Notes under the pieces: model-generated
Database searches by the model: none
What the model saw: the letters and a program-made list of their open reading frames with translations, nothing else
What the model was told of the DNA's origin: nothing
Shown: positions 1 to 64,000 of the stretch, piece by piece
How the letters are laid out: every line of letters begins with the position of its first letter
Numbering within the stretch: position 1 is the stretch's first letter
Made by a program: the position numbers and the translations under genes
NCBI GenBank assembly: GCA_045651805.1
Contig: JAZRTB010000078.1
Span: 2,707-66,706 of the forward strand
DNA: 64,000 bases
Source: Clostridia bacterium
GTDB taxonomy: Bacteria; Bacillota; Clostridia; UMGS1883
Direction: 5' to 3'

Positions 1-1
1 A

Positions 2-3000
2 ACTACAACAGTTACTCTCGGAAATCTTGATGATGACTGTAGATATATGATTAACGGTAGCTATGGAGAAAAACAGTCTGACGGAACAATTCTTTTTGAA
101 AACCTTACACCAAACACAACATACGAGGTAGAGGTTATCGGTCAGGCTTCAGGCACAGCTCCCGTTTACGCATATGTCTATGCTACAACTCTTCCTGTTC
201 ACCCCGTAACAGTAAAGGTTTACCTTGATGGCGGTGTTGTGGATGGCGTGCCTTACGGTACACTCACAGACATTGAAACTTTCCTTGGAAGTGGCGCAAA
301 AGTATATCTTAAGTCAGAGAATAATACTTATTATGAACTTACAAAAACAAGCACAGGTGTGTATGAGGCAAATCTTGCAGACGGCACGTATTACATTTAT
401 AGTGCACCCAATGCTTCTTCACAGATTTGTGAACAGCAGGTTACCGTACTCGGTGGAGGAAGAGAAAGAGAACTCTTCTTCTATAGTGTAACTTATGATG
501 CAAACGGTGGTACATACGCAGGAGAAACTCTTGAATATCACCACGATGACAACAAGGTTATGGTATCATCTGTAGTGCCTGTAAAGGACGGCTATGACTT
601 TATGGGTTGGGTTGATGAAAGCGGAAAAACATATCAGTCCGGAGATGTTCTTGCAGAAGAAATTTATAATCCGTACAAGCTTACCGCAATATGGGAAAAG
701 ACAAAGTATGCAAAGGTGAACGTTACTGTAGTTGCTACACATGGTACAAGTAACGGTGCGGATCCCCATCCCGAAAGCGGAAGTATGCATATTGAGCTCG
801 CTTACAGACACAATGATTCGGAACCTTACGTTGAATACGTAGGAAAAAATAATAATTTCAGTGACTGGTATGAAAGAGGTACAAATTCAGGCAATACAAC
901 AACTGTAACATTCCCCGAACTTTATAAAGAACTTCACATAGGTTATGAATATTCAGCAACAGTTGTGCTTGATGACTACTATGTAACAGGAAGCAATGTT
1001 ACAAGCACTACCGATGCAGAGGGAAATATAACCTACGATGTAACAATCAATATTTCCTACAGTCCCGACCTCTTTAATCTTGAATATAAGGTTGTAGCAG
1101 ACAACTCAATTCCTTCAGATCTTGTTCCCAAGGCTGTGGATATGAAGGTTCTTTCTTGGGATGCAAATGTTGATGGAGAGTGGGCACCTATAAGCCGTCA
1201 CGTAGAATACTCTACAGACGTTGAACTTTCAGGCAGAAACGGCAACGGAAGCTATGCTGTTCCCGTTTACAGAAATGAAAATGAAAATTATTACTATCGT
1301 GCAGCCGCTGTAGGTTTCACACTTGCAGACGGTACAGAACTTACTGCATCAAGCACAGATGGTATTAACTTCTATTCAGATGCCAATGACAAGTATGGTA
1401 AGGGTGCGTTCTATGCAGTAATCGATGTTAACGGTGGTGCAGATGTAGACGGTACAGACCTTGACGGAGCTTATGGTATTTATGCACAGGATACTGCTAC
1501 AGGATACAAGCAGCAGGGCACAATTACAGTAACAATTTATATGAATCGTTACGATGTAATTTTTGATACACAGGGCGGTGAAGCAATCGGTGCGATTCCG
1601 GAACAGTTCAGAATTCCTGATGTAAGTATGTATGTTCCCTTTAAGGATGGCTATACATTTGCAGGATGGTACACAACTCCTGCCTGCACAGACGGTACAG
1701 AAGTTGTAGTGGGACAGGCTCTTACAAGTGATATCACACTTTATGCAAAGTGGCTTGAAAACAGAACTATTCAGGGTACAATCACAGTAGCAGGCTTTTA
1801 TATGCTTGATGGTGAAAAGGTACAGATTCCCGAGAATGACAGACTTGAAAGTGAAATTGTGCTTCTTCAGAAAATAGACCATAACGGATATTTCATCACA
1901 CTTGCAAGTGATACTGTAGATGTTTCTTACAGCGGTGACTATGGTACTGCACAGTTTGAGTTTACGGATATTGCAAACGATGACGAAGAATATCGTATAA
2001 CGATTCTTTCACACAACTATGAAGTTGCTTATCAGAACGAACTTTCTTCTTCTACTGAAGTTACAAACTATAATGCATACGATGCAAATCACTACAAGGC
2101 AGAGTTTAACGGCGATGTAAATGCAACAGTAAATGCATATCTTCACTTTGAACCGGTTGACTTTGAATTGCTTTACAGCATTGATGCATCAGCACTCGGA
2201 GAAGGATACAGACCCTCATCAGCAGAAACAGTAATTCTTTGCAACGACGGCTCAACTTCAAATCCCCAGACTTGGTCGCCTATCAGCCAGATGCTTGTAG
2301 GTGGCAACCGTGAAGGTCAGGATACTGCACTTTCAGGCGGTAAAGGTGACGATTCCTATCCCGTATGGACTGCACATGCTGATGGTACAACACTTTATGA
2401 ATATGCAATCAGCGTGGACAGCCTTGTGTTTGACGGCGAAAAAGTAGAATACACTTCCGATGCACCTTTTGCTATTTATTATAACGGCTCTGCACGTTTC
2501 AGCGATATAAACGGACAGACACAGCTTCTTACAGCTACAGTAGTTCCCAAACTTTACGAAATCGTATTCGACCTCGGTGTTGATGCGGAAGAAATTGTAA
2601 CAGGTATGAATGGATACCATTATCACGAAGATCATAATACATATGGCGATACATACTATTGGAGCTATGGCAAGCAGATTACTGCAACTCCCGTAAGAGA
2701 AGGTTATACCTTCCTCGGTTGGTATGATGCAGAAGGAAATCAGGTAACAGTAGTTACTCCCGATATGGCAGAAAATATCACTCTCTATGCAAGATGGACA
2801 CAGGACCTTTCATTCCAGGTGCTTGCAGATGCGGGTTATTATTCAGCAGAAAGAAATTCTGCAGACAAAGTTGGTGTAATTTCTCTTAATGCTCACATCA
2901 ACGATATTGAGACAGTTATAGACAGTATCGTATCATTTGGTATTTATGTATACGACAATTCTTCAGCTGAAACCAAGATAATAACTGAAAGCGTTAATAA

Positions 3001-3223
3001 GGAAACACTACTTAAGAACAATGGTTGCTTCCACACAATCATTTCAGATATTGCACAGGAGAATTTCGGAAAAGTATTTTACGGTATGCCCTTTGCAGTA
3101 ATTGATGCAGATGGCAACGATGCTACCACAGACGACAGAAAAACTGTTGTAGGCGAATTCTTCTCAACATCTGTTTCAGATGTTAACAAGTGGCTTGGCG
3201 CAGAAAATGTTTATGCAAACTAA
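2..3223 (+). CDS. Large cell-surface repeat protein, 5'-truncated by the window edge, with three Listeria-Bacteroides-type (Flg_new-like) repeats
   Basis: ORF 47..3223 stays open in the same frame back to nt 2. Three copies of the GYxFxGW...LYAxW motif are present (DGYDFMGWVDESGKTY..LTAIW; DGYTFAGWYTTP..LYAKW; EGYTFLGWYDAEGNQV..LYARW). No catalytic motif recognised. Confidence 0.6.
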   Translation, partial: TTTVTLGNLDDDCRYMINGSYGEKQSDGTILFENLTPNTTYEVEVIGQASGTAPVYAYVYATTLPVHPVTVKVYLDGGVVDGVPYGTLTDIETFLGSGAKVYLKSENNTYYELTKTSTGVYEANLADGTYYIYSAPNASSQICEQQVTVLGGGRERELFFYSVTYDANGGTYAGETLEYHHDDNKVMVSSVVPVKDGYDFMGWVDESGKTYQSGDVLAEEIYNPYKLTAIWEKTKYAKVNVTVVATHGTSNGADPHPESGSMHIELAYRHNDSEPYVEYVGKNNNFSDWYERGTNSGNTTTVTFPELYKELHIGYEYSATVVLDDYYVTGSNVTSTTDAEGNITYDVTINISYSPDLFNLEYKVVADNSIPSDLVPKAVDMKVLSWDANVDGEWAPISRHVEYSTDVELSGRNGNGSYAVPVYRNENENYYYRAAAVGFTLADGTELTASSTDGINFYSDANDKYGKGAFYAVIDVNGGADVDGTDLDGAYGIYAQDTATGYKQQGTITVTIYMNRYDVIFDTQGGEAIGAIPEQFRIPDVSMYVPFKDGYTFAGWYTTPACTDGTEVVVGQALTSDITLYAKWLENRTIQGTITVAGFYMLDGEKVQIPENDRLESEIVLLQKIDHNGYFITLASDTVDVSYSGDYGTAQFEFTDIANDDEEYRITILSHNYEVAYQNELSSSTEVTNYNAYDANHYKAEFNGDVNATVNAYLHFEPVDFELLYSIDASALGEGYRPSSAETVILCNDGSTSNPQTWSPISQMLVGGNREGQDTALSGGKGDDSYPVWTAHADGTTLYEYAISVDSLVFDGEKVEYTSDAPFAIYYNGSARFSDINGQTQLLTATVVPKLYEIVFDLGVDAEEIVTGMNGYHYHEDHNTYGDTYYWSYGKQITATPVREGYTFLGWYDAEGNQVTVVTPDMAENITLYARWTQDLSFQVLADAGYYSAERNSADKVGVISLNAHINDIETVIDSIVSFGIYVYDNSSAETKIITESVNKETLLKNNGCFHTIISDIAQENFGKVFYGMPFAVIDADGNDATTDDRKTVVGEFFSTSVSDVNKWLGAENVYAN

Positions 3224-3262
3224 TCAAATCTAATTTATTGAATTTAAAGGAGTTTATTATTA

Positions 3263-3426
3263 TGAAAAAATATGTATCACCCAGTCTTGAAATCATAGCT
3301 TTTGAAATTGTTGACGTTATTATGACATCTTCACAGGGAGATGTTACAGATACTCCCGAAACTTTAATTACTTGCGGTGAGATGGTAAATAACGTAAAAT
3401 CAGGTTCAATCAATCTTTATGACTGA
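3263..3426 (+). CDS. Small 54-aa protein or candidate precursor peptide (MKKYVSPSLEIIAFEIVDVIMTSSQGD...)
   Basis: Internal ATG of ORF 3190..3426, preceded by AAAGGAG (3246..3252) with about 10 nt spacing. It lies 40 nt after the giant surface protein stop and directly before a strong terminator. No TM segment or classical signal peptide. Confidence 0.45.
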
Positions 3427-3449
3427 TTTATAATTTAATAAGTAATAAG

Positions 3450-3489
3450 AAACTCCCCGAAAACAATGGTTTTCGGGGAGTTTTGTTTT
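3450..3489. terminator. Bidirectional rho-independent terminator between convergent genes
   Basis: 12-bp perfect stem CTCCCCGAAAAC/GTTTTCGGGGAG with loop AATG, followed by TTTTGTTTT on the + strand. An A-run on the 5' side gives a U-run on the minus strand. Confidence 0.85.
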
Positions 3490-3510
3490 AATCTGAATAA
3501 TTAAATTTTC

Positions 3511-5286
3511 TTATAAATCGCTTGCAGATGTGAAGTGACTGTCTATTTCTGATTTTTCTTCCTTGTGTTCCACCGGTGATGACATCCTGAGCTTGCTCTC
3601 GGGAGTGGGAGCAGGGGGGACAACACCGGGGGCAGGATTTTCATAAGCACGGGCATCGAACGCCGGAGTCGCAGATTCACGGTTCATATATGCTGTTTCA
3701 GTAGGATCATATGCGTTTGATTGCGGGGCAACATCCTGCTGAATGGGATTCTGCGGAGTATAGGTCTGTGTTGTTTCCCTGACAGCTGTATAGCCGTTTG
3801 CAGGAGGCACCGGTTCGCTTGCGGGTGCAACAGGTGGTGTCGCAGGAGCATATGAACGTGTATGTGTTCTTGCTATCTTCGCTTTTTTACGTTTCTTACT
3901 CTTAACTGCAAGAATAATTGAAACAACGATTATAAGAAGAAGGAGAACGCCTGCTGCAATAATAATGATAAGAATGACGGGAAATTCCTTCTTTGTAGCC
4001 GGTTCTGTTTGCGGAGCTTCCTCTGCAAGGTCAATCAGCAAGTCAATGTAAGGAGTATTCTTATTAAGATCCTTTACTCTCTCAAAACAGTTTACTGCAG
4101 CGAGACCATAGCCCTGCTGGAGCATCTGAAGTCCTGTAAGGAATGTCTTACTTGCTTCACCCTGCTCTATGTCAAGTCCGTCAGCAAGGTCTGAAACAAA
4201 CTCTGCAGACACCATGTAAGCGAAACGATAGTCGCTTGAAAGAGCATAAGTGTTAAGACCTTCTACCTGAAGATGCTTGTCAACCGAAGGACCACCGCTG
4301 TTACCACCGGAGATTCTGGCTGTAATCTCAATTGCTTTATAATCTGTACCATCAATGGGAACAAGTCTTGAAACTGTACCGGGAGAGGTTGAAACACTTA
4401 ACGTTGATGCATCACTACCGGCACTTGAGAAAATTTCCTCTGCGGCACCGGGGAAGCCTGCAGCAACAATAGAGCTGTTTGTCTCGGGATACGTTTCGGA
4501 TAATGTAAGTGCAACAAGATTTTTTGCATCTATTTTAAGAATAGCTGTATCCTCTGTAAGTCCCTCAATGTTTTCCTGAGTTCCTATTTCAATAAGCTCG
4601 GCATCGTATTTGATACCATTCTTATAAGAGGTATCACCATCAGCTGTGGGGAAGCATGCTTTTAATTTAGTTTTTTCTTCGAGCACTTCAGCATTTGCGG
4701 CAGAAGCATATAAAACAGCTTCATTCAAGGCAAGATAATCTTCTTCACTTATAGTTATGTCGTTTTCATAAATGTCGTAAAGAATTTCTTCAACGTCCTC
4801 CGCAACACTTTGGTCAAGTGAGTACATATAAATCATAAGCTTGGTCTGCTCATCAAGAGCTGCAACGTGAGCGTTTGTTGCAATGTAACCGTCATCACTT
4901 ATGATTACTGCACTACCGCTTGCTGCACCATCAACATTTTCAGTCTTATAAGAACCGAAAACGACAAATTCAAGAACGTTTTCCTTGATTCTGTCAATAA
5001 GTTCCTGTTCGCTGGATACTTCACCTCTCCAGATTTCTACCTGGGCAGCGAACTTTTCAGAGTCAACCTGAACAGGACGATAACGAATCCGTGCCTCATA
5101 CTCCAGAATAATCTGGGGAACTACTGATTTTAAGGCATGTCCGATATACTCGTCTTCATACTCGAAGTTTTCGTTGTAGCCGTATTTTTCGTAAAGCTTC
5201 TCATCTTTTTCGCAAAAACCTGCGATGGAGAAGAGGAGCAGAGCTGCAACAAACAACGCGAGAAATCTTTTGATTTTAACTTTCAT
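3511..5286 (-). CDS. Membrane-anchored trypsin-like (S1, chymotrypsin-fold) serine protease with a Pro-rich cytoplasmic tail
   Basis: SD AAGGAGG upstream. N-terminal signal peptide (MKVKIKRFLALFVAALLLFSIAG). Catalytic contexts TNAHV ... DTAILKID ... GGNSGGPS. C-terminal TM helix (ILIIIIAAGVLLLLIIVVSIILAV) followed by KSKKRKKAK and a ~130-aa Pro/Ala/Thr-rich tail. Confidence 0.8.
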   Translation of the reverse strand: MKVKIKRFLALFVAALLLFSIAGFCEKDEKLYEKYGYNENFEYEDEYIGHALKSVVPQIILEYEARIRYRPVQVDSEKFAAQVEIWRGEVSSEQELIDRIKENVLEFVVFGSYKTENVDGAASGSAVIISDDGYIATNAHVAALDEQTKLMIYMYSLDQSVAEDVEEILYDIYENDITISEEDYLALNEAVLYASAANAEVLEEKTKLKACFPTADGDTSYKNGIKYDAELIEIGTQENIEGLTEDTAILKIDAKNLVALTLSETYPETNSSIVAAGFPGAAEEIFSSAGSDASTLSVSTSPGTVSRLVPIDGTDYKAIEITARISGGNSGGPSVDKHLQVEGLNTYALSSDYRFAYMVSAEFVSDLADGLDIEQGEASKTFLTGLQMLQQGYGLAAVNCFERVKDLNKNTPYIDLLIDLAEEAPQTEPATKKEFPVILIIIIAAGVLLLLIIVVSIILAVKSKKRKKAKIARTHTRSYAPATPPVAPASEPVPPANGYTAVRETTQTYTPQNPIQQDVAPQSNAYDPTETAYMNRESATPAFDARAYENPAPGVVPPAPTPESKLRMSSPVEHKEEKSEIDSHFTSASDL

Positions 5287-5304
5287 AGTTGAATCCTCCT
5301 TGTT

Positions 5305-7569
5305 TTACGCATATTTTGTTATGAAATCATCAAGGCTCTTACATAAGTCATCGGCAGAACATTCAAGTTCATGTAAGTGCTCTTTTTTCCTTGATATGGC
5401 AGATTCACCTTTTTCCATTTCTGCAATGGAAACATGGAACTGACTTTTTATAAGCTCAATTTCATTATCTATTGAAGAAACCAATCTGTCAGCAGAGGTT
5501 TTGTAGAAATTGAGGATTTCATCTGAAATCAGATGTGAAAATTCCATTGTTGATCTACGAAGCTCAACAACTGCCTTTTCGGTAATTGTAGATTTCAGCT
5601 TTACAAGTGCAGGGGAGCCGGAAGTGCCTTTAGCTCCTGTGAAAATTGATGAAACGGCACCCGATAAGATGCTTGCACCTGAAAGAGTCTGAAGTGAATT
5701 CATAGTTTGTCCGCTTATATTCATGGTAAGCTTCCTTGTGGCGGAAGAAACATTTCCGCGGGCTTCAAAAAATGAAACTTCACTGCTGAGAGTTCTTTTT
5801 GAACTTAAAGACTCAGTATGGTCTTTTGAAAGTCTGGCAAGAGCATGCTGTGCCTCATCCAATATTACGTTGGTTTCTGATTTTGCAGAATCGAATATTG
5901 TAGAATAATTATCCTTGATTGCAGGTAAAAGTACGGATTCCTGCCAATATGTCTGATGCGCTTCCATTTTTCTTGCAAAATGTGAAGTAATTTCCTGGGA
6001 AACCGACTCAAGCTTCTGTTTGGAGGGGACAATACCCAGGTCCTGCGAGGGAATGAAAGTATCAATCCACATAGGGATATCAGCAATGGTTCCTGACAGA
6101 TTATTTGAAACCATAGATTCAAATTTGTATCCGCACTGTGATATTGAAAGAAGTGTCTTGTCGTACAAAAACTGTCTTTTTCTTTCAAGGGAATCCAGAA
6201 CGGGAAGCATTTTGTTGTAGTTCTTTTTAAGGTCATCCACTGACGTGTCAAGCATACTGCGATGACGGGGGATGATTTTACCGATTGTTTCGGATTTCAG
6301 GAACTTATTAAGCTGGCGTGCGGGAAGAACAAGCTTCATATTACCTTTCTTCTTTGTAAGGAAATCAGAAAGAGAATCTTCAAAACGGGGAAGCCCTGAA
6401 TGAATAAGCTTTTCTTTATCGTGCGTGCTTTTAGCTTCAAGAGCGTTACGGGCAGATATGAAGAAAATACCCTTTTCGCCAAAGCTTGTAAAAGGCAGTA
6501 ATTTGCTGATCGCATATTTCATAATGCGATTTTTCTCTTTATCGGGAATCATATCAAATCTGTTTACAACAAAGAACAAATCCTTGAATCCCTGTGCTTT
6601 AAGGTTATGCTCAATAAAGTTCATTTCCTCCATAGAACACAATGTTGTTGCATTCAGAACAAAAATCACCGCGTCAGATTTGCTTATAAAGTCCATTGTA
6701 ACCTTTGTTCTGGTGGAGTGCTCGTTAAGTCCGGGTGAGTCAACGATTTCTACACCATTTTTGAGTAAATCAAGAGGCCAGAAAAGTTCAACCTTCTCAT
6801 ACGGACTTTCAAGAATCATATCCTTGGGGTCTTTACCGAGAGGAATTACCACATACTGCTCTATTTTATCGTAGGGTATCTCCATAGGCGGTATTTTCCC
6901 GCCGGGATGCTTTTTTATGTGTGATAATGCTGCCGCCGGAATCTCATTCGGGAGTTCTTCGGGAAGCGGATTTTTAAAATGTATAACAGCTTTTTTTGTT
7001 TCGGCATATTTTAGTTCGTTAATGACTGCAGTACACGGGAGTGCGTGAGCAGGGAGGACCTCTTTACCGAGAAATGAGTTGATGAATGTAGATTTTCCGT
7101 TTTTAAACGTACCTACAATCTGAACCTTAAGTGTTTCGCTATGTATTCTGTTGCTCATTTCTTTTAACTGCTGTGTCAGATTTTCCATTTCAAGCTCATA
7201 CATAAGCTCCGAGGCTCTGTCAAGAAGCTTTGAAAGGTGATTCTTGTCCCTTCTGAACATTGCATACGGTGAAGTGTCGTCATCAGCGTCATCATCTATC
7301 TGAGAAAGAAGAATACTTTTTCCGCCTGTGAGCGTATCTGCAGGGGGGATTTCCTTTTTCTTCAGCCCGTTGACTTTGAGGCGGCTGACCTTCTCTTCAG
7401 GTGATGAAGTCTTGAAAGAAGAACGCAATTTCCCCATAGTTGTTCCTGAAGCCTTTGAATCTTTTGATGTATCAAAAGACCCCGGATTGTGAAAGGATGG
7501 ATCCTGAAGTGAGGACGCCGGTATCAAAGCTGTATTAATTTTATCATTTTTACCGCTGAAGTTATGCAT
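5305..7569 (-). CDS. Bacterial dynamin-like GTPase (BDLP), second of a tandem pair
   Basis: SD AGGAGG 4 nt before the ATG. G1 P-loop GTFKNGKSTFINSFLG, G3 DSPGL, G4-like VNRFD. Long helical C-terminal region. ~110-aa low-complexity N-terminal extension. Confidence 0.8.
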   Translation of the reverse strand: MHNFSGKNDKINTALIPASSLQDPSFHNPGSFDTSKDSKASGTTMGKLRSSFKTSSPEEKVSRLKVNGLKKKEIPPADTLTGGKSILLSQIDDDADDDTSPYAMFRRDKNHLSKLLDRASELMYELEMENLTQQLKEMSNRIHSETLKVQIVGTFKNGKSTFINSFLGKEVLPAHALPCTAVINELKYAETKKAVIHFKNPLPEELPNEIPAAALSHIKKHPGGKIPPMEIPYDKIEQYVVIPLGKDPKDMILESPYEKVELFWPLDLLKNGVEIVDSPGLNEHSTRTKVTMDFISKSDAVIFVLNATTLCSMEEMNFIEHNLKAQGFKDLFFVVNRFDMIPDKEKNRIMKYAISKLLPFTSFGEKGIFFISARNALEAKSTHDKEKLIHSGLPRFEDSLSDFLTKKKGNMKLVLPARQLNKFLKSETIGKIIPRHRSMLDTSVDDLKKNYNKMLPVLDSLERKRQFLYDKTLLSISQCGYKFESMVSNNLSGTIADIPMWIDTFIPSQDLGIVPSKQKLESVSQEITSHFARKMEAHQTYWQESVLLPAIKDNYSTIFDSAKSETNVILDEAQHALARLSKDHTESLSSKRTLSSEVSFFEARGNVSSATRKLTMNISGQTMNSLQTLSGASILSGAVSSIFTGAKGTSGSPALVKLKSTITEKAVVELRRSTMEFSHLISDEILNFYKTSADRLVSSIDNEIELIKSQFHVSIAEMEKGESAISRKKEHLHELECSADDLCKSLDDFITKYA

Positions 7570-7620
7570 GGCTCCTCCTGTAATATTATATGCCTGAAAA
7601 ATTAAAAATAGGTTAAATTT

Positions 7621-9642
7621 TTAGTTAAATCTATCAAGTTTTGTGCATAAAGCATAAAGCTTATCGTAAATAGGCTGAAGACTGCTGTCAGAACTGCCGG
7701 TAGCGGAAGAAAGAGCACTTTCGATAACTTTCTTCTGTGACTGTGTCCAGCCTTCCTGCTGTTTGGTAGCTTCCGACAGAATTGTATTGTACATATTCTT
7801 GATTCTGCTTTCGCTGTAAGAAACAGCGTTGTCTACTATGACGGGAACTCGCTTGTCTACTTCGTCCTTGAGAGCAAGCTTCTGACTTTCAATCTTCTTT
7901 TTGAATATTGCATCGGCTACCATGTGGCCGCCTGTTCCAAGTCCTATTGTAGCAACGAATGTAGGCCAACCTATAATTGCAAATAGCGCTGTCGTACCCA
8001 AAGAAAAGGCTGTGGAACCGATTTTATTAACCAGTTTTTCTTTTGACATATCTTTTGCAATGTCTTCCGGGGGTGTATCAAAGTTTGTATAAGCATTCTT
8101 GTCGGTTACCTCTTCGGGGGTATAGAGGACACTTGTCTTGAAGTTCTTTTCAAGAACAGAGTTAAGCCAGGAGACATCCTTTGTAACTGTTTTGGAAATC
8201 ATATTTTCCGTGGATGAAGAGAAGTTCGTCATCTCAATCTTTAGCCTGTACGGAAAATCTTCCGTCCACCATCTATGAGGATCTCCTGTGCGGGACAACT
8301 CGTACTGCATTTTTTCTGTAAGAGAATTTTTTAAATCCTCCGCCTTTGTATTAAATTGAGAATAACATTCATCAGCCTTCTGAATCATTTTGATTTTTAC
8401 TTCATCCCAGATTTCATCAGCCTTCTGAAGCATTTGAGTTTTCTGTTCTATGAGCTGCGTTTTTTCTTCGTCAGAACCTGCACTCTCAATACATTTCTGT
8501 TCGTTTATAGTGTTGAGCGCAGACTGGAAACAAGACTTAAGTTGGAGTGCGTACCAACGATCTGTAAGGTTCTTGCGGTCAGAGTCGTTCATCCATGTGT
8601 TAATCTGATTAACAATTTTGTCCATACCGATGATATCGCTATATGTGGAGTCAGGCATAGGAATGTTGTAAGGAACAAAAACAGAGATGTTATCCATTTC
8701 CCACATCTTGAGCTTCTGTCTGACAAATTCAATAACTCCGCTTCTCTGATTGATATCTACCTGGTCAAGTTTTGTGATAATAAGCATAAGGAAGGGTGTC
8801 TTTTTTGTGATAAGACGCTCTTCAATGAATACTTTTTCGCTCATACTCATTGCAGAGAGAGCGCTGATTGTAATGATTGCACAGTCGCTGTTTTTAAGCG
8901 CATCACCAATAACTCTCGTACGCTTAAGCTCAAGGTCACCTGCACCGGGAGTATCAACTATCTCAATACCATTCTTAAGTAACGGACATTTGATGTCCAC
9001 GAATGCAACCCCGTTCGGGTCGTGACCTTCATCGTCTGCAATATAATCTTCCCACGAATCAACAGATAAGGGGAGAGTACGTTTTTGTTTCTTATGTGCA
9101 TCAAAAACAGTAATTCCCTCTGCTCCTGCAGTATAGCGAATTCTTGTAAGAATCGCTGTTGTGGGCATATTTGCAACGGGAAGAATTTCCTTGCCGATAA
9201 GTTTGTTGACAAATGTACTCTTTCCGCGACTGAATTCGCCCACAACGGCAACTGTGAATTTGTGTTTATCGGCTTCCTTTGTCAAACCTTCAATTTCAGA
9301 CCTGAAAGGAGCAAATTTCTCGTCGCTGAGAACATTTGAAGCCTCCTTTGCAATGCCGAGAAGAGTCGGATCAAGCTTGATTGTAGCAGCAACAGGGGAA
9401 ACAACTTTTCGAACGTTTTCTCCGCCTTGAGGAGCAATTTTCTTTTGCTCCGTAACCTTCGGTGCAGCCTTTACAGGCGCAACCTTTTCCGGTTCTGCAT
9501 AACTGCGAGCGGGTGCAGGCTCATCTGCTGACAAGCTTGAAGCAGTCTTGAATGTGCTGGTGAAAGCAGGCTTTTTTGTTTCTGCATTGTTATCAAGCGA
9601 TGCATTTGATTTGAAAAAACTTGAAGTAAATCGGTCTGACAT
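7621..9642 (-). CDS. Bacterial dynamin-like GTPase (BDLP), first of a tandem pair
   Basis: SD AAGGAG. G1 VVGEFSRGKSTFVNKLIG, G3 DTPGAGD, G4 ITKLD. Ala/Pro/Lys-rich N-terminal ~110 aa. Hydrophobic stretch GSTAFSLGTTALFAIIGWPTFVATIGLGTGG near the C-terminus (candidate membrane paddle). Confidence 0.8.
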   Translation of the reverse strand: MSDRFTSSFFKSNASLDNNAETKKPAFTSTFKTASSLSADEPAPARSYAEPEKVAPVKAAPKVTEQKKIAPQGGENVRKVVSPVAATIKLDPTLLGIAKEASNVLSDEKFAPFRSEIEGLTKEADKHKFTVAVVGEFSRGKSTFVNKLIGKEILPVANMPTTAILTRIRYTAGAEGITVFDAHKKQKRTLPLSVDSWEDYIADDEGHDPNGVAFVDIKCPLLKNGIEIVDTPGAGDLELKRTRVIGDALKNSDCAIITISALSAMSMSEKVFIEERLITKKTPFLMLIITKLDQVDINQRSGVIEFVRQKLKMWEMDNISVFVPYNIPMPDSTYSDIIGMDKIVNQINTWMNDSDRKNLTDRWYALQLKSCFQSALNTINEQKCIESAGSDEEKTQLIEQKTQMLQKADEIWDEVKIKMIQKADECYSQFNTKAEDLKNSLTEKMQYELSRTGDPHRWWTEDFPYRLKIEMTNFSSSTENMISKTVTKDVSWLNSVLEKNFKTSVLYTPEEVTDKNAYTNFDTPPEDIAKDMSKEKLVNKIGSTAFSLGTTALFAIIGWPTFVATIGLGTGGHMVADAIFKKKIESQKLALKDEVDKRVPVIVDNAVSYSESRIKNMYNTILSEATKQQEGWTQSQKKVIESALSSATGSSDSSLQPIYDKLYALCTKLDRFN

Positions 9643-9655
9643 AGGAATGCTCCTT

Positions 9656-10186
9656 TTATACTAAATGTTTTGTATAAAAGCTGTTTGCAAGCAGCTTATA
9701 GATAGGCTTAAGCGAAGGCTCAAGCATAATGTTGAGAAGGTCAGAAAATACTCTTGCATCTTCCTTTGTGTATTCGCTGTCGGAAAGGATGGAAGAAATT
9801 CTCTTGTCATACATTGAGAAAAGCTCTGCCTTTTTAGCCTTATATTCGCTTCTTGAGTAGGTTTTGATTGCATCGTGTCTGAAAAAACCGATAGGTGCAT
9901 TAAAATCTACTTTTCTGAAAGCACTATTGTACTTAAGATCTTCAAAACCGATACATTTTTTATCGGGTAATGAAACTGTAATTATGTATCTGATAGGGAA
10001 GACAAGTGTTTTGTCAACTTCGCCTGTAACCTTGTACTTCAGGAAAGGAATCTGGAGGCAAAGTGTGGAGTTTTTCTGAACAAGCATAGGAATGCCTGCT
10101 GAATATCCCATCGGAATACCGCAGTTAAGATAAAAGTCGCTTGTTGTAAATTCTTTCATAAACTGATTTGTATCAAAATTTTTCAT
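9656..10186 (-). CDS. Hypothetical 176-aa soluble protein, translationally coupled to the upstream acidic protease-like gene
   Basis: Its ATG overlaps the upstream TAA stop (TAATG, shared A at 10186), with SD GGAGGT inside the upstream gene. No TM segment, signal peptide or motif recognised. Confidence 0.6.
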   Translation of the reverse strand: MKNFDTNQFMKEFTTSDFYLNCGIPMGYSAGIPMLVQKNSTLCLQIPFLKYKVTGEVDKTLVFPIRYIITVSLPDKKCIGFEDLKYNSAFRKVDFNAPIGFFRHDAIKTYSRSEYKAKKAELFSMYDKRISSILSDSEYTKEDARVFSDLLNIMLEPSLKPIYKLLANSFYTKHLV

Positions 10187-12582
10187 TATTCGTTACCTCC
10201 TACAAAACATTCTGTCATCTGGCAGTTACCATCTTCCCATGCATCAATGAATGCATCCATGGGAATTGCGAGGCCTGCACCATCGGGAACACCTGAATCA
10301 TTAACGATAACCATGGGGTTTTCGGGATCTGAATTGTCAATACCTATAACCTCAATAGCGTGGTCAATACCATCGGGAGCATAGGTGTAGTCGTTATCAC
10401 CTGTCCAATATTCATCTGCGTCAACAGATACAATTACCTTGTCACCGTCAGCAAGCGCTTCAGCAAGGTCATCGATTGTGTTTCCGTAGGTTGTTTCGTG
10501 AGGAACTCCGTAGTATTCAAGAAGCTTGTCCATGCAGTTAGTATATGTGCCACCTTCTTCGGTAAACCAACCGTTTTCTTCTGCAACATCACAAAGCTCT
10601 TCAATATCAACATCAGTACCTGTGTATTCTTCGATAACAAACATCTGTGCATAGATTGCACAACGGTTTGTGTTGCCCTGACTTTCCCAAAGGTCCATTG
10701 CTTCTTCCGGCTCACCGATTACCATATCGGGATCTGCCTCTGAAGGATCAAATCGTTCAAGGTCTTCGTAATATGTTGCATTTTCAGCGTTTGAGTCATA
10801 CTCGATTTCAGGAAGAACGATTTCTTCTGTATCGTCAGTATCCTCATACTCTACATCTTCAGTATATTCAGTATCTTCGATGTCTTCGGTGCTTTCGTAG
10901 TCAGAAGGTTCGTCTCCACCGATAACGTTCATATCAACACCTTCAGATTCGCGTATGCCCATATCAAAACTGTCGGTTGTGCCATCACCGTCAAGATCCT
11001 GTGCAGAAACGAAGAATTCCTTCATTTCACCTTCGGGGCCTTCAACGATGACTCTTGCTTCTGCAGAATCTGCAATGCCGTCGCCATCTGTGTCAAGTGT
11101 TTCGTAAACAACGTCTGCCTTGCCGTCCCCGTTAAGGTCCTGTGCGTGATAAGCGTAGTCAACATTTCCGTCACCGTCAAGGTCCTGCTCAACAGAGCTG
11201 TAGTCAGAAACACCGTCACCGTTTGAATCGTAGTCAGTTACAGCAGTATCAATAATACCATCACCGTCGGTATCTGCTGTGACAACTACAGAATCTGTAA
11301 CACCATCGCCATCAGTATCAAGTTCTTCATAGGTCTGGTCTACAACGCCATCACCATTTGTATCTGCTTCTTCGTAAATATAGTCAACAACGCCGTCGCC
11401 GTTAGTATCTTCTACATAGGAAGCGTAATCAATATTACCGTCACCATCAGTATCGGTAGCTTCATATGCGTAGTCTGAATTGCCGTCGCCATCAACGTCG
11501 CCTTCCTCGTAGATGTAGTCAACAGCACCGTCTCCATTAGTATCAGCTTCTTCGTAAGTGTAGTCAACAACTCCATCAGCGTTTGAGTCTTCGGCATAAA
11601 TTGCGTGGTCAATATTACCGTCGCCATCAGTATCGGTAGCTTCATATGCGAAATCTACATTGCCGTCAGCATCAAGGTCGCCTGCTTCATAAATATAGTC
11701 AACAGCACCGTCACCGTTCGTGTCTACCTCTTCATAAACGTAGTCGGTAACACCATCACTGTTGATATCTTCGCTGTATGCGGTATAATCAACAGTACCG
11801 TCACCGTTTGTATCGGCATATAAGTTTGCGTAATCGGCATTACCGTCGCCATCGATATCTGTTTCAATAAGTGTTTCGTCTACGATACCGTCGCCATTAT
11901 AATCTGTTTCGGTAACAGTAGTATCTTCTATACCGTCGCCATCTGAATCATATGAGAAAGATTCAGCTTCAGGCTCTTCGGTAACATACTCGGTAGCTTC
12001 AGGCTCTTCGGCGGTATACTCGGTTGATTCAGGTTCTTCGGTAGTATATTCTGTTTCCTCTTCTGCCAATTCCAAAGGAGCCATAAAGAGAGATTCTCCT
12101 TCTGTAGAACCGAACGAAACTTCATCATATACGCCGTCACCGTCAAGATCTGCTGCTTCAGCATAAGTAACAGTTGCACTTCCGTCGTCATTGGGGGTGA
12201 AGAAAGAAACACCGGAATAATCCATTGAACCGTCAAGATTTGTGTCAATCTGTTCGGTAAGAATATCCGCAATTCCGTCGCCGTCAAGGTCTTCTGCGTA
12301 CAACTCATAGTCAACCAAACCATCATTGTTGGTGTCAGAGGATAAAACGGTAATATCCGCAATACCATCACCATCTGTGTCTATATCAGCGTAGTATGAG
12401 TCTGCGATTCCGTCACCGTCGGTATCTACAAATTCTTCGTAAATATCGTAAGAATCGTCAGAAGCATCTGCTGCTTCGAAGTCTGATTCATCGTCTACAG
12501 ACCAAAGGTCTACATCCTCTTCGCCTGAAACCTCTTCTGTGCCGTAATCTTCATCGTCGTAATACATTTCTTCGTTTGTCAT
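10186..12582 (-). CDS. Leaderless, highly acidic protein: ~27 tandem DxDGDG calcium-loop repeats plus a C-terminal papain-fold (peptidase C39-like) domain
   Basis: The listed ORF starts at TTG 12597, but ATG 12582 (MTNEEMYY) sits 7 nt after GGAGGG, so it is the preferred start. N-terminal ~600 aa are Asp/Glu-rich with a 15-aa periodicity (DTNGDGVVDYIYEEA-like). The C-terminal ~170 aa carry QGNTNRCAIYAQM (Cys codon 10660..10662), DHAIEVIG (His 10360..10362) and VNDSG (Asp 10297..10299), with C39-like order and spacing. No signal peptide or TM segment. Confidence 0.7.
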   Translation of the reverse strand: MTNEEMYYDDEDYGTEEVSGEEDVDLWSVDDESDFEAADASDDSYDIYEEFVDTDGDGIADSYYADIDTDGDGIADITVLSSDTNNDGLVDYELYAEDLDGDGIADILTEQIDTNLDGSMDYSGVSFFTPNDDGSATVTYAEAADLDGDGVYDEVSFGSTEGESLFMAPLELAEEETEYTTEEPESTEYTAEEPEATEYVTEEPEAESFSYDSDGDGIEDTTVTETDYNGDGIVDETLIETDIDGDGNADYANLYADTNGDGTVDYTAYSEDINSDGVTDYVYEEVDTNGDGAVDYIYEAGDLDADGNVDFAYEATDTDGDGNIDHAIYAEDSNADGVVDYTYEEADTNGDGAVDYIYEEGDVDGDGNSDYAYEATDTDGDGNIDYASYVEDTNGDGVVDYIYEEADTNGDGVVDQTYEELDTDGDGVTDSVVVTADTDGDGIIDTAVTDYDSNGDGVSDYSSVEQDLDGDGNVDYAYHAQDLNGDGKADVVYETLDTDGDGIADSAEARVIVEGPEGEMKEFFVSAQDLDGDGTTDSFDMGIRESEGVDMNVIGGDEPSDYESTEDIEDTEYTEDVEYEDTDDTEEIVLPEIEYDSNAENATYYEDLERFDPSEADPDMVIGEPEEAMDLWESQGNTNRCAIYAQMFVIEEYTGTDVDIEELCDVAEENGWFTEEGGTYTNCMDKLLEYYGVPHETTYGNTIDDLAEALADGDKVIVSVDADEYWTGDNDYTYAPDGIDHAIEVIGIDNSDPENPMVIVNDSGVPDGAGLAIPMDAFIDAWEDGNCQMTECFVGGNE
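10969..12426 (-). repeat. Intragenic tandem coding repeats (15-aa D-x-[DN]-x-D-G-x-x-D units; also a 3x 10-aa TEYxxEEPEx repeat)
   Basis: Hand count of 27-28 D-x-D/N-x-D-G loops in the translated ORF. The DNA shows the matching ~45-nt periodicity (gtcaccatc / gccgtcgcc motifs). Confidence 0.8.
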
Positions 12583-12617
12583 ATATATTCCCTCCAATAT
12601 ATAATATAGGTACTTCC

Positions 12618-12646
12618 ATTATAAACCATTTGTATTTGTTTTGCAA
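12618..12646 (-). promoter_or_regulatory. Sigma-A-type promoter of the five-gene operon
   Basis: Minus strand reads TTGCAA (12646..12641), a 17-nt spacer, then TATAAT (12623..12618), about 35 nt upstream of ATG 12582. Confidence 0.6.
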
Positions 12647-12683
12647 TAGAAATGTGTAGAAAAATGTAGAAAAAACTGATGTC

Positions 12684-12829
12684 TAAAGCGGTGTTTACAT
12701 AGGGATAAATTGGTTTTAGAATGCTCTTTTCGGTTAATGCTTTACAAAAAAACGCGTAAAGCGGTGTTCACATAGAGATGAATTGGTTTTAGAATGCTCT
12801 TTTCGGTTAATACTTCACAAAAAAATCGC
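12684..12829. repeat. Two tandem copies of a 73-bp intergenic unit
   Basis: Units start at 12684 and 12757 (TAAAGCGGTGTTyACATAGrGATrAATTGGTTTTAGAATGCTCTTTTCGGTTAATrCTTyACAAAAAAA). About 90% identical by eye. Confidence 0.85.
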
Positions 12830-12860
12830 ATAATACGTCAGTATTACGCGATTTTTATTG
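12815..12860 (-). terminator. Rho-independent terminator of the downstream GT2 gene (hairpin usable on both strands)
   Basis: Stem ATCGCATAATAC/GTATTACGCGAT (one mismatch), loop GTCA, flanked by an A7 run on + (U-run on minus) and by TTTTTATT on +. Confidence 0.7.
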
Positions 12861-12914
12861 CTATGTCTTAACTCAAAAATATCTATTCTAAAACTGCTTC
12901 GCACCCAAAAACCA

Positions 12915-14381
12915 TCAGTTTTTCGTGATTCTGTCTTTTGAAATTTCAATCTGATTAATTGTGATTGTGCTGGTATGGGGAATAGGCTTCCACTCGATTT
13001 TCATAAACACACAGGCATATAATGTCCATCTGCCGATAGCATCAAAAAACGGCCAGGTGATTGTGTAGAGGATTTTCTTGTAAAACGGCATTTTTATCAT
13101 ACGCTTTCTTTCTACGATAAAAACATAGACTGCCACAAGCATTGATTGTATATGAAACCGGATTTTGTTGATGGCGTTGTGGAATATTGCTACAAGAATC
13201 GTAATTACAGCAGCTGCAACGCCGGGGTCTTTGCTTATTTCAAATCCGGTTCTGAATACGATTGACAAACCCTTTGAAAGGAAATTTTCTCCGGTAAAAA
13301 GGGGAAGTGCGTCAATACCATTGTTAAAACTCAGAAATGCCTGTACTGCCACATAAGTGAAAAGCCAGGATGCAAGTGTGAATAAATGCACCGGAACAAG
13401 CATTGCAAGAGTGTCAAGGGCGGCAACTCTGACACGAATCTCCTCGGCAAAGCCTTTCTTTTTGGGAGTAAACTGTGAATCTGATTTATATGAACTTCCG
13501 AGAAAAATCTTTTTTAAAAGCGGGAATCCCGTTTCGCAAAACGCCATAAAATGTCCCTTTGACCAACGGAGTCTCTGCCTTAAGGCGACTTTGATTTTTG
13601 TAGGTTGCTCATCGTAAAATTCTGCCGCATCATTATAGGTAATAGGATAACCCTTTACTACGGCATCTGCAGTAAATGCACGGTCTTCTGTAAGGGAGGT
13701 GAAGCGCCACCCGTCACGGACAAGCTCGTTTGCAAAAAGGAAACCTGTTCCCTGAATGTTTGTTGCCAGATGCAGTACGGAACGAGCCCTGTGACCGAAA
13801 CGGATTGAACGGAGCCAATGCAGAGCATAATTTGAAGCAATCCAGTTTTCATCAAAATTTTTAGTGTTTCGGTAAGAAGTAATGATTTTTTCGCCTTCGT
13901 CAAATGCTTCGTTCATTCGTGTTATATAATCAACATTCAGAAGATTGTCTGCGTCAAAGATGAAGTATCCCTCAAAAGTTTCTATACCGTAATCGTTTTT
14001 GATGTTTTCAAAAAGAAATTGTAAAGCAAAACCCTTTGTTCTTTCTGCCGTATTGAATCTTTCGTAACAAATTGCACCTTTTTCACGGGCAACAGTCGCA
14101 GTATTGTCGGTGCAATTGTCTGCAACAACAAAGACTGTAAGATTTTCTGCCGGATAATCCTGCCTTTTTATACTGTCAAGAAGGTTTCCTATAACGGTCT
14201 CTTCATTTCGTGCAGCGATGAGTATTGCGTATTTGTGAAAATTTTTTGCAGGCTTGAATTTTCTGGTGAAAAACATACCGATTACAACGTAACCCGCAAC
14301 GTATAATGCAAAAATTGTGACGCATACAGAGAAAATTATGTCAATTACACCATTCAGATTCACTCTACTATCTCCTTTCAT
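12915..14381 (-). CDS. Membrane-embedded processive family-2 glycosyltransferase (copy A)
   Basis: N-terminal TM segment, GT2 core (ILIAARNEE, VVADNCTDNT, FDADN), Q(R)xRW motif ALRQRLRWSKGH, then several C-terminal TM helices. The true start may be GTG 14363 (AAGGAG 8 nt upstream) rather than ATG 14381. Confidence 0.8.
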   Translation of the reverse strand: MKGDSRVNLNGVIDIIFSVCVTIFALYVAGYVVIGMFFTRKFKPAKNFHKYAILIAARNEETVIGNLLDSIKRQDYPAENLTVFVVADNCTDNTATVAREKGAICYERFNTAERTKGFALQFLFENIKNDYGIETFEGYFIFDADNLLNVDYITRMNEAFDEGEKIITSYRNTKNFDENWIASNYALHWLRSIRFGHRARSVLHLATNIQGTGFLFANELVRDGWRFTSLTEDRAFTADAVVKGYPITYNDAAEFYDEQPTKIKVALRQRLRWSKGHFMAFCETGFPLLKKIFLGSSYKSDSQFTPKKKGFAEEIRVRVAALDTLAMLVPVHLFTLASWLFTYVAVQAFLSFNNGIDALPLFTGENFLSKGLSIVFRTGFEISKDPGVAAAVITILVAIFHNAINKIRFHIQSMLVAVYVFIVERKRMIKMPFYKKILYTITWPFFDAIGRWTLYACVFMKIEWKPIPHTSTITINQIEISKDRITKN

Positions 14382-14389
14382 ATAAACAC

Positions 14390-14423
14390 AGAAACGGTAA
14401 GCAGACTTTCTGTTACCGTTTCT
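14390..14423 (-). other. Intercistronic 11-bp hairpin between the LtaS-like gene and GT2 copy A
   Basis: AGAAACGGTAA / TTACCGTTTCT perfect inverted repeat with a 12-nt loop. The following U-tract on the minus strand is weak (GTGTTTAT), so this may be an attenuator or processing site rather than a full terminator. Confidence 0.35.
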
Positions 14424-14434
14424 TGTAAGAAGCT

Positions 14435-16333
14435 CTATTGTTGTTCTTTGATTCTCCTGAAGAAGTCATACTTCAGCGTCAGATCGTTTTTCTTTATGAT
14501 ATTGTTTATCTGGTCGTTCATTGTATCAAGATACACCTTATCAATTGTTTCCGTGCTTACACTATCGCTGTAATTGATATAATTCGTGCCGTCAAACCAG
14601 GAGTAATCGCTGAAAAATACGTAGCCTTTATAATCTACATCCATTATATCGCTGCCGACATAGTTTTCATTACAGTATTCAATACCAAGCATATTCAATA
14701 CTGTGGGGAGAATGTCAAGCTGTGAATTTGTTTTTATAACTTCAGTACCTTCCATGCCGTTGCTCCAGATAAAGAACGGAGTTCTGTTGATTCTGTTGTC
14801 TGATGTCTCTTTGTACTTGTCAAGTATGGTTTTGTCATTGAGCGTGTACAGATAGTGATCGGCATATGCTACTATAATTGTGTCGTCAAGAAGGTTGTTG
14901 TCCTTTAAAGCTTTAAGGAGTAGCTCTACCATATAGTCCGTTTCCGAAGCATACAGTCTGGCAACCTCTTCCTCGGACAGGTTACCGGGGATTTTAACAC
15001 CGTCATCCGCTGATTTTTTTGCAAGAAGCTTACCAAGCTTACTGTCTATCGTGAAGGGCGTATGCGGGGTGTAAGTTATGACATAATGCATAAAAGGACC
15101 ATCCTGCTTAAACATTTTGTCATAGAAGTCTTCGTTGAGAATCAATTCTCTGTCAAGCTGATAGGATGCATCTCTGTAATGCTTTGAAGTATCCATCAGA
15201 CTGTAATAATTTTCGTATCCCCAGTTGCGGTAGTTGATATCGCGCATATAATACTCGCCATTATTCATATGGAACGCATTTGCAGAATATCCCTCTTTTT
15301 TAAGCATATTGGGAAGAGAGTAGGGGAAGTAGTTCTGATTGAACGAATATGCGTTCTGGACATAGGAAATGGGAGTAATAAATCCTGTTGATACTGCAAG
15401 TTCGGAATTGAATGTAGAACCACCGCCTGTATAATAGGAATAGTGGTTAGTAAAGTTGAATGAATTTTTGAGCATTCCGTATATTGTTGGGGTATCTTTT
15501 TCATTAAGAAGCCAGCTGTCAAGACCCTCAAGCTGAAGAAAAATAACATTTTTTCCTTTGAAAATACCGGTGTAGTCATTTTCGGCATGAGGAGTCTGTT
15601 CGCTGTAAGTTCTTTCAAGGAATTTGATTTCTTCAGGATTCTCCGGCTCTTCCGGCTTCAGATATGTCATATAAAAATCACGGAAAGAATATTCAAAAAG
15701 TCCGCAGATTTTTATACATTTGTTTGAATCGTTAAAGTTTTCATATACGTTACGGGGATTACGCCAGGTGTCCCAAGAGAGAGAAGAGTTGGCAGGACCG
15801 AGCAGAATGGGCGTAATTGTGTGAAGTATAATAAAAACTGAAAGAAAAACAGTTATTCTTGTAGGATGGTTGTGCTGCACTTTCGGAAACTTCACAATTA
15901 CATGAATACCCGAAGCCAATGTGAGTGCACACACGAGAAAGCTGATAAAAGAAACACTTTTGAGAGTGTCCAATATATATGCCTTACCCTCGCTGGCAGA
16001 CTGAAGCAGATTGAAACTGAAAAAGTAGCCTGTATAAGGATAATAGACATAGTGAGTCAGAAAGAGTGCGTAGAATAATACAAAAACAGCCGCGTAAAAT
16101 ATCTGACCGATTTTTCCTTTCAGACTTCGTGAAATCGTTACAATTATTCCTATCCACATCAATGCAAAAAGAATGTTGGGAATAATAGTCTGAAACTGAA
16201 AATAGCTGACATCAGATGCCAAAAATTTGATAAAGGCATCCATAATCATAAAAGGCATAGCTAAAAATAAAATGTTTCTTCTTTCTTTGACAATAATATG
16301 CCAAAACTCTTTAAATGTATTATTGCTTTCCAT
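14435..16333 (-). CDS. LTA synthase family protein (LtaS-like polyglycerolphosphate/phosphoglycerol transferase, sulfatase fold)
   Basis: Five N-terminal TM helices and an extracellular alkaline-phosphatase/sulfatase-type domain. Candidate catalytic Thr in GGGSTFNSELAVSTGF (compare the LtaS TSDxEF region), plus VAYADHY. Confidence 0.75.
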   Translation of the reverse strand: MESNNTFKEFWHIIVKERRNILFLAMPFMIMDAFIKFLASDVSYFQFQTIIPNILFALMWIGIIVTISRSLKGKIGQIFYAAVFVLFYALFLTHYVYYPYTGYFFSFNLLQSASEGKAYILDTLKSVSFISFLVCALTLASGIHVIVKFPKVQHNHPTRITVFLSVFIILHTITPILLGPANSSLSWDTWRNPRNVYENFNDSNKCIKICGLFEYSFRDFYMTYLKPEEPENPEEIKFLERTYSEQTPHAENDYTGIFKGKNVIFLQLEGLDSWLLNEKDTPTIYGMLKNSFNFTNHYSYYTGGGSTFNSELAVSTGFITPISYVQNAYSFNQNYFPYSLPNMLKKEGYSANAFHMNNGEYYMRDINYRNWGYENYYSLMDTSKHYRDASYQLDRELILNEDFYDKMFKQDGPFMHYVITYTPHTPFTIDSKLGKLLAKKSADDGVKIPGNLSEEEVARLYASETDYMVELLLKALKDNNLLDDTIIVAYADHYLYTLNDKTILDKYKETSDNRINRTPFFIWSNGMEGTEVIKTNSQLDILPTVLNMLGIEYCNENYVGSDIMDVDYKGYVFFSDYSWFDGTNYINYSDSVSTETIDKVYLDTMNDQINNIIKKNDLTLKYDFFRRIKEQQ

Positions 16334-17810
16334 TTAAAACTTCCTCTTTTGATTTTTCAATCTGGTGAATGGTTACTGTGCTTGTGTGAGGAATAGGTTT
16401 CCACTCAACTTTCATAAACAAAGCAAAGTAAGTAGTCCATCTTCCTATAGCATCGAAAACAGGCCAAGTGAATGTGTAGAGAACTTTTTTATAAAATGGG
16501 ATTTTAATAATTCGCTTACGCTCAGTAATAAATAAATATACAGCGCCAATTGTTGACTTAAGATGATAATTGATTCTGCCTATAGCATTCCACACAACTG
16601 CCAATGTTATGGAAAGCAATGCGGCAACAATTCCAGGATTTGCACTTACGGCAAAACCTGTTCCGCAGATAAAACGCAAAAGCTTTGAAAGCTCATTGTT
16701 TCCGCGGAAGATATATTGTGTTTCGAGCCCTGTTGAATAACGCAGGCACGCGTGAATGAAAATTGTGACAATAAGCCACAATGCCACCTTGACTACTGCT
16801 GTAGGAACAAGCTGTGCCAATGTATCAAAGGAAGCCCATCTGATTTTAACTTCGTCAATAAAAGCCTCGGAAAATTTACGCTTTTTTGATTTGTCACGGT
16901 AGCGGTTTCCGAGAATAATATTCATAAACAGAGAACCACCGGTTTCGGTAAATGCCATCAGATGACCTTTGGACCATCTGATTCTCTGACGTAATGCAAC
17001 CTTTATGCTTGTAGGCTGTTCATCAAAAAATTCTGCCGCATCATTGTAGGAAATCATATATCCTTTGGCAACGGCATCTGCTGTAAAAGCACGGTCTTCT
17101 GTAAGGGAAGTATAGTGCCAGCCATCACGGACAAGTTCATTTGCAAAAAGGAACCCTGTACCCTGAATGTTTGTTGCCAGACGGAGAACAGAGCGAGCCC
17201 TGTGTCTGAAACGGATGGAACGAAGCCAATGGAGTGCATAGGTTGATGCAATCCAGTTTTCGTCAAAGTTTTTAGTGTTTCTGTAGGAAGTAATTACCTT
17301 TTCACCTGAATCAAAAGCTTCATTCATTCTTGTGATGTAGTCAACATTCAAAAGGTTGTCTGCGTCAAATATGAAGTAACCGTCAAAGGACTCGATGCCA
17401 TAATCATCGCGGATGTTTTCAAACAAAAACTGCAGTGCAAATCCCTTTGTTCGTTGAGAGGTGTTGAATCTTTCGTAACATATTGCACCTTTTTCTCTTG
17501 CGATGCCTGCAGTATTGTCTGTGCAGTTATCGGCTACAACAAATACTGTAACAAGCTCTTTCGGATAGTCTTGAAGTGCGATACTGTCAAGAAGATTTCC
17601 GATAACAGATTCTTCGTTTCTTGCCGCAATAAGAACAGCATATTTATGCTTGTTTTGTGTAGGCTTGAACTTTCTGGTAAAGAAGAAACCGAGAATTCTG
17701 TAAAACCACACGTGAAATGTAAAAATACCAAGGGCAGAGAATATAAATGCACGGAAAATATTGCTCTGTTCATATATACTGCCGATGGCGGAAATTATGT
17801 CATTAATCAT
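16320..17810 (-). CDS. Membrane-embedded processive family-2 glycosyltransferase (copy B, paralog of 12915..14381)
   Basis: About 85% identical to copy A over the ~245-aa catalytic core by hand alignment, with the same FDADN and QRIRWSKGH motifs. The listed ORF starts at TTG 17840, but ATG 17810 (MINDIIS) follows GGAGG by 6 nt. The stop overlaps the LtaS-like start by 14 nt. Confidence 0.8.
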   Translation of the reverse strand: MINDIISAIGSIYEQSNIFRAFIFSALGIFTFHVWFYRILGFFFTRKFKPTQNKHKYAVLIAARNEESVIGNLLDSIALQDYPKELVTVFVVADNCTDNTAGIAREKGAICYERFNTSQRTKGFALQFLFENIRDDYGIESFDGYFIFDADNLLNVDYITRMNEAFDSGEKVITSYRNTKNFDENWIASTYALHWLRSIRFRHRARSVLRLATNIQGTGFLFANELVRDGWHYTSLTEDRAFTADAVAKGYMISYNDAAEFFDEQPTSIKVALRQRIRWSKGHLMAFTETGGSLFMNIILGNRYRDKSKKRKFSEAFIDEVKIRWASFDTLAQLVPTAVVKVALWLIVTIFIHACLRYSTGLETQYIFRGNNELSKLLRFICGTGFAVSANPGIVAALLSITLAVVWNAIGRINYHLKSTIGAVYLFITERKRIIKIPFYKKVLYTFTWPVFDAIGRWTTYFALFMKVEWKPIPHTSTVTIHQIEKSKEEVLNGKQ

Positions 17811-18015
17811 ATGTATCCTCCGAACAAAAAAGTCTGACAACCGTTTCTACTCAAAAAATGTTAACCAAAGCAATGTTTTGATTTCCGGTTAACGCAGTCA
17901 TTATAACACAAAGATTTTTGTTTGTCAACAATTGACGAAACAACAGCCTCTAATCGGAGTGCAGCATTTTTATTGCGAAACTGCAACAGAAAAATGCATA
18001 AATGAGGCCGCGTAC

Positions 18016-18045
18016 TTGACAAAATACGACATATTTTGGTAAAAT
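18016..18045 (+). promoter_or_regulatory. Candidate sigma-A promoter with extended -10 for the S8/vWA gene
   Basis: TTGACA (18016..18021), an 18-nt spacer ending in TGG, then TAAAAT (18040..18045). Confidence 0.45.
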
Positions 18046-18068
18046 ATGTTTAATTCCAAGAAACGGAG

Positions 18069-21000
18069 ATGAAAATTGCTATGAAAAAAGCGGTCAAGTG
18101 GACGATTTCAATCCTTTTGATAGTTGCAATAGTTGCTGCCATAGTAGTGACTGCGGCAATAACACTTACAAAAGAAAAAGATATCGTCACAACGGAGGAA
18201 ATGTACAGAGAAATAGCTCAGGAGGTAGAACGTTTTTCTTATGACGAAGAAACAGGCTTGTTGTTCGTTAATAATGAAATCGTAGTAGTTGCGGCAGAGG
18301 GTACTGATGCCAGAGCTATGGAGCGTTTGGCAGACAGATACGATGCTGAGATCGCAGACAAAATGGAGGATGTCGGAATTTACAATTTCAAGTTTGCATC
18401 CCAGATGGAAGCAGACGAGATTGACGACATTGCTGAAGAACTCAGTAATGAAACGGGAGTTGAAGATGCATATCTTGTTCCCGTCGTTGCTTGTGAAACT
18501 GATGACGAAGTTTATCCCAATGACCCGTGGAACGGTGCTGACTGGGATGTAGATAACCCCGAAGGCGAGAACTGGGGTACTGAGGCTATAAATGCACCCG
18601 GTGCATGGGAGTATATGGACGAGCTTCAGGAAGTAAATGTAGGTCTTATTGATACATATGTAAGAACAGACCACGAAGACCTCGAAACGACTGCTTTGTT
18701 TACTTCTATAGATACCGAGTCAGGATATTCTTCAACAAAAGCGATGAATGTGTCTGCCGATAAAGCAGGCGACCATGGTTGTCATGTGGCAGGTACAATG
18801 GGTGCAACATGGGATAACGGAAAAGGTATTTCAGGTATCCTCGGCACAAAAGGTAACATATACAGCAGTAACACTATAAGGTACGAGACAAGAAATAACA
18901 AGACCATAACGCAGTATTATTCTGCTTATGAGTATGTTAAAGCAATCAAGGCTCTTGTTAATAAGGACGTACGCGCTATTAACATCAGCCAGAACACAGG
19001 CAGACTTCTCGGATTTGCGGCTTCAAGGGGCAACAAGAAAGCTCTTGATTATCTTGAACGTCAGGCATCACTTGCAGGAAATATGCTTGGCAGAATTATA
19101 ACAGATATTGAAGAAAACGGTGGTACTGATTTTGTTATCTGTATCTCTGCCGGTAACAGTAATGACACATATTATTACGAGGACGACTCTTCAATGTACG
19201 GCTTTACAGAAAAGCGCGGATTACGCTTCTGGATGAATGAGTACAAAGGTAATTCCGAAGCAAAGTACAATAACTTCCTTTCTCTTATCGAAGACGAAAA
19301 AGTAAAGAACAGAATTATTGTAGTAGGTTCCGTACAACTGAATACAGATTCAGCTTCTTCTGAATACAGAAAATATGTGGAATCACCTTTCTCATGTGTT
19401 GGTGAAAGAGTTGACGTAATGGCTCCGGGCGTAAACGTATACAGCCTTACAGCCAACGGATATGATTTAAAGTCAGGTACATCAATGGCAGCTCCCCATG
19501 TAACTGCAGTTGCAGGTCTTGCATTTGCGGCTAATCCGTCTCTGTCGGGTCCTGAAGTTAAAATTATAGTAACTTCTCTGACAAACGGAAGATATTATCA
19601 CGGTGACGATTTCTTCAGCGGTATGGTTGATGCAAAGAAGGTTGTGGAATATGCTCTTAAGACAAATACCGGTGAAGCGGCTCCTATATCAAATACCACA
19701 TCCGGTCTTGATCTTTGCTTTATTGTTGATACAACCGGTTCGATGGGTGACGATATAGAAAATGCAAAAGAAAATATGGTAGATATTCTCGGCAAATTGT
19801 CAGAAAAGACTCCTGACTACAGAGTTGCATTGGTTGACTACAGAGATTTCCCTGAAAGAGCAGGCTACTCTGACTATCCGTCAAAAGTTCAGCTGAATTT
19901 CTCATCAGATAATGACGCGATTGTAGATGCAATTAACGCTCTCAGCCTTGGTAGTGGCGGTGACTGGAAAGAAACTGTTTATTCAGGTATTCATTCAGCT
20001 CTCGGTCTTGACTGGAGACCCCGTTCACAGAAAATAATTATTATTCTCGGAGATGCACCACCGCTTGATCCCGAACCTGTTACAGGATATACATATGATG
20101 ATGTAATTGAGGCGTTGTTTAATGCCGATATCGGTATTGACCTTGAAAGTTCGGATTCAAGAGTTCTCGGCGACCCCGATGACAGTGCTATGTGTGTATA
20201 TTCAATCGGAATCGGTGGCGATGATGAAGGCTTCTTTGAAAAAATTGCAACAGATACCGGTGGTGTTTATACCGAGGTTGAAAGTGCGGAGGAAGTTTCA
20301 GATGCTATCATAGGCTCAATTGAAAAGATTGAAATTGAGTCATTCGATGTGACAGTAAGCTTTGGTGAAGAATTCTCCGGTGAAACTGTTGATATCTATA
20401 ACGAAGATGGTTATATGTTCTCGCATTCTCTTGATGATTCAGGTAACTTTGTTCTCGGAGCAATGCCTGAAGGTGACTACGACTGGAAGATAGCACGTCT
20501 TGGCAAATCCGGACAGATTACAATTGAAACGGAAGAAGATCATGTCGATGCAGAAGCTACCGGAAGTGAATGGTACAGTTTTGCTTTGGTAGTGTGGTAC
20601 AGACACAGAGTTGCTCTTATTTCTGTAACTGCCGGAATAATCGTATTGCTGATTCTCATTTTTGTTATTATTTCGAAAGTAAAGAAAGCTATCAGAAAGA
20701 AACGTGAGAAGGCAAAGAAACTGTGCTGCGTATGCGGTGCGGAAATGATGAAGGATCAGAGATTCTGCGATAAGTGCGGTAGTGATAACGATGCCGGTAG
20801 CGGTGTAGAAGAAGCTCCCGTGCAGGAACAGGTAATTCAGGAAAATTACAATGTTGCTCCCGAAGCGGAGACAGCACCTATGGAGGAGTACCTTGCAGGT
20901 GTTGAAAGTGAAACTGTAAGTGAACCGGAAGCTCCCGCAGAAGAACCGATTAATGAAGTTGTTGAAGTTCCCGTGCAGGAACAGCCTCAGGCAGCTCCTC

Positions 21001-21104
21001 AGGCAAATAATTTCAATCAGGAATTTATGTTCTGCAGTAATTGCGGACAGAAATTACCTGCAGGCAGTGTATTCTGTGCTAATTGCGGACAGAAAGTCAG
21101 ATGA
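18069..21104 (+). CDS. Bitopic membrane protein: subtilisin-like S8 protease + von Willebrand A domain + TM + two cytoplasmic zinc ribbons
   Basis: N-terminal signal-anchor (WTISILLIVAIVAAIVVTAAITL). S8 triad contexts GLIDTYV, HGCHVAGTMGA, GTSMAAPHVTAVAGLA. vWA MIDAS LCFIVDTTGSMGDD. Second TM helix (LISVTAGIIVLLILIFVIIS). Zinc ribbons CCVCGAEMMKDQRFCDKCG and FCSNCGQKLPAGSVFCANCG. The start may be ATG 18081. Confidence 0.8.
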   Translation: MKIAMKKAVKWTISILLIVAIVAAIVVTAAITLTKEKDIVTTEEMYREIAQEVERFSYDEETGLLFVNNEIVVVAAEGTDARAMERLADRYDAEIADKMEDVGIYNFKFASQMEADEIDDIAEELSNETGVEDAYLVPVVACETDDEVYPNDPWNGADWDVDNPEGENWGTEAINAPGAWEYMDELQEVNVGLIDTYVRTDHEDLETTALFTSIDTESGYSSTKAMNVSADKAGDHGCHVAGTMGATWDNGKGISGILGTKGNIYSSNTIRYETRNNKTITQYYSAYEYVKAIKALVNKDVRAINISQNTGRLLGFAASRGNKKALDYLERQASLAGNMLGRIITDIEENGGTDFVICISAGNSNDTYYYEDDSSMYGFTEKRGLRFWMNEYKGNSEAKYNNFLSLIEDEKVKNRIIVVGSVQLNTDSASSEYRKYVESPFSCVGERVDVMAPGVNVYSLTANGYDLKSGTSMAAPHVTAVAGLAFAANPSLSGPEVKIIVTSLTNGRYYHGDDFFSGMVDAKKVVEYALKTNTGEAAPISNTTSGLDLCFIVDTTGSMGDDIENAKENMVDILGKLSEKTPDYRVALVDYRDFPERAGYSDYPSKVQLNFSSDNDAIVDAINALSLGSGGDWKETVYSGIHSALGLDWRPRSQKIIIILGDAPPLDPEPVTGYTYDDVIEALFNADIGIDLESSDSRVLGDPDDSAMCVYSIGIGGDDEGFFEKIATDTGGVYTEVESAEEVSDAIIGSIEKIEIESFDVTVSFGEEFSGETVDIYNEDGYMFSHSLDDSGNFVLGAMPEGDYDWKIARLGKSGQITIETEEDHVDAEATGSEWYSFALVVWYRHRVALISVTAGIIVLLILIFVIISKVKKAIRKKREKAKKLCCVCGAEMMKDQRFCDKCGSDNDAGSGVEEAPVQEQVIQENYNVAPEAETAPMEEYLAGVESETVSEPEAPAEEPINEVVEVPVQEQPQAAPQANNFNQEFMFCSNCGQKLPAGSVFCANCGQKVR

Positions 21105-21142
21105 GGTAAAGTATACACAACAGTAGTGAAATAATCTGAAGT

Positions 21143-21181
21143 AAAACGGCGTTTACACCCGACAGGGTGTGACGCCGTTTT
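21143..21181. terminator. Bidirectional rho-independent terminator
   Basis: AAAACGGCGT...ACGCCGTTTT outer stem with an inner CACCC/GGGTG stem, between convergent genes. Confidence 0.75.
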
Positions 21182-21272
21182 AAATTATATACAGATGCAG
21201 ATATTGTGTATATACTGCACCATATGAAAAGTAATACGAAGATGGATTTATAAATATTCATAATACGCCTTT

Positions 21273-22478
21273 CTAGTTCGTTTCTTCAAAATCGGCAAAA
21301 ACAACCTTGAAGGAAATGTTGATGTCTGCATACGGAAATTTTTCTTCCCAGTTGAAATTTTTCCATTCAGTATAATCGGGAAAGTGGGATTTTAAGGATG
21401 CTCCTGTGTCAAGAAAATCGCTTTTGTGCTTTGTCTGTGCATCGGCAAGAAGCTTTTGCGATTCGAAATCAAGCTTGTGTTCAAGAAATCTGCAGAATTT
21501 ATCTGATTTTTCTTTGCTGTTTCCGATTTTACCGGCATCCACATATTCAATGGAGACAGGTACGGTAATGTTAATTTTTGCATTACCGTTTTTTATTTCG
21601 GATTTTATCTCGGGTTTTGTTTGCTGAATAAGGCGGATTGTTACATAATCGGTGCTTTCAGGATATGAAAGGCTGTAATTGCGAGGATAATATTCATTGC
21701 AAATCATTCTCGATAAATCGGTGTGAAAGCTGCCGAGAGTACCTACCATTTTGTCATTTCGGAGTATTGCACAACCGAGAATTTCCGTTTCGTTTGAAGC
21801 CGTTCGTATAATTTCCCCTGCGCGAGCTTCATAAGAAAAGTCATCACTATCGGTATAAAGAGGAGCGGGCATTTCGGGAAGCGTGTTTTCGTTTACTCCC
21901 ACAAGTGGCACAAGGCTTCCGCTGTAAGAGTCCGAAACATTAAAAAAGAGGTAGTAAAGATACGCCTCGTTAACTTTGTTGGCGGCAACTTTCTGCATAA
22001 TGTGGTCGTAGTATTTTTCGATAAATTCCTCCTGAGACGGCTTAACGCTGTTCAGATATTTTTCGCTGCTTCCTTTTGATATGCACACATAAGTGTTAGG
22101 GCGGAAATCCCGTGATGAAGCAAATCCCGACAAAAAATCTCCGATGCCTTCCTTTGCGATTTCTTCGGAGAAAATTACGATTTTCGTATGTGTGAGATTG
22201 ATGTTCTTGCTTTTTATTGCATCAAGCTTGCGTACAGCTGAAAAGGGTGTAGGTGCTTCCACCGTAACAGTATCCGGACTGGGGGATGAAGGGGATTTCT
22301 CTTCGCCCGAACTGTTCCCCGAAGGATTTGCAAATACGAAAGTCATGCGAAGAGGGTAGCTTTTTCCTTTGTCAATTCCTATTGCAATTACAAACGCCTG
22401 ATTATCAACATCATCGCCATATCCGCAACCGCCTGAAATAAGAGCGATGCATAAAATTATTGCTATGACTTTTTTCAT
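21273..22478 (-). CDS. Spore germination receptor subunit C, Ger(x)C-family lipoprotein
   Basis: Lipobox LISGGCGY at the N-terminus. Size and position as third gene after GerA- and GerB-type genes. Its start overlaps the upstream stop (ATGA). Confidence 0.75.
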   Translation of the reverse strand: MKKVIAIILCIALISGGCGYGDDVDNQAFVIAIGIDKGKSYPLRMTFVFANPSGNSSGEEKSPSSPSPDTVTVEAPTPFSAVRKLDAIKSKNINLTHTKIVIFSEEIAKEGIGDFLSGFASSRDFRPNTYVCISKGSSEKYLNSVKPSQEEFIEKYYDHIMQKVAANKVNEAYLYYLFFNVSDSYSGSLVPLVGVNENTLPEMPAPLYTDSDDFSYEARAGEIIRTASNETEILGCAILRNDKMVGTLGSFHTDLSRMICNEYYPRNYSLSYPESTDYVTIRLIQQTKPEIKSEIKNGNAKINITVPVSIEYVDAGKIGNSKEKSDKFCRFLEHKLDFESQKLLADAQTKHKSDFLDTGASLKSHFPDYTEWKNFNWEEKFPYADINISFKVVFADFEETN

Positions 22479-23560
22479 CGGGATAACCTTCTCCTTCTTA
22501 CGATTCTTGCTATTACAAGTATAATAAAGGGCAGTGTGGGGAAAAGTAGCGTGCTCATATTTATAAGCTTTTCGTAAATGGTAAAAGCCGATGCTTCACT
22601 TTTCGGAAGCATAGAAATAAAAAATGTGATTATAGTGATTACGGGGGTAAAGGATTTTTTGACTTCTGTTGGTGAAGTGTAGGATGCAAGCCTTGCTGTG
22701 ACTGCGATTAAAACACTCATACTGCACATTACAAAGCTTGTCCACACAAATACTACAATCGGTTCAAGCCTCTGGAGAAATGCCCCTGATTTTATCATTC
22801 TTGTCATTTGGTAAAATGGCAGGAAGAAGTCTTTTGATGCAGGGTACGGTACCGTAAGACAGTATGCAAGTGTGAAAAGAGAGGAAACAACCGTAATAAT
22901 TACGAAGGTAATTATTGCTGACTTTTTTATTTCTTTGAAATTCCCAAGTCTCGGTGCAAAGAAAAAGAGAAGCACCGTTTCCGTAAAACCAAAATGCTTG
23001 GTAAAAATTCCGTCAAGGAGTTTTCCTTTATCTGCTCCGAAGATTGGCATAATGTTTTCTATACGATAATGGGGAAGAAGCGCAAGACATACGGTGAAAA
23101 GAGTTATAATAACAAAAGGAAATATTATAAGACACAGATTTCTTGTGGGCCCTGTGCCGCAGTATGCCGCTATAAATACGGGGATGAGGATAAAAAGTGC
23201 AAAAAATTCATCGGGAGCAGTTGTGGCGATAACCGTGCTTAAAGCCTCGGTAAGAAGCCTTAAAAGAACGGCGTTAAAAATCGTGAATGCGGTAATGTAG
23301 ATGTAGTTAAAAATAACACCCGTAGTTTTTCCGAGAAATGAGAATGTTATATCGCTCAATGTCATAGGAGTAAATGGCTTATAAAGAGCGAGAATGATTA
23401 CAAGGGAAATCGTTGCCAGAATGCATTTTAAAAAAACGTCAATCCATGCGGCATTGCCTACATATTTCACCATATATTCAGGAAGAATTACAAGATATTT
23501 GGAAAGAATTGCACAGGAACACAGTATTGCGATGCTTAATGCAGATTTTTTTGTATGCAT
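22475..23560 (-). CDS. Spore germination receptor subunit B (GerAB-type, APC-like permease, ~10 TM)
   Basis: Polytopic membrane protein between GerA- and GerC-type genes. Preferred start is ATG 23560 (MHTKKS) after GGAGGG; the listed ORF starts at 23575. Confidence 0.75.
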   Translation of the reverse strand: MHTKKSALSIAILCSCAILSKYLVILPEYMVKYVGNAAWIDVFLKCILATISLVIILALYKPFTPMTLSDITFSFLGKTTGVIFNYIYITAFTIFNAVLLRLLTEALSTVIATTAPDEFFALFILIPVFIAAYCGTGPTRNLCLIIFPFVIITLFTVCLALLPHYRIENIMPIFGADKGKLLDGIFTKHFGFTETVLLFFFAPRLGNFKEIKKSAIITFVIITVVSSLFTLAYCLTVPYPASKDFFLPFYQMTRMIKSGAFLQRLEPIVVFVWTSFVMCSMSVLIAVTARLASYTSPTEVKKSFTPVITIITFFISMLPKSEASAFTIYEKLINMSTLLFPTLPFIILVIARIVRRRRLSR

Positions 23561-23562
23561 TT

Positions 23563-25161
23563 TTATTCCCTCCATTTTCTTGAAACTTTTGCCTGACGGA
23601 ATTTGCGTTTGGGATTTACATAATCGTCACGATGAGACTGTTTCCATACAGGCGGCATAAAAAGTGCCGACGGCATTCCGCTTTTTGTAACAGGGGCAAT
23701 GGGTGACGCCATTGGTACACCCATTGATTTGGTGTTTGTCCATAAAAGTACATTTACAAACAGTCCTGCCGTTATTCCGAGAAATCCTGCCGCTTGCCCA
23801 AGAAAGATATATGCAAACCGAAGTATTCTCGCGGATAATCCCAGATAATAATTGGGAGTTGCAAATGAGCCGATTGCGGTGATTGAAACGATAATTATAA
23901 GAATCGGACTGACGATTCCTGCACTTACTGCCGCTTGCCCAAGTATCAATGCACCAACGATACTTAAAGTGCTTCCGCTTGCTTCGGGCACACGGATACT
24001 TGCTTCACGGATAATTTCAAGGGAGATTTCCATTATGATTATTTCCACTATTGAGGGAAACGGTACAGGCTCGCGGCTTGACACAATAGACATCAGTATT
24101 CCCGTGGGAAGAAGCTCTGCATGGTAGCTCACAACTGCGATATAAAGCCCCGGAAGCAGTAGCGACAGCATAAATGCCGTCCATCTTATTATCCGTATCA
24201 TATTGACGTAAGGGAAACGGAGATAATTATCCTCTGCCGCTTCGTTAAGCTCGAAAACAGTTGTGGGAAGAATAAGCACAAATGGCGTTCCGTCGGCAAC
24301 AATTACAATCCTGCCGTCAAGAAGTGCTCTTGCCGCACGGTCAGGTCTTTCTGTTGATAAAAACTGGGGAAGTGTGGTAACAGATTTGTCCTCAAGAAGC
24401 TGTTCAAGTTCTGCCGTGGAAAAAATGTAGTCAACATCAATGCTTTCAATTCTGCGGAGAGTTTCTTTAAGAAGGGCTTCGTTTGTTATGTTTTCAATGT
24501 ACATAACCGACACGGGGGTCTGGCTGATTTTGCCGATTTTGTACTCCTTGCTGATAAGGCTTTTGTTGCGGATTATATGGCGGATAAGCGCTGTGTTTTC
24601 ACGTAATTGTTCGGAAAAAGAATCATTTGGTCCCCGGATGATTCTCTCTGTTTTCGGGGAGTCAATGCCCTTGTGGTCCCAACCCTTGGCATCAATACAA
24701 AAAGCCTCTTTTATCCCATCAACAAGAAGTATTGCACTTCCGAAATTAATATCAAACAGTATTTCTCCGAGGATATTGGTTTTTTTTGTTTCCGTCTGGG
24801 GAAGAAGGACTTTATCAATATCTTTGAAGCTTTTTATATTCAGTTCACGGCTTTTAAGCATCAGAGGCTTTAAAAGAAAGTCATTTATAATCTGCTTGTT
24901 TACAAGTCCGTCCACAAAAAACATGACTGCATCGTGGTCGCAGTCATTGATTCTTATGCTGAATTCGCGGAATTTGATATCACCGCTTTTTCCTTCGGAA
25001 AGCTCTTCTTTTAAAAGACAAACATCCTTTTTAAAGTTGCCGTAAAGAAGCGGTCCTCCGTGATTCTTTTGCACAGAATAGCTTTTCTCCTTTTGGGAAT
25101 TTTCAAGTTGAAAGCTTTCCACGGAAGTATTTCTGTATAAAAATAAGTCAGAAAATCTCAT
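23563..25161 (-). CDS. Spore germination receptor subunit A (GerAA/GerKA type)
   Basis: Soluble N-terminal half then 4-5 TM helices. Conserved GerA-family stretches (TERPDRAARALLDGRIVIVADGTPFVLILPTT, GNSL-like region). Preferred start is ATG 25161 after GAGGGG. Confidence 0.8.
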   Translation of the reverse strand: MRFSDLFLYRNTSVESFQLENSQKEKSYSVQKNHGGPLLYGNFKKDVCLLKEELSEGKSGDIKFREFSIRINDCDHDAVMFFVDGLVNKQIINDFLLKPLMLKSRELNIKSFKDIDKVLLPQTETKKTNILGEILFDINFGSAILLVDGIKEAFCIDAKGWDHKGIDSPKTERIIRGPNDSFSEQLRENTALIRHIIRNKSLISKEYKIGKISQTPVSVMYIENITNEALLKETLRRIESIDVDYIFSTAELEQLLEDKSVTTLPQFLSTERPDRAARALLDGRIVIVADGTPFVLILPTTVFELNEAAEDNYLRFPYVNMIRIIRWTAFMLSLLLPGLYIAVVSYHAELLPTGILMSIVSSREPVPFPSIVEIIIMEISLEIIREASIRVPEASGSTLSIVGALILGQAAVSAGIVSPILIIIVSITAIGSFATPNYYLGLSARILRFAYIFLGQAAGFLGITAGLFVNVLLWTNTKSMGVPMASPIAPVTKSGMPSALFMPPVWKQSHRDDYVNPKRKFRQAKVSRKWRE

Positions 25162-25278
25162 AATGCCCCTCACAAAACTGATTTTGGTTATTTTTTCACG
25201 GAAGAAAATATTTATTCATTTTTCTTGAAAATGGTATTTATCTGTGATAGAATCAAATTCTGGGAAGGATGATTTTTT

Positions 25279-26466
25279 ATGAAAGAAACGAAGAGAAAAT
25301 GCTCGCAGAATACAATAATAGTTTTGTGCTGGCTTGTATATACATTTGCATATCTCGGAAGATACAGTTACAATGCAAATATAAGCCTTATTATGGAAGA
25401 TTTTCACATAAATCACGCACAAGCAGGAATTGTGACAACCTGTTTCTTTTTTGCTTACGGAATAGGGCAGGTGGTAAACGGAATGTTCTGTGCAAGGTAC
25501 AATAAAAAATATCTTTTTCCAATAGTTCTTTTATTATCATCCGTTTTAAATCTGCTTGCGACTGTGGTACCCTTTCATTTCTTTAAATATATGTGGCTTG
25601 TAAACGGCTTCCTGCAGGCGTTTTTATGGTCATCAATAATTAATATTCTTGGCAATTATCTTGACAGTAACAATCTTACACGGGCACTTGTGATTATGGG
25701 CACATCGGCAACGGCAGGAACGATGTTTGCCTACGGAAGCAGTGCGTTTTTTGTGTGGCTGGGAAATTACCGCATAATGTTTGTGTTTGCCGCAGTTATG
25801 ATGACTTTAATCGGGGCAATCTGGAGTATTCTTTTTAGACCGGGACAGAAACAGATTGCAGAGGAAAAGCAGGAAGAACAGAAAAATTCCGGTGGAATAA
25901 AAACTATTTTTGTGATGCTCGCGGTGCTTGCATTTTTTGCGGTTATCAATAATCTTGTAAAGGATGGGCTCGGCACCTGGGTTCCTGCAATCTTGACAGA
26001 AGAATACAATATGAAGGATGAAGTGGCAATTTTTTCATCTGTTGTGCTTCCGCTTTTAGGAACATTCGGTGCAATAGTTGCTGTCAGACTTAATAAATAC
26101 ATAAAAGATTTTGTGAAAATGTCGGCTGTATTTTTTGTAACTTCCGCACTTATTATTGTGGGTATTATGACCCTTGGCAGTCATAGTGCCGTTATGATGA
26201 TTGTGTGCTTCGGCATAGTGCAGTGCCTGATGCACAGCGTCAATAACGTGGTTACATCTATTGCTCCGTTAAAAATGCGTGATAAGATAAACCCCGGAAA
26301 AATAGCGGGAATACTGAATGGATTTTGCTACCTCGGAAGTACGATTAGCTCCTACGGACTTGGTATGATTGCAGATAATATGGGTTGGCAAAGTGTATTT
26401 ATGTTGCTTCTTGCATTGTGCGTGATATGTATGGCGATTGGTTTGTTGTACCGGAAAAACAACTGA
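25279..26466 (+). CDS. MFS transporter
   Basis: 395 aa with ~12 predicted TM helices and an MFS-like loop motif after TM2 (GQVVNGMFCARYNKK). Confidence 0.7.
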   Translation: MKETKRKCSQNTIIVLCWLVYTFAYLGRYSYNANISLIMEDFHINHAQAGIVTTCFFFAYGIGQVVNGMFCARYNKKYLFPIVLLLSSVLNLLATVVPFHFFKYMWLVNGFLQAFLWSSIINILGNYLDSNNLTRALVIMGTSATAGTMFAYGSSAFFVWLGNYRIMFVFAAVMMTLIGAIWSILFRPGQKQIAEEKQEEQKNSGGIKTIFVMLAVLAFFAVINNLVKDGLGTWVPAILTEEYNMKDEVAIFSSVVLPLLGTFGAIVAVRLNKYIKDFVKMSAVFFVTSALIIVGIMTLGSHSAVMMIVCFGIVQCLMHSVNNVVTSIAPLKMRDKINPGKIAGILNGFCYLGSTISSYGLGMIADNMGWQSVFMLLLALCVICMAIGLLYRKNN

Positions 26467-26532
26467 TTATAAGACACTTCTATGAAACCTGACGGAAATT
26501 GTCTTTTGAAAATATAATAAATGGAAAATAGA

Positions 26533-26570
26533 AAAGGAATGTTGAAAAAATTCAACATTCCTTTTTGTTT
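26533..26570 (+). terminator. Rho-independent terminator of the MFS gene
   Basis: AAAGGAATGTTGAA / TTCAACATTCCTTT 14-bp stem followed by TTTGTTTT. Confidence 0.85.
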
Positions 26571-26751
26571 TAGATTCAGTTGGGACGCGACAAGGGTGAA
26601 GCGGCACGCTGCTTTTGCGTTCAGGACGCTTTTAACATCGGAGTAGGAGATAGGAAAAAGCGTTCAGAATGGAAGAACTGAACCACGAAGTGGGTTACCC
26701 GAAGGCGTATATAGATACGCCGAGAGGTGAAGTTTGTTAGTAGCAAAAGGC

Positions 26752-26785
26752 ATAAAAAAGAAAGACCGCTTTGTTGCGGTCTTTC
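26752..26785 (-). terminator. Second copy of the same terminator, inside repeat copy A
   Basis: AAAGACCGC-N6-GCGGTCTTT with a T-run on the minus strand. Confidence 0.7.
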
Positions 26786-26976
26786 AACAATAATCAATGG
26801 ATTAAGGCTTTTAGCACTTTTCAATATAATTTATTTTTCGCCTTTTGCGTTCAGGACGCTTTTAACATCGGAGTAGGAGATAGGAAAAAACGGTCTGAAC
26901 TGACAAACTGAACCGAAGGGAACCCGAAGGCGTACATAGGTACGTCGAGAGGTGAAGTTTGTTAGTAGCAAAAGGC

Positions 26977-27010
26977 ATAAAAAAGAAAGACCGCTTTATT
27001 GCGGTCTTTC
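26977..27010 (-). terminator. Rho-independent terminator (first after the lysK stop), inside repeat copy B
   Basis: GAAAGACCGC-N6-GCGGTCTTTC with a T6 run on the minus strand. Confidence 0.8.
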
Positions 27011-27101
27011 AACAATAATCAATGGATTAAGGCTTTTAGCACTTTTTAATATAATTTATTTTTCGCCTTTTGCGTTCAGGACGTTTTTAACATCTCCAAT
27101 T

Positions 27102-29120
27102 TTAGCAAATGGGTGTGCCTTCAGGTATACTGTCATCTACAAAGATTACCTTACAACCGCAAGCATTGTTTGTACCTGCAAGAAGCATACCGTTACTTGT
27201 TACACCGCTGAAGCGAGCACTGGCAAGGTTTGCAACAACGATAATCTTCTTACCAACAAGCTCTTCAGGCTTGTAGTCGTGCTTGATGCTTGATACGATT
27301 ACTCTTTCATCGAGACCGTCAAAAAGTGTAAGCTTAAGGCAGTTGTTAGACTTACGGATGTCGTTAACCTTAACAATCTTACATACACGAAGGTCTATCT
27401 TTGAGAAAAGGTCAATATCAATTTCTTCCTTGATAGGCTGAACGGGATCGGGTTCACCGTAAACTTTTTCTTCTACTACTTCCTCGGGCTCTTCTTCCTT
27501 GGGAGGATTCTTTTCAATCTCTGTCATAGGAGTAGAGAAGTCGAGAAGTCCGAGATAGCTTTCCTTATCAACTGCGAAGAGGAAGAGGTAAAGTCTCGGT
27601 CCGCGTTCCTTATCAATTATAAGCTTGTATACATTCTTGAAGAAGTCACCCTGAACGCCTTTAAGTGCTTTGGGATCCATATCTTCGCCGAAGATTTTCT
27701 TGGGAATAGCGTAAAGCTCTGCATTAAGGTCGTCAAGTGTATAACCGTCTGTCTTAAGGAAATCGCAAAGAAGCTGGATTTCCTTCTTTTCTTCTTCTGT
27801 GAATGAGTTGTAAAGCTCCCAGTTGCGGTATGTGCGAAGTCTGTTCACACTTTCGGGAGAACATTGTTCAAGCCAGTATTTAGCTCTCTCAAGTCTGTCT
27901 GCGAAGTCCTCATACTTATAGGGAGTGCCAATCTTTTCAAATACAATTTCAAGCATAGGTACGTTGAAGTTAACAACAGAACCGAGCTGAACAAGAAGGC
28001 TCATGGGAACTGTAGAAGGCTTTCTTCCTTCAACAGTAGTGTTAAACATAATGCCCTGTGTATGCTCGTCAGCAGTACCGTCCTCAAATGCAGTCTGCAT
28101 CTTGTCAAATTCGAAATACTGACGGAGAATACCGTCGTCGAAGCAGAAATCGAACGCCTTAAGAGGCTCTGTCTTTGAGTAAAGCCACAAAATAACTTCG
28201 GGCTGATAAAGCTTAAGAAGTGTATCGGGAGTAAGGTTAAGACCTGAAGAACCTGACATTTTACCTGTTGTACCCTTGATACCGATGAATTCATAACCCT
28301 GGAACAGGGGAGGCTCATATCCGAAAATAGCCTTTGCAATATCCTTACTTGTATCATAACTGCCGTTCTTTGCCGCGTGGTCCTTACCACCGGGTTCAAA
28401 GTCTACGCCTTCATACATCCAGCGCATAGGCCAGTCAATCTTCCATGCAAGCTTGCAGTTGAAATCCTTTGTAAAGTCAAAACTTCCTGTATGACCGCAT
28501 TCGCAAGAGAATTCTGCAACTGTGCAGTCGTCTGAAAGTGAATGAATCTTTGTAGTATCTTTTCCGCAGATGGGGCAGTAGATGCTTACAGGATAGTAAG
28601 CTTCACGTTCTCCGGGCTGTGCTTCCTGTGTACGGTGTGAGTCGAGAATATCGAAAATCTCGCCACGCTTACGGAGTGAATGGAGTACGTGCTCCACGTA
28701 CTTACCGCTTCTGTACATTTCTGCCTGATGGCGGTAGTCCATCTCGATACCAAACTTAACGATTGATTCCTCAAATTCCTTTTCGAAATACTCTGCATAA
28801 GTTTTGATTTCGGGACAGTCAGCAAAGGGGTTTTCAACATCAGCGTAGGGTTTGCCGATGTGCTGCTCAAAGTCGTCACGTACCTTTGCAACGTTTACGG
28901 GAACCTTACGAAGCCTGTCAAATTCATCCCATGAGAAAAGAAGCTTTGCCTTTTTGCCCATCTTGCGAAGTGCTCTTACAACAAAGTAGCTTGTTGCAAT
29001 ATCACGGAAATTACCGATATGAATAGAACCCGAGGGACTGATACCTGCAGCGCAGACATACTCTTCCTTATTCGGGTTACGCTCTATAATTCGCTGTGCG
29101 ATTTCTTCTGACCAATGCAT
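27102..29120 (-). CDS. lysK: Lysine--tRNA ligase, class I type, fused to a C-terminal Trbp111/EMAP-II-like tRNA-binding domain
   Basis: N-terminus MHWSEEIAQRII...GISPSGSIHIGNFRD (HIGH-type motif), FSWDEFDRLRKVP and KMSGSSG (KMSKS-type) match archaeal/spirochaetal class-I LysRS signatures. Cys cluster CPICG...CECGH. Acidic linker, then IDLRVCKIVKV...LASARFSGVTSNGMLLAG (OB-fold tRNA_bind). Confidence 0.75.
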   Translation of the reverse strand: MHWSEEIAQRIIERNPNKEEYVCAAGISPSGSIHIGNFRDIATSYFVVRALRKMGKKAKLLFSWDEFDRLRKVPVNVAKVRDDFEQHIGKPYADVENPFADCPEIKTYAEYFEKEFEESIVKFGIEMDYRHQAEMYRSGKYVEHVLHSLRKRGEIFDILDSHRTQEAQPGEREAYYPVSIYCPICGKDTTKIHSLSDDCTVAEFSCECGHTGSFDFTKDFNCKLAWKIDWPMRWMYEGVDFEPGGKDHAAKNGSYDTSKDIAKAIFGYEPPLFQGYEFIGIKGTTGKMSGSSGLNLTPDTLLKLYQPEVILWLYSKTEPLKAFDFCFDDGILRQYFEFDKMQTAFEDGTADEHTQGIMFNTTVEGRKPSTVPMSLLVQLGSVVNFNVPMLEIVFEKIGTPYKYEDFADRLERAKYWLEQCSPESVNRLRTYRNWELYNSFTEEEKKEIQLLCDFLKTDGYTLDDLNAELYAIPKKIFGEDMDPKALKGVQGDFFKNVYKLIIDKERGPRLYLFLFAVDKESYLGLLDFSTPMTEIEKNPPKEEEPEEVVEEKVYGEPDPVQPIKEEIDIDLFSKIDLRVCKIVKVNDIRKSNNCLKLTLFDGLDERVIVSSIKHDYKPEELVGKKIIVVANLASARFSGVTSNGMLLAGTNNACGCKVIFVDDSIPEGTPIC

Positions 29121-29165
29121 TAATCATCATCCTTTAAAAATATAATTACATATTATAACCATTAT

Positions 29166-29194
29166 ATTATACCGATTTAGGGAGCATTTGTCAA
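29166..29194 (-). promoter_or_regulatory. Consensus sigma-A promoter of lysK
   Basis: Minus strand reads TTGACA (29194..29189), a 17-nt spacer, then TATAAT (29171..29166). No T-box-like leader between it and the ATG. Confidence 0.7.
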
Positions 29195-29222
29195 CGTATT
29201 TATTGGAAAGCAAAGAAAAATG

Positions 29223-29251
29223 TTGACATATGCTGTAAAATAGTGTATAAT
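29223..29251 (+). promoter_or_regulatory. Consensus sigma-A promoter of the glycine riboswitch/symporter transcript
   Basis: TTGACA (29223..29228), a 17-nt spacer, then TATAAT (29246..29251). Confidence 0.7.
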
Positions 29252-29280
29252 GGCTTGGAAATGAATAAAGGCTAAGCGAA

Positions 29281-29448
29281 GTGTGCAGGAAAAGGCGATA
29301 TGCCTTCCGAAGGAGTAACACTCTCAGGAACAAAGGACTGTACGCTGATAGCGCTCCGGAGAAGTCCGCTCCTTATATATAAGGAAGCAAAAGGGTGCCG
29401 AAGGTGCAAGGTCTAACAGACCGAATCTCTCAGGCAAAAGGACGGAGC
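29281..29448 (+). promoter_or_regulatory. Tandem glycine riboswitch (two aptamers)
   Basis: Aptamer 1 has ...CCGAAGGAGTAACACTCTCAGGAACAAAGGACTG. Aptamer 2 has CTCCGGAGAAG...GGGTGCCGAAGGTGCAAGG...CTCTCAGGCAAAAGGACGGAG. Both show the conserved CCGAAGG...CTCAGG-AAAGGAC cores. The downstream gene is a typical regulon member. Confidence 0.85.
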
Positions 29449-29502
29449 ATAAATACTATATCTTTGCTATTGTTATGCAACGGTATGGTATCTGTGTGAA
29501 AA

Positions 29503-29541
29503 AACCGGAGCTACCTTGAAATACAGGTGGCTATTTTATTT
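29503..29541 (+). terminator. Riboswitch expression-platform terminator
   Basis: AGCTACC...GGTGGCT hairpin followed by ATTTTATTT. CCGGAGC at 29506..29512 can pair alternatively with the aptamer-2 P1 strand. Confidence 0.55.
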
Positions 29542-29581
29542 GTGAAAAAATTAATTTATTTATATTTGGAGGTAACAAACA

Positions 29582-31069
29582 ATGGACAAATTTTTAAAAG
29601 CCGTTGAAAGTATCAATGGCGCAGTTAACAGCTGGGTATGGGGTCCCGTGATGCTCATATTCCTGGTAGGTACAGGTATTTTCCTTACCTTTGGGCTCAA
29701 GTTTTTCCAGGTTGGAAAAATCGGTCTCTGGATGAAGAATACTTTCGGTACACTTTTGAGTAAAAAAGAAAAGAAAGAAAATGGTTCCAAATCAATATCT
29801 TCTTTCCAGGCTCTTTGTACAGCTCTTGGCGGTACAGTTGGTGTAGGTAATGTTGTTGGTGTTGCAACAGCGATTGCAGCAGGTGGTCCCGGTGCAGTTT
29901 TCTGGATGTGGTTTGCGGCATTCTTCGGTATGATTACAAAGTATTCAGAAATTGTTCTTGGTATCTATTATCGTAAGAAAACATTGAACGGCGACTGGTT
30001 AGGCGGTGCAATGGTTTACCTTGAAGAGGGCTTCTCCGGTAAGAAGGGCCTCAAAACTATCGGTAAGATACTTGGTGTTCTTTTTGCTTTGTTCTGTATT
30101 ATCGCATCATTCGGTATCGGTAATATGAGCCAGATTAACACAATTGCAGCTAACTTCGAAGCTACTTTCAGCGTTCCGGTTCTCGTAACAGGCGGCGTTC
30201 TTCTTGTACTTATGGCAATTATGGCAGCAGGTGGACTTAAGGCTATTGGTTCTGTAACAGAAAAAGTAGTTCCCTTTATGTCAATCTTCTACATAATCGG
30301 TGGTATCATCATTCTTGGTGTTAATTTTACAGAGCTTGGTAATGCTTTCACAGCTATATTCAAGGGCGCATTCGGTTTTGATGCTGTTGCAGGCGGTGCA
30401 ATTGGTGTTGTTATTTCAAAGGTTGCCAAGAGTGGTATCGCACGTGGTGTTTTCTCAAACGAAGCAGGTATGGGTTCTTCAGCACTTGTTCACTCTGCGG
30501 CAGACGTTAAGGAACCTGTTAAGCAGGGTATGTGGGGTGTATTTGAAGTATTCGTTGATACTATCGTAATTTGTAGCTTCTCTGCACTTATTATCCTTAC
30601 ATCAGGTGCTATTGACCTTTCAACAGGTCTTGTTGCTACAGGCTTTACAGCTGACAAGGCATCCGTTCTTGTAACAGAAGCATTTAAAGCTTCTTTCGGT
30701 AATATTGGTGGATGGTTTGCAACAATTGCTATATTCTTCTTTGCATTCTCAACTGTAATCGGTTGGTTTGTATATGGTTCAAAATCATGTGAGTTCCTTT
30801 TTGGTAAGATTACCACAGTAGTATATAAAGTGATCTTTGTATGTTTCATTATCGTTGGTGCTACAATGGATCTTTCTCTTGCATGGGATATTTCAGATAC
30901 ATTCAATGGTCTTATGGCAATCCCCAACCTTATCGGTCTTGTAGTTCTTTCAGGCACTATATTCAAAATTACCAAGAACTATCTTGCAAGATTGAAGGGC
31001 GAACAGGTTGCTCCCATTCTTTCAGCATATGACGATATTCAGAAAGAACAGGAAAAGCTCCTTAAATAA
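29582..31069 (+). CDS. Alanine/glycine:cation symporter (AGCS family)
   Basis: 495 aa, polytopic. AGCS-typical GGPGAVFWMW and FSNEAGMGS motifs. Preceded by the glycine riboswitch and SD GGAGG. Confidence 0.85.
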   Translation: MDKFLKAVESINGAVNSWVWGPVMLIFLVGTGIFLTFGLKFFQVGKIGLWMKNTFGTLLSKKEKKENGSKSISSFQALCTALGGTVGVGNVVGVATAIAAGGPGAVFWMWFAAFFGMITKYSEIVLGIYYRKKTLNGDWLGGAMVYLEEGFSGKKGLKTIGKILGVLFALFCIIASFGIGNMSQINTIAANFEATFSVPVLVTGGVLLVLMAIMAAGGLKAIGSVTEKVVPFMSIFYIIGGIIILGVNFTELGNAFTAIFKGAFGFDAVAGGAIGVVISKVAKSGIARGVFSNEAGMGSSALVHSAADVKEPVKQGMWGVFEVFVDTIVICSFSALIILTSGAIDLSTGLVATGFTADKASVLVTEAFKASFGNIGGWFATIAIFFFAFSTVIGWFVYGSKSCEFLFGKITTVVYKVIFVCFIIVGATMDLSLAWDISDTFNGLMAIPNLIGLVVLSGTIFKITKNYLARLKGEQVAPILSAYDDIQKEQEKLLK

Positions 31070-31084
31070 TAGCAATGTTAAATA

Positions 31085-31124
31085 AAAAAGTCGCGTAATA
31101 CTGGCGTATTACGCGACTTTTTTT
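31085..31124. terminator. Bidirectional rho-independent terminator
   Basis: GTCGCGTAATAC / GTATTACGCGAC 12-bp stem with loop TGGC, an A-run before and a T7 run after. Confidence 0.85.
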
Positions 31125-31218
31125 ACCGTATAGGAATTTGCATTTTCTGTCGTGAGCAACGATTTATAGCTTTTAATTTAGTTCGGACGCGAAATGGGTG
31201 AAGGTTCAGCCTGCTTTT

Positions 31219-31977
31219 TTATTCAATAATTTTAAGCTCTCCATCTACCTTTACTCTCCAGGCAGGAGTGAAAAGATATTTTTCATTTCCGAGTGGCTTG
31301 AGCGAATAGCCCTTTTCTATGAGCGTGATCGTCCCTCCGTCGGGAAATATGTCTTTAAGCTTTGTAACGCTTGTAACAAAGGTCAGTTCCTTTTCTTCTC
31401 TGATAATAAGCTTGCCGGGCCACATTGCGGAAATTTCACAAATGTTGCCGCTACTGTCAAGCTCTGCCTTGATGTACATATTAAATAAGTTTGTTCCCTT
31501 ATACATTCTGTAAAAACAGCGTTCTTTTTCGTCGTATACTGCACCATCCATATTAAGTCCTGTATCTTTAAGGACTGATTTTATTTTTGATGCAGAATGT
31601 GAAGTATCGGGGGAATTTCCCGTTTTAAAAACGAAGTGATTATCTGAAACGGTAAGCGTTGAATCATTGTAATCTGCAACCAGGGAGTTTTCCTCTGTCC
31701 TGAAAGGAACCTGCTTGCCGAAAAACATCTTTGATAAGTCGCTGGCGGAATAGAATGTGGTGTCAAGCACAGGAAGAACATAGGATGCTTTCGGAATAAT
31801 CTTTTTATCGCATGAAAATCCGTCTCGCTTCAGGATTTTAACAGAAGCCTCTATGACCTTGTCTGGAACTGCTGAATTCCGGTATGTTGTGAATGCAATA
31901 AATGCCGCTATAAACAGATTCATTGCCACAAGGAAAAAAATCATAATACTTTTGATTTTACTCCAATTCATCAACAA
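31219..31977 (-). CDS. YycI-like two-component regulatory membrane protein
   Basis: N-terminus MNWSKIKSIMIFFLVAMNLFIAAF resembles the YycI N-terminal anchor (MDWxKxKxIF...). It is the last gene of a walRK-like operon and overlaps the upstream gene by 20 nt. Confidence 0.6.
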   Translation of the reverse strand: MLMNWSKIKSIMIFFLVAMNLFIAAFIAFTTYRNSAVPDKVIEASVKILKRDGFSCDKKIIPKASYVLPVLDTTFYSASDLSKMFFGKQVPFRTEENSLVADYNDSTLTVSDNHFVFKTGNSPDTSHSASKIKSVLKDTGLNMDGAVYDEKERCFYRMYKGTNLFNMYIKAELDSSGNICEISAMWPGKLIIREEKELTFVTSVTKLKDIFPDGGTITLIEKGYSLKPLGNEKYLFTPAWRVKVDGELKIIE

Positions 31978-33430
31978 TCACCTCCGATTCAGGGGAATAG
32001 CTGTATATTTTTCCGTCAGAAGTTTTTGCAAGCCATTTTGCATAGATTTCATCTTCTTTTCCGGAGTCAATATATCCGATATAAATATCGTTTACTGTAA
32101 CAGGTGACGTATAAGTGCTGTCCAGTATGTGGACAAATCCGTCAAGTGCTGTGACAAACGGCTCGGAGAGAGGCTTTGAAGATGTTGCACTATAGGAACG
32201 CATATACTGCTTGTAGGAAATCAGTCTGCCGTGATGAACCGTCATTTCTATGGCACACTCCATACGCGGATGTCCATAAGCTGCGGGAAGGTTAACCTCG
32301 ACAGGTCTGCCGCTTTCGTAATAATCGAATCTGAATGTGTAAGGCTTTGATTCGTCGTAATCTGCAAGATTGCTTGAAACAAGTATACTGAGCGGTTTAT
32401 CGGAAACCGTTGACCAGGTTCTTTCCGCAAAGTCAATGGATGCATTGAGTACGTTGTACGCATCTCCGCTTTCGTCAAGAAGAATTCCCTTGTTTGTTTC
32501 GATTGCAGAATATTCAAAAACAGAGTCGGGATAAATTTTCGCGGAAGCATAGTTTGCAATATAATTAAGTGCACCGTCGCTGTCTTCGTAGGGATTTACT
32601 GCAACTGTATTGAAAGAAAATCCTTCAAGAAGTGCAGCGTTTGTGTTTCTGTTAAGCAGACTTTTAGCTTCAAGAATCTTTGTTTCAGGCTGTGAATCAG
32701 AAAAAAGAACAAGGGGTGAGAGGGACACATTTTCCGAATTAAGCTCAAGTCCTGTACTGAACATAGGCTCATAGTAAACATCGTTACTTGCATATACTGC
32801 AAGGTCATGGGCAGGAAGAGAATGAGAGTCGTTTAATATATACGCATAAATTGAATTTTCCTTTGAAGCATCTTTAACAAGAATACATATGTTTGTTTCA
32901 TTGCTTGACGGAAGAATAATAAGTTCACGCAGCGAGCCTATTTCGGTAGGCGCATTTTTAGTGTCAACGCCCATAATACGGCAGAACATTTCCGTTGAGA
33001 ATGCCACGGGATATTCCACATATATACTTACAGATTCAAGACCTGCCTCCCAGATGGAGTTATCAATTTTTTTTGTATCTTCCACATCCCCGTTAAGAAA
33101 ACCTGTTATAATTTCTCTTGTTCGGCTGTCAATGGGGGAGAAACCGATATCCGTATTGTAGTATGCCATCCACAATGAACCGTCGTTGATAAGAAATTTT
33201 CTCGGACGAGAAAGATTTTCCTTTGAAATACTGTACTCCGGAGTGAAGGGGAATAACTTTTCAATAATCGGAATATTGCGTATGTAATGCATAATTTCAG
33301 TTCCAAGAGGGTTGTTCTGACTGAAAAACCACAGGTTAGACGTCAGAAATATTAAGTTGACGATGAGGATAAGTATGGCGGAACTTTTAAGCCTCTCTTT
33401 CAGCAAGAACATCACCCCTTTCAAAATCAA
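31958..33430 (-). CDS. YycH-like two-component regulatory membrane protein
   Basis: 490 aa, with a single N-terminal TM segment (SSAILILIVNLIFLTSNLWFF) and a large extracellular part. Sits between the kinase and the YycI-like gene. Confidence 0.55.
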   Translation of the reverse strand: MILKGVMFLLKERLKSSAILILIVNLIFLTSNLWFFSQNNPLGTEIMHYIRNIPIIEKLFPFTPEYSISKENLSRPRKFLINDGSLWMAYYNTDIGFSPIDSRTREIITGFLNGDVEDTKKIDNSIWEAGLESVSIYVEYPVAFSTEMFCRIMGVDTKNAPTEIGSLRELIILPSSNETNICILVKDASKENSIYAYILNDSHSLPAHDLAVYASNDVYYEPMFSTGLELNSENVSLSPLVLFSDSQPETKILEAKSLLNRNTNAALLEGFSFNTVAVNPYEDSDGALNYIANYASAKIYPDSVFEYSAIETNKGILLDESGDAYNVLNASIDFAERTWSTVSDKPLSILVSSNLADYDESKPYTFRFDYYESGRPVEVNLPAAYGHPRMECAIEMTVHHGRLISYKQYMRSYSATSSKPLSEPFVTALDGFVHILDSTYTSPVTVNDIYIGYIDSGKEDEIYAKWLAKTSDGKIYSYSPESEVIVDELE

Positions 33431-33490
33431 TGATTACAACAAAGGCTTCAGGCTACTGCCTGAAGCCTTTAAAACCTCAAAACATAATTG

Positions 33491-33967
33491 TCAGTTCATC
33501 CAACCGTTATACAAAGTCTGTATTCCGTTTGAAAAACCGTTTGTATTATTAAGAATACTCTGACTAAGAACGTTTATATCAAAATAAACAATCTGATATG
33601 TACCATCATGTGCCTCTGCACGTACTGCAAACATATTGTGTCCTTCTGCAAGAGCAACCTGCTTATAAAATACGCCGGCATTACCGATTGTAGTCTGTGC
33701 AGATTCACCGTTTGCATCTCTGAGCATTACATAAGAAGTACCGTTGAATTTGTAGTATGCAACTTTAACTCCATTCTTACCTGTACCTGTAACACCATAG
33801 GTCTTCTTGAGTGTTGCAGAGTTTTTAGTGTCAGGCTTCTTCACAACAATGAGATTGTCTGTAGTTCCGCGTGCATCGGGAGAAAACGATGACGGGTTAG
33901 CTGCAAATGCACTTAAAGCGCTGAAAGTCAATATTAATGCTATAATTAAAGCTGTGAGCTTTTTCAT
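33491..33967 (-). CDS. Secreted hypothetical protein (158 aa)
   Basis: Clear signal peptide MKKLTALIIALILTFSALSAFA. The mature part is beta-rich looking, with no motif recognised. Confidence 0.6.
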   Translation of the reverse strand: MKKLTALIIALILTFSALSAFAANPSSFSPDARGTTDNLIVVKKPDTKNSATLKKTYGVTGTGKNGVKVAYYKFNGTSYVMLRDANGESAQTTIGNAGVFYKQVALAEGHNMFAVRAEAHDGTYQIVYFDINVLSQSILNNTNGFSNGIQTLYNGWMN

Positions 33968-34059
33968 AAAAATACACCCTTATATAAAAAATCTTATCTG
34001 TTCAACTATAGTATACACTATATATGTTACAACGGTGTTACAACAGGCTTAACAATATA

Positions 34060-35817
34060 TTACTTTTCACTATCGTATAACGGAAGCACTATTTTAACGA
34101 TTGTTCCCTTCTGTCCGGGGCTTTCTATTTCAATTGTACCATTGTGTCTTTCTATAATCTCTTTTGCAATAGCAAGACCAAGTCCTGTGCCGCCACTCTG
34201 GCGACTGCGGGCTTTGTCAACTCTGTAAAATCTTTCGAAAATTCTGGGAAGATCACTTTCCGGAATACCTATACCATTGTCTTTTACTGTAATATAGGCA
34301 TTTGTAAAATCTCCGTGGCAGGTAATGGAAATCTTACCACCGCCGGGAGTGTATTTAATTGAGTTGGAAATGATATTTGTAAGCACCTGTTCAATTGCAT
34401 CAGGCTCGCCATAGCAGGTAGGCGAGGGCATATCAATATCTGTTTTGAACAAATGTCCCGTTGTTTTTGCAGAAATACTGAGTTTTTCCGATACGGATGA
34501 AACAAGCTCTGCAATATCAAAAAGCTTTCTTCTTTCAATCTGTTTGGAGCTGTCAAGCTGTGAAAGTGTAAGAAGGTCTTTTACAAGACGTGTCATTCTG
34601 TCTGCTTCGTTTTCAATAACCTTGACAAAACGACGTACAGAGGGGTCTGCACTGTCTTCGCCCATATCGCTTATGGTTTCTGCATAGGTTTTTATCGTGG
34701 TAAGGGGGGTACGAAGCTCGTGCGATACGTTTGCAACAAATTCACGACGTGCATTATCAAGCATCTGCCTTCTTGTAATATCCTGGAAAACTACCACTAC
34801 TCCCGCTGTTACAGAATGCTCTGTGTTGAAGGGTGCGAAGTATGCTTTAAGACTTTTTCCGTGAAATTCAATATCCCGTTCTATCGTTTCTTCAGAGTCA
34901 AGGTAGAGGATTCGATAAAGGGAAATATTTGCGTCCAGTATTTCAAAAAGGTCATCAAAACTGCAGTCACGGTGCTCGCCCAGAAGGTTTTCACCTGCAG
35001 GATTGATATGTATAAGTGCACCGTTGTTGTCGTATGCGGCAACGGCATCTGTCATATTGATGAGAATTGCTTCGACCTTGTTTTTTTCTGCCTGAATTTC
35101 AGCCACACTTGTATTGATTTTGGCTGCCATTTCATTGAAAGCAATGGTAAGTCTGCCGATTTCATCTCGTGAACGGACTTCGATTTTTCGTGTAAAGTCG
35201 CCCTCTGCCATGCTTTCGCTTCGGTGCTGAAGTGTGGAAATAGGAGCAATAATCGTTCTTGAAAGGAAAAATCCCAGTACAAGACTGATAAGAAGACCAA
35301 AGAGCATTGCCCAGAATATGTTGATGAACATATTCGTGATGATTTCATTTACTTCTTCCATTGAGTCAGTAACATATATTATATATTCACCATCGTTAAG
35401 AGGAAGCGCATAGTCCATCACACTAGAACTTTTATCGGTCAGAGTGCCTCTTTCACCGGTCATTGCAAGCAGAAGATTCTGCGTTGACTCAAAGCTTTCC
35501 TGCCTTGTTGTAGAACCGCCGAGGACATTGAGCGAATTGTCAAGTACATAGTAGTTTCTGAAAGAATCTATACCCATTCTGACAGAGTAAATCTTTAAAA
35601 GGTCAAGAACTTTATTCACACCGTCTTCCGAGTCAACAGCACTGTCAAGCTCGGATACAAAATCATCGGTAAAAACGTGAGAATCCAGGGAATTATTGAA
35701 ATCAGTATAGTAATATGCGGAAATATTCTGCATCAAAAACGTGCCGACCAGAATCATAACGCTTACGGTCAGCAAAAGGAATATCGCTATTATTTTCCAC
35801 TGAATACTCTTAAACAT
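34060..35817 (-). CDS. WalK-like sensor histidine kinase (2 TM, HAMP, PAS, HisKA, HATPase_c)
   Basis: Two TM helices flank a ~130-aa outer loop. HAMP (IAPISTLQHRSESMAEGDF...). H-box FVANVSHELRTPLT. N, G1 and G2 boxes (NSIKYTP, DNGIGIP, GGTGLGLAIAKE). Confidence 0.85.
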   Translation of the reverse strand: MFKSIQWKIIAIFLLLTVSVMILVGTFLMQNISAYYYTDFNNSLDSHVFTDDFVSELDSAVDSEDGVNKVLDLLKIYSVRMGIDSFRNYYVLDNSLNVLGGSTTRQESFESTQNLLLAMTGERGTLTDKSSSVMDYALPLNDGEYIIYVTDSMEEVNEIITNMFINIFWAMLFGLLISLVLGFFLSRTIIAPISTLQHRSESMAEGDFTRKIEVRSRDEIGRLTIAFNEMAAKINTSVAEIQAEKNKVEAILINMTDAVAAYDNNGALIHINPAGENLLGEHRDCSFDDLFEILDANISLYRILYLDSEETIERDIEFHGKSLKAYFAPFNTEHSVTAGVVVVFQDITRRQMLDNARREFVANVSHELRTPLTTIKTYAETISDMGEDSADPSVRRFVKVIENEADRMTRLVKDLLTLSQLDSSKQIERRKLFDIAELVSSVSEKLSISAKTTGHLFKTDIDMPSPTCYGEPDAIEQVLTNIISNSIKYTPGGGKISITCHGDFTNAYITVKDNGIGIPESDLPRIFERFYRVDKARSRQSGGTGLGLAIAKEIIERHNGTIEIESPGQKGTIVKIVLPLYDSEK

Positions 35818-35830
35818 GCATTTTCAACCC

Positions 35831-36520
35831 TTATTTATTGAAATAGTAACCTACACCGCGCTTTGTCATAATGAATGTGGGGGAGGCGGGGTTATCCTCA
35901 ATTTTTTCTCTGAGACGTCTTACAGTTACGTCGACGGTTCTTACGTCACCGAAATATTCATATCCCCACACGTTTTCAAGAAGTGTTTCGCGGTTGAAAA
36001 CCTTGCCGGGTTGCATTGCAAGAAACTTAAGAAGTTCGAATTCAAGAAGAGTAAGGTCTATTACAGTCGAATTCTTTGTAACCTCATAACGTGTTGTATT
36101 TATTGAAAGGTTGTTGAATGTCAGCGTGTCGGTATCGTCCTGAGTAGCTGTTTCGGTAACTGTACGACGTGTGTTGGCCTTTACTCTTGCAAGAAGCTCA
36201 CGCACAGAAAAAGGCTTTGTCATATAGTCGTCCGCGCCAAGCTCAAGACCGAGCACCTTATCAACTTCTTCGTCACGGGCAGTAAGCATTATTATAGGAG
36301 TTTGCTGCTTATCGCGGATTTTTCTGCATACTTCAAATCCGTCCATCTTGGGGAGCATAACGTCAAGCAGAATAAGGTCGGGTTTTTCGCTTATGGCAAG
36401 GTTGTAACCTTCTTCGCCATCGTAGGCGGTAATAACCTTGTATCCTGATTTTGTTAAATTAAAGTTTAATATATCGACAATGGGGGCTTCGTCATCAACT
36501 ACGAGAATAAGCTTTTCCAT
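35831..36520 (-). CDS. WalR/YycF-like OmpR-family response regulator
   Basis: KLILVVDDEAPIVDIL..DLILLDVMLPKMDG..ADDYMTKPFSVRELLARVKANTRR is closely parallel to B. subtilis WalR, with a winged-helix C-terminus. Preferred start is ATG 36520 after AGGAGG (the listed ORF starts at GTG 36529). Confidence 0.85.
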   Translation of the reverse strand: MEKLILVVDDEAPIVDILNFNLTKSGYKVITAYDGEEGYNLAISEKPDLILLDVMLPKMDGFEVCRKIRDKQQTPIIMLTARDEEVDKVLGLELGADDYMTKPFSVRELLARVKANTRRTVTETATQDDTDTLTFNNLSINTTRYEVTKNSTVIDLTLLEFELLKFLAMQPGKVFNRETLLENVWGYEYFGDVRTVDVTVRRLREKIEDNPASPTFIMTKRGVGYYFNK

Positions 36521-36733
36521 TGTGCACACCTCCTATCAGTATATAAAATAACCACTATATATATTTTAACTCATTTTTGCATTTGTGTCAAGGAACAGGG
36601 AATGATTTTACTGTTATATAATGAAAAAATGACATTTACGTTACAATTTTACAGTTTTACTTGTAATTAGAAAAAAATAGTTATATATTATATGTAGTAA
36701 TTTTTTGATTTTTTTACGAAAGGATACGGAATT

Positions 36734-37984
36734 ATGAAACTTCCCTGGGAGAAAAAACATATATGCCTTGCTATAGCACTTTTCTGTGCTTTTGCTGCAA
36801 GTGCACTATTTTTTGTTATTTTGCAGAGATGGGAGATTGTATGGGGAGGGCTTGCGCTTATTTTTGTCAGCCTTGAGCCTGTTTCCTATGGCCTTATTAT
36901 AGCATATCTTCTTAATCCGCTTATGAACTTCATTGAGAATGCATTGGTCAAGCCCTGTATTGATAAGCTTTTAAGAAAGTATTCCGGTGAAACAAAGGGG
37001 ATAATCAGAGGTATATCCATAGTTCTTACCTGGGCGGTAATAGCTGTATTACTGTTTGCATTGTCTGCATTGGTATTTCCGGAAATTATAGGAAGTATCC
37101 AAGATCTTATCAGCCATATTGACGGTTATGCTACAAGCGTTACTGAATGGTTTGTAAAAATCAAAGATGAAAATCCCGAGGCGTATAATTTTGCTGTAAA
37201 TGCAGTAGCTAAATTTGAAGTCAACTTTGTTGACATTGCAACAAAAGCAATCAGCTCTGCACCAAGTTTCACTACTGTTCTTGCTGAAATCTCAAATGGC
37301 GTTTACAGTATTATAAGAACGATTATCAACCTTCTTGTGGGAATAATAGTGTCTGTATATGTTCTTAAGGATAAAGAAAAGTTTGTGGCACAGTCAAAAC
37401 AGATTCTTTACAGCGTATTCCCTGTTAAGAGAGCTAACGGAATTATTGATGTATTCCGTCTTACACATGAGAAATTCGGTAATTTTATTGTCGGTAAAAT
37501 ATTTGACTCAATGATTATCGGAGTATTGTGTTTTATAATTCTTGAAATATTCGGTATTCACTACAGCGCACTTGTGAGTGTGGTTGTGGGTGTGACAAAT
37601 GTTATCCCGTTCTTCGGTCCTTTCATAGGTGCAATTCCAAGTGCACTTCTTATACTGTGTGATAATCCGATAGACTGTCTTAAGTTTATAGTTATCATAC
37701 TTCTCCTTCAGCAGTTTGACGGAAACATCCTCGGTCCGAAAATTCTCGGAAGCACTACAGGTATATCAAGCTTCTGGGTACTTGCTTCAATACTTGTGGG
37801 TAGCGGACTTTTCGGTGTATGGGGTATGGTTTGTGCAGTACCTATGTTTGCAGTTGTGTACCATTTTGTTAAAAAATACTGTCAGAAAACCCTTAAGAGA
37901 AAGGGTATGGACTATTCAACAGAATCCTTTGAACGAATCGATCATATGGATGAGGAAACCAAGTCTCCGGTATGGAAGAGTTAA
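36734..37984 (+). CDS. AI-2E family (UPF0118/PerM-like) transporter
   Basis: 416 aa, ~8 TM helices, family-typical IPFFGPFIGAIPSALL motif. Confidence 0.75.
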   Translation: MKLPWEKKHICLAIALFCAFAASALFFVILQRWEIVWGGLALIFVSLEPVSYGLIIAYLLNPLMNFIENALVKPCIDKLLRKYSGETKGIIRGISIVLTWAVIAVLLFALSALVFPEIIGSIQDLISHIDGYATSVTEWFVKIKDENPEAYNFAVNAVAKFEVNFVDIATKAISSAPSFTTVLAEISNGVYSIIRTIINLLVGIIVSVYVLKDKEKFVAQSKQILYSVFPVKRANGIIDVFRLTHEKFGNFIVGKIFDSMIIGVLCFIILEIFGIHYSALVSVVVGVTNVIPFFGPFIGAIPSALLILCDNPIDCLKFIVIILLLQQFDGNILGPKILGSTTGISSFWVLASILVGSGLFGVWGMVCAVPMFAVVYHFVKKYCQKTLKRKGMDYSTESFERIDHMDEETKSPVWKS

Positions 37985-38002
37985 TGTCAGGGAGGTGTAC
38001 CT

Positions 38003-38446
38003 ATGAGTGAAGTTCCTGTTTCAACTTATGTGTTTGTCGCATTGATTTACATATTTATATTTCTTATAATACGGATGATATCGAAGGATATCCGTGTTAT
38101 GTACAGAAAAAAGACGGGCGAGCTTGCAGGTGCGTATCTCAAGCTTATAAATCTGCGCCGTGAACTTGACTTTATGGTGGAAGAAAGTTATGAAGTATCT
38201 GATGATGAAACTATCGGCAGAGGAAGAAAGTGCAGTATTATAATCGGTGACAAATATCTTTCTATGAAAAACTCAAGAATTTTCAAAATGTCAGGAAAGT
38301 TTTATCTTGAAGATCTTGACAGTACCAACGGAACGTATCTTAACGGAAGACCTCTGGGGGACAAGGCTGTGGAGCTTCTTGACGGTGATAAGATTTCTTT
38401 GGGCAGGACTAATTTCCTTTTTGTCCGTCCCGGAAAAAAATCATAA
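38003..38446 (+). CDS. Membrane-anchored FHA-domain protein
   Basis: N-terminal TM segment (VFVALIYIFIFLIIRMI), then the FHA signature GRGRKCSIIIGD...SMKNSRIF...LEDLDSTNGTYLNGRPL. Confidence 0.8.
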   Translation: MSEVPVSTYVFVALIYIFIFLIIRMISKDIRVMYRKKTGELAGAYLKLINLRRELDFMVEESYEVSDDETIGRGRKCSIIIGDKYLSMKNSRIFKMSGKFYLEDLDSTNGTYLNGRPLGDKAVELLDGDKISLGRTNFLFVRPGKKS

Positions 38447-39787
38447 TTGTGCGGTGATAAAACTATGGAAAGACGATTGAGAAGTTTATTTCCGTTACTG
38501 CTGCTCATATGTGTTAATTTGCTGGGAATGTGGACTCTTATGAGTGACGGCAGTGCGGATAAACGTATGATAATAATGTGCGTGGGAATGTGTGTACTCA
38601 GTTTTGTGGTATATCTGCTTGTAAACCTGTGCAGTATGGGTGACACATATCTTTTCCTTATTGCAACGATGCTTTCTACTGTTGGTATAATGATTACTAC
38701 AAGCCTCGGTGTCAATTTCGGCTTCAATAATATGAAGATGTACCTTGGCGGTGTGGCACTTTTTTTTATAACAATACTTTTGTACAGACTTTTTTATAAA
38801 TTACTCAGAAAGTTTGTATACATATATTTTGCAATATCGGTTGCTCTGTATGTTATTACTTTGGCTGTAGCCGAAATTATGGAGACAGAACTTAACGGGG
38901 CAAAAAACTGGCTTCCCATAGGCGAGTTTTCATTTCAGCCAAGTGAATTTATAAAAATATTGTTTGTAATGACTATTGCAGGTATCCTGTCTTATAACGA
39001 TAAAAAAGATTCGGAAAAGCCTCTGGGTGCAAGAATTACAAGCACTTTCAACTTTAATCCCGAGACACATTTTATAAGCAGACGTGTTCTTCTCATTACG
39101 GCGGTTACATATATCAATATAATATTCCTTTTTACACAGACTGAACTTGGAACGGCAGTTCTCCTTTTTGCAGTATACATCGCGTTTTTGTTTGTATACG
39201 AGAGAAATGGCGTGCTTCTTATAGTAAACACGGCTATTATGCTGACGGCATTGACTGTAATGATTGTTTTTCCTGAAATTCTGCCGTCATATCTTGAAAC
39301 AAGAATTGAAGGTTGGCTTGATCCTTTCGGAACCCGTGATGCGGGTGGTAACTACATTGTAAAGTCCCTTACGGCAATTCAGCGTGGCGGATTCACGGGT
39401 GTAGGTCTTGGTAATGCTAACTTTAATATAAAAGAGTTTGAAACGGTAATTTCAGACTATGTATTTGCCGCTGTATGTAAAGAAATGGGTATACTTGGCG
39501 GAATCGCAGTACTTCTGCTTTATTTTGTGCTTGTGTACAGAGGGTTTAAAATTGCAGTCAGCACAACAAATTCATTCAATAAAGCGGTAGCTTTCGGACT
39601 CAGTACAATGCTTGGGGTGCAGACCTTTATTATAATCGGTGGCGTTACACGTATGATACCGCTTACCGGTATAACTCTTCCGTTTATAAGTCACGGGGGA
39701 AGCAGTATGTTTTCAACGTTTATTGCGATAGGAATGCTTCAGGCGATAAGCAGCGTGAAGGGAGATACTACTGATGAAATTGAATAA
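38447..39787 (+). CDS. SEDS family glycosyltransferase (FtsW/RodA/SpoVE)
   Basis: ~10 TM helices with conserved SEFxKI (QPSEFIKILFVM) and C-terminal PLTGITLPFISHGGSS motifs. The start may be ATG 38465. Confidence 0.85.
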   Translation: MCGDKTMERRLRSLFPLLLLICVNLLGMWTLMSDGSADKRMIIMCVGMCVLSFVVYLLVNLCSMGDTYLFLIATMLSTVGIMITTSLGVNFGFNNMKMYLGGVALFFITILLYRLFYKLLRKFVYIYFAISVALYVITLAVAEIMETELNGAKNWLPIGEFSFQPSEFIKILFVMTIAGILSYNDKKDSEKPLGARITSTFNFNPETHFISRRVLLITAVTYINIIFLFTQTELGTAVLLFAVYIAFLFVYERNGVLLIVNTAIMLTALTVMIVFPEILPSYLETRIEGWLDPFGTRDAGGNYIVKSLTAIQRGGFTGVGLGNANFNIKEFETVISDYVFAAVCKEMGILGGIAVLLLYFVLVYRGFKIAVSTTNSFNKAVAFGLSTMLGVQTFIIIGGVTRMIPLTGITLPFISHGGSSMFSTFIAIGMLQAISSVKGDTTDEIE

Positions 39788-41261
39788 GAGAATAATTGTG
39801 GTTATGGTCGCAGTACTTTCTCTCTTTTTCGTTTCGGTGACGAATCTGGTGCTCAATATGGTCTATCCGTCGGAGGAGCTTCTCGGCGCGGTTGAAGGTG
39901 AAATCCTGCAGGAAGAACAGGCGGCAAGAAAGAAGATTCTGCGCGGTAAAATATATGACAGAAACGGCAATGTGCTTGCCTACAGTGAAACCATTGACAG
40001 TGCATCAGGTGTTGCAGGACAGAACAGAGTGTATCCGTATAAGGAACTGTTTGCCCATACAGTAGGGTTCTACCGTGGCGATTACGCAGGAGGAAGTGAC
40101 TATCTTGAAAGGCGTTGGGATGAAAAACTGATGGCGGTCCTTCCTGAAGATGAAGATAAGGTAAGAGATGTAGATAACAAGGATGTTGTGGAGGGTGCAA
40201 GTCTCGGACTTACTCTTGATTACGGAATGACGGAGTATGCAAGTGAGCTTCTTGACGGGAATAAGTATCCTGCACCAAGCGGAAGTAAGAGAGGCAGTAT
40301 TATTGTAATGAATCCTACTACGGGAGAAATATATTGTATGTACTCAAGCCCGTCTTTCGACCCGTCCCCCGATGTTCTTAAAGAAAAGTGGACAGAGTAT
40401 AGTGAAGACCCTGATACCCCCTTCTACTCACGTGCAACCCGCAGTAAGCAGGTCCCCGGATCGGTGTTTAAGATTATAACTGCTATTGCAGCGGTGGAGG
40501 CAGGAGAGGGAAGAACAATAATCCTTGATGAAGGAAAGGCTAACGTAGCCGGAACATGGGTATATAATTATGACGAGAAAGCCAATGGCGAGATAGGACT
40601 TAAAACGGCTATTGAAAAATCAAGTAATGTGTATTTTGCAAAGATTTCACAGCAATCGGGTACAAAAAACCAGATTCCGATAATTGCGGAAAAGTTTTTC
40701 CTCGGAAAAGATGATTTGCTTACGCTTGATATACCGATTACAGACCCTAAAATTGACTTTGAGAATATGAGTAATGTTGAAATTGCTGCAACAGCTTATG
40801 GACAAGGCGTGGCGGAGGTTACACCTCTTCATATGGCTATGGTAGCGTCAGCGGTAGCAAATGACGGTACGTTGATGAAACCCTACCTTGTAGAATCTGC
40901 AACTTACAGCAATGGTGAAGTGTTGTATGAAGCAACTCCTGAAGTGTTGTCAGATGTAATGAAGCCGAGCACAGCATCGTTTGTTACAGACGGAATGATA
41001 GCCAGCGTAGAGACAGGTACGGGTACTGCAGCACAGGTAAGTGGAATAACTGTTGCGGGAAAAACCGGTACTGCGGAACTTTCAACTAACGGCACTATTC
41101 CCGATAATACTTGGTTTATCGGATTCGCACCTGCAGAAAATCCACAGGTTGCAATATGCGTAATGCGTGAAAAGACCGGCGGATTCGGAGGAAATATGTG
41201 CGGAAGAATAGCGGCAGATATGATAAGATATTGCCGTGATAACGGATTTATAACTGAATAA
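39774..41261 (+). CDS. Class B penicillin-binding protein (PBP2-type transpeptidase)
   Basis: N-terminal anchor. SxxK (PGSVFKIITA), SxN (KSSNVYF) and KTGT (GKTGTAE) motifs. Overlaps the SEDS gene by 14 nt. Confidence 0.85.
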   Translation: MKLNKRIIVVMVAVLSLFFVSVTNLVLNMVYPSEELLGAVEGEILQEEQAARKKILRGKIYDRNGNVLAYSETIDSASGVAGQNRVYPYKELFAHTVGFYRGDYAGGSDYLERRWDEKLMAVLPEDEDKVRDVDNKDVVEGASLGLTLDYGMTEYASELLDGNKYPAPSGSKRGSIIVMNPTTGEIYCMYSSPSFDPSPDVLKEKWTEYSEDPDTPFYSRATRSKQVPGSVFKIITAIAAVEAGEGRTIILDEGKANVAGTWVYNYDEKANGEIGLKTAIEKSSNVYFAKISQQSGTKNQIPIIAEKFFLGKDDLLTLDIPITDPKIDFENMSNVEIAATAYGQGVAEVTPLHMAMVASAVANDGTLMKPYLVESATYSNGEVLYEATPEVLSDVMKPSTASFVTDGMIASVETGTGTAAQVSGITVAGKTGTAELSTNGTIPDNTWFIGFAPAENPQVAICVMREKTGGFGGNMCGRIAADMIRYCRDNGFITE

Positions 41262-41273
41262 AATGAAATAAAA

Positions 41274-41307
41274 ATTACCCCGACGGATATTCCGTCGGCG
41301 TAATTTT
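41274..41307. terminator. Bidirectional rho-independent terminator
   Basis: ATTACCCCGACGGA / TCCGTCGGCGTAAT hairpin with an A-run before and a TTTTGTTT run after, between convergent genes. Confidence 0.75.
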
Positions 41308-41316
41308 GTTTGTATC

Positions 41317-44300
41317 TTATTTCACTTCGTAAAGTACAGTTGATGTTGCAAGACCGGATTCATCGGTGAATGTAACATAGTAGTGCTTTGTACCTGCGGG
41401 AAGTGTAAATGTGAATGTATCTGTATTACTGTCTGCTGTTGTGCAGTCTGCAAATGTGAAGTTAAGAGTAGTAGCATTTGTTGTTGATGTGTATGAAAGG
41501 TCTGTTGTAATGTAACGGAGAACAGCCTTAACTGCAGGTCTGTTTGTTGTTGCTGTTACAGTTGAGCCTTCCTGTACTGCTTCACCACGGATAAGTTCAG
41601 GTCCATTCTTTACAATGCTGTCTGCAAATGCGATAGGTTCTTTTCTCTGCCATGTAGCCGAGTGGCTGTGACCGAAGCCGGGAACAATTGAAGTGTATGA
41701 ATTATCGCCAAGTGCAAGTGAAGATTTTGTTGTGCTTGTAAGTGAGAAGTTTGCATCTCTTTCACCGTTAAACCAGAATACGGGGAGATCAGCATTCTTG
41801 AAGAAGTTTGAGGGATCCCAAATTTTTTCCTGTCTGGGAAGAATTTTACCCATATATGTTTCACTTTCCATAAGGAAACCGCAACCGTATGTGGGGATAG
41901 CAAATGCGAATCTGTCGTCAACACCGATTGTTGTACTTGTTACAACACCGCCCCATGATACGCCTGTGATACCGATTTTGCTGCTGTCAATCTCGGGCAT
42001 TTCACGAAGTACGTTGTGTGCACCGATTGCCGCTGTAACTGCGCTGTACATCCATGTTGCATCATCAGGTGATACTACTCCGTAGTTATCTTGGGTAGCA
42101 CCTGCCCACATATGGCGGAGCTGATTGTTGCCGTCTGTGATTTCGGGGGTGGGGATACGTCCGTTAAGATTCATTGAAATTGCCGCATAGCCTGCATCAT
42201 TCCATACCTTAACCCATTCGTCATAAGCTGTTCCACCGCCACCGTGTACGCAGACAACTGCGGGAACGGGGTTTTCAGCGGATGCACCTTCGGGAAGACC
42301 GATGTATGCAAAGTGCTTTGTCTTTCTTCCAAGATATGTGTCACCGTTGTAGATGATTGCATCAATGCCGTCATACTTTGATTCTGCATAGTAACCGAGG
42401 TCGCTTGCAAGGGTTACATCCATATCCATATTAAAGAGCTTTTCTGTGTCGAACTTTGGTCCTGTGGAGTCTGTGTTTTCGCAGTATGCCTTAAGCGTGC
42501 CCGAACCAAACACGAATACTTTGAATGTATCGTCGCTGCAATCGCCTTCAAGAGGCATTGTTACATTTATTATTGCACCGCCCATATCGTTTGTGCCATT
42601 AAGTGAATGGAGCTTCTCTGAAACAAGTTGCTGAAGCTTTCCGTCGGGAGAATAACGTGCGAAGATAATCTTTCCGTCGCCATCCTGCACAGTACGATTT
42701 CTGAGCACCTTTACCTTTGCAACAATTGCTGTAGCATTAGGTGCAGGATTTGTAACTGTAGCATTTGCTGCAGCATCGTGAAGAGAAATCTTTCTTATTG
42801 TGTAATCGCTGTTGGGGTCAAGGGGAGCAGCTTCTGCAAGGCTTTCGCGGATGTAAAAGTTGTCAACGTAAACTTTACCTGTACCATAAGAGTAGAACCC
42901 TGCATTTCTTAAATAGAGCCAACCTGCCCATACATTATCCGCAACGTCAACGGGTTCTTCAAGAAGTGCTACACCGTCGATGTAGGGCATATAATTCTTC
43001 TGTTTTGCGTTGAATACAATGTCTATGTGGTACCATCTGTTTGTTTCAGCCTTGATTCCGGGAACCATAAAGTATCTGTCACCGAAATCGCCCTGAACAC
43101 CAATACCGCCTGTCTGGAAATTGAAGGTGATACGTGATGTGTAGGATGCACCGATAACCTCAAAGCACTGTTTTGTAGCGGCACTGTCAGGCTGGAACAT
43201 AACGTCTGTACTGATTGAATAAAGATTTACATTCGTACCACCGCCGAGACCTGCTGAACGTGTGTAGCCTCTTTCCGCACCTGTAAAGGTCTGTTCAAGA
43301 ACTTTGCCGCCTCGAGAGGGAAGTTCTACCGTCTGAACAGATGAATTGGATGTACCAACCCAGCCATTTACATTTCCATCATCAAATGTCATAGAAGACT
43401 TACCGAATTCCTTTGAATTACCTGCAAGAACTGTGAATGGGAAATTCTTTTCGATAGTTACTGCACTATCACCTGTACCTGCAGTAAGTGTAGCTGTAAG
43501 CACAGCGTGACGTGTGTAATCAGCTCTTGTAAGTACACCACTTGATGAAACAACGTCTTCATTACTTGATGACCAGTCAAGTGTCATTCCGTACTCTGCA
43601 AGGTCAAAGCTTGCAAGAGGTGCATCAAGAGTAAGATTTGTGTCAAGGTCATAATACTTTGCACCACCGATTGCCTGGAGTGTGATAAACTTTTCAAAGT
43701 AGTTAACCTTGTCCTGATTACTCATAACCTTGAGAGCTTCATCGGGTGTGCTTGTTGTGTAAATACGAAGGTTATCCATCTTGATACTTGTGGGAACGTT
43801 TTCGGTATTTTCTATTCTTGATCTGAATTCAATACCGATACTTGAAGAATAGCTTGAACCTTCTACAGCTATGCCTGATGCAATTAAAGCATCGTTCATA
43901 TAGATATCAACAAGGGGAGTAGCCTTTGTTGTATCAATTTCGAATCTGAACTTGTACCATGTATCTGCTGTTACAGTAGCATATGTAGTATTGTTAGGAC
44001 CATACCATTCTGTACCTGAAACAGTACCAACCTTCAAAGCACCGTGGTAGTTGTTAAGACGAACTGTTCTTGCACCATTACCAATAAGACCAATCATTGC
44101 GTGCTCTTTGTTATTGTATTTAGCATCGTACTCAATGATGTACTTTCCAAGGCTTCCTACTGGGAAAGCATCGCCTGTGTTAATAACATACTTTGATGCA
44201 CTGCTGTCAAAACCGGTTGTTGAATTATATTCAATATAATTTCCATCGCTATCTGCACGATACATAACACCTGCAAGTGAATTTGATGTAAATAAGGGGT

Positions 44301-45678
44301 GTTGTGTGTCTTTTAATAATGTGTCAAAACATGAATCAGAGAAGGAGTTGTTAACTGCAACACCGCTTACTGTAAGTGCCTTTACTGTAAACTGAACTGC
44401 CTTTGTATTTGTGCCGTCGTTTGCAGTCAATGTAACAACTTCATCTTCCATAGAGGGGCGCTTAACTACACCATCTGCAGAAATTACATCGGGATTTGAT
44501 GAAGTCCATGTAATTTCTGTATTTGCAGGAAGTTCAAGGTCCTCTGTAATAAATGAAGGAATCTGACCGTCTGCAATAAGCTCTGCAGTGATTTCATTTG
44601 CGTTTCTTACTTTGTATCTTGTTGCTTTTGTGATTGCAATATCATTAACCTGCATTACAGAATCTGTCATTCCGCGGAAATAACCGATTTGCACATTATT
44701 TAACTGACGCACCCAGGTTGTATCAGTAATAGCAATACCATCGGGATTGAGAAGTGTACCGTTAAGTGTAAGATAAACAAGTTTTGCGTTATAGTCTATC
44801 TTTATCTCAATCTTATTATTACTTCCGAGATTGATTTTATTAGGTGCTTCAAAAAGCTTCGTGCCTGATGCATCGCAAATTCTTGTGCGGTCACTGAAGA
44901 ACTGAAGATATGTAACATTTTTGGAACCGCCTGCATCCTGACCTTCTACAAGAATATAAAACTGTTTTGTACCTGTGGAACCCCAGGAAACAGGGTTGAG
45001 ATTAACCTTTATAGTAACGTCTTTATCATCAGCAGACTGAATTATTGCAGGAGCACCGCTGACGTTGTACTGAAGATAAGCAACATCGGCATAGCTGTCA
45101 AGATTTGTTCTGGTTGTGGTTGCATTATAGTAACCGCTACTGTCCTGAAGAAGCTTTGCAGTTATATCATTTTCAAGCTTTGCAGCATTGACATTGCTGA
45201 TTGTCCAGTTGTCCGTTGCATATACAGCGCTTCCGGTTGCATAGCTTACAAGATCGCTGTCTTTTTTGCTTGGATAATAAAGGTTGTCCGATGAGATAAC
45301 CTCATTTGTAAGGGGGAGAACGGTAAAATTAAATTCCTTTGTAAGGGATTCTGCTCCGTCCTTTGCGATTGTCGCGGTAAGAGTTACGTTTTTTGATGCG
45401 CTTGCATCACGGGTAACAGTACCACCGTCTGTAATTGCAGTCGCAAGATTGCTTGCGAAGTTGACCGTTACACCATCGGGAAGTGTTAAATCATCCGAAA
45501 GGTCAAGGTCAAGATTTTTTGTTACGGCATAGTCAGGCTCGTTATCCGAGGTCAGCATCTCGCTTGTGAGTGCATCATAAACTGCCTGAACGTCCGCATC
45601 CGCCTCTGCAAAAGCTACAGAGGGGAGTACACTGACAATCATCAGTGTCGCTACGAGTAGCGAAAGTAGTTTTTTCAT
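41317..45678 (-). CDS. Large secreted multidomain protein: Ig-like modules, LamG/concanavalin-like modules and an alpha/beta-hydrolase (putative carbohydrate esterase) domain
   Basis: Signal peptide MKKLLSLLVATLMIVSVLPSVAFA. Three Ig-like modules of the form ITxDLxLP...W(T/S)SSNxDV(I/V)S..G.V.R....V.LTA. Hydrolase motifs VCVHGGGGTAYDEW and GITGVSWGG (GxSxG), with a later GFGHSH. Confidence 0.65.
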   Translation of the reverse strand: MKKLLSLLVATLMIVSVLPSVAFAEADADVQAVYDALTSEMLTSDNEPDYAVTKNLDLDLSDDLTLPDGVTVNFASNLATAITDGGTVTRDASASKNVTLTATIAKDGAESLTKEFNFTVLPLTNEVISSDNLYYPSKKDSDLVSYATGSAVYATDNWTISNVNAAKLENDITAKLLQDSSGYYNATTTRTNLDSYADVAYLQYNVSGAPAIIQSADDKDVTIKVNLNPVSWGSTGTKQFYILVEGQDAGGSKNVTYLQFFSDRTRICDASGTKLFEAPNKINLGSNNKIEIKIDYNAKLVYLTLNGTLLNPDGIAITDTTWVRQLNNVQIGYFRGMTDSVMQVNDIAITKATRYKVRNANEITAELIADGQIPSFITEDLELPANTEITWTSSNPDVISADGVVKRPSMEDEVVTLTANDGTNTKAVQFTVKALTVSGVAVNNSFSDSCFDTLLKDTQHPLFTSNSLAGVMYRADSDGNYIEYNSTTGFDSSASKYVINTGDAFPVGSLGKYIIEYDAKYNNKEHAMIGLIGNGARTVRLNNYHGALKVGTVSGTEWYGPNNTTYATVTADTWYKFRFEIDTTKATPLVDIYMNDALIASGIAVEGSSYSSSIGIEFRSRIENTENVPTSIKMDNLRIYTTSTPDEALKVMSNQDKVNYFEKFITLQAIGGAKYYDLDTNLTLDAPLASFDLAEYGMTLDWSSSNEDVVSSSGVLTRADYTRHAVLTATLTAGTGDSAVTIEKNFPFTVLAGNSKEFGKSSMTFDDGNVNGWVGTSNSSVQTVELPSRGGKVLEQTFTGAERGYTRSAGLGGGTNVNLYSISTDVMFQPDSAATKQCFEVIGASYTSRITFNFQTGGIGVQGDFGDRYFMVPGIKAETNRWYHIDIVFNAKQKNYMPYIDGVALLEEPVDVADNVWAGWLYLRNAGFYSYGTGKVYVDNFYIRESLAEAAPLDPNSDYTIRKISLHDAAANATVTNPAPNATAIVAKVKVLRNRTVQDGDGKIIFARYSPDGKLQQLVSEKLHSLNGTNDMGGAIINVTMPLEGDCSDDTFKVFVFGSGTLKAYCENTDSTGPKFDTEKLFNMDMDVTLASDLGYYAESKYDGIDAIIYNGDTYLGRKTKHFAYIGLPEGASAENPVPAVVCVHGGGGTAYDEWVKVWNDAGYAAISMNLNGRIPTPEITDGNNQLRHMWAGATQDNYGVVSPDDATWMYSAVTAAIGAHNVLREMPEIDSSKIGITGVSWGGVVTSTTIGVDDRFAFAIPTYGCGFLMESETYMGKILPRQEKIWDPSNFFKNADLPVFWFNGERDANFSLTSTTKSSLALGDNSYTSIVPGFGHSHSATWQRKEPIAFADSIVKNGPELIRGEAVQEGSTVTATTNRPAVKAVLRYITTDLSYTSTTNATTLNFTFADCTTADSNTDTFTFTLPAGTKHYYVTFTDESGLATSTVLYEVK

Positions 45679-45846
45679 AATTTTCTCTCCTTTTTATAAT
45701 GTAAAAAATTAAATTATTTCATATTATATAATTATACAGCATCATTTTATAAAAAACAACGTAATATATTAACCTTTTTCAGAAAAATATTATACTATAT
45801 TAACATTTAATAAAATGTATAGGTTTACGATACAACACCTGGTCTT

Positions 45847-45904
45847 TATATAGCCTGTATAGTATCATATATAGCCTACTTTGTCAAGAATAAAAGGCTA
45901 TAAT
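45847..45904. promoter_or_regulatory. Candidate operator/promoter of the XRE regulator gene
   Basis: TATATAGCCT direct repeat (45847..45856 and 45868..45877) plus the inverted half-site AGGCTATA (45895..45902) overlapping a TATAAT box (45899..45904). Confidence 0.35.
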
Positions 45905-45933
45905 TAGCCCATAATTATATCGGGAGGCAGATT

Positions 45934-46176
45934 ATGGGTACTTATAATGCGGTAAAAAACAGAATCCTTTCTTTATGCAAGGAAAAGCAATTTACTATAA
46001 ACAAACTTGCAACAGAATCGGGGGTAGCACCCTCAACGGTAAAGAATATCCTCTATGGAAAAAGTCAGAATCCCGGAATTGTTACCCTTAAAATGCTCTG
46101 TGATGGGTTGGGAGTATCGCTTATTGAGTTTTTCGAGGATGATTCTTTCAAAGAGTTGGAACAGGAAATAAAATAA
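45934..46176 (+). CDS. XRE-family helix-turn-helix transcriptional regulator
   Basis: 80 aa. HTH_3-like FTINKLATESGVAPSTVKNILYGKSQNP. SD GGGAGG. Confidence 0.8.
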   Translation: MGTYNAVKNRILSLCKEKQFTINKLATESGVAPSTVKNILYGKSQNPGIVTLKMLCDGLGVSLIEFFEDDSFKELEQEIK

Positions 46177-46243
46177 ATCTTGCATAATTTGTCAAAATAT
46201 GATAAACTATTTCAGTTGAAAACTAATACAAGGGGTCTTATTA

Positions 46244-47893
46244 ATGCACGAACTTAAACCAATGCTGTTTACGTGTCTTAAATCGTACAGCAAAGAAAAA
46301 CTGATTAAGGACATTGTTGCAGGTATAATTGTAGCAATTATTGCGCTTCCGCTTTCAATTGCTCTTGCTCTCGCCTCTGGAGTGGAGCCGCAGTACGGTA
46401 TTTATACTGCTATTGTGGCAGGCTTTTTGATTTCATTCCTTGGTGGTAGTACCGTACAGATTGCAGGTCCTACGGCGGCGTTTGCAACCATTGTTGCAGG
46501 AATCGTTGCGAAAAATGGTATGGATGGACTTGTGATAGCAACAATTATGGCAGGTATTATCCTTGTTATAATGGGTGTATGTAAGCTCGGCAAGCTTATT
46601 AAATTCATTCCTTACACAATAACAGCAGGCTTTACGGCAGGTATAGCCGTTACAATATTAATCGGTCAGCTGAAGGATTTCTTCGGTGTTACATATATGC
46701 ATGATGAGAAACCTATTGAGGCAATTGAGAAAATAGAGGCGCTTATTCATAATGCATCAACTATCAATTATCAGGCGATAATTGTTGGTGCTGTGTGTCT
46801 TCTTGTTCTTATCGTATGGCCGTTTATCAGTAAAAAAATCCCGGGTTCTCTTATTGCGGTATTTGCAGGTATCGCAATGGTGAAGCTTCTTAAAATGGAT
46901 GTCAACACAATCGGTATTCTTTATCCCAACCTTGCTGAAGGAAGTTCGCTTCCTGCATTCAGCCTTCCGTCTTTTGACCTTGGTATGGTGAAGGTTCTTT
47001 TGCCGGATGCGTTTACGATTGCAATTCTTGCGGCAATAGAATCGCTTCTGTCCTGCGTTGTTGCAGACGGTATGACGAATACAAAGCACCGCCCCAATGC
47101 GGAGCTTGTGGCGCAGGGTGTAGGTAATATAGGTAGTGCGCTCTTTGGCGGTATCCCTGCAACGGGTGCTATCGCAAGAACAGCGGCAAATATTAAAAAC
47201 GGTGGTTCAACCCCCATTTCAGGTATGGTGCACGCGGTAGTGCTTGTTCTTATGCTCGTTGTACTTATGCCTTATGCGGCACTTATTCCGATGCCCACTA
47301 TTGCGGCAATCCTCTTTATGGTTGCATATAATATGGGTCATTGGCATCAGTTTGTGCAGATTATAAAAACTGCTCCCAAAAGTGATACAGCCGTGCTTCT
47401 GATTACATTTGTTCTTACAATAGTATTTGACCTTGTTATTGCTATCGAAGTTGGCCTTGTGCTTGCATGCTTGCTCTTTATAAAGAGAATGACTGATGAG
47501 TCAAAGATTGTAGGATGGAAATATGCAGAAGAAGACACCGACGATTCTGAAAAACTCTGTACACTTCCCAAAGAAATCCGTGTATATGAAATTACAGGTC
47601 CGCTTTTCTTCGGCGTGGCAGACAATATCGCAAAAATCACAACAAAGGAATATACAAAGTGTCTTATTCTCCGTATGAGAAGTGTTCCTTCAATTGATGC
47701 GACTGCGATGAATTCTCTTGAAGAACTTTATGATAAGTGTAGTGAAAAGGGAATACGCGTTATTTTCTCTCACGTTAATGAACAGCCTATGCGCGTTATG
47801 GAAAAGGCAGGCTTTTATAAAAAGGTTGGTGCAGAGAATTTCTGCGACCATATTGATGATGCAATTATTGAAGCACAAAAAAAGCTTCAGTAA
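46244..47893 (+). CDS. SulP-family anion transporter with C-terminal STAS domain
   Basis: 549 aa. Polytopic N-terminal domain (IIALPLSIALALASGV, GIPATGAIARTAANIKNG) and a soluble STAS-like tail (VYEITGPLFFG...LRMRSVPSIDATA). Confidence 0.85.
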   Translation: MHELKPMLFTCLKSYSKEKLIKDIVAGIIVAIIALPLSIALALASGVEPQYGIYTAIVAGFLISFLGGSTVQIAGPTAAFATIVAGIVAKNGMDGLVIATIMAGIILVIMGVCKLGKLIKFIPYTITAGFTAGIAVTILIGQLKDFFGVTYMHDEKPIEAIEKIEALIHNASTINYQAIIVGAVCLLVLIVWPFISKKIPGSLIAVFAGIAMVKLLKMDVNTIGILYPNLAEGSSLPAFSLPSFDLGMVKVLLPDAFTIAILAAIESLLSCVVADGMTNTKHRPNAELVAQGVGNIGSALFGGIPATGAIARTAANIKNGGSTPISGMVHAVVLVLMLVVLMPYAALIPMPTIAAILFMVAYNMGHWHQFVQIIKTAPKSDTAVLLITFVLTIVFDLVIAIEVGLVLACLLFIKRMTDESKIVGWKYAEEDTDDSEKLCTLPKEIRVYEITGPLFFGVADNIAKITTKEYTKCLILRMRSVPSIDATAMNSLEELYDKCSEKGIRVIFSHVNEQPMRVMEKAGFYKKVGAENFCDHIDDAIIEAQKKLQ

Positions 47894-47924
47894 AATATAA
47901 AAATCCAATTAAGGAGGTGGCGGA

Positions 47925-48038
47925 ATGTCGTCATCAAAAAAACAAAGGAATTTAACAATTTTTATGGGAATCACCCGTGTTAAGAAGAGAGCTTACGGCA
48001 CGGGCACAACTCCGCCGCCCTGTTCTTCTTTATTTTAA
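47925..48038 (+). CDS. Possible 37-aa small basic protein or leader peptide (MSSSKKQRNLTIFMGITRVKKRAYGTGTTPPPCSSLF)
   Basis: Not in the supplied ORF track (too short). AAGGAGG at 47911..47917, 7 nt before ATG 47925, stop TAA 48036..48038. Lies between the SulP and DMT genes. Confidence 0.3.
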   Translation: MSSSKKQRNLTIFMGITRVKKRAYGTGTTPPPCSSLF

Positions 48039-48097
48039 ATTTGTATTTTGAAAACTGTATCTTGAAAATTAAATAATTAAATGAAGGAGAAATTATT

Positions 48098-49015
48098 ATG
48101 TGGTTTATTTTTGCTGTACTCACAGCTGTTTTATGGGGTGTTGCCGAACTCTTTTATAAAAAAGGTGCTCAGCCTCAGGAAAAATTCTCTCACCTGAAAA
48201 TCTGTGTTTGCGTAGGTATTGTAATGGGCATACATGCGATTTTCACACTTCTTACACAGGATATCAATTACAACCCTGTAAATCTTATCAAATATCTTCC
48301 TGTGTCAATGCTGTACATTGTATCTATGGCGTTTTCATACTTCGGTATGCGCTTTATTGAAGAATCTATATCCGACCCCATTGAAAACACATCAGGGGCG
48401 ATTTGTTCTTTGCTTTGCGTTATCTTTTTAGGGGACGTTCTTTCGTTGCCGGCGATAGTTGCTGTAGTGCTTATGCTTATAGGTGTCCTTGGAGTTGGCT
48501 TCCTTGAAAACAGGGGAGAAACCGTAAGAAAAAAAGTGCTCGGTAAGAAAATGGCTATTATCGCTTTCTGTATGCCTTTTGTTTATGCATTGCTTGATGC
48601 GGTAGGCACTTTCGCAGATGCTTTCTATCTTGACGATTTTGAAAAAACACCTCTTGTTGGTGTAACTGAAGAAACTCTTGAGGCAGTTGCGAATACAAGC
48701 TACGAATTGACCTTTGCAATCGTTGCACTTGTTTTATTTATATTTATGAAGCTGAAGAAAGTAAAGTTCGGCTCTGTTCCGAAGCAGAAGGATAAGTTCC
48801 TTGCCGCAATATTTGAAACTGCAGGTCAGTTTACATATGTGTATGCACTCAGCGGAAACGGCGCAGTTGCAGCGCCTATTCTTTCATCAGGCTGTATCGT
48901 GGCTTTGATTCTTTCAAGAATTTTCCTTAAAGAAAAACTCACACCAATGAAGTATTTGTTCATAACAATTGTAATTGTTGGCGTGCTTGTTCTTGCGGTA
49001 GTAGAGGGGCCGTAA
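48098..49015 (+). CDS. DMT-superfamily (EamA/GRP-like) transporter
   Basis: 305 aa, ~10 TM helices in two halves. SD GGAGA. Confidence 0.65.
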   Translation: MWFIFAVLTAVLWGVAELFYKKGAQPQEKFSHLKICVCVGIVMGIHAIFTLLTQDINYNPVNLIKYLPVSMLYIVSMAFSYFGMRFIEESISDPIENTSGAICSLLCVIFLGDVLSLPAIVAVVLMLIGVLGVGFLENRGETVRKKVLGKKMAIIAFCMPFVYALLDAVGTFADAFYLDDFEKTPLVGVTEETLEAVANTSYELTFAIVALVLFIFMKLKKVKFGSVPKQKDKFLAAIFETAGQFTYVYALSGNGAVAAPILSSGCIVALILSRIFLKEKLTPMKYLFITIVIVGVLVLAVVEGP

Positions 49016-49044
49016 GAAATGAAAGAAAAACTTGTAAATTTTTC

Positions 49045-49073
49045 TTGACATAGTACTTGATTTGTGGTATTAT
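49045..49073 (+). promoter_or_regulatory. Sigma-A promoter of the rplU operon (extended -10)
   Basis: TTGACA (49045..49050), a 17-nt spacer ending in TGG, then TATTAT (49068..49073). Confidence 0.65.
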
Positions 49074-49079
49074 ATCACA

Positions 49080-49145
49080 GTAACCGCGTAGAAGAGGCTT
49101 TAAATACGGTTTCGTAGCCTCAATAGCGAGTCTGTATAAACGGGA
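49080..49145 (+). promoter_or_regulatory. Probable ribosomal protein L21 leader RNA
   Basis: ~65-nt transcribed leader between the promoter and the rplU SD, in the position where Firmicutes carry the L21 leader. A GGCTTTAAATACGGTTTCGTAGCC stem-loop is visible. Not checked against a covariance model. Confidence 0.45.
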
Positions 49146-49155
49146 GGTGCAACAA

Positions 49156-49467
49156 ATGTACGCAGTAATTAAGACTGGTGGCAAGCAGTATCAGGTTAAG
49201 GTTGGCGATGTTGTTTTTGTAGAGAAGATCGAAGCAGAAGCAGGCGCTGAAATTAAGTTTGATCAGGTTCTTGCTGTTGGTGACGACGGTAAGTTCACAG
49301 CAGGTGCTCCTACAGTAGCAGGTGCAACTGTAAGTGCTAAGGTTCTCAGCCAGACAAAGGGCAAGAAGGTTATCGTTTACAAGATGAAGCCTAAGAAGGG
49401 CTACAGAAATAAGAACGGTCATCGTCAGCCTTACACAAAGGTTGAAATCACAGCAATCAATGCGTAA
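49156..49467 (+). CDS. rplU: 50S ribosomal protein L21
   Basis: [18 protein letters not shown]... is the canonical L21 N-terminus. ATG 49156 follows GGGAGG (the listed ORF starts at GTG 49147). Confidence 0.95.
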
Positions 49468-49469
49468 TT

Positions 49470-49784
49470 ATGATTAAGTTTACTACGGTATTAAATACCG
49501 ACGGTAGCATCCGCAGGTTTACGGTGGACGGGCACAGCGGCTTTGCCGAAAGTGGTGAAGATATTGTTTGCGCGGCAGTTTCATCAACTGTATGGATGAC
49601 GATAAACGGCATTGAAAAGCAAAATCTTGCACGTCTTGAGTATGTTGAGCGTGACGGTTTTGTTGATTGCACAGTCGTGGAGAAATCCTCGGACGGTGCA
49701 GATGTACTGCTTAATTCTCTTGTTATGTTTATAGCGGAGCTTTCGGGGCAGTATAAAGAATTTTTGAAACTTACACAGGTTTAA
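49470..49784 (+). CDS. prp: Ribosomal-processing cysteine protease Prp
   Basis: 104 aa between rplU and rpmA. GHSGFAESGEDIVCAAVS carries the His/Cys dyad context. Confidence 0.85.
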   Translation: MIKFTTVLNTDGSIRRFTVDGHSGFAESGEDIVCAAVSSTVWMTINGIEKQNLARLEYVERDGFVDCTVVEKSSDGADVLLNSLVMFIAELSGQYKEFLKLTQV

Positions 49785-49811
49785 CCTGTATTTTGGAAGG
49801 AGTGAAACTTA

Positions 49812-50090
49812 ATGTTCGCATTAAATATTCAGTTGTTCGCTCATAAAAAGGGTGTTGGTTCTACAAAGAACGGTCGTGACAGTGAGTCTAAGCGTCTTGG
49901 CGCGAAGCGTGCTGATGGCCAGGCAGTTCTTGCCGGTAACATCCTCGTTCGTCAGAGAGGAACTAAAATTCATCCCGGTATCAATGTAGGTATTGGTAGC
50001 GATGATACCTTGTATGCTCTTGTTGACGGAAAAGTTAAGTTCGAGCGTAAGGGCAAGGATAAGAAGCAGGTAAGCGTTTACCCTGCATAA
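49812..50090 (+). CDS. rpmA: 50S ribosomal protein L27 (with Prp-cleaved N-terminal extension)
   Basis: [30 protein letters not shown]... shows the propeptide followed by AHKKG. Confidence 0.95.
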
Positions 50091-50102
50091 TTCAACAATT
50101 AA

Positions 50103-50134
50103 AGGCTCGGAATATTCCGGGCCTTTTTAATTTT
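50103..50134 (+). terminator. Rho-independent terminator after rpmA
   Basis: AGGCTCGG / CCGGGCCT stem (one G-U pair), loop AATATT, then TTTTAATTTT. Confidence 0.8.
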
Positions 50135-50168
50135 ATTAGAACATAATATTGATAAAGTGGTAATGTTG

Positions 50169-50360
50169 TCGATATACACGCTTTGCGTGATCGATATATT
50201 TTGCTTCACAAAATTCGATATAAACTCGCTGTGCTCGTTTTCGATATGATATAAATCTCGTTTTCGAAGAAAACATATCGAGTCCGAAGGACATATCGAA
50301 TTGCTTGCAATATATCGAAAATCTTGATAAAGATTTATATCGATGCAGAATCGCTATCGA
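50169..50360. promoter_or_regulatory. Array of nine TCGATAT / ATATCGA heptamers in convergent orientation upstream of obg
   Basis: TCGATAT at 50169, 50191, 50215 and 50241. ATATCGA at 50275, 50293, 50312 and 50337, plus CTATCGA at 50354. A TCGAAGA variant at 50264 sits at the switch point. Confidence 0.6.
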
Positions 50361-50397
50361 TTCTGCTTTATCACATCCGAAATAAGAGGTGAATGAA

Positions 50398-51663
50398 GTG
50401 TTTGTAGATAAGGCAAATATCACTATAAAAGCCGGCAACGGCGGAAACGGTCTTGTATCATTTCACAGAGAAAAATATGTTCCCGACGGCGGTCCCGACG
50501 GTGGTGACGGCGGCAGAGGCGGAAACATCATATTCAAGGCGGATAAGACTATATCCACCCTTATTGACTTTGCCCATAAAAAGACATTTACTGCCCGTAA
50601 CGGTGAGGACGGTAAGGCGCGTAACAGCTCCGGCAGAAAAGGTGAAGACCTTTACATCCTTGTTCCTGTAGGTACTGTTATTAAGGAAGCAACTACAGGC
50701 AGAGTTATGAAGGATATGTCAGAGGACGGCGAAGAATTTATTGCCGCAAAAGGTGGTAACGGCGGCTGGGGTAATGTGCATTTTGCAACTGCTACACGTC
50801 AGACACCCAAATTTGCAAAGGATGGTCTTAAAGGTCAGGAAAGAGAGCTTATTCTGGAGCTTAAGCTTATTGCGGATGTTGGTCTTGCAGGCTTCCCCAA
50901 TGTTGGTAAGTCAACTCTTCTTTCTGCTGTAAGTGCCGCACGCCCGAAAATTGCAAACTATCATTTCACCACACTTGAACCGAATCTTGGTGTAATCAAA
51001 ATGGGCGAGGGAAAGAGCTTTGTTATGGCGGATATTCCCGGTCTTATAGAGGGTGCACACGAGGGTATCGGTCTTGGTCACGAATTTTTAAGACATATTG
51101 AAAGAACACGTCTTATTGTTCATATCGTGGACGTTTCGGGTATTGAGGGAAGAAATCCTATCGAGGATTACGAGAAAATCAATAACGAGCTTTCTCTTTA
51201 CTCTGCATCCCTTGCAGAACGTCCCCAGATTGTTGTTGCAAATAAAACGGATATTATTCAGGATGAATCACTTCTTGAAGAGTTCCGCAAGTTTATAGAA
51301 GAAAAAGGTCTTAAGCTTTTTGAAATAAGTGCCGCGGCACACAAAGGCACAAAGGAGCTTATAAACTATGTTTCACAGATTCTTGACACTCTTGAACCTG
51401 TTGAAATTTACGAGGCAGACTTCGAGGAAGAAAACTTTGAGGAAGAGCCTTTTGAAGTTCGTAAAGAGGGCGACACTTACGTTGTCGAAGGTCCTTATAT
51501 TGAAAAACTTCTCCGTCATTGTAATTTTGAAGATGCGGAAAGTCTGCAGTATTTCCAGATTGCGCTTCGTCGTAAGGGTGTTATTGATGCACTTGAAAAC
51601 GCAGGTTGCGGTGAAGGCGATCCGGTAAGGATGTACGAACTTGAATTCGATTTCGAAGAATAA
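50398..51663 (+). CDS. obg: GTPase Obg/CgtA
   Basis: MFVDKANITIKAGNGGNG..., GFPNVGKST, DIPGLIEGA and NKTD motifs, plus a C-terminal TGS-like OCT domain. Preferred start is GTG 50398 after AAGAGGTG (the listed ORF starts at 50389). Confidence 0.95.
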   Translation: MFVDKANITIKAGNGGNGLVSFHREKYVPDGGPDGGDGGRGGNIIFKADKTISTLIDFAHKKTFTARNGEDGKARNSSGRKGEDLYILVPVGTVIKEATTGRVMKDMSEDGEEFIAAKGGNGGWGNVHFATATRQTPKFAKDGLKGQERELILELKLIADVGLAGFPNVGKSTLLSAVSAARPKIANYHFTTLEPNLGVIKMGEGKSFVMADIPGLIEGAHEGIGLGHEFLRHIERTRLIVHIVDVSGIEGRNPIEDYEKINNELSLYSASLAERPQIVVANKTDIIQDESLLEEFRKFIEEKGLKLFEISAAAHKGTKELINYVSQILDTLEPVEIYEADFEEENFEEEPFEVRKEGDTYVVEGPYIEKLLRHCNFEDAESLQYFQIALRRKGVIDALENAGCGEGDPVRMYELEFDFEE

Positions 51664-51754
51664 GCAGGCTGTGCCTGCACCCATGTCGCGCATTTGCAAA
51701 GTGCGGACATACTTGCACGCGCATTGATTATGTGCAATTAAGGAGGATTATTAT

Positions 51755-52054
51755 ATGCTTACATCTAAACAGCGTGCCTATCTTCGCGGATTGGCAAATA
51801 CAGAAAGAGCGATTTTCCAGATTGGTAAAGACGGTCTTAATGATGAAATTATAAAGGAACTTGATATAGTTCTCGAAAAACGTGAACTTATTAAGGTAAC
51901 TGTTCTTGAAACTTCATTTATGTCTGCAAGAGGTGCTTGCGAGGCGATTTGTGAAGAAATCGGTGCAGAACCCGTGCAGTGTATAGGTAATAAAGTTGTT
52001 GTATATCGCAGAGCAAAGGACAAAAATAATCGTAAAATAGAGCTTCCCAAATGA
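51755..52054 (+). CDS. yhbY: Ribosome assembly RNA-binding protein YhbY (CRM domain)
   Basis: LTSKQRAYLRGLANTERAIFQIGKDGLNDEI...LEKRELIKV. Confidence 0.85.
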   Translation: MLTSKQRAYLRGLANTERAIFQIGKDGLNDEIIKELDIVLEKRELIKVTVLETSFMSARGACEAICEEIGAEPVQCIGNKVVVYRRAKDKNNRKIELPK

Positions 52055-52063
52055 GGTAACAGT

Positions 52064-52624
52064 ATGCGAATCGGACTTTTTGGCGGTGCGTTCAATCCCT
52101 TTCATAACGGGCATCTTAAGATTGCAAAAACGGCTATAGATGCACAGAAACTTGATAAATTAATATTTATCCCAACGGGAAATGCTCCTCACAAAAAGGA
52201 AACGGCAATTTCCCGTACAGACAGACTTAATATGCTTAAACTCGCTATAGAAGGTGAGGATAAGATGTCTGTCAGCGATTATGAGATAACGAAGGATACT
52301 GTGTCCTATAGTGCGGATACAACGGAGTATTTTAAATCTCTTTATCCCGATGACGAGCTGTTTTTCATAATCGGCGATGACTCCTACAATCAGCTTTCTT
52401 CGTGGCGTGAGCCGGAGAGGATTATGAGGGTCGCAACACTTCTTGTTTTTCCCCGTGAAGGGGCAGAGGTAAAGCCTCCGGCAGTTGAAATTCCTATGGA
52501 AAGAGTGGAAATTTCATCAAGTGATGTCAGAGAAAAAATAAAGTTGGGAAAAGATTGCAGAAACTTATTGCCAAAAGCAGTTTTTGATTATATAATAAAA
52601 GGTAATCTATACAATTGTGAGTGA
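52064..52624 (+). CDS. nadD: Nicotinate-nucleotide adenylyltransferase
   Basis: GLFGGAFNPFHNGH (the HxGH-type motif) and ISSSDVREKI near the C-terminus. Confidence 0.9.
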   Translation: MRIGLFGGAFNPFHNGHLKIAKTAIDAQKLDKLIFIPTGNAPHKKETAISRTDRLNMLKLAIEGEDKMSVSDYEITKDTVSYSADTTEYFKSLYPDDELFFIIGDDSYNQLSSWREPERIMRVATLLVFPREGAEVKPPAVEIPMERVEISSSDVREKIKLGKDCRNLLPKAVFDYIIKGNLYNCE

Positions 52625-53214
52625 TTTTTTTGACAGAAAGCCAGATGATTGAAAAACTTAAGAGTACGCAGAAAGAACGCAGATTTAACCATACTCTTGG
52701 TGTTGCGGCGGAGGCGGAGCGTCTTGCTGTAAAATACGGCGTTGATAAGGACAAGGCTCGCCTTGCGGGACTTCTCCACGACTGTGCAAAAAACCTCGAC
52801 GAAAAAAGCGGAGAGGAGTTTTCTGCTATCTGCTCAAAATACGGAGTTGCACTTGATGAGCTTGCAAAGAAAGAGCGTGCACTTGTTCACGCGTTTCTTG
52901 GTGCGGCAGTTGCGTATAAGGATTACGGAGTGGATGATAATGAAATCCTTGAAGCGATTTATTACCACACCACAGCAAGGGCGAATATGACGCCTCTTGA
53001 AAAAATTGTTTACATAGCCGATATGACAGAACCGGGGCGCGAGCTTGAGCAGTCAAAGGAAATCCGCAGGCTTGCGGATATTGACCTTGATGAGGCGCTG
53101 ATTTACTCTATCGGTTGTTCTATAAAGCATGTAATAAAGAAAGGGACGCTTATTCATCCCGATTCTATACATGCTCTTAACTATCTCATTGAAAACAGGA
53201 GGAAAAATGCATGA
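52621..53214 (+). CDS. yqeK: HD-domain bis(5'-nucleosyl)-tetraphosphatase YqeK
   Basis: RFNHTLGVAAEAERLA, LHDCAK and YHTT motifs. Conserved position after nadD. The start may be ATG 52645. Confidence 0.85.
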   Translation: MIFLTESQMIEKLKSTQKERRFNHTLGVAAEAERLAVKYGVDKDKARLAGLLHDCAKNLDEKSGEEFSAICSKYGVALDELAKKERALVHAFLGAAVAYKDYGVDDNEILEAIYYHTTARANMTPLEKIVYIADMTEPGRELEQSKEIRRLADIDLDEALIYSIGCSIKHVIKKGTLIHPDSIHALNYLIENRRKNA

Positions 53215-53567
53215 CAGATCTTGAAAAAGTTCATAAACTTGCGAAAATTCTCGATATGAAAAAGGCTCGCAACCTTATTGCTCTTGACCTGTGTGGGCAG
53301 ACAATAATTGCGGACTATTTTGTAATATGTACGGCAGGTTCTCCTGCACAGATGAGTGCTCTTTTAGAGACCGCCTGCGAGGAAATGGCAAAGCTTGGCG
53401 AGCCTCCCGTAAAGAGTGAGGGTATGAAAAATCCCGACTGGGCACTTGTTGATTTTGACGGAGTAATGCTCCACATTTTCAGCACCCAGATGCGTGATTT
53501 TTACGGCCTTGATAACCTATGGGCAGATGCCGTAAAGATTGAGATAGACACTATTGACGAAGTATAA
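53211..53567 (+). CDS. rsfS: Ribosome silencing factor RsfS
   Basis: 118 aa. ADYFVICTAGSPAQMSAL...DWALVDFDGVMLHIF...R.FY.L..LW. Confidence 0.9.
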   Translation: MTDLEKVHKLAKILDMKKARNLIALDLCGQTIIADYFVICTAGSPAQMSALLETACEEMAKLGEPPVKSEGMKNPDWALVDFDGVMLHIFSTQMRDFYGLDNLWADAVKIEIDTIDEV

Positions 53568-53588
53568 AACCGAAAGGATTTGAATATA

Positions 53589-55994
53589 ATGGAGTACAAT
53601 TTTAAACAGATTGAATCAAAATGGCAGGCATACTGGGAGGAACATGATTCTTTCAAGGCACAGAACAACTCGGAAAAGCCCAAATTCTATGCCCTTGTAG
53701 AATTTCCTTATCCTTCAGGCAGCGGTATGCACGTTGGTCATATCAAGGCTTACAGCGGTCTTGAAGTTGTTTCAAGAAAGAGAAGACTTGAAGGCTACAA
53801 CGTACTTTTCCCCATAGGATTTGACGCTTACGGTCTTCCTACAGAGAATACTGCTATCAAGACAGGTGTTCATCCCCGTCAGGTTACAGATAACAATATC
53901 GTTAAATTCACAAGTCAGCTTAAGAGAGTTGGTTTCTCATTTGACTGGTCAAGAGTTGTTGATACAACTGATGAAGGCTACTATAAGTGGACACAGTGGA
54001 TTTTCCTTAAAATGTTTGAAAACGGACTTGTTTTCCGTGATACAACTCTTGTAAACTACTGTCCCAGCTGTAAGGTTGTTCTTTCAAATGAAGACTCACA
54101 GGGCGGTAAGTGTGATATCTGCCACAGCGATATCGTACAGAAGACAAAAGAGGTTTGGTATCTTCGTATCACAGAATACGCAGATAAGCTTCTTCAGGGT
54201 CTTGAAGAGGTTGACTACCTTCCCAATATCAAGCTTCAGCAGAATAACTGGATTGGTAAGAGTGAGGGTGCTTTCGTTGACTTCTCAATCAAGGAAAACG
54301 ACGAAAAGCTTCGCGTTTATACAACACGTCCCGATACTCTTTACGGCGTAACATTTATGGTTATTGCCCCCGAGCATCCCATTATTGAAAAATATCAGGA
54401 CTCTATCGCAAACTTTGACGAGCTTGAAGCTTACAAAAAGGAATGTGCGAAGAAGAGCGAGTTTGAGCGTACACAGCTTGTTAAGGACAAGACAGGCGTT
54501 AAAATTGATGGTCTTACAGCTATCAATCCCATTACAGAAAAGGAAATCCCGATTTACATTTCAGACTATGTAATGATGGGTTACGGTACAGGCGCAATTA
54601 TGGCTGTACCTGCACACGATACACGTGACTACGACTTCGCAAAGAAGTTCGGTATTGATATTATAGAAGTAATCAAGGGTGGCGATATCGCAGTTGAAGC
54701 ATATACAGGCGATGGTGAAATGGTTAATTCAGGCGTTCTTGACGGCATCAAGACAAAGCAGGAAGCTATTGCAAAGATGCTCGGCGTTCTCGCTGAAAAA
54801 GGGTGCGGTGAAAAGGGCGTTCAGTACAAAATGAAGGACTGGGCATTCAACCGTCAGCGTTACTGGGGCGAACCTATTCCGATTGTTCACTGTCCCAAGT
54901 GTGGTATGGTTGCAGTTCCTTATGAGGAGCTTCCCTTAAGACTTCCTCCCGTGGATAACTTTGAACCCGGTTCAGACGGCGAAAGTCCTCTCGCAAAGAT
55001 TGAATCTTTCGTTAACTGCACATGTCCCAAGTGTGGCGGTGCGGCAAAGAGAGAAACAGATACTATGCCTCAGTGGGCAGGTTCATCATGGTACTTCCTC
55101 CGTTACTGCGATCCCCAGAATGATAAAGAATTTGCTTCGCAGGAAGCACTCAAATATTGGATGAACGTTGACTGGTACAACGGCGGTATGGAACACGTTA
55201 CACGTCATATGATTTACTCACGTTTCTGGCACAAGTTCCTTTATGATCTCGGTCTTGTTCCCACAAGCGAGCCTTATGCGAAGAGAACTGCACAGGGACT
55301 TATCCTCGGACCCGATGGTGAAAAGATGAGTAAGAGTAAGGGTAACGTTGTTGACCCCAACGATGTTGTTGACGTATACGGTGCAGACGTACTCCGTGCT
55401 TATGTGCTCTTTATGGGTGACTATGAACAGGCCGCTCCCTGGAATGAAAGCAGTATGAAGGGTTGTAAGAGATTCCTTGACAGAGTTTGGGAACTTCATA
55501 CAAAGCTTGTTGACGGGGAAGAGTACAGAGATGCTCTTATGAGCAGTATGCACAAGGCTATCAAGAAGGTTTCAAGTGATATTGAAAATATGAAGTTCAA
55601 TACAGCACTTGCTGCACTTATGACACTTGTAAACAAGATTTACGAGGTTGGCAGTGTAAACAAGGCAGAGTATAAGACACTTCTTACTCTTCTTAATCCC
55701 TTTGCTCCTCATATGACAGAGGAACTTTACTCCGAGCTCTTCGGCGAAATCCTTTCAGAAGGAAGCTGGGTAGAGTATGACGAAGCAAAGACAATCGATA
55801 ACGAAATTGAGATTGTTGTTCAGCTTAACGGCAGAGTAAAGGCAAAGATGATGGTGGATGCAAACATCAGCCGTGAAGATATGGAAAAAGCGGCTATGGA
55901 TAATGATGAAGTTAAGGCACTTATCGACGGAATGCAGGTTGTTAAGGTAATTGCAGTTCCCGGTAAGCTTGTAAATATTGTTGTGAAGGGATGA
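53589..55994 (+). CDS. leuS: Leucine--tRNA ligase
   Basis: MEYNFKQIESKWQAYWEE, PYPSGSGMHVGH (HIGH) and KMSKSKGN (KMSKS). ATG 53589 lies 10 nt after AAAGGA (the listed ORF starts at TTG 53580). Confidence 0.95.
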   Translation: MEYNFKQIESKWQAYWEEHDSFKAQNNSEKPKFYALVEFPYPSGSGMHVGHIKAYSGLEVVSRKRRLEGYNVLFPIGFDAYGLPTENTAIKTGVHPRQVTDNNIVKFTSQLKRVGFSFDWSRVVDTTDEGYYKWTQWIFLKMFENGLVFRDTTLVNYCPSCKVVLSNEDSQGGKCDICHSDIVQKTKEVWYLRITEYADKLLQGLEEVDYLPNIKLQQNNWIGKSEGAFVDFSIKENDEKLRVYTTRPDTLYGVTFMVIAPEHPIIEKYQDSIANFDELEAYKKECAKKSEFERTQLVKDKTGVKIDGLTAINPITEKEIPIYISDYVMMGYGTGAIMAVPAHDTRDYDFAKKFGIDIIEVIKGGDIAVEAYTGDGEMVNSGVLDGIKTKQEAIAKMLGVLAEKGCGEKGVQYKMKDWAFNRQRYWGEPIPIVHCPKCGMVAVPYEELPLRLPPVDNFEPGSDGESPLAKIESFVNCTCPKCGGAAKRETDTMPQWAGSSWYFLRYCDPQNDKEFASQEALKYWMNVDWYNGGMEHVTRHMIYSRFWHKFLYDLGLVPTSEPYAKRTAQGLILGPDGEKMSKSKGNVVDPNDVVDVYGADVLRAYVLFMGDYEQAAPWNESSMKGCKRFLDRVWELHTKLVDGEEYRDALMSSMHKAIKKVSSDIENMKFNTALAALMTLVNKIYEVGSVNKAEYKTLLTLLNPFAPHMTEELYSELFGEILSEGSWVEYDEAKTIDNEIEIVVQLNGRVKAKMMVDANISREDMEKAAMDNDEVKALIDGMQVVKVIAVPGKLVNIVVKG

Positions 55995-55998
55995 GACT

Positions 55999-57495
55999 AT
56001 GAATTACAAAAGCACACGTGACAATTCTATAAGTGTTACAAGTTCCGAAGCTATTGCAAAGGGACTTTCAAGTGAAGGTGGTCTTTTCATTCCTGAAAAT
56101 ATTCCTTCGATTTCTATGGCGAATATCGGTTATATGGCAGATATGACATACGTTGAAAGAGCGAGAGAAATCCTCGGCAGATTTCTTACTGATTTCACTC
56201 CTGATGAGCTTGACCACTGTATAACAAGTGCATATACAAAGGAAAAGTTTGAAACAAATTCAATCGCTCCCGTGTATAAACTTAACGGCAATCAGTATAT
56301 ACTTGAATTGTGGCACGGTCCTACATGTGCATTTAAGGATATGGCTCTTCAGATTCTTCCTCACCTTCTTACAACTTCTGTTAAAAAGGTGGGACTCCGT
56401 CAGGAAACAGTTATTCTTGTTGCTACAAGTGGTGACACAGGTAAGGCTGCTCTTGAAGGCTTCCGTGATGTAGAAGGTACAAAGATTATTGTGTTCTTCC
56501 CGGATGACGGCGTAAGCAGTATTCAGCGTCTCCAGATGTGTACACAGGAAGGTAAGAATGTATTTGTAAGTGCAGTTAACGGTAACTTTGACGATGCACA
56601 GAACGGTGTTAAGGCTATCTTTACAGATAAGGATTATGAGAAAGAACTTCTCGGAAGAGGCAAGGCGTTGAGCTCTGCCAATTCCATTAACTGGGGCAGA
56701 CTTGTTCCGCAGATTGTATATTATTTCTCTGCATACTGCGATATGGTAAAAGCAGGTGAAGTAAAGTGCGGCGATGAAGTTAATATCTGTGTTCCCACAG
56801 GTAATTTCGGTAATATTCTTGCGGCATACTATGCTAAATGTATGGGACTTCCCGTTAAGAAGCTTATCTGTGCTTCAAACAAGAATAATGTACTGACGGA
56901 TTTTATTGAAACAGGTGTTTATGACAGAAACCGTGATTTCTATACAACAACATCTCCCTCAATGGATATCCTCATTTCTTCAAACCTTGAAAGACTTCTC
57001 TACATCGTATCAGACGGTGATGCGGCTCTTGTAGAAAAGTATATGACAGAACTTAAGGAAAGCGGAAAATATACAGTTAATGATGATGTTAAGGCGAAAA
57101 TTTCCGATAACTTCTTCGGCGGATTTGCAGACGATGATAAGTGTGCGGAAACTATCAAGGCAACTTATGACAAGTTCGGCTATGTAACAGATACTCATAC
57201 TGCAGTTGCGGTAAGTGTTCATAATGATTATGTTCAGAAGACGGGCGATGATACAAAGACAATTATCGCGTCAACAGCAAGTCCCTTTAAGTTTAACGGT
57301 GCCGTTCTCGGTGCTCTTGCAGGCGGCAATGAACTTAATGACCTTGATGAATTCAGACTTCTTGACAAACTTTCAAAGGATTACGAGCTTAAGATTCCCG
57401 CATCTCTTGCGGCTCTTGAGGAAAAGGAAGTAAGATTTGAAGTTGTTTGTGACAAGAATCAGATGAAAGCAGTTATCAACGAGTTTCTTAACTGA
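55999..57495 (+). CDS. thrC: Threonine synthase (long form)
   Basis: MNYKSTRDNS..., PLP-lysine context GPTCAFKDMALQ, and SGDTGKAA. Confidence 0.9.
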   Translation: MNYKSTRDNSISVTSSEAIAKGLSSEGGLFIPENIPSISMANIGYMADMTYVERAREILGRFLTDFTPDELDHCITSAYTKEKFETNSIAPVYKLNGNQYILELWHGPTCAFKDMALQILPHLLTTSVKKVGLRQETVILVATSGDTGKAALEGFRDVEGTKIIVFFPDDGVSSIQRLQMCTQEGKNVFVSAVNGNFDDAQNGVKAIFTDKDYEKELLGRGKALSSANSINWGRLVPQIVYYFSAYCDMVKAGEVKCGDEVNICVPTGNFGNILAAYYAKCMGLPVKKLICASNKNNVLTDFIETGVYDRNRDFYTTTSPSMDILISSNLERLLYIVSDGDAALVEKYMTELKESGKYTVNDDVKAKISDNFFGGFADDDKCAETIKATYDKFGYVTDTHTAVAVSVHNDYVQKTGDDTKTIIASTASPFKFNGAVLGALAGGNELNDLDEFRLLDKLSKDYELKIPASLAALEEKEVRFEVVCDKNQMKAVINEFLN

Positions 57496-57517
57496 TATAA
57501 TTATTTTGACTATGTAA

Positions 57518-57644
57518 AAGAGGCTGATGCATAAACTTCGGTCCTATGACCATGCATAACCCATTTAAAAGTTGCGGTAAAAACCGCCACAGAGCGAGCT
57601 GTGTCCCTGAAATGGTAATTATGCTTTTTATGCAACAGCCTCTT
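57518..57644. other. ~127-nt multi-stem structured element between convergent genes (complex terminator or unassigned structured RNA)
   Basis: Outer stem AAGAGGCTG (57518..57526) / CAGCCTCTT (57636..57644). Nested stems TGCATAA/TTATGCA, GCATAA-CCATTT/AAATGG-TTATGC, and internal hairpins GGTC/GACC, GCGG/CCGC and CACAG/CTGTG. Confidence 0.45.
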
Positions 57645-57678
57645 TCGGCGTAATGCCGGGTATTTTAATTAAATACCG

Positions 57679-57873
57679 TTAGTTACAACAATCTTTTTTA
57701 GAAAAAGTTTCGCAACCTGTTTCGTTTACTGCGTTTGCATCGTGACCGCCAACCATAATGCTGTTTGCGTGGCATTCGTTAGCAGGTGTGTGATGAATAC
57801 AGTTTTTAACAGTGCACTTTACGCCGCCGAGGGGCTTGTCCTGATTCATGTTAGACAAATTAATCACTCCCAT
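57679..57873 (-). CDS. DUF1540-like small Cys/His-rich protein
   Basis: 64 aa. VKCTVKNCIHHT...CHANSIMVGG..A......TGCETF pattern as in Firmicute DUF1540 proteins. Confidence 0.55.
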   Translation of the reverse strand: MGVINLSNMNQDKPLGGVKCTVKNCIHHTPANECHANSIMVGGHDANAVNETGCETFSKKDCCN

Positions 57874-57941
57874 AAATTATCGTAAGCTCTGGCTTACACA
57901 GATATTCTGTGCGGATTGAAATTTAATATTCGGAGAAAATT

Positions 57942-58613
57942 ATGGCAATTTTTGCATTGAGTGATCTCCATCTTCCTTTGGGAATTGATAAGCCTATGGA
58001 TATTTTCGGGGCGAGATGGAAAGATTATGTGGAAAAAATTGAATATGAGTGGAAAAATAAAGTTTCCGAAGAAGATTATGTCATTATAAACGGTGATTTC
58101 AGCTGGGCGACGTATCTTGATGAAGCACTTCGTGATTTTAAGTTTATAGAGGCGCTTCCCGGAAAAAAGCTTCTTTCTAAAGGAAACCATGATTATTGGT
58201 GGGAAACTCTTACGAAGATGAATGCTTTTCTTGAAAAAAACGAGATAAAAAGCGTAAGCTTTATGCATAATACAGCAATCCTTTGCGGAGATGTTGCAGT
58301 ATGTGGGGCGAAGGGATGGATAACTCCCGATGACAAGTCGTTTAAGAAAGAGGATGAGAAGTTTTACAGACGTGAGCTTATAAGGATTGAAAACTCCCTT
58401 AAGGCTGCGTGTGAACTTTCGGATACGGTTATTGCGGCACTTCATTATCCGCCCGACGGGGAGTTTATGAAAATCATTGAAAAGTATGGCGCGTACAAGT
58501 GCGTGTTTGGTCATTTGCATGGAAAACGTGCGGAAGATTACAAAATATTATACAAAAACAGTATACTTGTATCGGCTGATTTTTTGCGATTTTCACCAAT
58601 TCGTATAATTTAA
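57942..58613 (+). CDS. Calcineurin-like metallophosphoesterase
   Basis: AIFALSDLHL, INGDFSWA, GNHDYWW and GHLHG metal-binding motifs. Confidence 0.8.
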   Translation: MAIFALSDLHLPLGIDKPMDIFGARWKDYVEKIEYEWKNKVSEEDYVIINGDFSWATYLDEALRDFKFIEALPGKKLLSKGNHDYWWETLTKMNAFLEKNEIKSVSFMHNTAILCGDVAVCGAKGWITPDDKSFKKEDEKFYRRELIRIENSLKAACELSDTVIAALHYPPDGEFMKIIEKYGAYKCVFGHLHGKRAEDYKILYKNSILVSADFLRFSPIRII

Positions 58614-58733
58614 TGGGAAATATTGAAAAAACACTTGCAAAATGAATAAAAATGTGATATAAATATGATTTGATGCAGGCTTTATGTTATACAGTATTAT
58701 TACTGAAGAGCCTTAACAATAGGAGGAACTATC

Positions 58734-60227
58734 ATGAAGGTATTGAAAGTTGAACAGCGCGAAGACAAGAGAATGTATCTTGAAATTGAAATTGACAGCG
58801 CTAAATTCGAAGAAGCTATGGAAAAAAGCTACAAGAAGAATGTTAAGATGATTAACATCCCCGGCTTCAGAAAGGGTCGTGCACCCAGAAAAATTATTGA
58901 AAAATACTACACAGAGGCAGTTTTCTATGATGATGCTATAAACTTTGCAGTTCCCGAAGCATATGATATGGCTGTAGAGGAAACAAAGATTGAGCCCGTT
59001 GAAATGCCCGAGATTGATATTGTAAAGCTTGAAAGCGGTGAAAACTTTGTTTTCAGTGCGCTTGTAACAGTTAAGCCTGAAGTTACTCTTGGTGAATATA
59101 AGGGTATAAAGGCTGAAAAAACTGTCAATGATGTAACAGATGAAGAAGTTGACGCTGAAATCAAGAAGATGCAGGAAAATGCTGCAAGCGTTGAAACTGT
59201 TACTGAAGGCGAAATCGCTATGGGTGACAAGGTTGACCTTGACTTCGAAGGTTTTGTTGACGATGCCCCGTTTGATGGAGGTAAGGGCGAACACTATAGC
59301 CTTGTTCTCGGTTCAAACAGCTTCATCCCCGGTTTCGAAGAGCAGATTGCAGGTAAGACAATCGGCGAAGATTTTGATGTAAATGTAACATTCCCCGAAG
59401 AGTATCATTCAGAAGATCTTAAGGGTAAGGCTGCAATTTTCAAGTGTAAGGTTCACTCTGTAGAGAAGAAGAACCTTCCCGAGCTTGATGACGAATTTGC
59501 AAAAGATGTAAGCGAATTCGATACACTCGCAGAGCTTCGTGAAGATGCAAAGAAGAAGCTTCAGGAAAGAAATGAAGGAATGGCACAGCGTCAGTTTGAG
59601 GATGCAGTTATCGATACAGCTATCGAAAATGCAACTGTTGAAGTTCCCCAGTGTATGATTGACAGCCAGATTGAAAATCAGATTAAGGATATTTCTTACC
59701 GTCTCCAGAGCCAGGGTATGGGTCTTGAACAGTACCTTCAGTTTACAGGTATGACAATGGAAGCTCTTCGTGATCAGCTTAAGGAATCAGCTGAAAAGAC
59801 AGTTAAGGGTCAGCTTGTTCTCGCTGCAATTGCAGATGCAGAAAAGGTTGAGGTAACTGACGAGGACGTTGAAGCTGAATTTAAGAAGATGGCTGATATG
59901 TACGGTATGGAAGTTGAGAAGGTTAAGGAACTTATGGGCGCAAACATTGACGCTCTTAAGGTTGACCTTAAGTCACAGAAGACTGTAAAAGTTATCGTTG
60001 ATGCTGCAAAGGCAGGTAAGCCCGCGGCAAAGAAGGCTGCTGCAAAGAAGGAAGATGCTGAAGAAAAGCCTGCAGCAAAGAAGACAACAACAAAGAAGAC
60101 AACAACTTCTGCAACAAAGAAGACAACAACAAAGAAGGCTGCAGAGGGTGAAGAAAAACCCGCAGCAAAGAAGACAACTGCGAAGAAGACAACAACAAAG
60201 AAAGCAGCTGAAAAAGACGCTGAATAA
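58734..60227 (+). CDS. tig: Trigger factor with a ~70-aa Lys/Ala/Thr-rich C-terminal tail
   Basis: N-terminal ribosome-binding GFRKGRAP motif, a central FKBP-type PPIase region (DFEGFVDDAPFDGGKG), and a C-terminal chaperone arm. Extra tail KPAAKKAAAKK...TTTKKTTT. Confidence 0.9.
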   Translation: MKVLKVEQREDKRMYLEIEIDSAKFEEAMEKSYKKNVKMINIPGFRKGRAPRKIIEKYYTEAVFYDDAINFAVPEAYDMAVEETKIEPVEMPEIDIVKLESGENFVFSALVTVKPEVTLGEYKGIKAEKTVNDVTDEEVDAEIKKMQENAASVETVTEGEIAMGDKVDLDFEGFVDDAPFDGGKGEHYSLVLGSNSFIPGFEEQIAGKTIGEDFDVNVTFPEEYHSEDLKGKAAIFKCKVHSVEKKNLPELDDEFAKDVSEFDTLAELREDAKKKLQERNEGMAQRQFEDAVIDTAIENATVEVPQCMIDSQIENQIKDISYRLQSQGMGLEQYLQFTGMTMEALRDQLKESAEKTVKGQLVLAAIADAEKVEVTDEDVEAEFKKMADMYGMEVEKVKELMGANIDALKVDLKSQKTVKVIVDAAKAGKPAAKKAAAKKEDAEEKPAAKKTTTKKTTTSATKKTTTKKAAEGEEKPAAKKTTAKKTTTKKAAEKDAE

Positions 60228-60276
60228 TCTTTGAATGTACAAAAGATTTCATAAAAATTAAAGAGGAGGATGTAAT

Positions 60277-60858
60277 ATGAGCTTGGTACCATACGTAGTT
60301 GAACAGACAGGTCAGGGAGAAAGATCCTATGATATTTTTTCAAGACTGCTTAAGGACAGAATAATATTCTTCGGCGACGAAGTAAACGATCAGACAGCAA
60401 GTATAATTGTCGCACAGATGCTTTTCCTTGAAAGCGAAGATCCCGACAAAGACATTATGCTTTACATCAATAGCCCCGGCGGCAGTATTACTGCAGGTAT
60501 GGCTATTTATGACACAATGAATTATATCAAGTGTGACGTATCTACAATCTGTGTAGGTATGGCTGCAAGCATGGGTGCATTTCTCCTTAGTGCAGGTGCT
60601 AAAGGAAAGAGATTTGCTCTTCCCAATAGTGAGATAATGATTCATCAGCCTCTCGGCGGAATGCAGGGTCAGGCAACCGATATCAAGATTCATGCGGACA
60701 GAATTATCCGTATGAAAGAAAAACTCAACACTATTTTAAGTGAAAACACAGGTCGTTCTCTTGAAGAAATCGCCCGTGATACAGAGCGTGACAACTTTAT
60801 GTCCGCACAGCAGGCACTTGATTACGGTTTGATTGATAAAATTATTACTGCAAGATAA
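60277..60858 (+). CDS. clpP: ATP-dependent Clp protease proteolytic subunit
   Basis: [17 protein letters not shown]..., catalytic [10 protein letters not shown] (Ser) and IHQPLGG (His). Confidence 0.95.
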
Positions 60859-60867
60859 AATATAAAA

Positions 60868-60895
60868 CAAAAGGCTGCGGAGACGTAGCCTTTTG
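60868..60895 (+). terminator. Hairpin (partial terminator/attenuator) between clpP and clpX
   Basis: AAAAGGCTGCG / CGTAGCCTTTT stem (one G-U pair), loop GAGA, then TTTTGT. Confidence 0.5.
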
Positions 60896-60920
60896 TACTG
60901 TAGGACATTTTCTGAAAGGA

Positions 60921-62192
60921 TTGATATATTTGCCTAAAAATGAAGAAACACAGCTCAGATGTTCTTTTTGCGGAAAAACCCAGGATGAAGTAAACAGACT
61001 TATTGCAGGTCCCGGCGTTTATATCTGCGATGAATGTATAGAAGTTTGCTTTGAAATACTTGACAGCGACTATAATGAGTTTGATTCTAAAGAAGAAACA
61101 CCGGGCGTTGACCTTGATAAAACTCCTGCACCCAAAGAAATCAAGGCGGTTCTTGATGATTATGTAATCGGTCAGGATAAAGCAAAAAAGAGTCTTGCTG
61201 TTGCCGTTTATAATCACTATAAGCGTATAAATTCCAAGGTGGATACTGATGGTGTAGAACTTCAGAAGAGTAACATTCTTATGATCGGACCTACAGGTAG
61301 CGGTAAAACCCTTCTTGCACAGACGCTTGCAAAGGTGCTTCAGGTACCTTTTGCTATTGCCGATGCCACAAGTCTTACGGAAGCCGGATATGTGGGTGAA
61401 GACGTTGAAAACATTCTTCTGAAGCTTATTCAGGCGGCTGATTATGATATCAAAAAGGCTGAACGCGGTATTATTTATATTGATGAAATTGATAAGATTA
61501 CCAAGAAAAGCGAGAATGTGTCAATCACCCGTGATGTAAGCGGTGAAGGTGTGCAACAGGCACTTCTTAAAATTCTTGAAGGTACGGTTGCATCTGTTCC
61601 TCCGCAGGGTGGAAGAAAGCATCCTCATCAGGAATTTTTCCAGATTGATACTACAAATATCCTCTTTATCTGTGGCGGTGCGTTTTCCGGTCTTGATAAG
61701 ATTATTGAAAAACGTATCGGCAAGCAGGGAATGGGCTTCGGTTCCGAGGTAAAGAGTAAAACAAAGCGTGATGTTGGTGAAACCTTTAAGAAGGTGGAGC
61801 CGCAGGACCTTCTGAAGTTTGGTCTTATTCCCGAAATCATCGGTCGTGTTCCCGTTGTTGTAACACTTGACTCACTTGATGAAGAAGCACTCAAAATGAT
61901 TCTTACCGAGCCTAAAAATGCTCTTATAAAGCAGTACAAGAAGCTTTTTGAGATGGACGGTGTAGAACTTGAAATTACAGACGATGCACTTTCATTTATT
62001 GCAAAGAAAGCCATTGAACGAGATACCGGTGCGAGAGGTCTCCGTGCAATTGTTGAAGGCACTTTGTCAGATGCAATGTACGAAATTCCGTCGGATGAAA
62101 CTATAAAAAAAGCCGTATTCTCTAAGGCTACTTTCGAGGGAGAGGCACCTAAACTTATGAGAAAAAAGAAAAAGGAAGAAGAAACGGCATAA
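60921..62192 (+). CDS. clpX: ATP-dependent Clp protease ATP-binding subunit ClpX
   Basis: Zinc-finger CSFCGK...CDEC, Walker A GPTGSGKT, Walker [10 protein letters not shown]. Non-ATG start (TTG 60921 or TTG 60930). Confidence 0.95.
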
Positions 62193-62284
62193 ATAACCGC
62201 AGTAAAAAAGAGGAGGTAAGAACGAGCTTTTACCTCCTCTTTTTCGAGAAAGAATGAAAAATATCTGAATGATTAAAGATAAGG

Positions 62285-62821
62285 ATGAGCGAAATGGTGG
62301 AAAAACTTAATGTATCAGATTTTGACGGAATGTTTTCCATAATGGAAAAAAGCTTTCCCGAAGATGAACGCAGACCGTATAGTGAACAGAAAGAACTTTT
62401 AAAAAATGAATATTACAATGTTTATGTTGAAAAGGAAAACGGTAGTGTAATAGGTTTTATTTCGGTGTGGGGTTTTCCTGAATTTCTCTATATAGAGCAT
62501 TTTGCAGTGGCTCCGGATTACCGCAACAGAGGAATAGGAGAGAAACTCGTTAACTATGTATCTTCTCTTTATGACAAGACAATCTGCCTTGAGGTGGAGC
62601 CGCCGGAGGATGAATTTGCGAAGAGAAGAATCGGTTTTTATGAAAGAAACGGATTTTTCCTGAACGAGTATCCTTATATGCAACCTCCCATTTCAAAAGG
62701 GAAGAATCCCATACCTCTTATGATTATGTCAAAAAACGACAGGTTATGTAAAGAGAAGTTTACAGAAGTGAAAAGTGTATTGTATACTAAAGTTTACAAA
62801 TGTGAAATAAGTGCCTATTGA
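62285..62821 (+). CDS. GNAT-family N-acetyltransferase
   Basis: HFAVAPDYRNRGIGEKL (acetyl-CoA binding motif A) and FYERNGF. Confidence 0.75.
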   Translation: MSEMVEKLNVSDFDGMFSIMEKSFPEDERRPYSEQKELLKNEYYNVYVEKENGSVIGFISVWGFPEFLYIEHFAVAPDYRNRGIGEKLVNYVSSLYDKTICLEVEPPEDEFAKRRIGFYERNGFFLNEYPYMQPPISKGKNPIPLMIMSKNDRLCKEKFTEVKSVLYTKVYKCEISAY

Positions 62822-62933
62822 GTAAAAAAAGATTGGCAAAAATCACATAAAAATTCATTTATTTCGTTGATTTTGGAATGAATGTATGATATACTATATA
62901 TGTTTGTGTATGCAAACATGGAGGGTAAACTAT

Positions 62934-64000
62934 ATGAAAAATTTTGAAAGACAAATTGACATTATAGCGAAATTCGATATTGACGGAAAAGTTGTAAGTA
63001 TGGATAACTGTGGCGATGGTCATATTAATTCAACATACCTTGCAATTACAGATACAGGGGTAAAGTATTTACTTCAGAAAATCAATACAGGCGTTTTCTC
63101 CAAACCTGATGAGGTTATGGAAAACATAATGAATGTAACGGGCTTCCTGAAAGATAATGGGGAAGAAACTCTCAACGTCATAAAGTCACGCGATGGTGGA
63201 CTTATGGTATGGGATGATGGTGAGTGCTATCGTGTGTATGACTATATTGAGGGTACTGTTACATATCAGATTGCGGATGAAGAGGTTTTCAGAAATGCCG
63301 GTGAGGCTTTCGGTAAATTTCAGAAAACACTTTCTTCGTTCGATGCTGCAAAGCTTTATGAAATTATTGCAAATTTCCACAATACTCCCGTAAGATACCA
63401 AAACTTCTGCAAGGCTGTGGAAAATAACCTTTCAGGCAGACTTTCGGAGTGCGGTAGTGAGGTTGAGTTTGTAAAAAGTCGTGAAAATACATATGGTAAA
63501 ATAGTTGACGGTATTGAAAATGGTGAAATTCCTCTCAGGGTTACACACAATGATACCAAGCTTAATAATATTCTTATGGATGCGGTAAGCAAGAAGGCGA
63601 GAGCGGTAATTGACCTTGACACAGTTATGCCGGGATCGATGCTCTATGACTTTGGTGATGCTATCCGCTTTGGTGCGTCAACAGCTCCCGAGGATGAAAA
63701 GGACCTTTCAAAGGTGCATTTTGACATTAATATGTTCCGTGCCTACACAGAAGGTTTCTGTGGTGCTCTTAAGGATGATATTACTGAAAAGGAAGCTGAA
63801 CTTCTTCCGTACAGTGCATATCTTATGACTATGGAATGCGGAATGAGATTCCTTTCCGACTTTATTGATGGTGATACATACTTCTCAACAAAGTATCCCG
63901 AGCATAATCTTGTAAGATGTCGTACACAGTTCAGACTTGCTGATGAAATGGAACAGAATATGTCAGAAATGCAAAAAATAGTAGATGAGTGTTTGAGTAA
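62934..64000 (+). CDS. Aminoglycoside-phosphotransferase-fold kinase resembling N-acetylhexosamine 1-kinase (NahK/LnpB); 3' end runs off the window
   Basis: Not in the supplied ORF track because there is no stop inside the window. ATG 62934 follows GGAGGG. Motifs GDGHINSTY, THNDTKLNNILMD and VIDLDTVMPGSMLYDFGDAIRFG. The frame is open to nt 64000. Confidence 0.7.
   Translation, partial: MKNFERQIDIIAKFDIDGKVVSMDNCGDGHINSTYLAITDTGVKYLLQKINTGVFSKPDEVMENIMNVTGFLKDNGEETLNVIKSRDGGLMVWDDGECYRVYDYIEGTVTYQIADEEVFRNAGEAFGKFQKTLSSFDAAKLYEIIANFHNTPVRYQNFCKAVENNLSGRLSECGSEVEFVKSRENTYGKIVDGIENGEIPLRVTHNDTKLNNILMDAVSKKARAVIDLDTVMPGSMLYDFGDAIRFGASTAPEDEKDLSKVHFDINMFRAYTEGFCGALKDDITEKEAELLPYSAYLMTMECGMRFLSDFIDGDTYFSTKYPEHNLVRCRTQFRLADEMEQNMSEMQKIVDECLS

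Follow-up and report, generated by a model that had tools for sequence, protein, structure and literature searches.

Tandem bacterial dynamin-like proteins (BDLPs) have been described in several lineages. Nostoc BDLP, Campylobacter jejuni DLP1/DLP2, Bacillus subtilis DynA, in which the two proteins are fused, and Mycobacterium tuberculosis IniA/IniC have in common adjacent paralogous dynamin-like proteins (DLPs) with intact GTPase motifs, a hydrophobic paddle and a helical stalk region. Proteolysis controls OPA1/Mgm1 in mitochondria, and calpain-dependent repair is known at the plasma membrane. A two-gene bacterial dynamin system is active against jumbo phages, and its GTPase mutants lose defence (Millman et al. 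2022), while LeoA of the ETEC LeoABC operon has been linked to vesicle-associated toxin release (PMC4159319). The initial annotation of the locus described here had pointed to two-gene defensive dynamins, delay of lysis by DynA and toxin release by LeoABC, all in agreement with the published texts.

Here we report the analysis of a DLP gene cluster in a 64,000-nucleotide stretch of contig JAZRTB010000078.1 from a Clostridia bacterium (hereafter the window). The cluster (Table 1) shares the above features with the known tandem BDLP pairs. Unlike those pairs, which have neither a conserved peptidase nor a small adaptor of this type, it combines two DLPs of low sequence identity to every characterised DLP with a cysteine peptidase-like protein, G1, and a small protein, G2. 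As the initial annotation had supposed, no paper on a protease-linked BDLP module was found in a literature search. Its overall interpretation is partly supported by our data: the linkage of G1, G2 and the two DLPs extends across phyla, whereas the S1 protease G5, which it had counted as the fifth member of the unit, is found next to the module in just one species genome besides the window.

Table 1. Features of the gene cluster and its borders, in window coordinates.
Feature	Coordinates	Strand	Description
G1	10186..12582	-	ATG start, 798 aa; leaderless acidic protein, DxDxDG loops and papain-fold C39_2-like peptidase
G1 calcium-loop array	10972..12426	-	aa 53-537; 27 Dx[DN]xDGxxD loops, 15-aa period
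G1 papain-fold peptidase domain	10198..10785	-	aa ~600-795; Pfam PF13529
G2	9656..10186	-	176 aa, basic, pI 9.1; start overlaps G1 stop
G3 (DLP-A)	7621..9642	-	673 aa; dynamin-like GTPase
G4 (DLP-B)	5305..7569	-	754 aa; dynamin-like GTPase
G5	3511..5286	-	S1 (Trypsin_2) serine protease, signal peptide and membrane anchor
Candidate sigma-70-type promoter	12618..12646	-	TTGCAA-17-TATAAT, 10/12 matches, 36 nt upstream of G1 start
Bidirectional intrinsic terminator hairpin	3449..3484	.	GC-rich 15-16 bp stem, then T-run
Tandem repeat just upstream of promoter	12684..12825	.	two 69-nt copies, 93% identical

The five ORFs, all on the minus strand, their spacing, the Shine-Dalgarno (SD) sites, the promoter-like site and the strong terminator were as originally annotated. 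Read directly from the sequence, the G1/G2 junction is a TAATG with a 1-nt overlap, preceded by AGGAGG, through which G2 is translationally coupled to G1; the G2/G3 gap of 13 nt contains AAGGAG, and the G3/G4 and G4/G5 gaps (51 and 18 nt) each contain AGGAGG. An alternative TTG start of G1, five codons upstream, overlaps the SD. The terminator hairpin ends the cluster on one side and, on the other, the convergent gene at 47..3223, and no comparable terminator was found inside the five-gene cluster. Since promoter-like matches occur in the region at chance frequency (25 found against 22.3 expected from shuffles), the candidate G1 promoter is plausible by its position only and is not evidence on its own. 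A promoter-like site with a 10/12 match inside G4 (5492..5464) could act as a separate driver of G5.

The real unit consists of four genes, G1, G2, DLP-A and DLP-B. Using G2 as anchor, G1 was found immediately upstream in 33/33 species genomes carrying G2; of the 31 loci with sequence past G2, 30 continue with DLP-A and 28 with DLP-B. The order G1-G2-DLP-A-DLP-B is kept in 28/33 species genomes of Clostridia and Bacteroidales. A DLP-B-anchored metagenome scan yielded 59 judgeable loci, 54 of which encode the peptidase (44 as G1-G2-DLP-A-DLP-B, nine as G1-DLP-A-DLP-B and one with G1 downstream); the remaining five have none, and hence the DLPs can exist without it. By both scans, BDLP pairs devoid of these partners, the observation that the initial annotation had named as fatal to its proposal, are largely absent. 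The cassette occurs in gut Clostridia, Bacteroidales and further phyla. Among its relatives, plasmid pANA01 of Anabaena sp. 90 carries a C39 peptidase, a G2-like protein and two dynamins in that order, and plasmids of Rhodococcus and Prescottella have C39 homologs at a distance of 3-6 kb from dynamin-GTPase-Hsp70 genes. Most loci extend to a third DLP (DLP-C) and a sixth gene encoding a membrane protein of ~173 aa with two hydrophobic segments, and the family usually comprises three or four DLP paralogs together with this protein. The window has neither extension; its cluster is a reduced form of a conserved cassette that has spread horizontally.

The domain assignments of the initial annotation (Dynamin_N, C39_2 and Trypsin_2) all proved to lie above the Pfam cut-offs. 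G3 and G4 are GTPases of the BDLP/mitofusin class, with Dynamin_N matches of E 4e-23 and 3e-25, respectively, and their complete G-motifs (P-loop GEFSRGKS, DTPG and TKLD in G3; GTFKNGKS, DSPG and NRFD in G4) make both look active. The solved structures closest to the pair are 2j68 and 5owv; those closest to G3 are Nostoc BDLP, C. jejuni DLP1/2 and mitofusins, and G4 matches Nostoc BDLP with E 4e-33 and Dynamin-like_hel_bact with 29.6 bits (cut-off 28.3). Roughly the first 100 aa of G3 are disordered, and aa 551-570 form a hydrophobic paddle; the N-terminal extension of ~100 aa in G4 is lineage-specific according to the ortholog alignment. Matches to the NCBIfam DynA model are partial and far below threshold (61 and 46 bits for G3 and G4, cut-off 1600).

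G1 is strongly acidic (pI 4.05, 31% D+E), and neither a signal peptide nor a transmembrane segment was predicted in it. Its loops are spaced strictly 15 residues apart, the array being broken up by an acidic EEPExTEYT linker; they match EF-hand loops weakly (E 3e-4 to 0.06) and TSP3_bac below the cut-off (E 0.029). At the DNA level the array repeats every 45 nt, with a higher-order unit of 180 nt (78% identity), a pattern consistent with growth by tandem duplication. The C-terminal domain matches Peptidase_C39_2 (PF13529) with 28.7 bits (cut-off 24), and its AF2 model (pLDDT 89) retrieved with Foldseek cathepsins S/L/K, the C39-like 3erv of B. anthracis and staphopains (E ~1e-6 to 4e-7, TM ~0.6), so that Pfam and the predicted structure together confirm the papain fold. 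The peptidase looks active, judging from this modelled fold and from the candidate catalytic residues Gln635, Cys641, His741 and Asn761/Asp762, a set invariant across 38 G1 homologs. Besides the Pfam match and the structural similarity, G1 shares with C39_2 peptidases and staphopain-staphostatin operons a co-translated small gene downstream; in contrast to C39 peptidases, it lacks a fused ABC transporter and has no evident double-glycine peptide substrate.

The small gene product, G2, lacks a staphostatin-like fold and is a DLP partner. G2 found no match in Pfam, NCBIfam and PADLOC profile searches, and its AF2 model, a confident fold (pLDDT 94), found no fold match in the PDB; this rare family has 216 representatives in a set of 1.84 billion proteins. 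In a natural fusion protein (P0331), G2 aligns with residues 33-181 (E 3e-15) and G3 with residues 252-723 (E 1e-22), and a second protein (P0333) is probably another fusion of G2 to a DLP-A-like protein. Because such fusion occurs, G2 is predicted to be a DLP-A adaptor, which would dock on DLP-A or represent its detached N-terminal domain. The fusion shows partnership with the DLP and not the target of the peptidase.

Membership of G5 in the module is doubtful. Its Trypsin_2 domain contains His140 in TNAHV (aa 137-141) and Ser330 in GNSGG (aa 328-332), and the predicted layout comprises a signal peptide, an extracytoplasmic catalytic domain, a transmembrane segment (~aa 437-462) and, on the cytoplasmic side, a Pro-rich tail. 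G5 is probably co-transcribed with the cluster: it lies 18 nt past G4, has an SD of its own and is not separated from G4 by a terminator. Among the species-genome loci, the window and L010 alone have it directly behind the module, and these two differ in their flanks and diverge by about 50%; it is absent from the closer relatives L049, L008, L009 and L026, the first two being the closest G2 relatives on long contigs, and it adjoins DLP-B in 0/80 DLP-B-anchored loci. Its homologs (38-49% identity) occur in unrelated contexts, following a PfkB-like gene downstream of ftsH, RNase T, ftsY or argH. We consider it unlikely, though worth weighing, that G5 is a true fifth subunit in the lineage of the window, its anchor and Pro-rich tail replacing DLP-C and the 173-aa protein and coupling DLP action to extracytoplasmic proteolysis. 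L010 does have the identical gene order within different flanks, both loci lack DLP-C and the 173-aa protein, and the two proteases fall within one sub-clade (10 of 68); but a member of that same sub-clade, P0131, follows argG-argH, and the promoter-like site inside G4 also speaks against a subunit. Most likely, G5 is a co-transcribed neighbour from a family habitually located at the 3' end of unrelated operons, and at most a lineage-specific add-on in place of the third DLP and the 173-aa membrane protein.

Tentatively, we favour an explanation in which the window carries the reduced form of the G1-G2-DLP-A-DLP-B cassette, with the peptidase serving a membrane-surveillance machine as its regulator or sensor and G5 as a neighbour; protease-gated membrane surveillance or repair is the most likely function that we infer for the cassette. 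G1 to G4 are cytoplasmic in topology. That the DLPs act on membranes is suggested by their proximity to the fusogenic BDLP, Cj-DLP1/2 and mitofusin class, by the G3 paddle and by the hydrophobic segments of the usual sixth gene product. DLP-A and DLP-B would work as a heterotypic pair at the cytoplasmic membrane, with G1 inactive at the sub-micromolar cytoplasmic Ca2+ of the resting cell. Upon a breach by a pore-forming peptide, phage or lysis, entering Ca2+ would be bound by the loop array, and the peptidase, thereby activated or recruited via G2, would process a DLP or G2 and so set off GTP-driven tethering, fusion or sealing of the membrane by the two DLPs. The likeness to calpain-dependent repair and to OPA1/Mgm1 would be one of logic (a papain-fold protease with Ca2+ loops; a protease tied to fusogenic DLPs) and not of ancestry: G1 has no homology to the C2 catalytic domain or the penta-EF-hand domains of calpain, and its loops form a 15-residue repeat array instead. 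Calcium-type loops are present in nearly all G1 homologs of the canonical clade (medians 5-9), and the acidic N-terminal region of G1 in the window is expanded to 27 of them. Homologs from the G2-less architecture have acidic N-termini with no DxDxDG loops in 9/10 cases and four in the other (L103), and several short homologs (224 aa) are entirely without the array; because loop-free homologs exist, Ca2+ sensing cannot be the universal trigger.

A less probable proposal is defence, in which the DLPs would sense or counter infection at the membrane, like Eleos and DynA, with G1 as an arresting or killing protease effector that G2 couples to the DLP sensor. It overlaps the surveillance reading if the trigger is phage-induced membrane damage. 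The precedent of the two-gene dynamin system (Millman et al. 2022) is joined by the patchy cross-phylum spread at about 45-55% protein identity between Clostridia and Bacteroidales, flanks that vary between loci, plasmid copies, a copy between transposases (L044), modular swapping of accessory genes, and nearby HerA/DUF87-like ATPase, Hsp70-like, serpin and CHAT proteins. However, G1 and G2 match no PADLOC model, and housekeeping and cell-envelope genes surround the cluster in the window. Across 33 loci the flanks gave no signal of defence-island association: a PADLOC match (E<=1e-10) was obtained for only 3/140 nearest flanking ORFs, to generic kinase-type (PD-T4-6, mad6, C3a189) and MkoA models. 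The module resembles Eleos and ETEC LeoABC as a multi-DLP operon scattered across phyla, with weak, partial PADLOC matches to LeoA/LeoBC, whereas Eleos has two genes and neither protease nor adaptor, and the sequence matches of G3 and G4 in the PDB (E <= 0.01) do not include LeoA. Classification as an expanded Eleos, one of the options originally put forward, is not supported, given these partial matches, the flanks without defence enrichment and a LeoA subfamily score of 25.8 bits against a cut-off of 325.

Calcium loop arrays are typical of extracellular bacterial proteins, and repeated DxDxDG loops normally work at extracellular Ca2+ levels. The G1 array is no less compatible with export than with sensing in the cytoplasm, and one might envisage that DLP-driven vesiculation releases a leaderless G1 that folds with Ca2+, the S1 protease sharing its extracellular targets. 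We regard this as improbable, more so than defence. The secreted staphopains, the cell-envelope genes nearby, the extracytoplasmic catalytic domain of G5 and the toxin release proposed for LeoABC (PMC4159319) would suit it, but about 40 G1 homologs from Gram-positive and Gram-negative hosts all lack both a signal peptide and a lipobox, the same cassette would need to work as an exporter through a single membrane in Clostridia and through two membranes in Bacteroidales, a cytoplasmic DLP is fused to G2 in some lineages, some homologs are free of calcium loops, and G5 is no conserved partner. Housekeeping remodelling in division or sporulation, like that of Streptomyces DynA/DynB and with G1 as a maturation protease, is very improbable: the host of the window is a spore-former (GerA operon at 21273..25173) and in L049 smc and ftsY are located within a few kb of the module, but the cassette also occurs in non-sporulating Bacteroidales and on a cyanobacterial plasmid, and the rarity of G2 and the patchiness are unlike a core division function.

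The 69-nt tandem repeat upstream of G1, which may be a regulatory duplication, is unique within the window; the number of matches expected by chance is 0.

Reading the open reading frames of the window recovered, at exactly the coordinates given in the initial annotation, the five minus-strand genes referred to here as G1 to G5 (see table). The genes are tightly coupled: G1 and G2 share a TAATG stop/start overlap with an AGGAGG 5' of it, and the remaining junctions span 13 nt (G2/G3, with AAGGAG), 51 nt (G3/G4, AGGAGG) and 18 nt (G4/G5, AGGAGG), in agreement with the gaps and gene-by-gene Shine-Dalgarno sequences that had been claimed. The proposed promoter, TTGCAA-17-TATAAT, is also present; since shuffled sequence yields promoter-like matches as often as this AT-rich region does (22.3 versus 25), what supports it is its position, and a further promoter-like site (10/12) lies inside G4. 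The strong downstream terminator is a hairpin with a 15-16 bp stem and a T-run, bidirectional and common to the cluster and a convergent gene; no second terminator of comparable strength was found within the cluster. GC composition gave no sign of a foreign origin for the cluster, the climb to 0.455 over G1 being due to Asp and Gly codons, and the window is ordinary chromosome of a spore-former, with a GT2-sulfatase-GT2 cluster, a GerA operon, LysRS, LeuRS and a histidine kinase.

Coordinates of the cassette genes, signals and neighbouring features in the window, and of related loci on other genomes and contigs
Feature	Sequence	Coordinates	Strand	Remarks
G1	window	10186..12582	-	Ca-loop/C39_2-like peptidase
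G2	window	9656..10186	-	adaptor candidate
G3	window	7621..9642	-	DLP-A
G4	window	5305..7569	-	DLP-B
G5	window	3511..5286	-	S1 protease
Promoter-like TTGCAA-17-TATAAT	window	12646..12618		upstream of G1
Promoter-like site	window	5492..5464		inside G4
Terminator hairpin	window	3449..3484		downstream of G5
Convergent gene	window	47..3223		shares the terminator
30-nt tandem repeat	window	11968-12055		inside G1
69-nt unit, two copies	window	12684-12825		upstream of the promoter-like sequence
Terminator hairpin of GT2 gene	window	12821-12856		
SpF66-like Rfam match	window	3349-3492	+	overlaps the terminator
GT2-sulfatase-GT2 cluster	window	12915-17840	-	upstream of the cassette
Peptidase_S8-vWA-zinc ribbon gene	window	18069-21104	+	
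Sulfatase-family gene	L008	6354-8444		
Sulfatase-family gene	L049	6366-8294		
LytTR-family gene	L001	8037-8792		
Anabaena sp. 90 plasmid pANA01 locus	L052	2897-14247		
G1-G2 pair with ATPase and Hsp70-like genes	L032	6436-13189		
G1-G2 pair with ATPase and Hsp70-like genes	L041	1536-14241		
Prescottella equi pVAPN1571 locus	L136	8671-17707		C39 peptidase and dynamin-GTPase-Hsp70
Rhodococcus qingshengii plasmid locus	L137	8923-18579		C39 peptidase and dynamin-GTPase-Hsp70

Conservation of the gene order was assessed from two anchors. A scan anchored on G2, using one genome per GTDB species and ORF and phmmer analysis, yielded 33 loci in Oscillospiraceae, Acutalibacteraceae, Lachnospiraceae, other Clostridia and Bacteroidales, the last including Bacteroides oleiciplenus YIT 12058, Prevotella, Muribaculaceae and Paludibacteraceae. 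At all 33 the gene immediately preceding G2 is a G1 homolog, and an ortholog of DLP-A, the dynamin-like protein (DLP) encoded by G3, follows at 30 of the 31 loci with sequence beyond G2, an ortholog of DLP-B (G4) being present at 28. In the one exceptional locus, L032, the G1-G2 pair comes after an Hsp70-like gene and is followed by a HerA/DUF87-like ATPase. At 24 of the 33 loci the cluster continues with a third dynamin-like protein, DLP-C, usually followed by a protein of about 173 aa with two hydrophobic segments (P173).

The initial annotation had made its proposal depend on the DLP pair keeping its partners in related genomes, and anchoring on DLP-B largely bore this out. A metagenome scan with the single G4 sequence confirmed no locus, its patterns being too specific; with an alignment of DLP-B orthologs (A4) as query, 80 loci were obtained, 59 of them with enough upstream sequence. 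The order G1-G2-DLP-A-DLP-B occurs at 44 of these 59, and G1-DLP-A-DLP-B without G2, often with DLP-C upstream, at nine; the others have G1 downstream (1), DLP-A-DLP-B only (3) or DLP-B-P173-DLP-C only (2), such that the peptidase is encoded at 54 of 59. The contigs of the nine loci devoid of G2, known by name alone, are named differently from the human-gut-labelled ones. DLP-C and/or P173 are present in 30 of the 31 canonical metagenome loci (those with the four genes in order) that extend far enough downstream. The window carries the collinear C39_2-like peptidase, G2 and DLP-A and DLP-B orthologs that define the cassette, with profile HMM matches of 3.5e-96, 1.3e-79, 3e-241 and 2e-257, respectively, and the profiles of DLP-C and P173 had no match anywhere in its 64 kb; its cassette is a minority, trimmed form. 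Linkage from both anchors, together with relatives in further phyla, establishes the four-gene core as a real, conserved and mobile unit. Of the five-gene operon originally proposed, the association of G1, G2, DLP-A and DLP-B thus stands, but the unit comprises four genes, most often six, and not five.

The gene to be set apart is G5. Its product is indeed a membrane-tethered S1 protease, with a signal peptide, a Trypsin_2 domain bearing the TNAHV His and GNSGG Ser motifs, and one transmembrane helix, then KSKKRKKAK and a Pro-rich tail of 130 residues, an order that places the catalytic domain outside the cell and the tail inside. Its status as fifth member was not upheld, since the window and L010, whose flanks are different, are the only loci with a G5 homolog behind DLP-B, and elsewhere the family follows unrelated genes. 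No G5 homolog was found at any of the 80 DLP-B-anchored loci, nor at L008, L009 and L026, nor at L049, whose G2 is 59% identical to that of the window and whose four genes are followed by convergent transporter genes. The homologs form a widespread Clostridial family; members with 38-49% identity are located behind a PfkB-like gene that is itself downstream of ftsH, behind RNase T, or behind smc-ftsY, and P0131, a protein of the same sub-clade as G5, follows argG-argH. G5 is probably co-transcribed with the cassette here and is most likely a habitual 3'-end neighbour and not a subunit; a lineage-specific role in place of DLP-C and P173 seems rather doubtful.

G1 encodes a very acidic protein of 798 aa (pI 4.05; 31% Asp+Glu, 1% Lys+Arg), leaderless as the initial annotation had stated, in which neither a signal peptide nor a hydrophobic segment was found. 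The poly-calcium-loop region was also verified: residues 53-537 comprise 27 Dx[DN]xDGxxD loops spaced strictly 15 residues apart. At the DNA level this array repeats every 45 nt, with a higher-order unit of 180 nt (78% identity), from which we conclude that it grew by tandem duplication; a 10-aa repeat (EEPExTEYT-like, encoded by a 30-nt unit) forms an acidic linker interrupting it. The loops fit the DxDxDG calcium-loop consensus at sequence level, their likeness to EF-hands being weak (E 3e-4 to 0.06 against calmodulin-type chains) and a TSP3_bac match reaching E 0.029. G1 homologs of the architecture without G2, and some short homologs, are devoid of loops, so the array is a clade-specific elaboration on a generally acidic N-terminus. 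Many G1 homologs (L009-L034, L095-L126) start, with or without Ca loops, with a short acidic-aromatic motif (such as MFDF..LNFD, MFDLF or MFELFH) that may be a docking motif.

The papain-fold assignment of the C-terminal ~200 residues is well supported. Residues 634-763 match Peptidase_C39_2 (PF13529) at 28.7 bits, above the gathering score of 24; Gln635, the oxyanion residue, and the Cys641, His741 and Asn761/Asp762 set are invariant across 38 G1 homologs; and an AlphaFold (AF2) model of the domain (pLDDT 89) matched cathepsins S, L and K, the C39-like 3erv of B. anthracis and staphopains in Foldseek (E ~1e-6 to 4e-7, TM ~0.6). Sequence comparison of the domain with the PDB gave no match, the fold coming from the predicted structure. 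G1 is a cytoplasmic protein, and its peptidase is probably catalytically active, as predicted from the invariant residues and the modelled fold.

G2, a basic protein (176 aa, pI 9.1), matched nothing in Pfam, NCBIfam or PADLOC. Its structure model (pLDDT 94) consists of a five-stranded sheet followed by four helices, and comparison with the PDB returned no meaningful fold match (best E 0.076, TM <= 0.25), so that a staphostatin-like inhibitor, which we had considered, finds no structural support. The family is small, with 74 clusters at 90% identity and only 216 relatives among 1.84 billion representative proteins in a profile search. Two of these are long. In P0331 (760 aa), residues 33-181 align to the G2 of the window (29% identity, E 3e-15) and residues 252-723 align end to end with its DLP-A (E 1e-22), with Dynamin_N above cut-off; P0333 resembles this fusion, with a sub-threshold Dynamin_N match. 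The natural fusion argues that G2 is a partner of DLP-A, a detachable N-terminal module of it. DLP-As of the architecture without G2 are longer and have a conserved N-terminal extension of about 150 residues, which aligns collinearly with the sheet half of G2 (hhalign E 0.0022, probability 12.8%), a weak match to be taken as a lead only; an HMM search for a hidden G2 domain in these proteins gave nothing significant. The phage collections INPHARED and IMG/VR contained no sequence relatives of G2. The sole structural relative found was BFVD A0A8S5LSF7 (E 3.6e-5, TM 0.67/0.74, 10% identity), an uncharacterised 158-aa protein of a gut siphovirus (Siphoviridae sp. ctMAv2), whose likeness to G2 could reflect mimicry or chance.

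The identification of G3 and G4 as dynamin-like GTPases was corroborated by Dynamin_N scores of 82.7 and 89.4 bits (cut-off 27) and by complete P-loop, DxxG and [NT]KxD/NRFD motifs in both. Dynamin-like_hel_bact matched G4 (29.6 bits versus 28.3) and not G3, and a sequence scan detected a hydrophobic paddle-like 19-mer in G3 (aa 551-570) and none in G4 at the threshold used. Among proteins of solved structure, the two come closest to Nostoc BDLP, C. jejuni DLP1/DLP2 and mitofusins, a group that does not include LeoA. By sequence, G3 and G4 are members of the fusogenic BDLP/mitofusin class, with predicted GTPase activity.

The link between peptidase and DLPs reaches two further phyla. On plasmid pANA01 of Anabaena sp. 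90 the gene order is Hsp70, four hypothetical genes, C39 peptidase, G2 homolog (27% identity, E 2e-17) and a pair of dynamins; its 'C39 family peptidase' has two Ca loops, and a CHAT-domain protein is encoded upstream. In Rhodococcus and Prescottella equi, 27 plasmids, pVAPN1571 among them, encode a homolog of the G1 peptidase domain (35-38% identity); a dynamin-GTPase-Hsp70 cluster lies 3-6 kb away, separated from the homolog by a sigma-70 factor gene. On further contigs the peptidase, with or without G2, lies beside DLPs, Hsp70-like proteins, a HerA-like ATPase and a serpin. In L032 and L041 the G1-G2 pair adjoins a HerA/DUF87-like ATPase and Hsp70-like proteins, and L041 additionally encodes two DLPs, a zinc-ribbon protein and a serpin. 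Peptidase and adaptor appear to form a portable pair able to serve different NTPases. In NCBI, the parts of the cassette are annotated only as 'C39 family peptidase', 'hypothetical protein' and 'dynamin family protein'.

Comparison with Eleos, classical C39 exporters, calpains and HtrA placed the cassette in none of them. The curated LeoA/HP0731 model (NCBIfam DLP_LeoA_gen) scored 25.8 bits against a cut-off of 325, PADLOC gave only partial matches to the DLPs of the window (LeoA 55 bits, LeoBC 40 bits) and none to G1 or G2, and the flanks are not enriched in defence genes; the suggestion of an expanded Eleos-like system was accordingly abandoned. Classical C39 bacteriocin-processing peptidases are N-terminal domains of ABC exporters that act on double-glycine leaders, whereas G1 is a stand-alone soluble protein, and no ABC transporter was found in the cluster. 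Calpains (peptidase family C2) combine a C2 core with a penta-EF-hand; G1 has no Pfam calpain or EF-hand match, and its likeness to EF-hands is confined to the loops. HtrA/DegP proteases (S1C) join a trypsin-like domain to at least one PDZ domain, whereas G5 has Trypsin_2 and no PDZ domain, HtrA-type NCBIfam models scoring 30-40 bits against cut-offs of 416-470. With the C39_2 papain-fold peptidases G1 agrees in Pfam score, fold and catalytic set. Millman et al. described only a two-gene dynamin system, and dynamins are absent from the eLife 2020 conflict-systems paper. As the initial annotation had supposed, our full-text literature search for a peptidase-adaptor-DLP module found no description of one, Eleos and LeoABC being the only relevant systems encountered.

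The function and activation of bacterial dynamin-like proteins are largely open, and few have been studied. To our knowledge, no dedicated regulator of these proteins has been described. Gene order, translational coupling and a natural gene fusion tie a predicted active cysteine protease and a new-fold adaptor to DLPs in a compact multi-phylum cassette; the linkage and the G2-DLP-A fusion are solid, and they give the field a testable candidate regulator. The reading we favour, if with somewhat less than even confidence, is that the peptidase is a gate or sensor of a DLP membrane-surveillance machine, the signal in this clade being Ca2+ influx through a damaged membrane. The main reservation concerns the G1 homologs that are devoid of loops. 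The low cytoplasmic Ca2+ of bacteria, calpain-dependent repair and OPA1/Mgm1 processing serve here as analogies only. In a more far-reaching and unlikely version, a prokaryotic counterpart of Ca2+/calpain wound repair, the entering Ca2+ would be read by the DxDxDG array of the cytoplasmic papain-fold protease, which, docked through G2, would cleave and so activate hetero-oligomeric dynamin-like proteins, and these would reseal or fuse the membrane. If this version held, protease gating would be a general, previously unrecognised control of bacterial dynamins, horizontally spread over at least four phyla.

An anti-phage or conflict defence system with a protease effector, partly overlapping with protease gating, is distinctly less probable. 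The patchy cross-phylum spread, the plasmid copies and the swappable partners are compatible with such a role, but the surroundings give no defence-island signal: a PADLOC scan of the 140 ORFs closest to the cassette at the 33 genome loci gave only three matches (E<=1e-10), to generic kinase-type models (PD-T4-6, mad6, C3a189) and MkoA. These flanks contain 176 different Pfam families, the most frequent being LytTR regulators (4 of 140). Export of G1 in vesicles is improbable, and a developmental role more improbable still. Human-gut and rumen Clostridia and Bacteroidales commonly carry the cassette, the cultured B. oleiciplenus among them, and relatives of it occur on virulence-type plasmids of P. 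equi, so any involvement in envelope stress, phage resistance or vesicle biology could matter for gut ecology.

Some observations concern the surroundings of the cassette. Genes for LytTR-family DNA-binding proteins flank L001 and three further genome loci, and L002 has one too; none lies beside the cassette of the window, and the protein may be a local regulator in some lineages. In the window, a 69-nt unit is duplicated in tandem (copies 93% identical, spaced 73 nt) between the terminator hairpin of the upstream GT2 gene and the cluster promoter; no further copy occurs elsewhere in the window, and the pair may be a duplicated operator or regulatory site. The sole Rfam match of the cluster scan, to the Streptococcus sRNA SpF66, is sub-threshold (24.4 bits versus 42, E 0.015) and most likely due to chance. 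The GT2-sulfatase-GT2 cluster upstream of the cassette in the window includes an LTA-synthase-like sulfatase gene, and in L008 and L049 the nearest upstream neighbour is likewise of the sulfatase family, which may reflect residual synteny or an envelope link. Divergent from the GT2-sulfatase-GT2 genes, a 1011-aa protein is encoded that has an unusual architecture, with a subtilase (Peptidase_S8), a vWA domain and a C-terminal zinc ribbon.

What the first reader, a model, noticed from the sequence alone, without database searches (positions are those of the whole stretch)
10186..12582. Calpain-like architecture: ~27 tandem DxDGDG calcium loops fused to a C39-like Cys-His-Asp domain, with no export signal
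Seen: residues ~45-535 are almost entirely a 15-aa unit (for example DTNGDGVVDYIYEEA, DTDGDGNIDYASYVE), with 27-28 D-x-[DN]-x-D-G-x-x-D loops by hand count, interrupted once by a 3x TEYxxEEPEx repeat. The last ~170 aa read WESQGNTNRCAIYAQM ... DHAIEVIGID ... IVNDSG, which has the order and spacing of a papain-fold C39-like triad. The N-terminus (MTNEEMYYDDEDYG...) has no signal peptide, TM segment, or LXG/WXG-type feature that I can recognise. Established: D-x-D-x-D-G loops coordinate Ca2+ in EF-hands, dockerins and thrombospondin type-3 repeats, and C39-like domains are cysteine peptidases. Inference: this could be a Ca2+-sensing or Ca2+-buffering cytoplasmic protease, or a non-classically exported effector. 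The unit is neither the 9-mer RTX repeat nor a paired 22-aa dockerin.
Basis: partly seen in the sequence, partly recalled or inferred. Interest (0 to 1): 0.75.

Follow-up and report, generated by a model that had tools for sequence, protein, structure and literature searches.

The report
Calcium-loop cysteine protease of dynamin operons
This gene encodes a signal-less, extremely acidic protein with 27 calcium-type loops and a papain-fold cysteine protease domain, and it is the first gene of a widespread, apparently undescribed operon that always pairs this protease with a small novel-fold protein and usually with bacterial dynamin-like membrane-remodelling GTPases.

Summary
The minus-strand ORF 10186..12582 (798 aa) has 27 D-x-[DN]-x-D-G-x-x-D loops in exact 15-residue register, against 0.12 expected by shuffling. 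It also has a 3x TEY repeat and no hydrophobic segment. Its C-terminus passes Pfam Peptidase_C39_2. It gives a confident papain-fold model that matches cathepsins and a C39-like peptidase. Gln635, Cys641, His741 and Asn761/Asp762 are invariant.

The gene heads an operon: protease, a translationally coupled 176-aa protein (p176, no solved-structure relative), two BDLP/mitofusin-type dynamin-like GTPases, a membrane serine protease, then a terminator. Protease→p176→2-3 dynamins recurs in about 70 of 80 genomes across six or more phyla. Among loci found through p176, 55 of 55 carry the protease upstream. In one lineage p176 is fused to the first dynamin. Loop number varies from 0 to 33 among relatives.

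Best reading (inferred): a cytoplasmic, Ca2+-responsive protease subunit of a dynamin-based membrane-damage or defence machine. "Calpain-like" is an analogy only; it is not a calpain or a true C39. I found no literature on this operon.

The parts
12618..12646 (-). Sigma-70-like promoter (TTGCAA, 17 nt, TATAAT) of the operon. A GGAGG Shine-Dalgarno site follows at 12591..12595.
10186..12582 (-). CDS of 798 aa plus stop: acidic Ca-loop array fused to a C39-like papain-fold cysteine peptidase.
12124..12426 (-). Ca-loop block A (residues 53-153): 6 DxDxDGxxD loops.
11965..12054 (-). 3x TEYxxEEPEx decapeptide repeat (residues 177-206).
10954..11949 (-). Ca-loop block B (residues 212-543): 21 loops, 20 of them contiguous at exact 15-residue spacing. 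The DNA has a 180-bp (4-unit) higher-order period.
10189..10782 (-). C39-like papain-fold domain (residues ~601-798; Pfam PF13529 covers 634-763). Catalytic codons: Gln635 10678-10680, Cys641 10660-10662, His741 10360-10362, Asn761 10300-10302, Asp762 10297-10299.
9656..10186 (-). p176: a 176-aa obligate partner protein. Its start codon overlaps the peptidase stop codon (TAATG), with AGGAGG inside the 3' end of the peptidase gene. It has no Pfam, NCBIfam or PADLOC family. The structure model is confident and has no PDB match.
7621..9642 (-). DLP1: a 673-aa dynamin-like GTPase with a disordered N-terminal extension and a hydrophobic membrane paddle (residues 551-569).
5305..7569 (-). DLP2: a 754-aa dynamin-like GTPase. 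The closest solved relative is Nostoc BDLP (2j68, E 4e-33).
3511..5286 (-). Last cistron: a 591-aa trypsin-like (Trypsin_2) serine protease with an N-terminal signal/anchor and a TM segment at 437-455. It is not a conserved member of the system.
3450..3483 (-). Intrinsic-terminator-like hairpin (15 pairs plus a T-rich tail) that ends the operon.
12684..12825 (.). Two 69-nt direct repeats (93% identical, 73-nt spacing) just upstream of the promoter. They may be regulator-binding sites. An inverted repeat at 12821-12856 probably terminates the upstream GT2 gene.

Best explanation
SHOWN. The gene encodes a leaderless, hyper-acidic protein. Its N-terminal two-thirds is an array of 27 DxDxDG-type calcium-loop units of 15 residues. 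Its C-terminal ~200 residues form a papain-fold (Pfam C39_2) cysteine peptidase with invariant Gln635, Cys641, His741 and Asn761 (Asp762 is also invariant). It is the first cistron of a tight operon. It is translationally coupled to a 176-aa novel-fold protein (p176) and is followed by two BDLP/mitofusin-type dynamin-like GTPases. The peptidase-p176 pair is obligate. The pair is followed by 2-3 dynamin-like genes in most genomes across Clostridia, Bacteroidales, Cyanobacteria, Proteobacteria, Actinobacteria and Acidobacteria. In one lineage p176 is fused to the N-terminus of the first dynamin.

INFERRED. The protein stays in the cytoplasm and, through p176, works as the proteolytic/regulatory subunit of the dynamin-like membrane-remodelling machine. 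In resting cytoplasm, where free Ca2+ is sub-micromolar, the loop array is largely unloaded and polyanionic. When the envelope is breached (pore formers, phage, lysis from without), inflowing Ca2+ loads the loops. This folds or neutralises the array and switches on or relocates the peptidase. The peptidase then cleaves a component of the p176/dynamin complex or a membrane-proximal substrate, licensing or terminating dynamin assembly at the lesion. This is a calpain-like logic, not calpain homology.
For: - Ca-loop array: 27 loops in 15-residue register against 0.12 expected, with ligand positions 1, 3, 5, 6 and 9 conserved while other positions vary.
- Peptidase identity: PF13529 scores 28.7 bits against a 24-bit cutoff. 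The AF2 model has pLDDT 90.8. Foldseek top hits are cathepsins S/K/L and 3erv, a C39-like peptidase (E ~1e-6, TM ~0.6). A profile alignment puts His741 and Asn761 on the catalytic His and Asn of cathepsin K. Gln, Cys, His, Asn and Asp are invariant in 52 homologues.
- Cytoplasmic location: there is no hydrophobic segment in this protein or in 89 relatives. The promoter and SD site define the start codon. No secretion system lies in the window. The partner proteins are cytoplasmic or membrane-peripheral dynamins.
- Coupling: the stop and start codons overlap as TAATG, with an internal SD site.
- Synteny: independent gene calls in ENA/NCBI contigs; about 70 of 80 genome loci; RefSeq annotation of Anabaena plasmid pANA01 as C39 peptidase, hypothetical, dynamin x2; p176-ascertained metagenome loci with the peptidase upstream in 55 of 55 and dynamins downstream in 36 of 46.
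- Fusion: p176 is residues 2-177 of a 775-aa dynamin in L001 (E 2e-58), and DLP1 is residues 194-760 (E 7e-144).
- Dynamins: they are of the BDLP/mitofusin class. [quoted passage not shown]
Against: - No experiment supports Ca2+ binding, protease activity, substrate or localisation.
- DxDxDG loops are best known from extracellular proteins.
- Loop number ranges from 0 to 33 in orthologous operons, and proteobacterial members have none. Ca2+ sensing therefore cannot be essential to the conserved core function, and 27 loops is far more than a sensor needs.
- A subset of peptidase-p176 pairs lack dynamins and sit with HerA-like ATPases or FHA/kinase genes instead, so the pair is not dynamin-specific.
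- No conserved cleavage motif was found in the dynamin N-termini.
Confidence: 0.4

Rival explanations
1. Non-classically exported protease. The leaderless protein stays unfolded at low cytoplasmic Ca2+. It is released in membrane vesicles generated by the co-encoded dynamins (or by lysis). It then folds and acts outside the cell, where Ca2+ is millimolar, following an RTX-like logic.
For: DxDxDG loop arrays are typical of extracellular Ca2+-stabilised proteins (established knowledge). Dynamin-like LeoA and IniA/IniC have been linked to vesicle secretion, as cited in the introduction of bioRxiv 10.1101/2025.05.27.656310. The operon ends with an extracytoplasmic trypsin-like protease and lies next to cell-envelope genes.
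Against: There is no signal peptide, T7SS/LXG/WXG feature, T9SS C-terminal domain or transporter in the protein, the operon or the window. Translational coupling to p176, which is fused to a cytoplasmic dynamin in L001, argues for an intracellular complex. The same operon occurs in both monoderm and diderm phyla, which would need different export routes.
Confidence: 0.2
2. Anti-phage or conflict system. The dynamin-like proteins sense or counter infection at the membrane (Eleos/DynA-like). The C39-like peptidase plus p176 is the effector/adaptor module, for example cleaving a host or phage target to abort infection. The acidic array serves as a regulatory or decoy element.
For: The DLPs hit the PADLOC LeoA and LeoBC models (E 2e-15 and 7e-11). 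DynA protects B. subtilis against phage (PMC8844932). The operon is on plasmids (Anabaena pANA01). It is 50-60% identical between Clostridia and Bacteroidales, which suggests horizontal transfer. Some loci lie next to ThsB-TIR/TPR genes, or to STK/FHA/PP2C/VWA clusters. The peptidase-p176 pair swaps NTPase partners, either dynamins or a HerA-like ATPase. The only structural relative of p176 found anywhere is an uncharacterised gut siphovirus protein (BFVD A0A8S5LSF7, E 4e-5, TM 0.67-0.74).
Against: The peptidase and p176 match no PADLOC model. The window locus lies among housekeeping and envelope genes, not in an obvious defence island. No phage record carries the peptidase domain. This reading overlaps with the best explanation rather than excluding it.
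Confidence: 0.2
3. The loop array is not a Ca2+ sensor. It is a polyanionic spacer, solubility or decoy domain, for example mimicking an anionic membrane surface to hold the basic or paddle regions of the dynamins off the membrane. The conserved function lies entirely in the peptidase domain.
For: Every family member keeps an acidic N-terminal region (20-33% D+E) even when it has no loops at all. Copy number is highly variable and has recently expanded (180-bp higher-order repeat). DLP1 orthologues carry basic, disordered N-terminal extensions.
Against: The strict conservation of exactly the Ca-ligand positions (D1, D/N3, D5, G6, D9) across 27 units, and across 571 units from relatives, would not be needed for charge alone.
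Confidence: 0.12
4. Toxin-immunity or protease-inhibitor pair. The C39-like domain is a toxin or dangerous protease, and p176 is its cognate immunity protein or inhibitor, as in staphopain-staphostatin operons. The dynamins are incidental neighbours.
For: The gene order is protease then small protein, with translational coupling, and the pair is obligate.
Against: p176 is well conserved across phyla rather than hypervariable and is fused to a dynamin in L001. It has no structural similarity to staphostatins, cystatins or chagasin in the PDB. There is no N-terminal trafficking domain. Dynamins follow in about 78-88% of loci, in a fixed order.
Confidence: 0.06

Closest known systems
Peptidase_C39_2 (Pfam PF13529) 'C39-like' papain-fold peptidases, e.g. 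PDB 3erv from Bacillus anthracis
   Same: The HMM match is above the gathering score. The fold is the same (Foldseek E 1.6e-6, TM ~0.6). It has the Gln/Cys/His/Asn(Asp) catalytic set.
   Different: The 2023 classification describes C39_2 members as single-domain and transporter-associated (PMC10318531). This subfamily is leaderless, hyper-acidic, carries 0-33 Ca-loop units, and is locked to p176 and dynamin-like GTPase genes.
True C39 bacteriocin-processing peptidase domains of ABC exporters (PF03412)
   Same: Clan CA papain-like fold and Cys/His catalysis.
   Different: There is no PF03412 match and no fused or neighbouring ABC transporter. No conserved double-glycine site was found in the candidate partner proteins.
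Calpains (MEROPS C2): Ca2+-activated cytoplasmic papain-like proteases involved in eukaryotic membrane repair
   Same: A cytoplasmic papain-fold cysteine protease is combined with Ca2+-binding motifs. It sits in a plausible membrane-damage context, because of the neighbouring dynamin-like proteins.
   Different: This is a different peptidase family, with no Peptidase_C2 match. The Ca motifs are 15-residue DxDxDG loops N-terminal to the protease, not a C-terminal penta-EF-hand domain. Ca2+ dependence is untested.
DxDxDG calcium-binding loops as in bacterial TSP3 repeats (PF18884), FG-GAP/VCBS, dockerins and EF-hands
   Same: The same ligand pattern, D1-x-D/N3-x-D5-G6-x-x-D9.
   Different: Only sub-threshold Pfam scores were obtained (TSP3_bac 14.7 against 25; FG-GAP 12.2 against 22.1). 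The period is a uniform 15 residues. There are no cysteines, no paired 22-residue dockerin unit, no helix-loop-helix and no signal peptide.
Bacterial dynamin-like protein operons: Nostoc BDLP, Campylobacter DLP1/2, B. subtilis DynA, E. coli LeoABC/Eleos, mycobacterial IniBAC
   Same: Paired or tripled DLP genes sit side by side. The DLPs are of the BDLP/mitofusin type with a membrane paddle. Some loci carry Hsp70 and GrpE-like genes, like the cyanobacterial 'chaperone clade' (PMC5827413).
   Different: None of the DLP papers or reviews I could search mentions a C39-like peptidase or a p176-like gene as an operon component.
LapG/BTLCP (MEROPS C93) Ca2+-dependent bacterial cysteine protease
   Same: A bacterial clan-CA-like cysteine protease whose activity depends on Ca2+. 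This is a functional precedent, taken from my own knowledge and the reference list of PMC10318531.
   Different: LapG is periplasmic and transglutaminase-like, binds Ca2+ within the catalytic domain, and acts on an adhesin. It is unrelated in sequence and context.

Membership tests
Peptidase_C39_2 (PF13529) | Match to the family HMM above the curated gathering score | tested here: met
   28.7 bits against a cutoff of 24, E 2e-6, residues 634-763 covering profile positions 7-142 of 143. Many homologues carry a precomputed PF13529 hit.
Peptidase_C39_2 (PF13529) | Papain-like fold with a catalytic Cys on the N-terminal helix, plus His and Asn/Asp on the beta-sheet lobe and a Gln oxyanion residue | tested here: met
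   AF2 model with pLDDT 90.8. Foldseek matches cathepsins and 3erv. His and Asn align to those of cathepsin K. Gln635, Cys641, His741, Asn761 and Asp762 are invariant in 52 sequences.
Peptidase C39 proper (bacteriocin leader peptidase, PF03412) | Match to PF03412, and fusion or adjacency to an ABC exporter | tested here: not met
   There is no PF03412 hit at E<=1. There is no ABC exporter in the operon or elsewhere in the 64-kb window.
Peptidase C39 proper (bacteriocin leader peptidase, PF03412) | Double-glycine leader substrate | tested here: not met
   A GG dipeptide upstream of the P-loop is present in only 3 of 57 DLP1 and 4 of 55 DLP2 orthologues. No leader-peptide gene was seen.
Calpain (MEROPS C2, PF00648) | Calpain catalytic core sequence family | tested here: not met
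   There is no Peptidase_C2 hit at E<=1. The similarity is only at the clan/fold level.
Calpain (MEROPS C2, PF00648) | Penta-EF-hand or other helix-loop-helix Ca2+ domain | tested here: not met
   No EF-hand Pfam family was listed. PDB EF-hand hits are weak (E 0.003) and have low alignment accuracy. A 15-residue period leaves no room for flanking helices.
Calpain (MEROPS C2, PF00648) | Ca2+-dependent proteolytic activity | not testable with these tools
   This needs biochemistry.
DxDxDG calcium-binding loop | Asp/Asn at positions 1, 3 and 5, Gly at 6, and an acidic residue at 9 | tested here: met
   27 of 27 units have D1, D/N3, D5, G6 and D9. The same pattern holds in 571 units pooled from relatives. 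Actual Ca2+ binding was not tested.
RTX (HemolysinCabind) and dockerin repeats | GGxGxDxUx nonapeptide, or paired ~22-residue dockerin segments | tested here: not met
   Neither Pfam family hit at E<=1. The unit length is 15 residues.
Bacterial TSP3 repeat (PF18884) | HMM match above the gathering score | tested here: not met
   14.7 bits against a cutoff of 25, with only profile positions 1-13 of 22 matched.
BDLP/mitofusin-class bacterial dynamin-like pair (the neighbouring genes) | Dynamin_N GTPase domain above threshold, side-by-side gene pair, hydrophobic membrane paddle | tested here: met
   Dynamin_N scores 82.7 and 89.4 bits against a cutoff of 27. The best PDB relative is Nostoc BDLP 2j68. 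The paddle is at residues 551-569 of DLP1.
Eleos (LeoA/LeoBC) anti-phage system | LeoA and LeoBC homologues | tested here: inconclusive
   The PADLOC LeoA (E 2e-15) and LeoBC (E 7e-11) matches are partial, and these models have no curated cutoffs. The NCBIfam LeoA/HP0731 subfamily scores 25.8 bits against a cutoff of 325. Anti-phage activity is not testable here.
Polymorphic toxin / toxin-immunity pair | N-terminal secretion or trafficking domain, and a variable cognate immunity gene | tested here: not met
   There is no trafficking domain. p176 is conserved across phyla and fused to a dynamin in L001.

The most novel reading that the evidence does not exclude
This is a bacterial counterpart of the eukaryotic Ca2+-triggered wound response. 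Ca2+ entering through a damaged membrane loads a multivalent loop array on a cytoplasmic papain-fold protease. Through the adaptor p176, the protease then proteolytically switches a dynamin-like membrane fusion/repair machine on or off. This would make the peptidase-p176 pair the long-missing trigger or regulator of bacterial dynamin-like proteins.
Probability: 0.25. Interest if true: 0.85.

Novelty: new variant of a known kind. Interest (0 to 1): 0.66.

Why it matters
The physiological trigger and regulation of bacterial dynamin-like proteins remain largely unknown. Published work treats them as isolated pairs.

An obligate, phylogenetically broad partnership with a catalytically intact cysteine protease and a novel-fold adaptor gives concrete, testable candidates for that missing regulation. 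The partnership is supported by a natural p176-dynamin fusion.

The variable calcium-loop array suggests how membrane breach could be sensed. If Ca2+ control is confirmed, it would be a rare case of Ca2+ signalling in bacterial cytoplasm and a functional analogue of calpain-based membrane repair. If the system instead proves to be anti-phage, it would extend the Eleos/DynA class with a protease effector module.

Cultured carriers exist for experiments: Bacteroides oleiciplenus YIT 12058, Hydrogeniiclostridium mannosilyticum, Solibaculum intestinale, Anabaena sp. 90 (plasmid pANA01) and Microcystis aeruginosa.

Tried and rejected
1. Double-glycine processing of the dynamin N-terminal extensions. 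Both window DLPs have a GG there, but GG is present in only 3 of 57 and 4 of 55 orthologues, so I rejected this idea.
2. p176 as a staphostatin-, cystatin- or chagasin-like inhibitor. No PDB structural match was found (best E 0.08), and the profile against PDB sequences gave nothing.
3. A known family for p176. There was no hit in Pfam, NCBIfam or PADLOC.
4. The peptidase as a known defence gene. There was no PADLOC hit.
5. Phage origin. No phage record encodes the domain.
6. The repeat array as a known secreted adhesin family. Its best matches are the same leaderless family plus leaderless repeat-HINT proteins, not adhesins. The NCBIfam CglD hit is 19.5 bits against a cutoff of 400.
7. A riboswitch or other RNA family in the upstream repeat region. 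None was found.
8. Literature. Seven searches on dynamin-like proteins combined with C39, peptidase, Hsp70/GrpE or conflict-system terms found no description of the operon. Four papers read on bacterial dynamins or Ca2+ systems did not mention it either.
9. Source organism. The exact full-length protein is not in the 15-billion-protein collection. The source contig of the identical p176 could not be retrieved.
10. Not done.

Full report
**1. Observation**

The region holds one long minus-strand ORF, 10186..12582, encoding 798 aa from ATG. The start is well defined:
- A sigma-70-like promoter (TTGCAA-17-TATAAT) lies at 12646..12618.
- A GGAGG site lies 8 nt before the ATG.
- A terminator-like inverted repeat of the upstream GT2 gene lies at 12821..12856.

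The strict motif D-x-[DN]-x-D-G-x-x-D occurs 27 times, and 24 of the 26 spacings are exactly 15 residues. Composition-preserving shuffles give a mean of 0.12 and a maximum of 3 in 5000 trials. Positions 1, 5, 6 and 9 are invariant and position 3 is always D or N, while the other positions vary. The 3x TEYxxEEPEx insert is at residues 177-206.

The protein is 31% D+E, has four Lys and four Arg, and has a net charge of -242. It has no hydrophobic window above Kyte-Doolittle 0.9. At the DNA level the units are only 60-78% alike, with a 180-bp (four-unit) higher-order period. This indicates real, partly recent tandem expansion rather than an assembly artefact.

**2. The C-terminal domain**

- Pfam Peptidase_C39_2 (PF13529) matches residues 634-763 above its gathering score (28.7 against 24 bits).
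- An alignment of 52 homologues shows invariant Gln635, Cys641, His741, Asn761 and Asp762.
- AlphaFold2 on that alignment gives a confident model (pLDDT 90.8, pTM 0.87).
- The best PDB neighbours of the model are cathepsins S/K/L and 3erv, a Bacillus anthracis 'C39-like peptidase' (E ~1e-6, TM ~0.6).
- A family profile aligns 'ADHAIEVIG' with the catalytic-His segment of cathepsin K, and 'VIVNDSG' with its catalytic-Asn segment 'IIKNSWG'.

The domain is therefore a papain-fold cysteine peptidase with the classic Gln-x5-Cys...His...Asn arrangement.

It is not a true C39 domain, because there is no PF03412 match and no ABC exporter. It is not a calpain, because there is no Peptidase_C2 or EF-hand match.

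**3. The family**

The C-terminal domain has about 100 close relatives in the 5.8-billion-protein set. All are unnamed or annotated 'hypothetical' or 'C39 family peptidase'. A profile search finds 757 representative clusters at E<=1e-30 and 1875 at E<=1e-10.

In 89 family members from fetched loci:
- None has a hydrophobic segment reaching the TM or signal threshold.
- All are acidic (12-33% D+E, nearly all >=20%).
- The number of Ca-type loops ranges from 0 (proteobacterial, some actinobacterial and cyanobacterial members) through typically 4-14, up to 21-33 in some Oscillospiraceae and other Clostridia (L019, L006, L020, L023).
- Loop spacing across the family is mostly 15 residues, with 13 and 17 also common.

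The 27-loop array is thus a lineage-expanded version of a variable module, and the window protein is not unique in length.

A search with the repeat region alone returned mostly the same family. It also returned leaderless proteins in which the same repeats precede a HINT/PT-HINT autoprocessing domain. It did not return a secreted adhesin family.

**4. Genomic context: the main new finding**

In the window the peptidase gene is the first cistron of a tight operon:
- Its stop codon overlaps the start of a 176-aa ORF (p176) as TAATG, with AGGAGG inside the 3' end of the peptidase gene.
- After 13 nt comes DLP1 (673 aa), then DLP2 (754 aa), then a membrane-anchored trypsin-like protease.
- A strong terminator hairpin lies at 3483..3450.

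Both large proteins have Dynamin_N domains. Their best solved relatives are Nostoc BDLP (2j68; E 4e-33 for DLP2), Campylobacter DLP1/2 and mitofusins. DLP1 has the hydrophobic paddle typical of BDLPs.

This arrangement is strongly conserved:
- Independent gene calls on ENA/NCBI contigs show peptidase → ~177-aa protein → 2-5 dynamin genes.
- Of 80 genome loci found through the peptidase domain, about 70 show peptidase → p176 → 2-3 DLPs on one strand. They come from Clostridia, Bacteroidales (including Bacteroides oleiciplenus), Cyanobacteria (Microcystis, Calothrix, Acaryochloris), gamma- and delta-proteobacteria, Actinobacteria and Acidobacteria.
- RefSeq annotates the same string on Anabaena sp. 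90 plasmid pANA01 as 'C39 family peptidase, hypothetical protein, dynamin family protein x2'.
- In 64 metagenome loci ascertained through p176, all 55 with enough upstream sequence carry the peptidase immediately upstream. 36 of 46 with enough downstream sequence carry dynamins.

**5. p176**

p176 has 74 homologues, none named and none with a Pfam domain. Its invariant residues include several polar positions: T54, D58, T60, D83, R103, H104 and E156. Its structure model is very confident (pLDDT 94.3). It has no PDB structural relative (best E 0.08). In BFVD it has a single viral relative, an uncharacterised gut siphovirus protein (E 4e-5, TM 0.67-0.74).

In L001/L002 the first dynamin (775 aa) is a natural fusion. 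Residues 2-177 are p176 (46% identity, E 2e-58) and residues 194-760 are DLP1 (E 7e-144). This fusion argues that p176 acts physically with the first dynamin.

**6. Variants of the system**

- Canonical form in Clostridia and Bacteroidales: a LytTR regulator gene upstream, three DLPs, and a ~175-aa membrane protein downstream.
- Second type (cyanobacteria, proteobacteria, actinobacteria, some Clostridia): an Hsp70-TPR gene upstream and a GrpE-like gene between two DLPs. This recalls the cyanobacterial 'chaperone clade' of DLPs (PMC5827413).
- Minority form: the peptidase-p176 pair sits with a HerA-like (DUF87) ATPase, or with FHA and Ser/Thr-kinase genes, and no dynamin.

The invariant core is therefore peptidase + p176, which is usually but not always plugged into a dynamin set.

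**7. Mechanism**

Shown:
- A catalytically intact papain-fold peptidase.
- A Ca-ligand-conserving loop array.
- No export signal, and no secretion system nearby. The rest of the window is ordinary chromosomal Clostridia content: GerA/B/C, LysRS, SpoVE/PBP, Obg, LeuRS, trigger factor.
- Translational coupling to p176.
- Obligate pairing with p176, and a p176-dynamin fusion.

Inferred:
- The protein is cytoplasmic and works in a complex with p176 and the DLPs.
- Bacterial DLPs such as DynA gather at membranes after pore-forming antibiotics or phage (PMC12998192 and PMC8844932). The steep Ca2+ gradient across the envelope would make Ca2+ influx a direct read-out of membrane breach (the gradient is from established knowledge, not tested here). 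The most economical model is that Ca2+ loads the loop array and thereby activates, relocates or releases the peptidase, which then processes a component of the dynamin machine.

I give this whole chain a probability of about 0.4. The structural and contextual part is near certain. The Ca2+-switch part is speculative, chiefly because orthologous operons work with zero loops.

Rivals:
- Export in dynamin-generated vesicles, with extracellular Ca2+-dependent folding (0.2).
- An Eleos/DynA-like anti-phage system with the peptidase as effector (0.2). This overlaps with the main model and is supported by weak LeoA/LeoBC matches, plasmid carriage, cross-phylum similarity, defence-like neighbours and the phage p176-like protein.
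- A purely polyanionic spacer or decoy role for the array (0.12).
- A toxin-immunity or protease-inhibitor pair (0.06).

**8. Comparison with what is known, and novelty**

By family, the domain is a member of Pfam C39_2. By logic, it resembles calpain (a cytoplasmic papain-fold protease plus Ca2+ motifs in a membrane-damage context) and LapG (a Ca2+-dependent bacterial cysteine protease). It is a member of neither.

The loops satisfy the DxDxDG pattern but do not reach the thresholds of TSP3_bac, FG-GAP, EF-hand, RTX or dockerin models.

A 2023 classification of papain-like peptidases describes C39_2 as single-domain and transporter-associated, with no dynamin link (PMC10318531). Papers and reviews on bacterial DLP operons mention HcpA-like, DnaJ/DnaK, KGK and HSR1 neighbours, but not this peptidase or p176. 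Seven full-text searches on dynamin-like proteins and candidate partners found nothing on the association. This absence is limited to the open-access library searched.

I rate it a new variant of a known kind. The components belong to known superfamilies, but the architecture, the obligate p176 partner and the dynamin linkage appear undescribed.

Interest is 0.66. It offers a concrete handle on the open question of how bacterial dynamins are triggered and regulated.

Noticed in passing
window 9656..10186 (-): p176 gives a very confident predicted structure (pLDDT 94.3) with no PDB match. Its single strong BFVD match is an uncharacterised gut siphovirus protein (A0A8S5LSF7; E 4e-5, TM 0.67-0.74). 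Its invariant polar residues (T54, D58, T60, D83, R103, H104, E156) suggest a ligand-binding or catalytic site.
   Followed up: partly
window 12684..12825: Two 69-nt direct repeats (93% identical, 73-nt spacing) lie just upstream of the operon promoter. They are unique in the window and match no Rfam family. In many related loci a LytTR regulator gene sits upstream of the peptidase, so these repeats could be regulator-binding sites.
   Followed up: partly
window 3511..5286 (-): The last cistron of the operon is a 591-aa trypsin-like protease with an N-terminal signal/anchor, a TM segment at 437-455 and a Pro-rich C-terminal tail. Its only match among related loci is to a small TM protein family (c11), probably through the TM/tail region.
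   Followed up: partly
window 18069..21104 (+); L001 1..9524; L130 4121..9150: A 1011-aa subtilase (S8) + VWA + zinc-ribbon protein lies about 5.5 kb upstream in the window. Relatives of the operon sit next to Ser/Thr kinase, FHA, PP2C and VWA-FHA gene clusters. This may be a recurring signalling or conflict-system association.
   Followed up: no
L088 1852..3105; L091 497..1738 (proteins P0319, P0324, P0342): The same 15-residue DxDGDG repeat array occurs, again without a signal peptide, N-terminal to HINT/PT-HINT autoprocessing domains in unrelated marine and other metagenome contexts. The array is a mobile module that is repeatedly joined to (auto)proteolytic domains.
   Followed up: partly
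L010, L033, L039, L082, L083: In a minority of genomes the peptidase-p176 pair is linked not to dynamins but to an ~890-aa HerA-like (DUF87) ATPase, a small TM protein and, in L010, L033 and L039, a double-zinc-ribbon protein.
   Followed up: partly
L069, L063, L086 (Anabaena sp. 90 plasmid pANA01) and other type-2 loci: An Hsp70-TPR protein is encoded upstream, and a GrpE-like protein is encoded between the two dynamin genes. This suggests chaperone-assisted assembly or disassembly of the dynamins. On pANA01 a cutA (divalent-cation tolerance) gene follows the dynamins.
   Followed up: partly
L004 1..1190: A 366-aa protein with weak Peptidase_C39_2 plus RyR-domain hits, and a separate 93-aa RyR-domain protein, lie about 9 kb upstream of the operon. 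ThsB-TIR and TPR proteins lie in between.
   Followed up: no
window 7621..9642 (-) and DLP1 orthologues: The first dynamin of the operon carries a basic, disordered N-terminal extension of ~60-130 residues. The extension begins with a conserved short motif (N/D-x-D/N-F-F-K/R; SSFFKS in the window). In the p176-dynamin fusion of L001 this extension is replaced by a short linker. It may be a docking motif.
   Followed up: partly
L073, L074, L075 (tubeworm endosymbionts); protein P0191: Two tandem paralogous peptidase genes precede p176 in gammaproteobacterial endosymbionts. One metagenomic protein of 1099 aa has four matching stretches, that is, tandem C39-like domains.
   Followed up: no
window 47..3223 (+) and 41317..45678 (-): Two large probable surface proteins: a 1058-aa protein with Listeria-Bacteroides repeats, and a 1453-aa protein with aBig_2 domains plus an esterase/dienelactone-hydrolase domain. 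They are unrelated to the finding.
   Followed up: no
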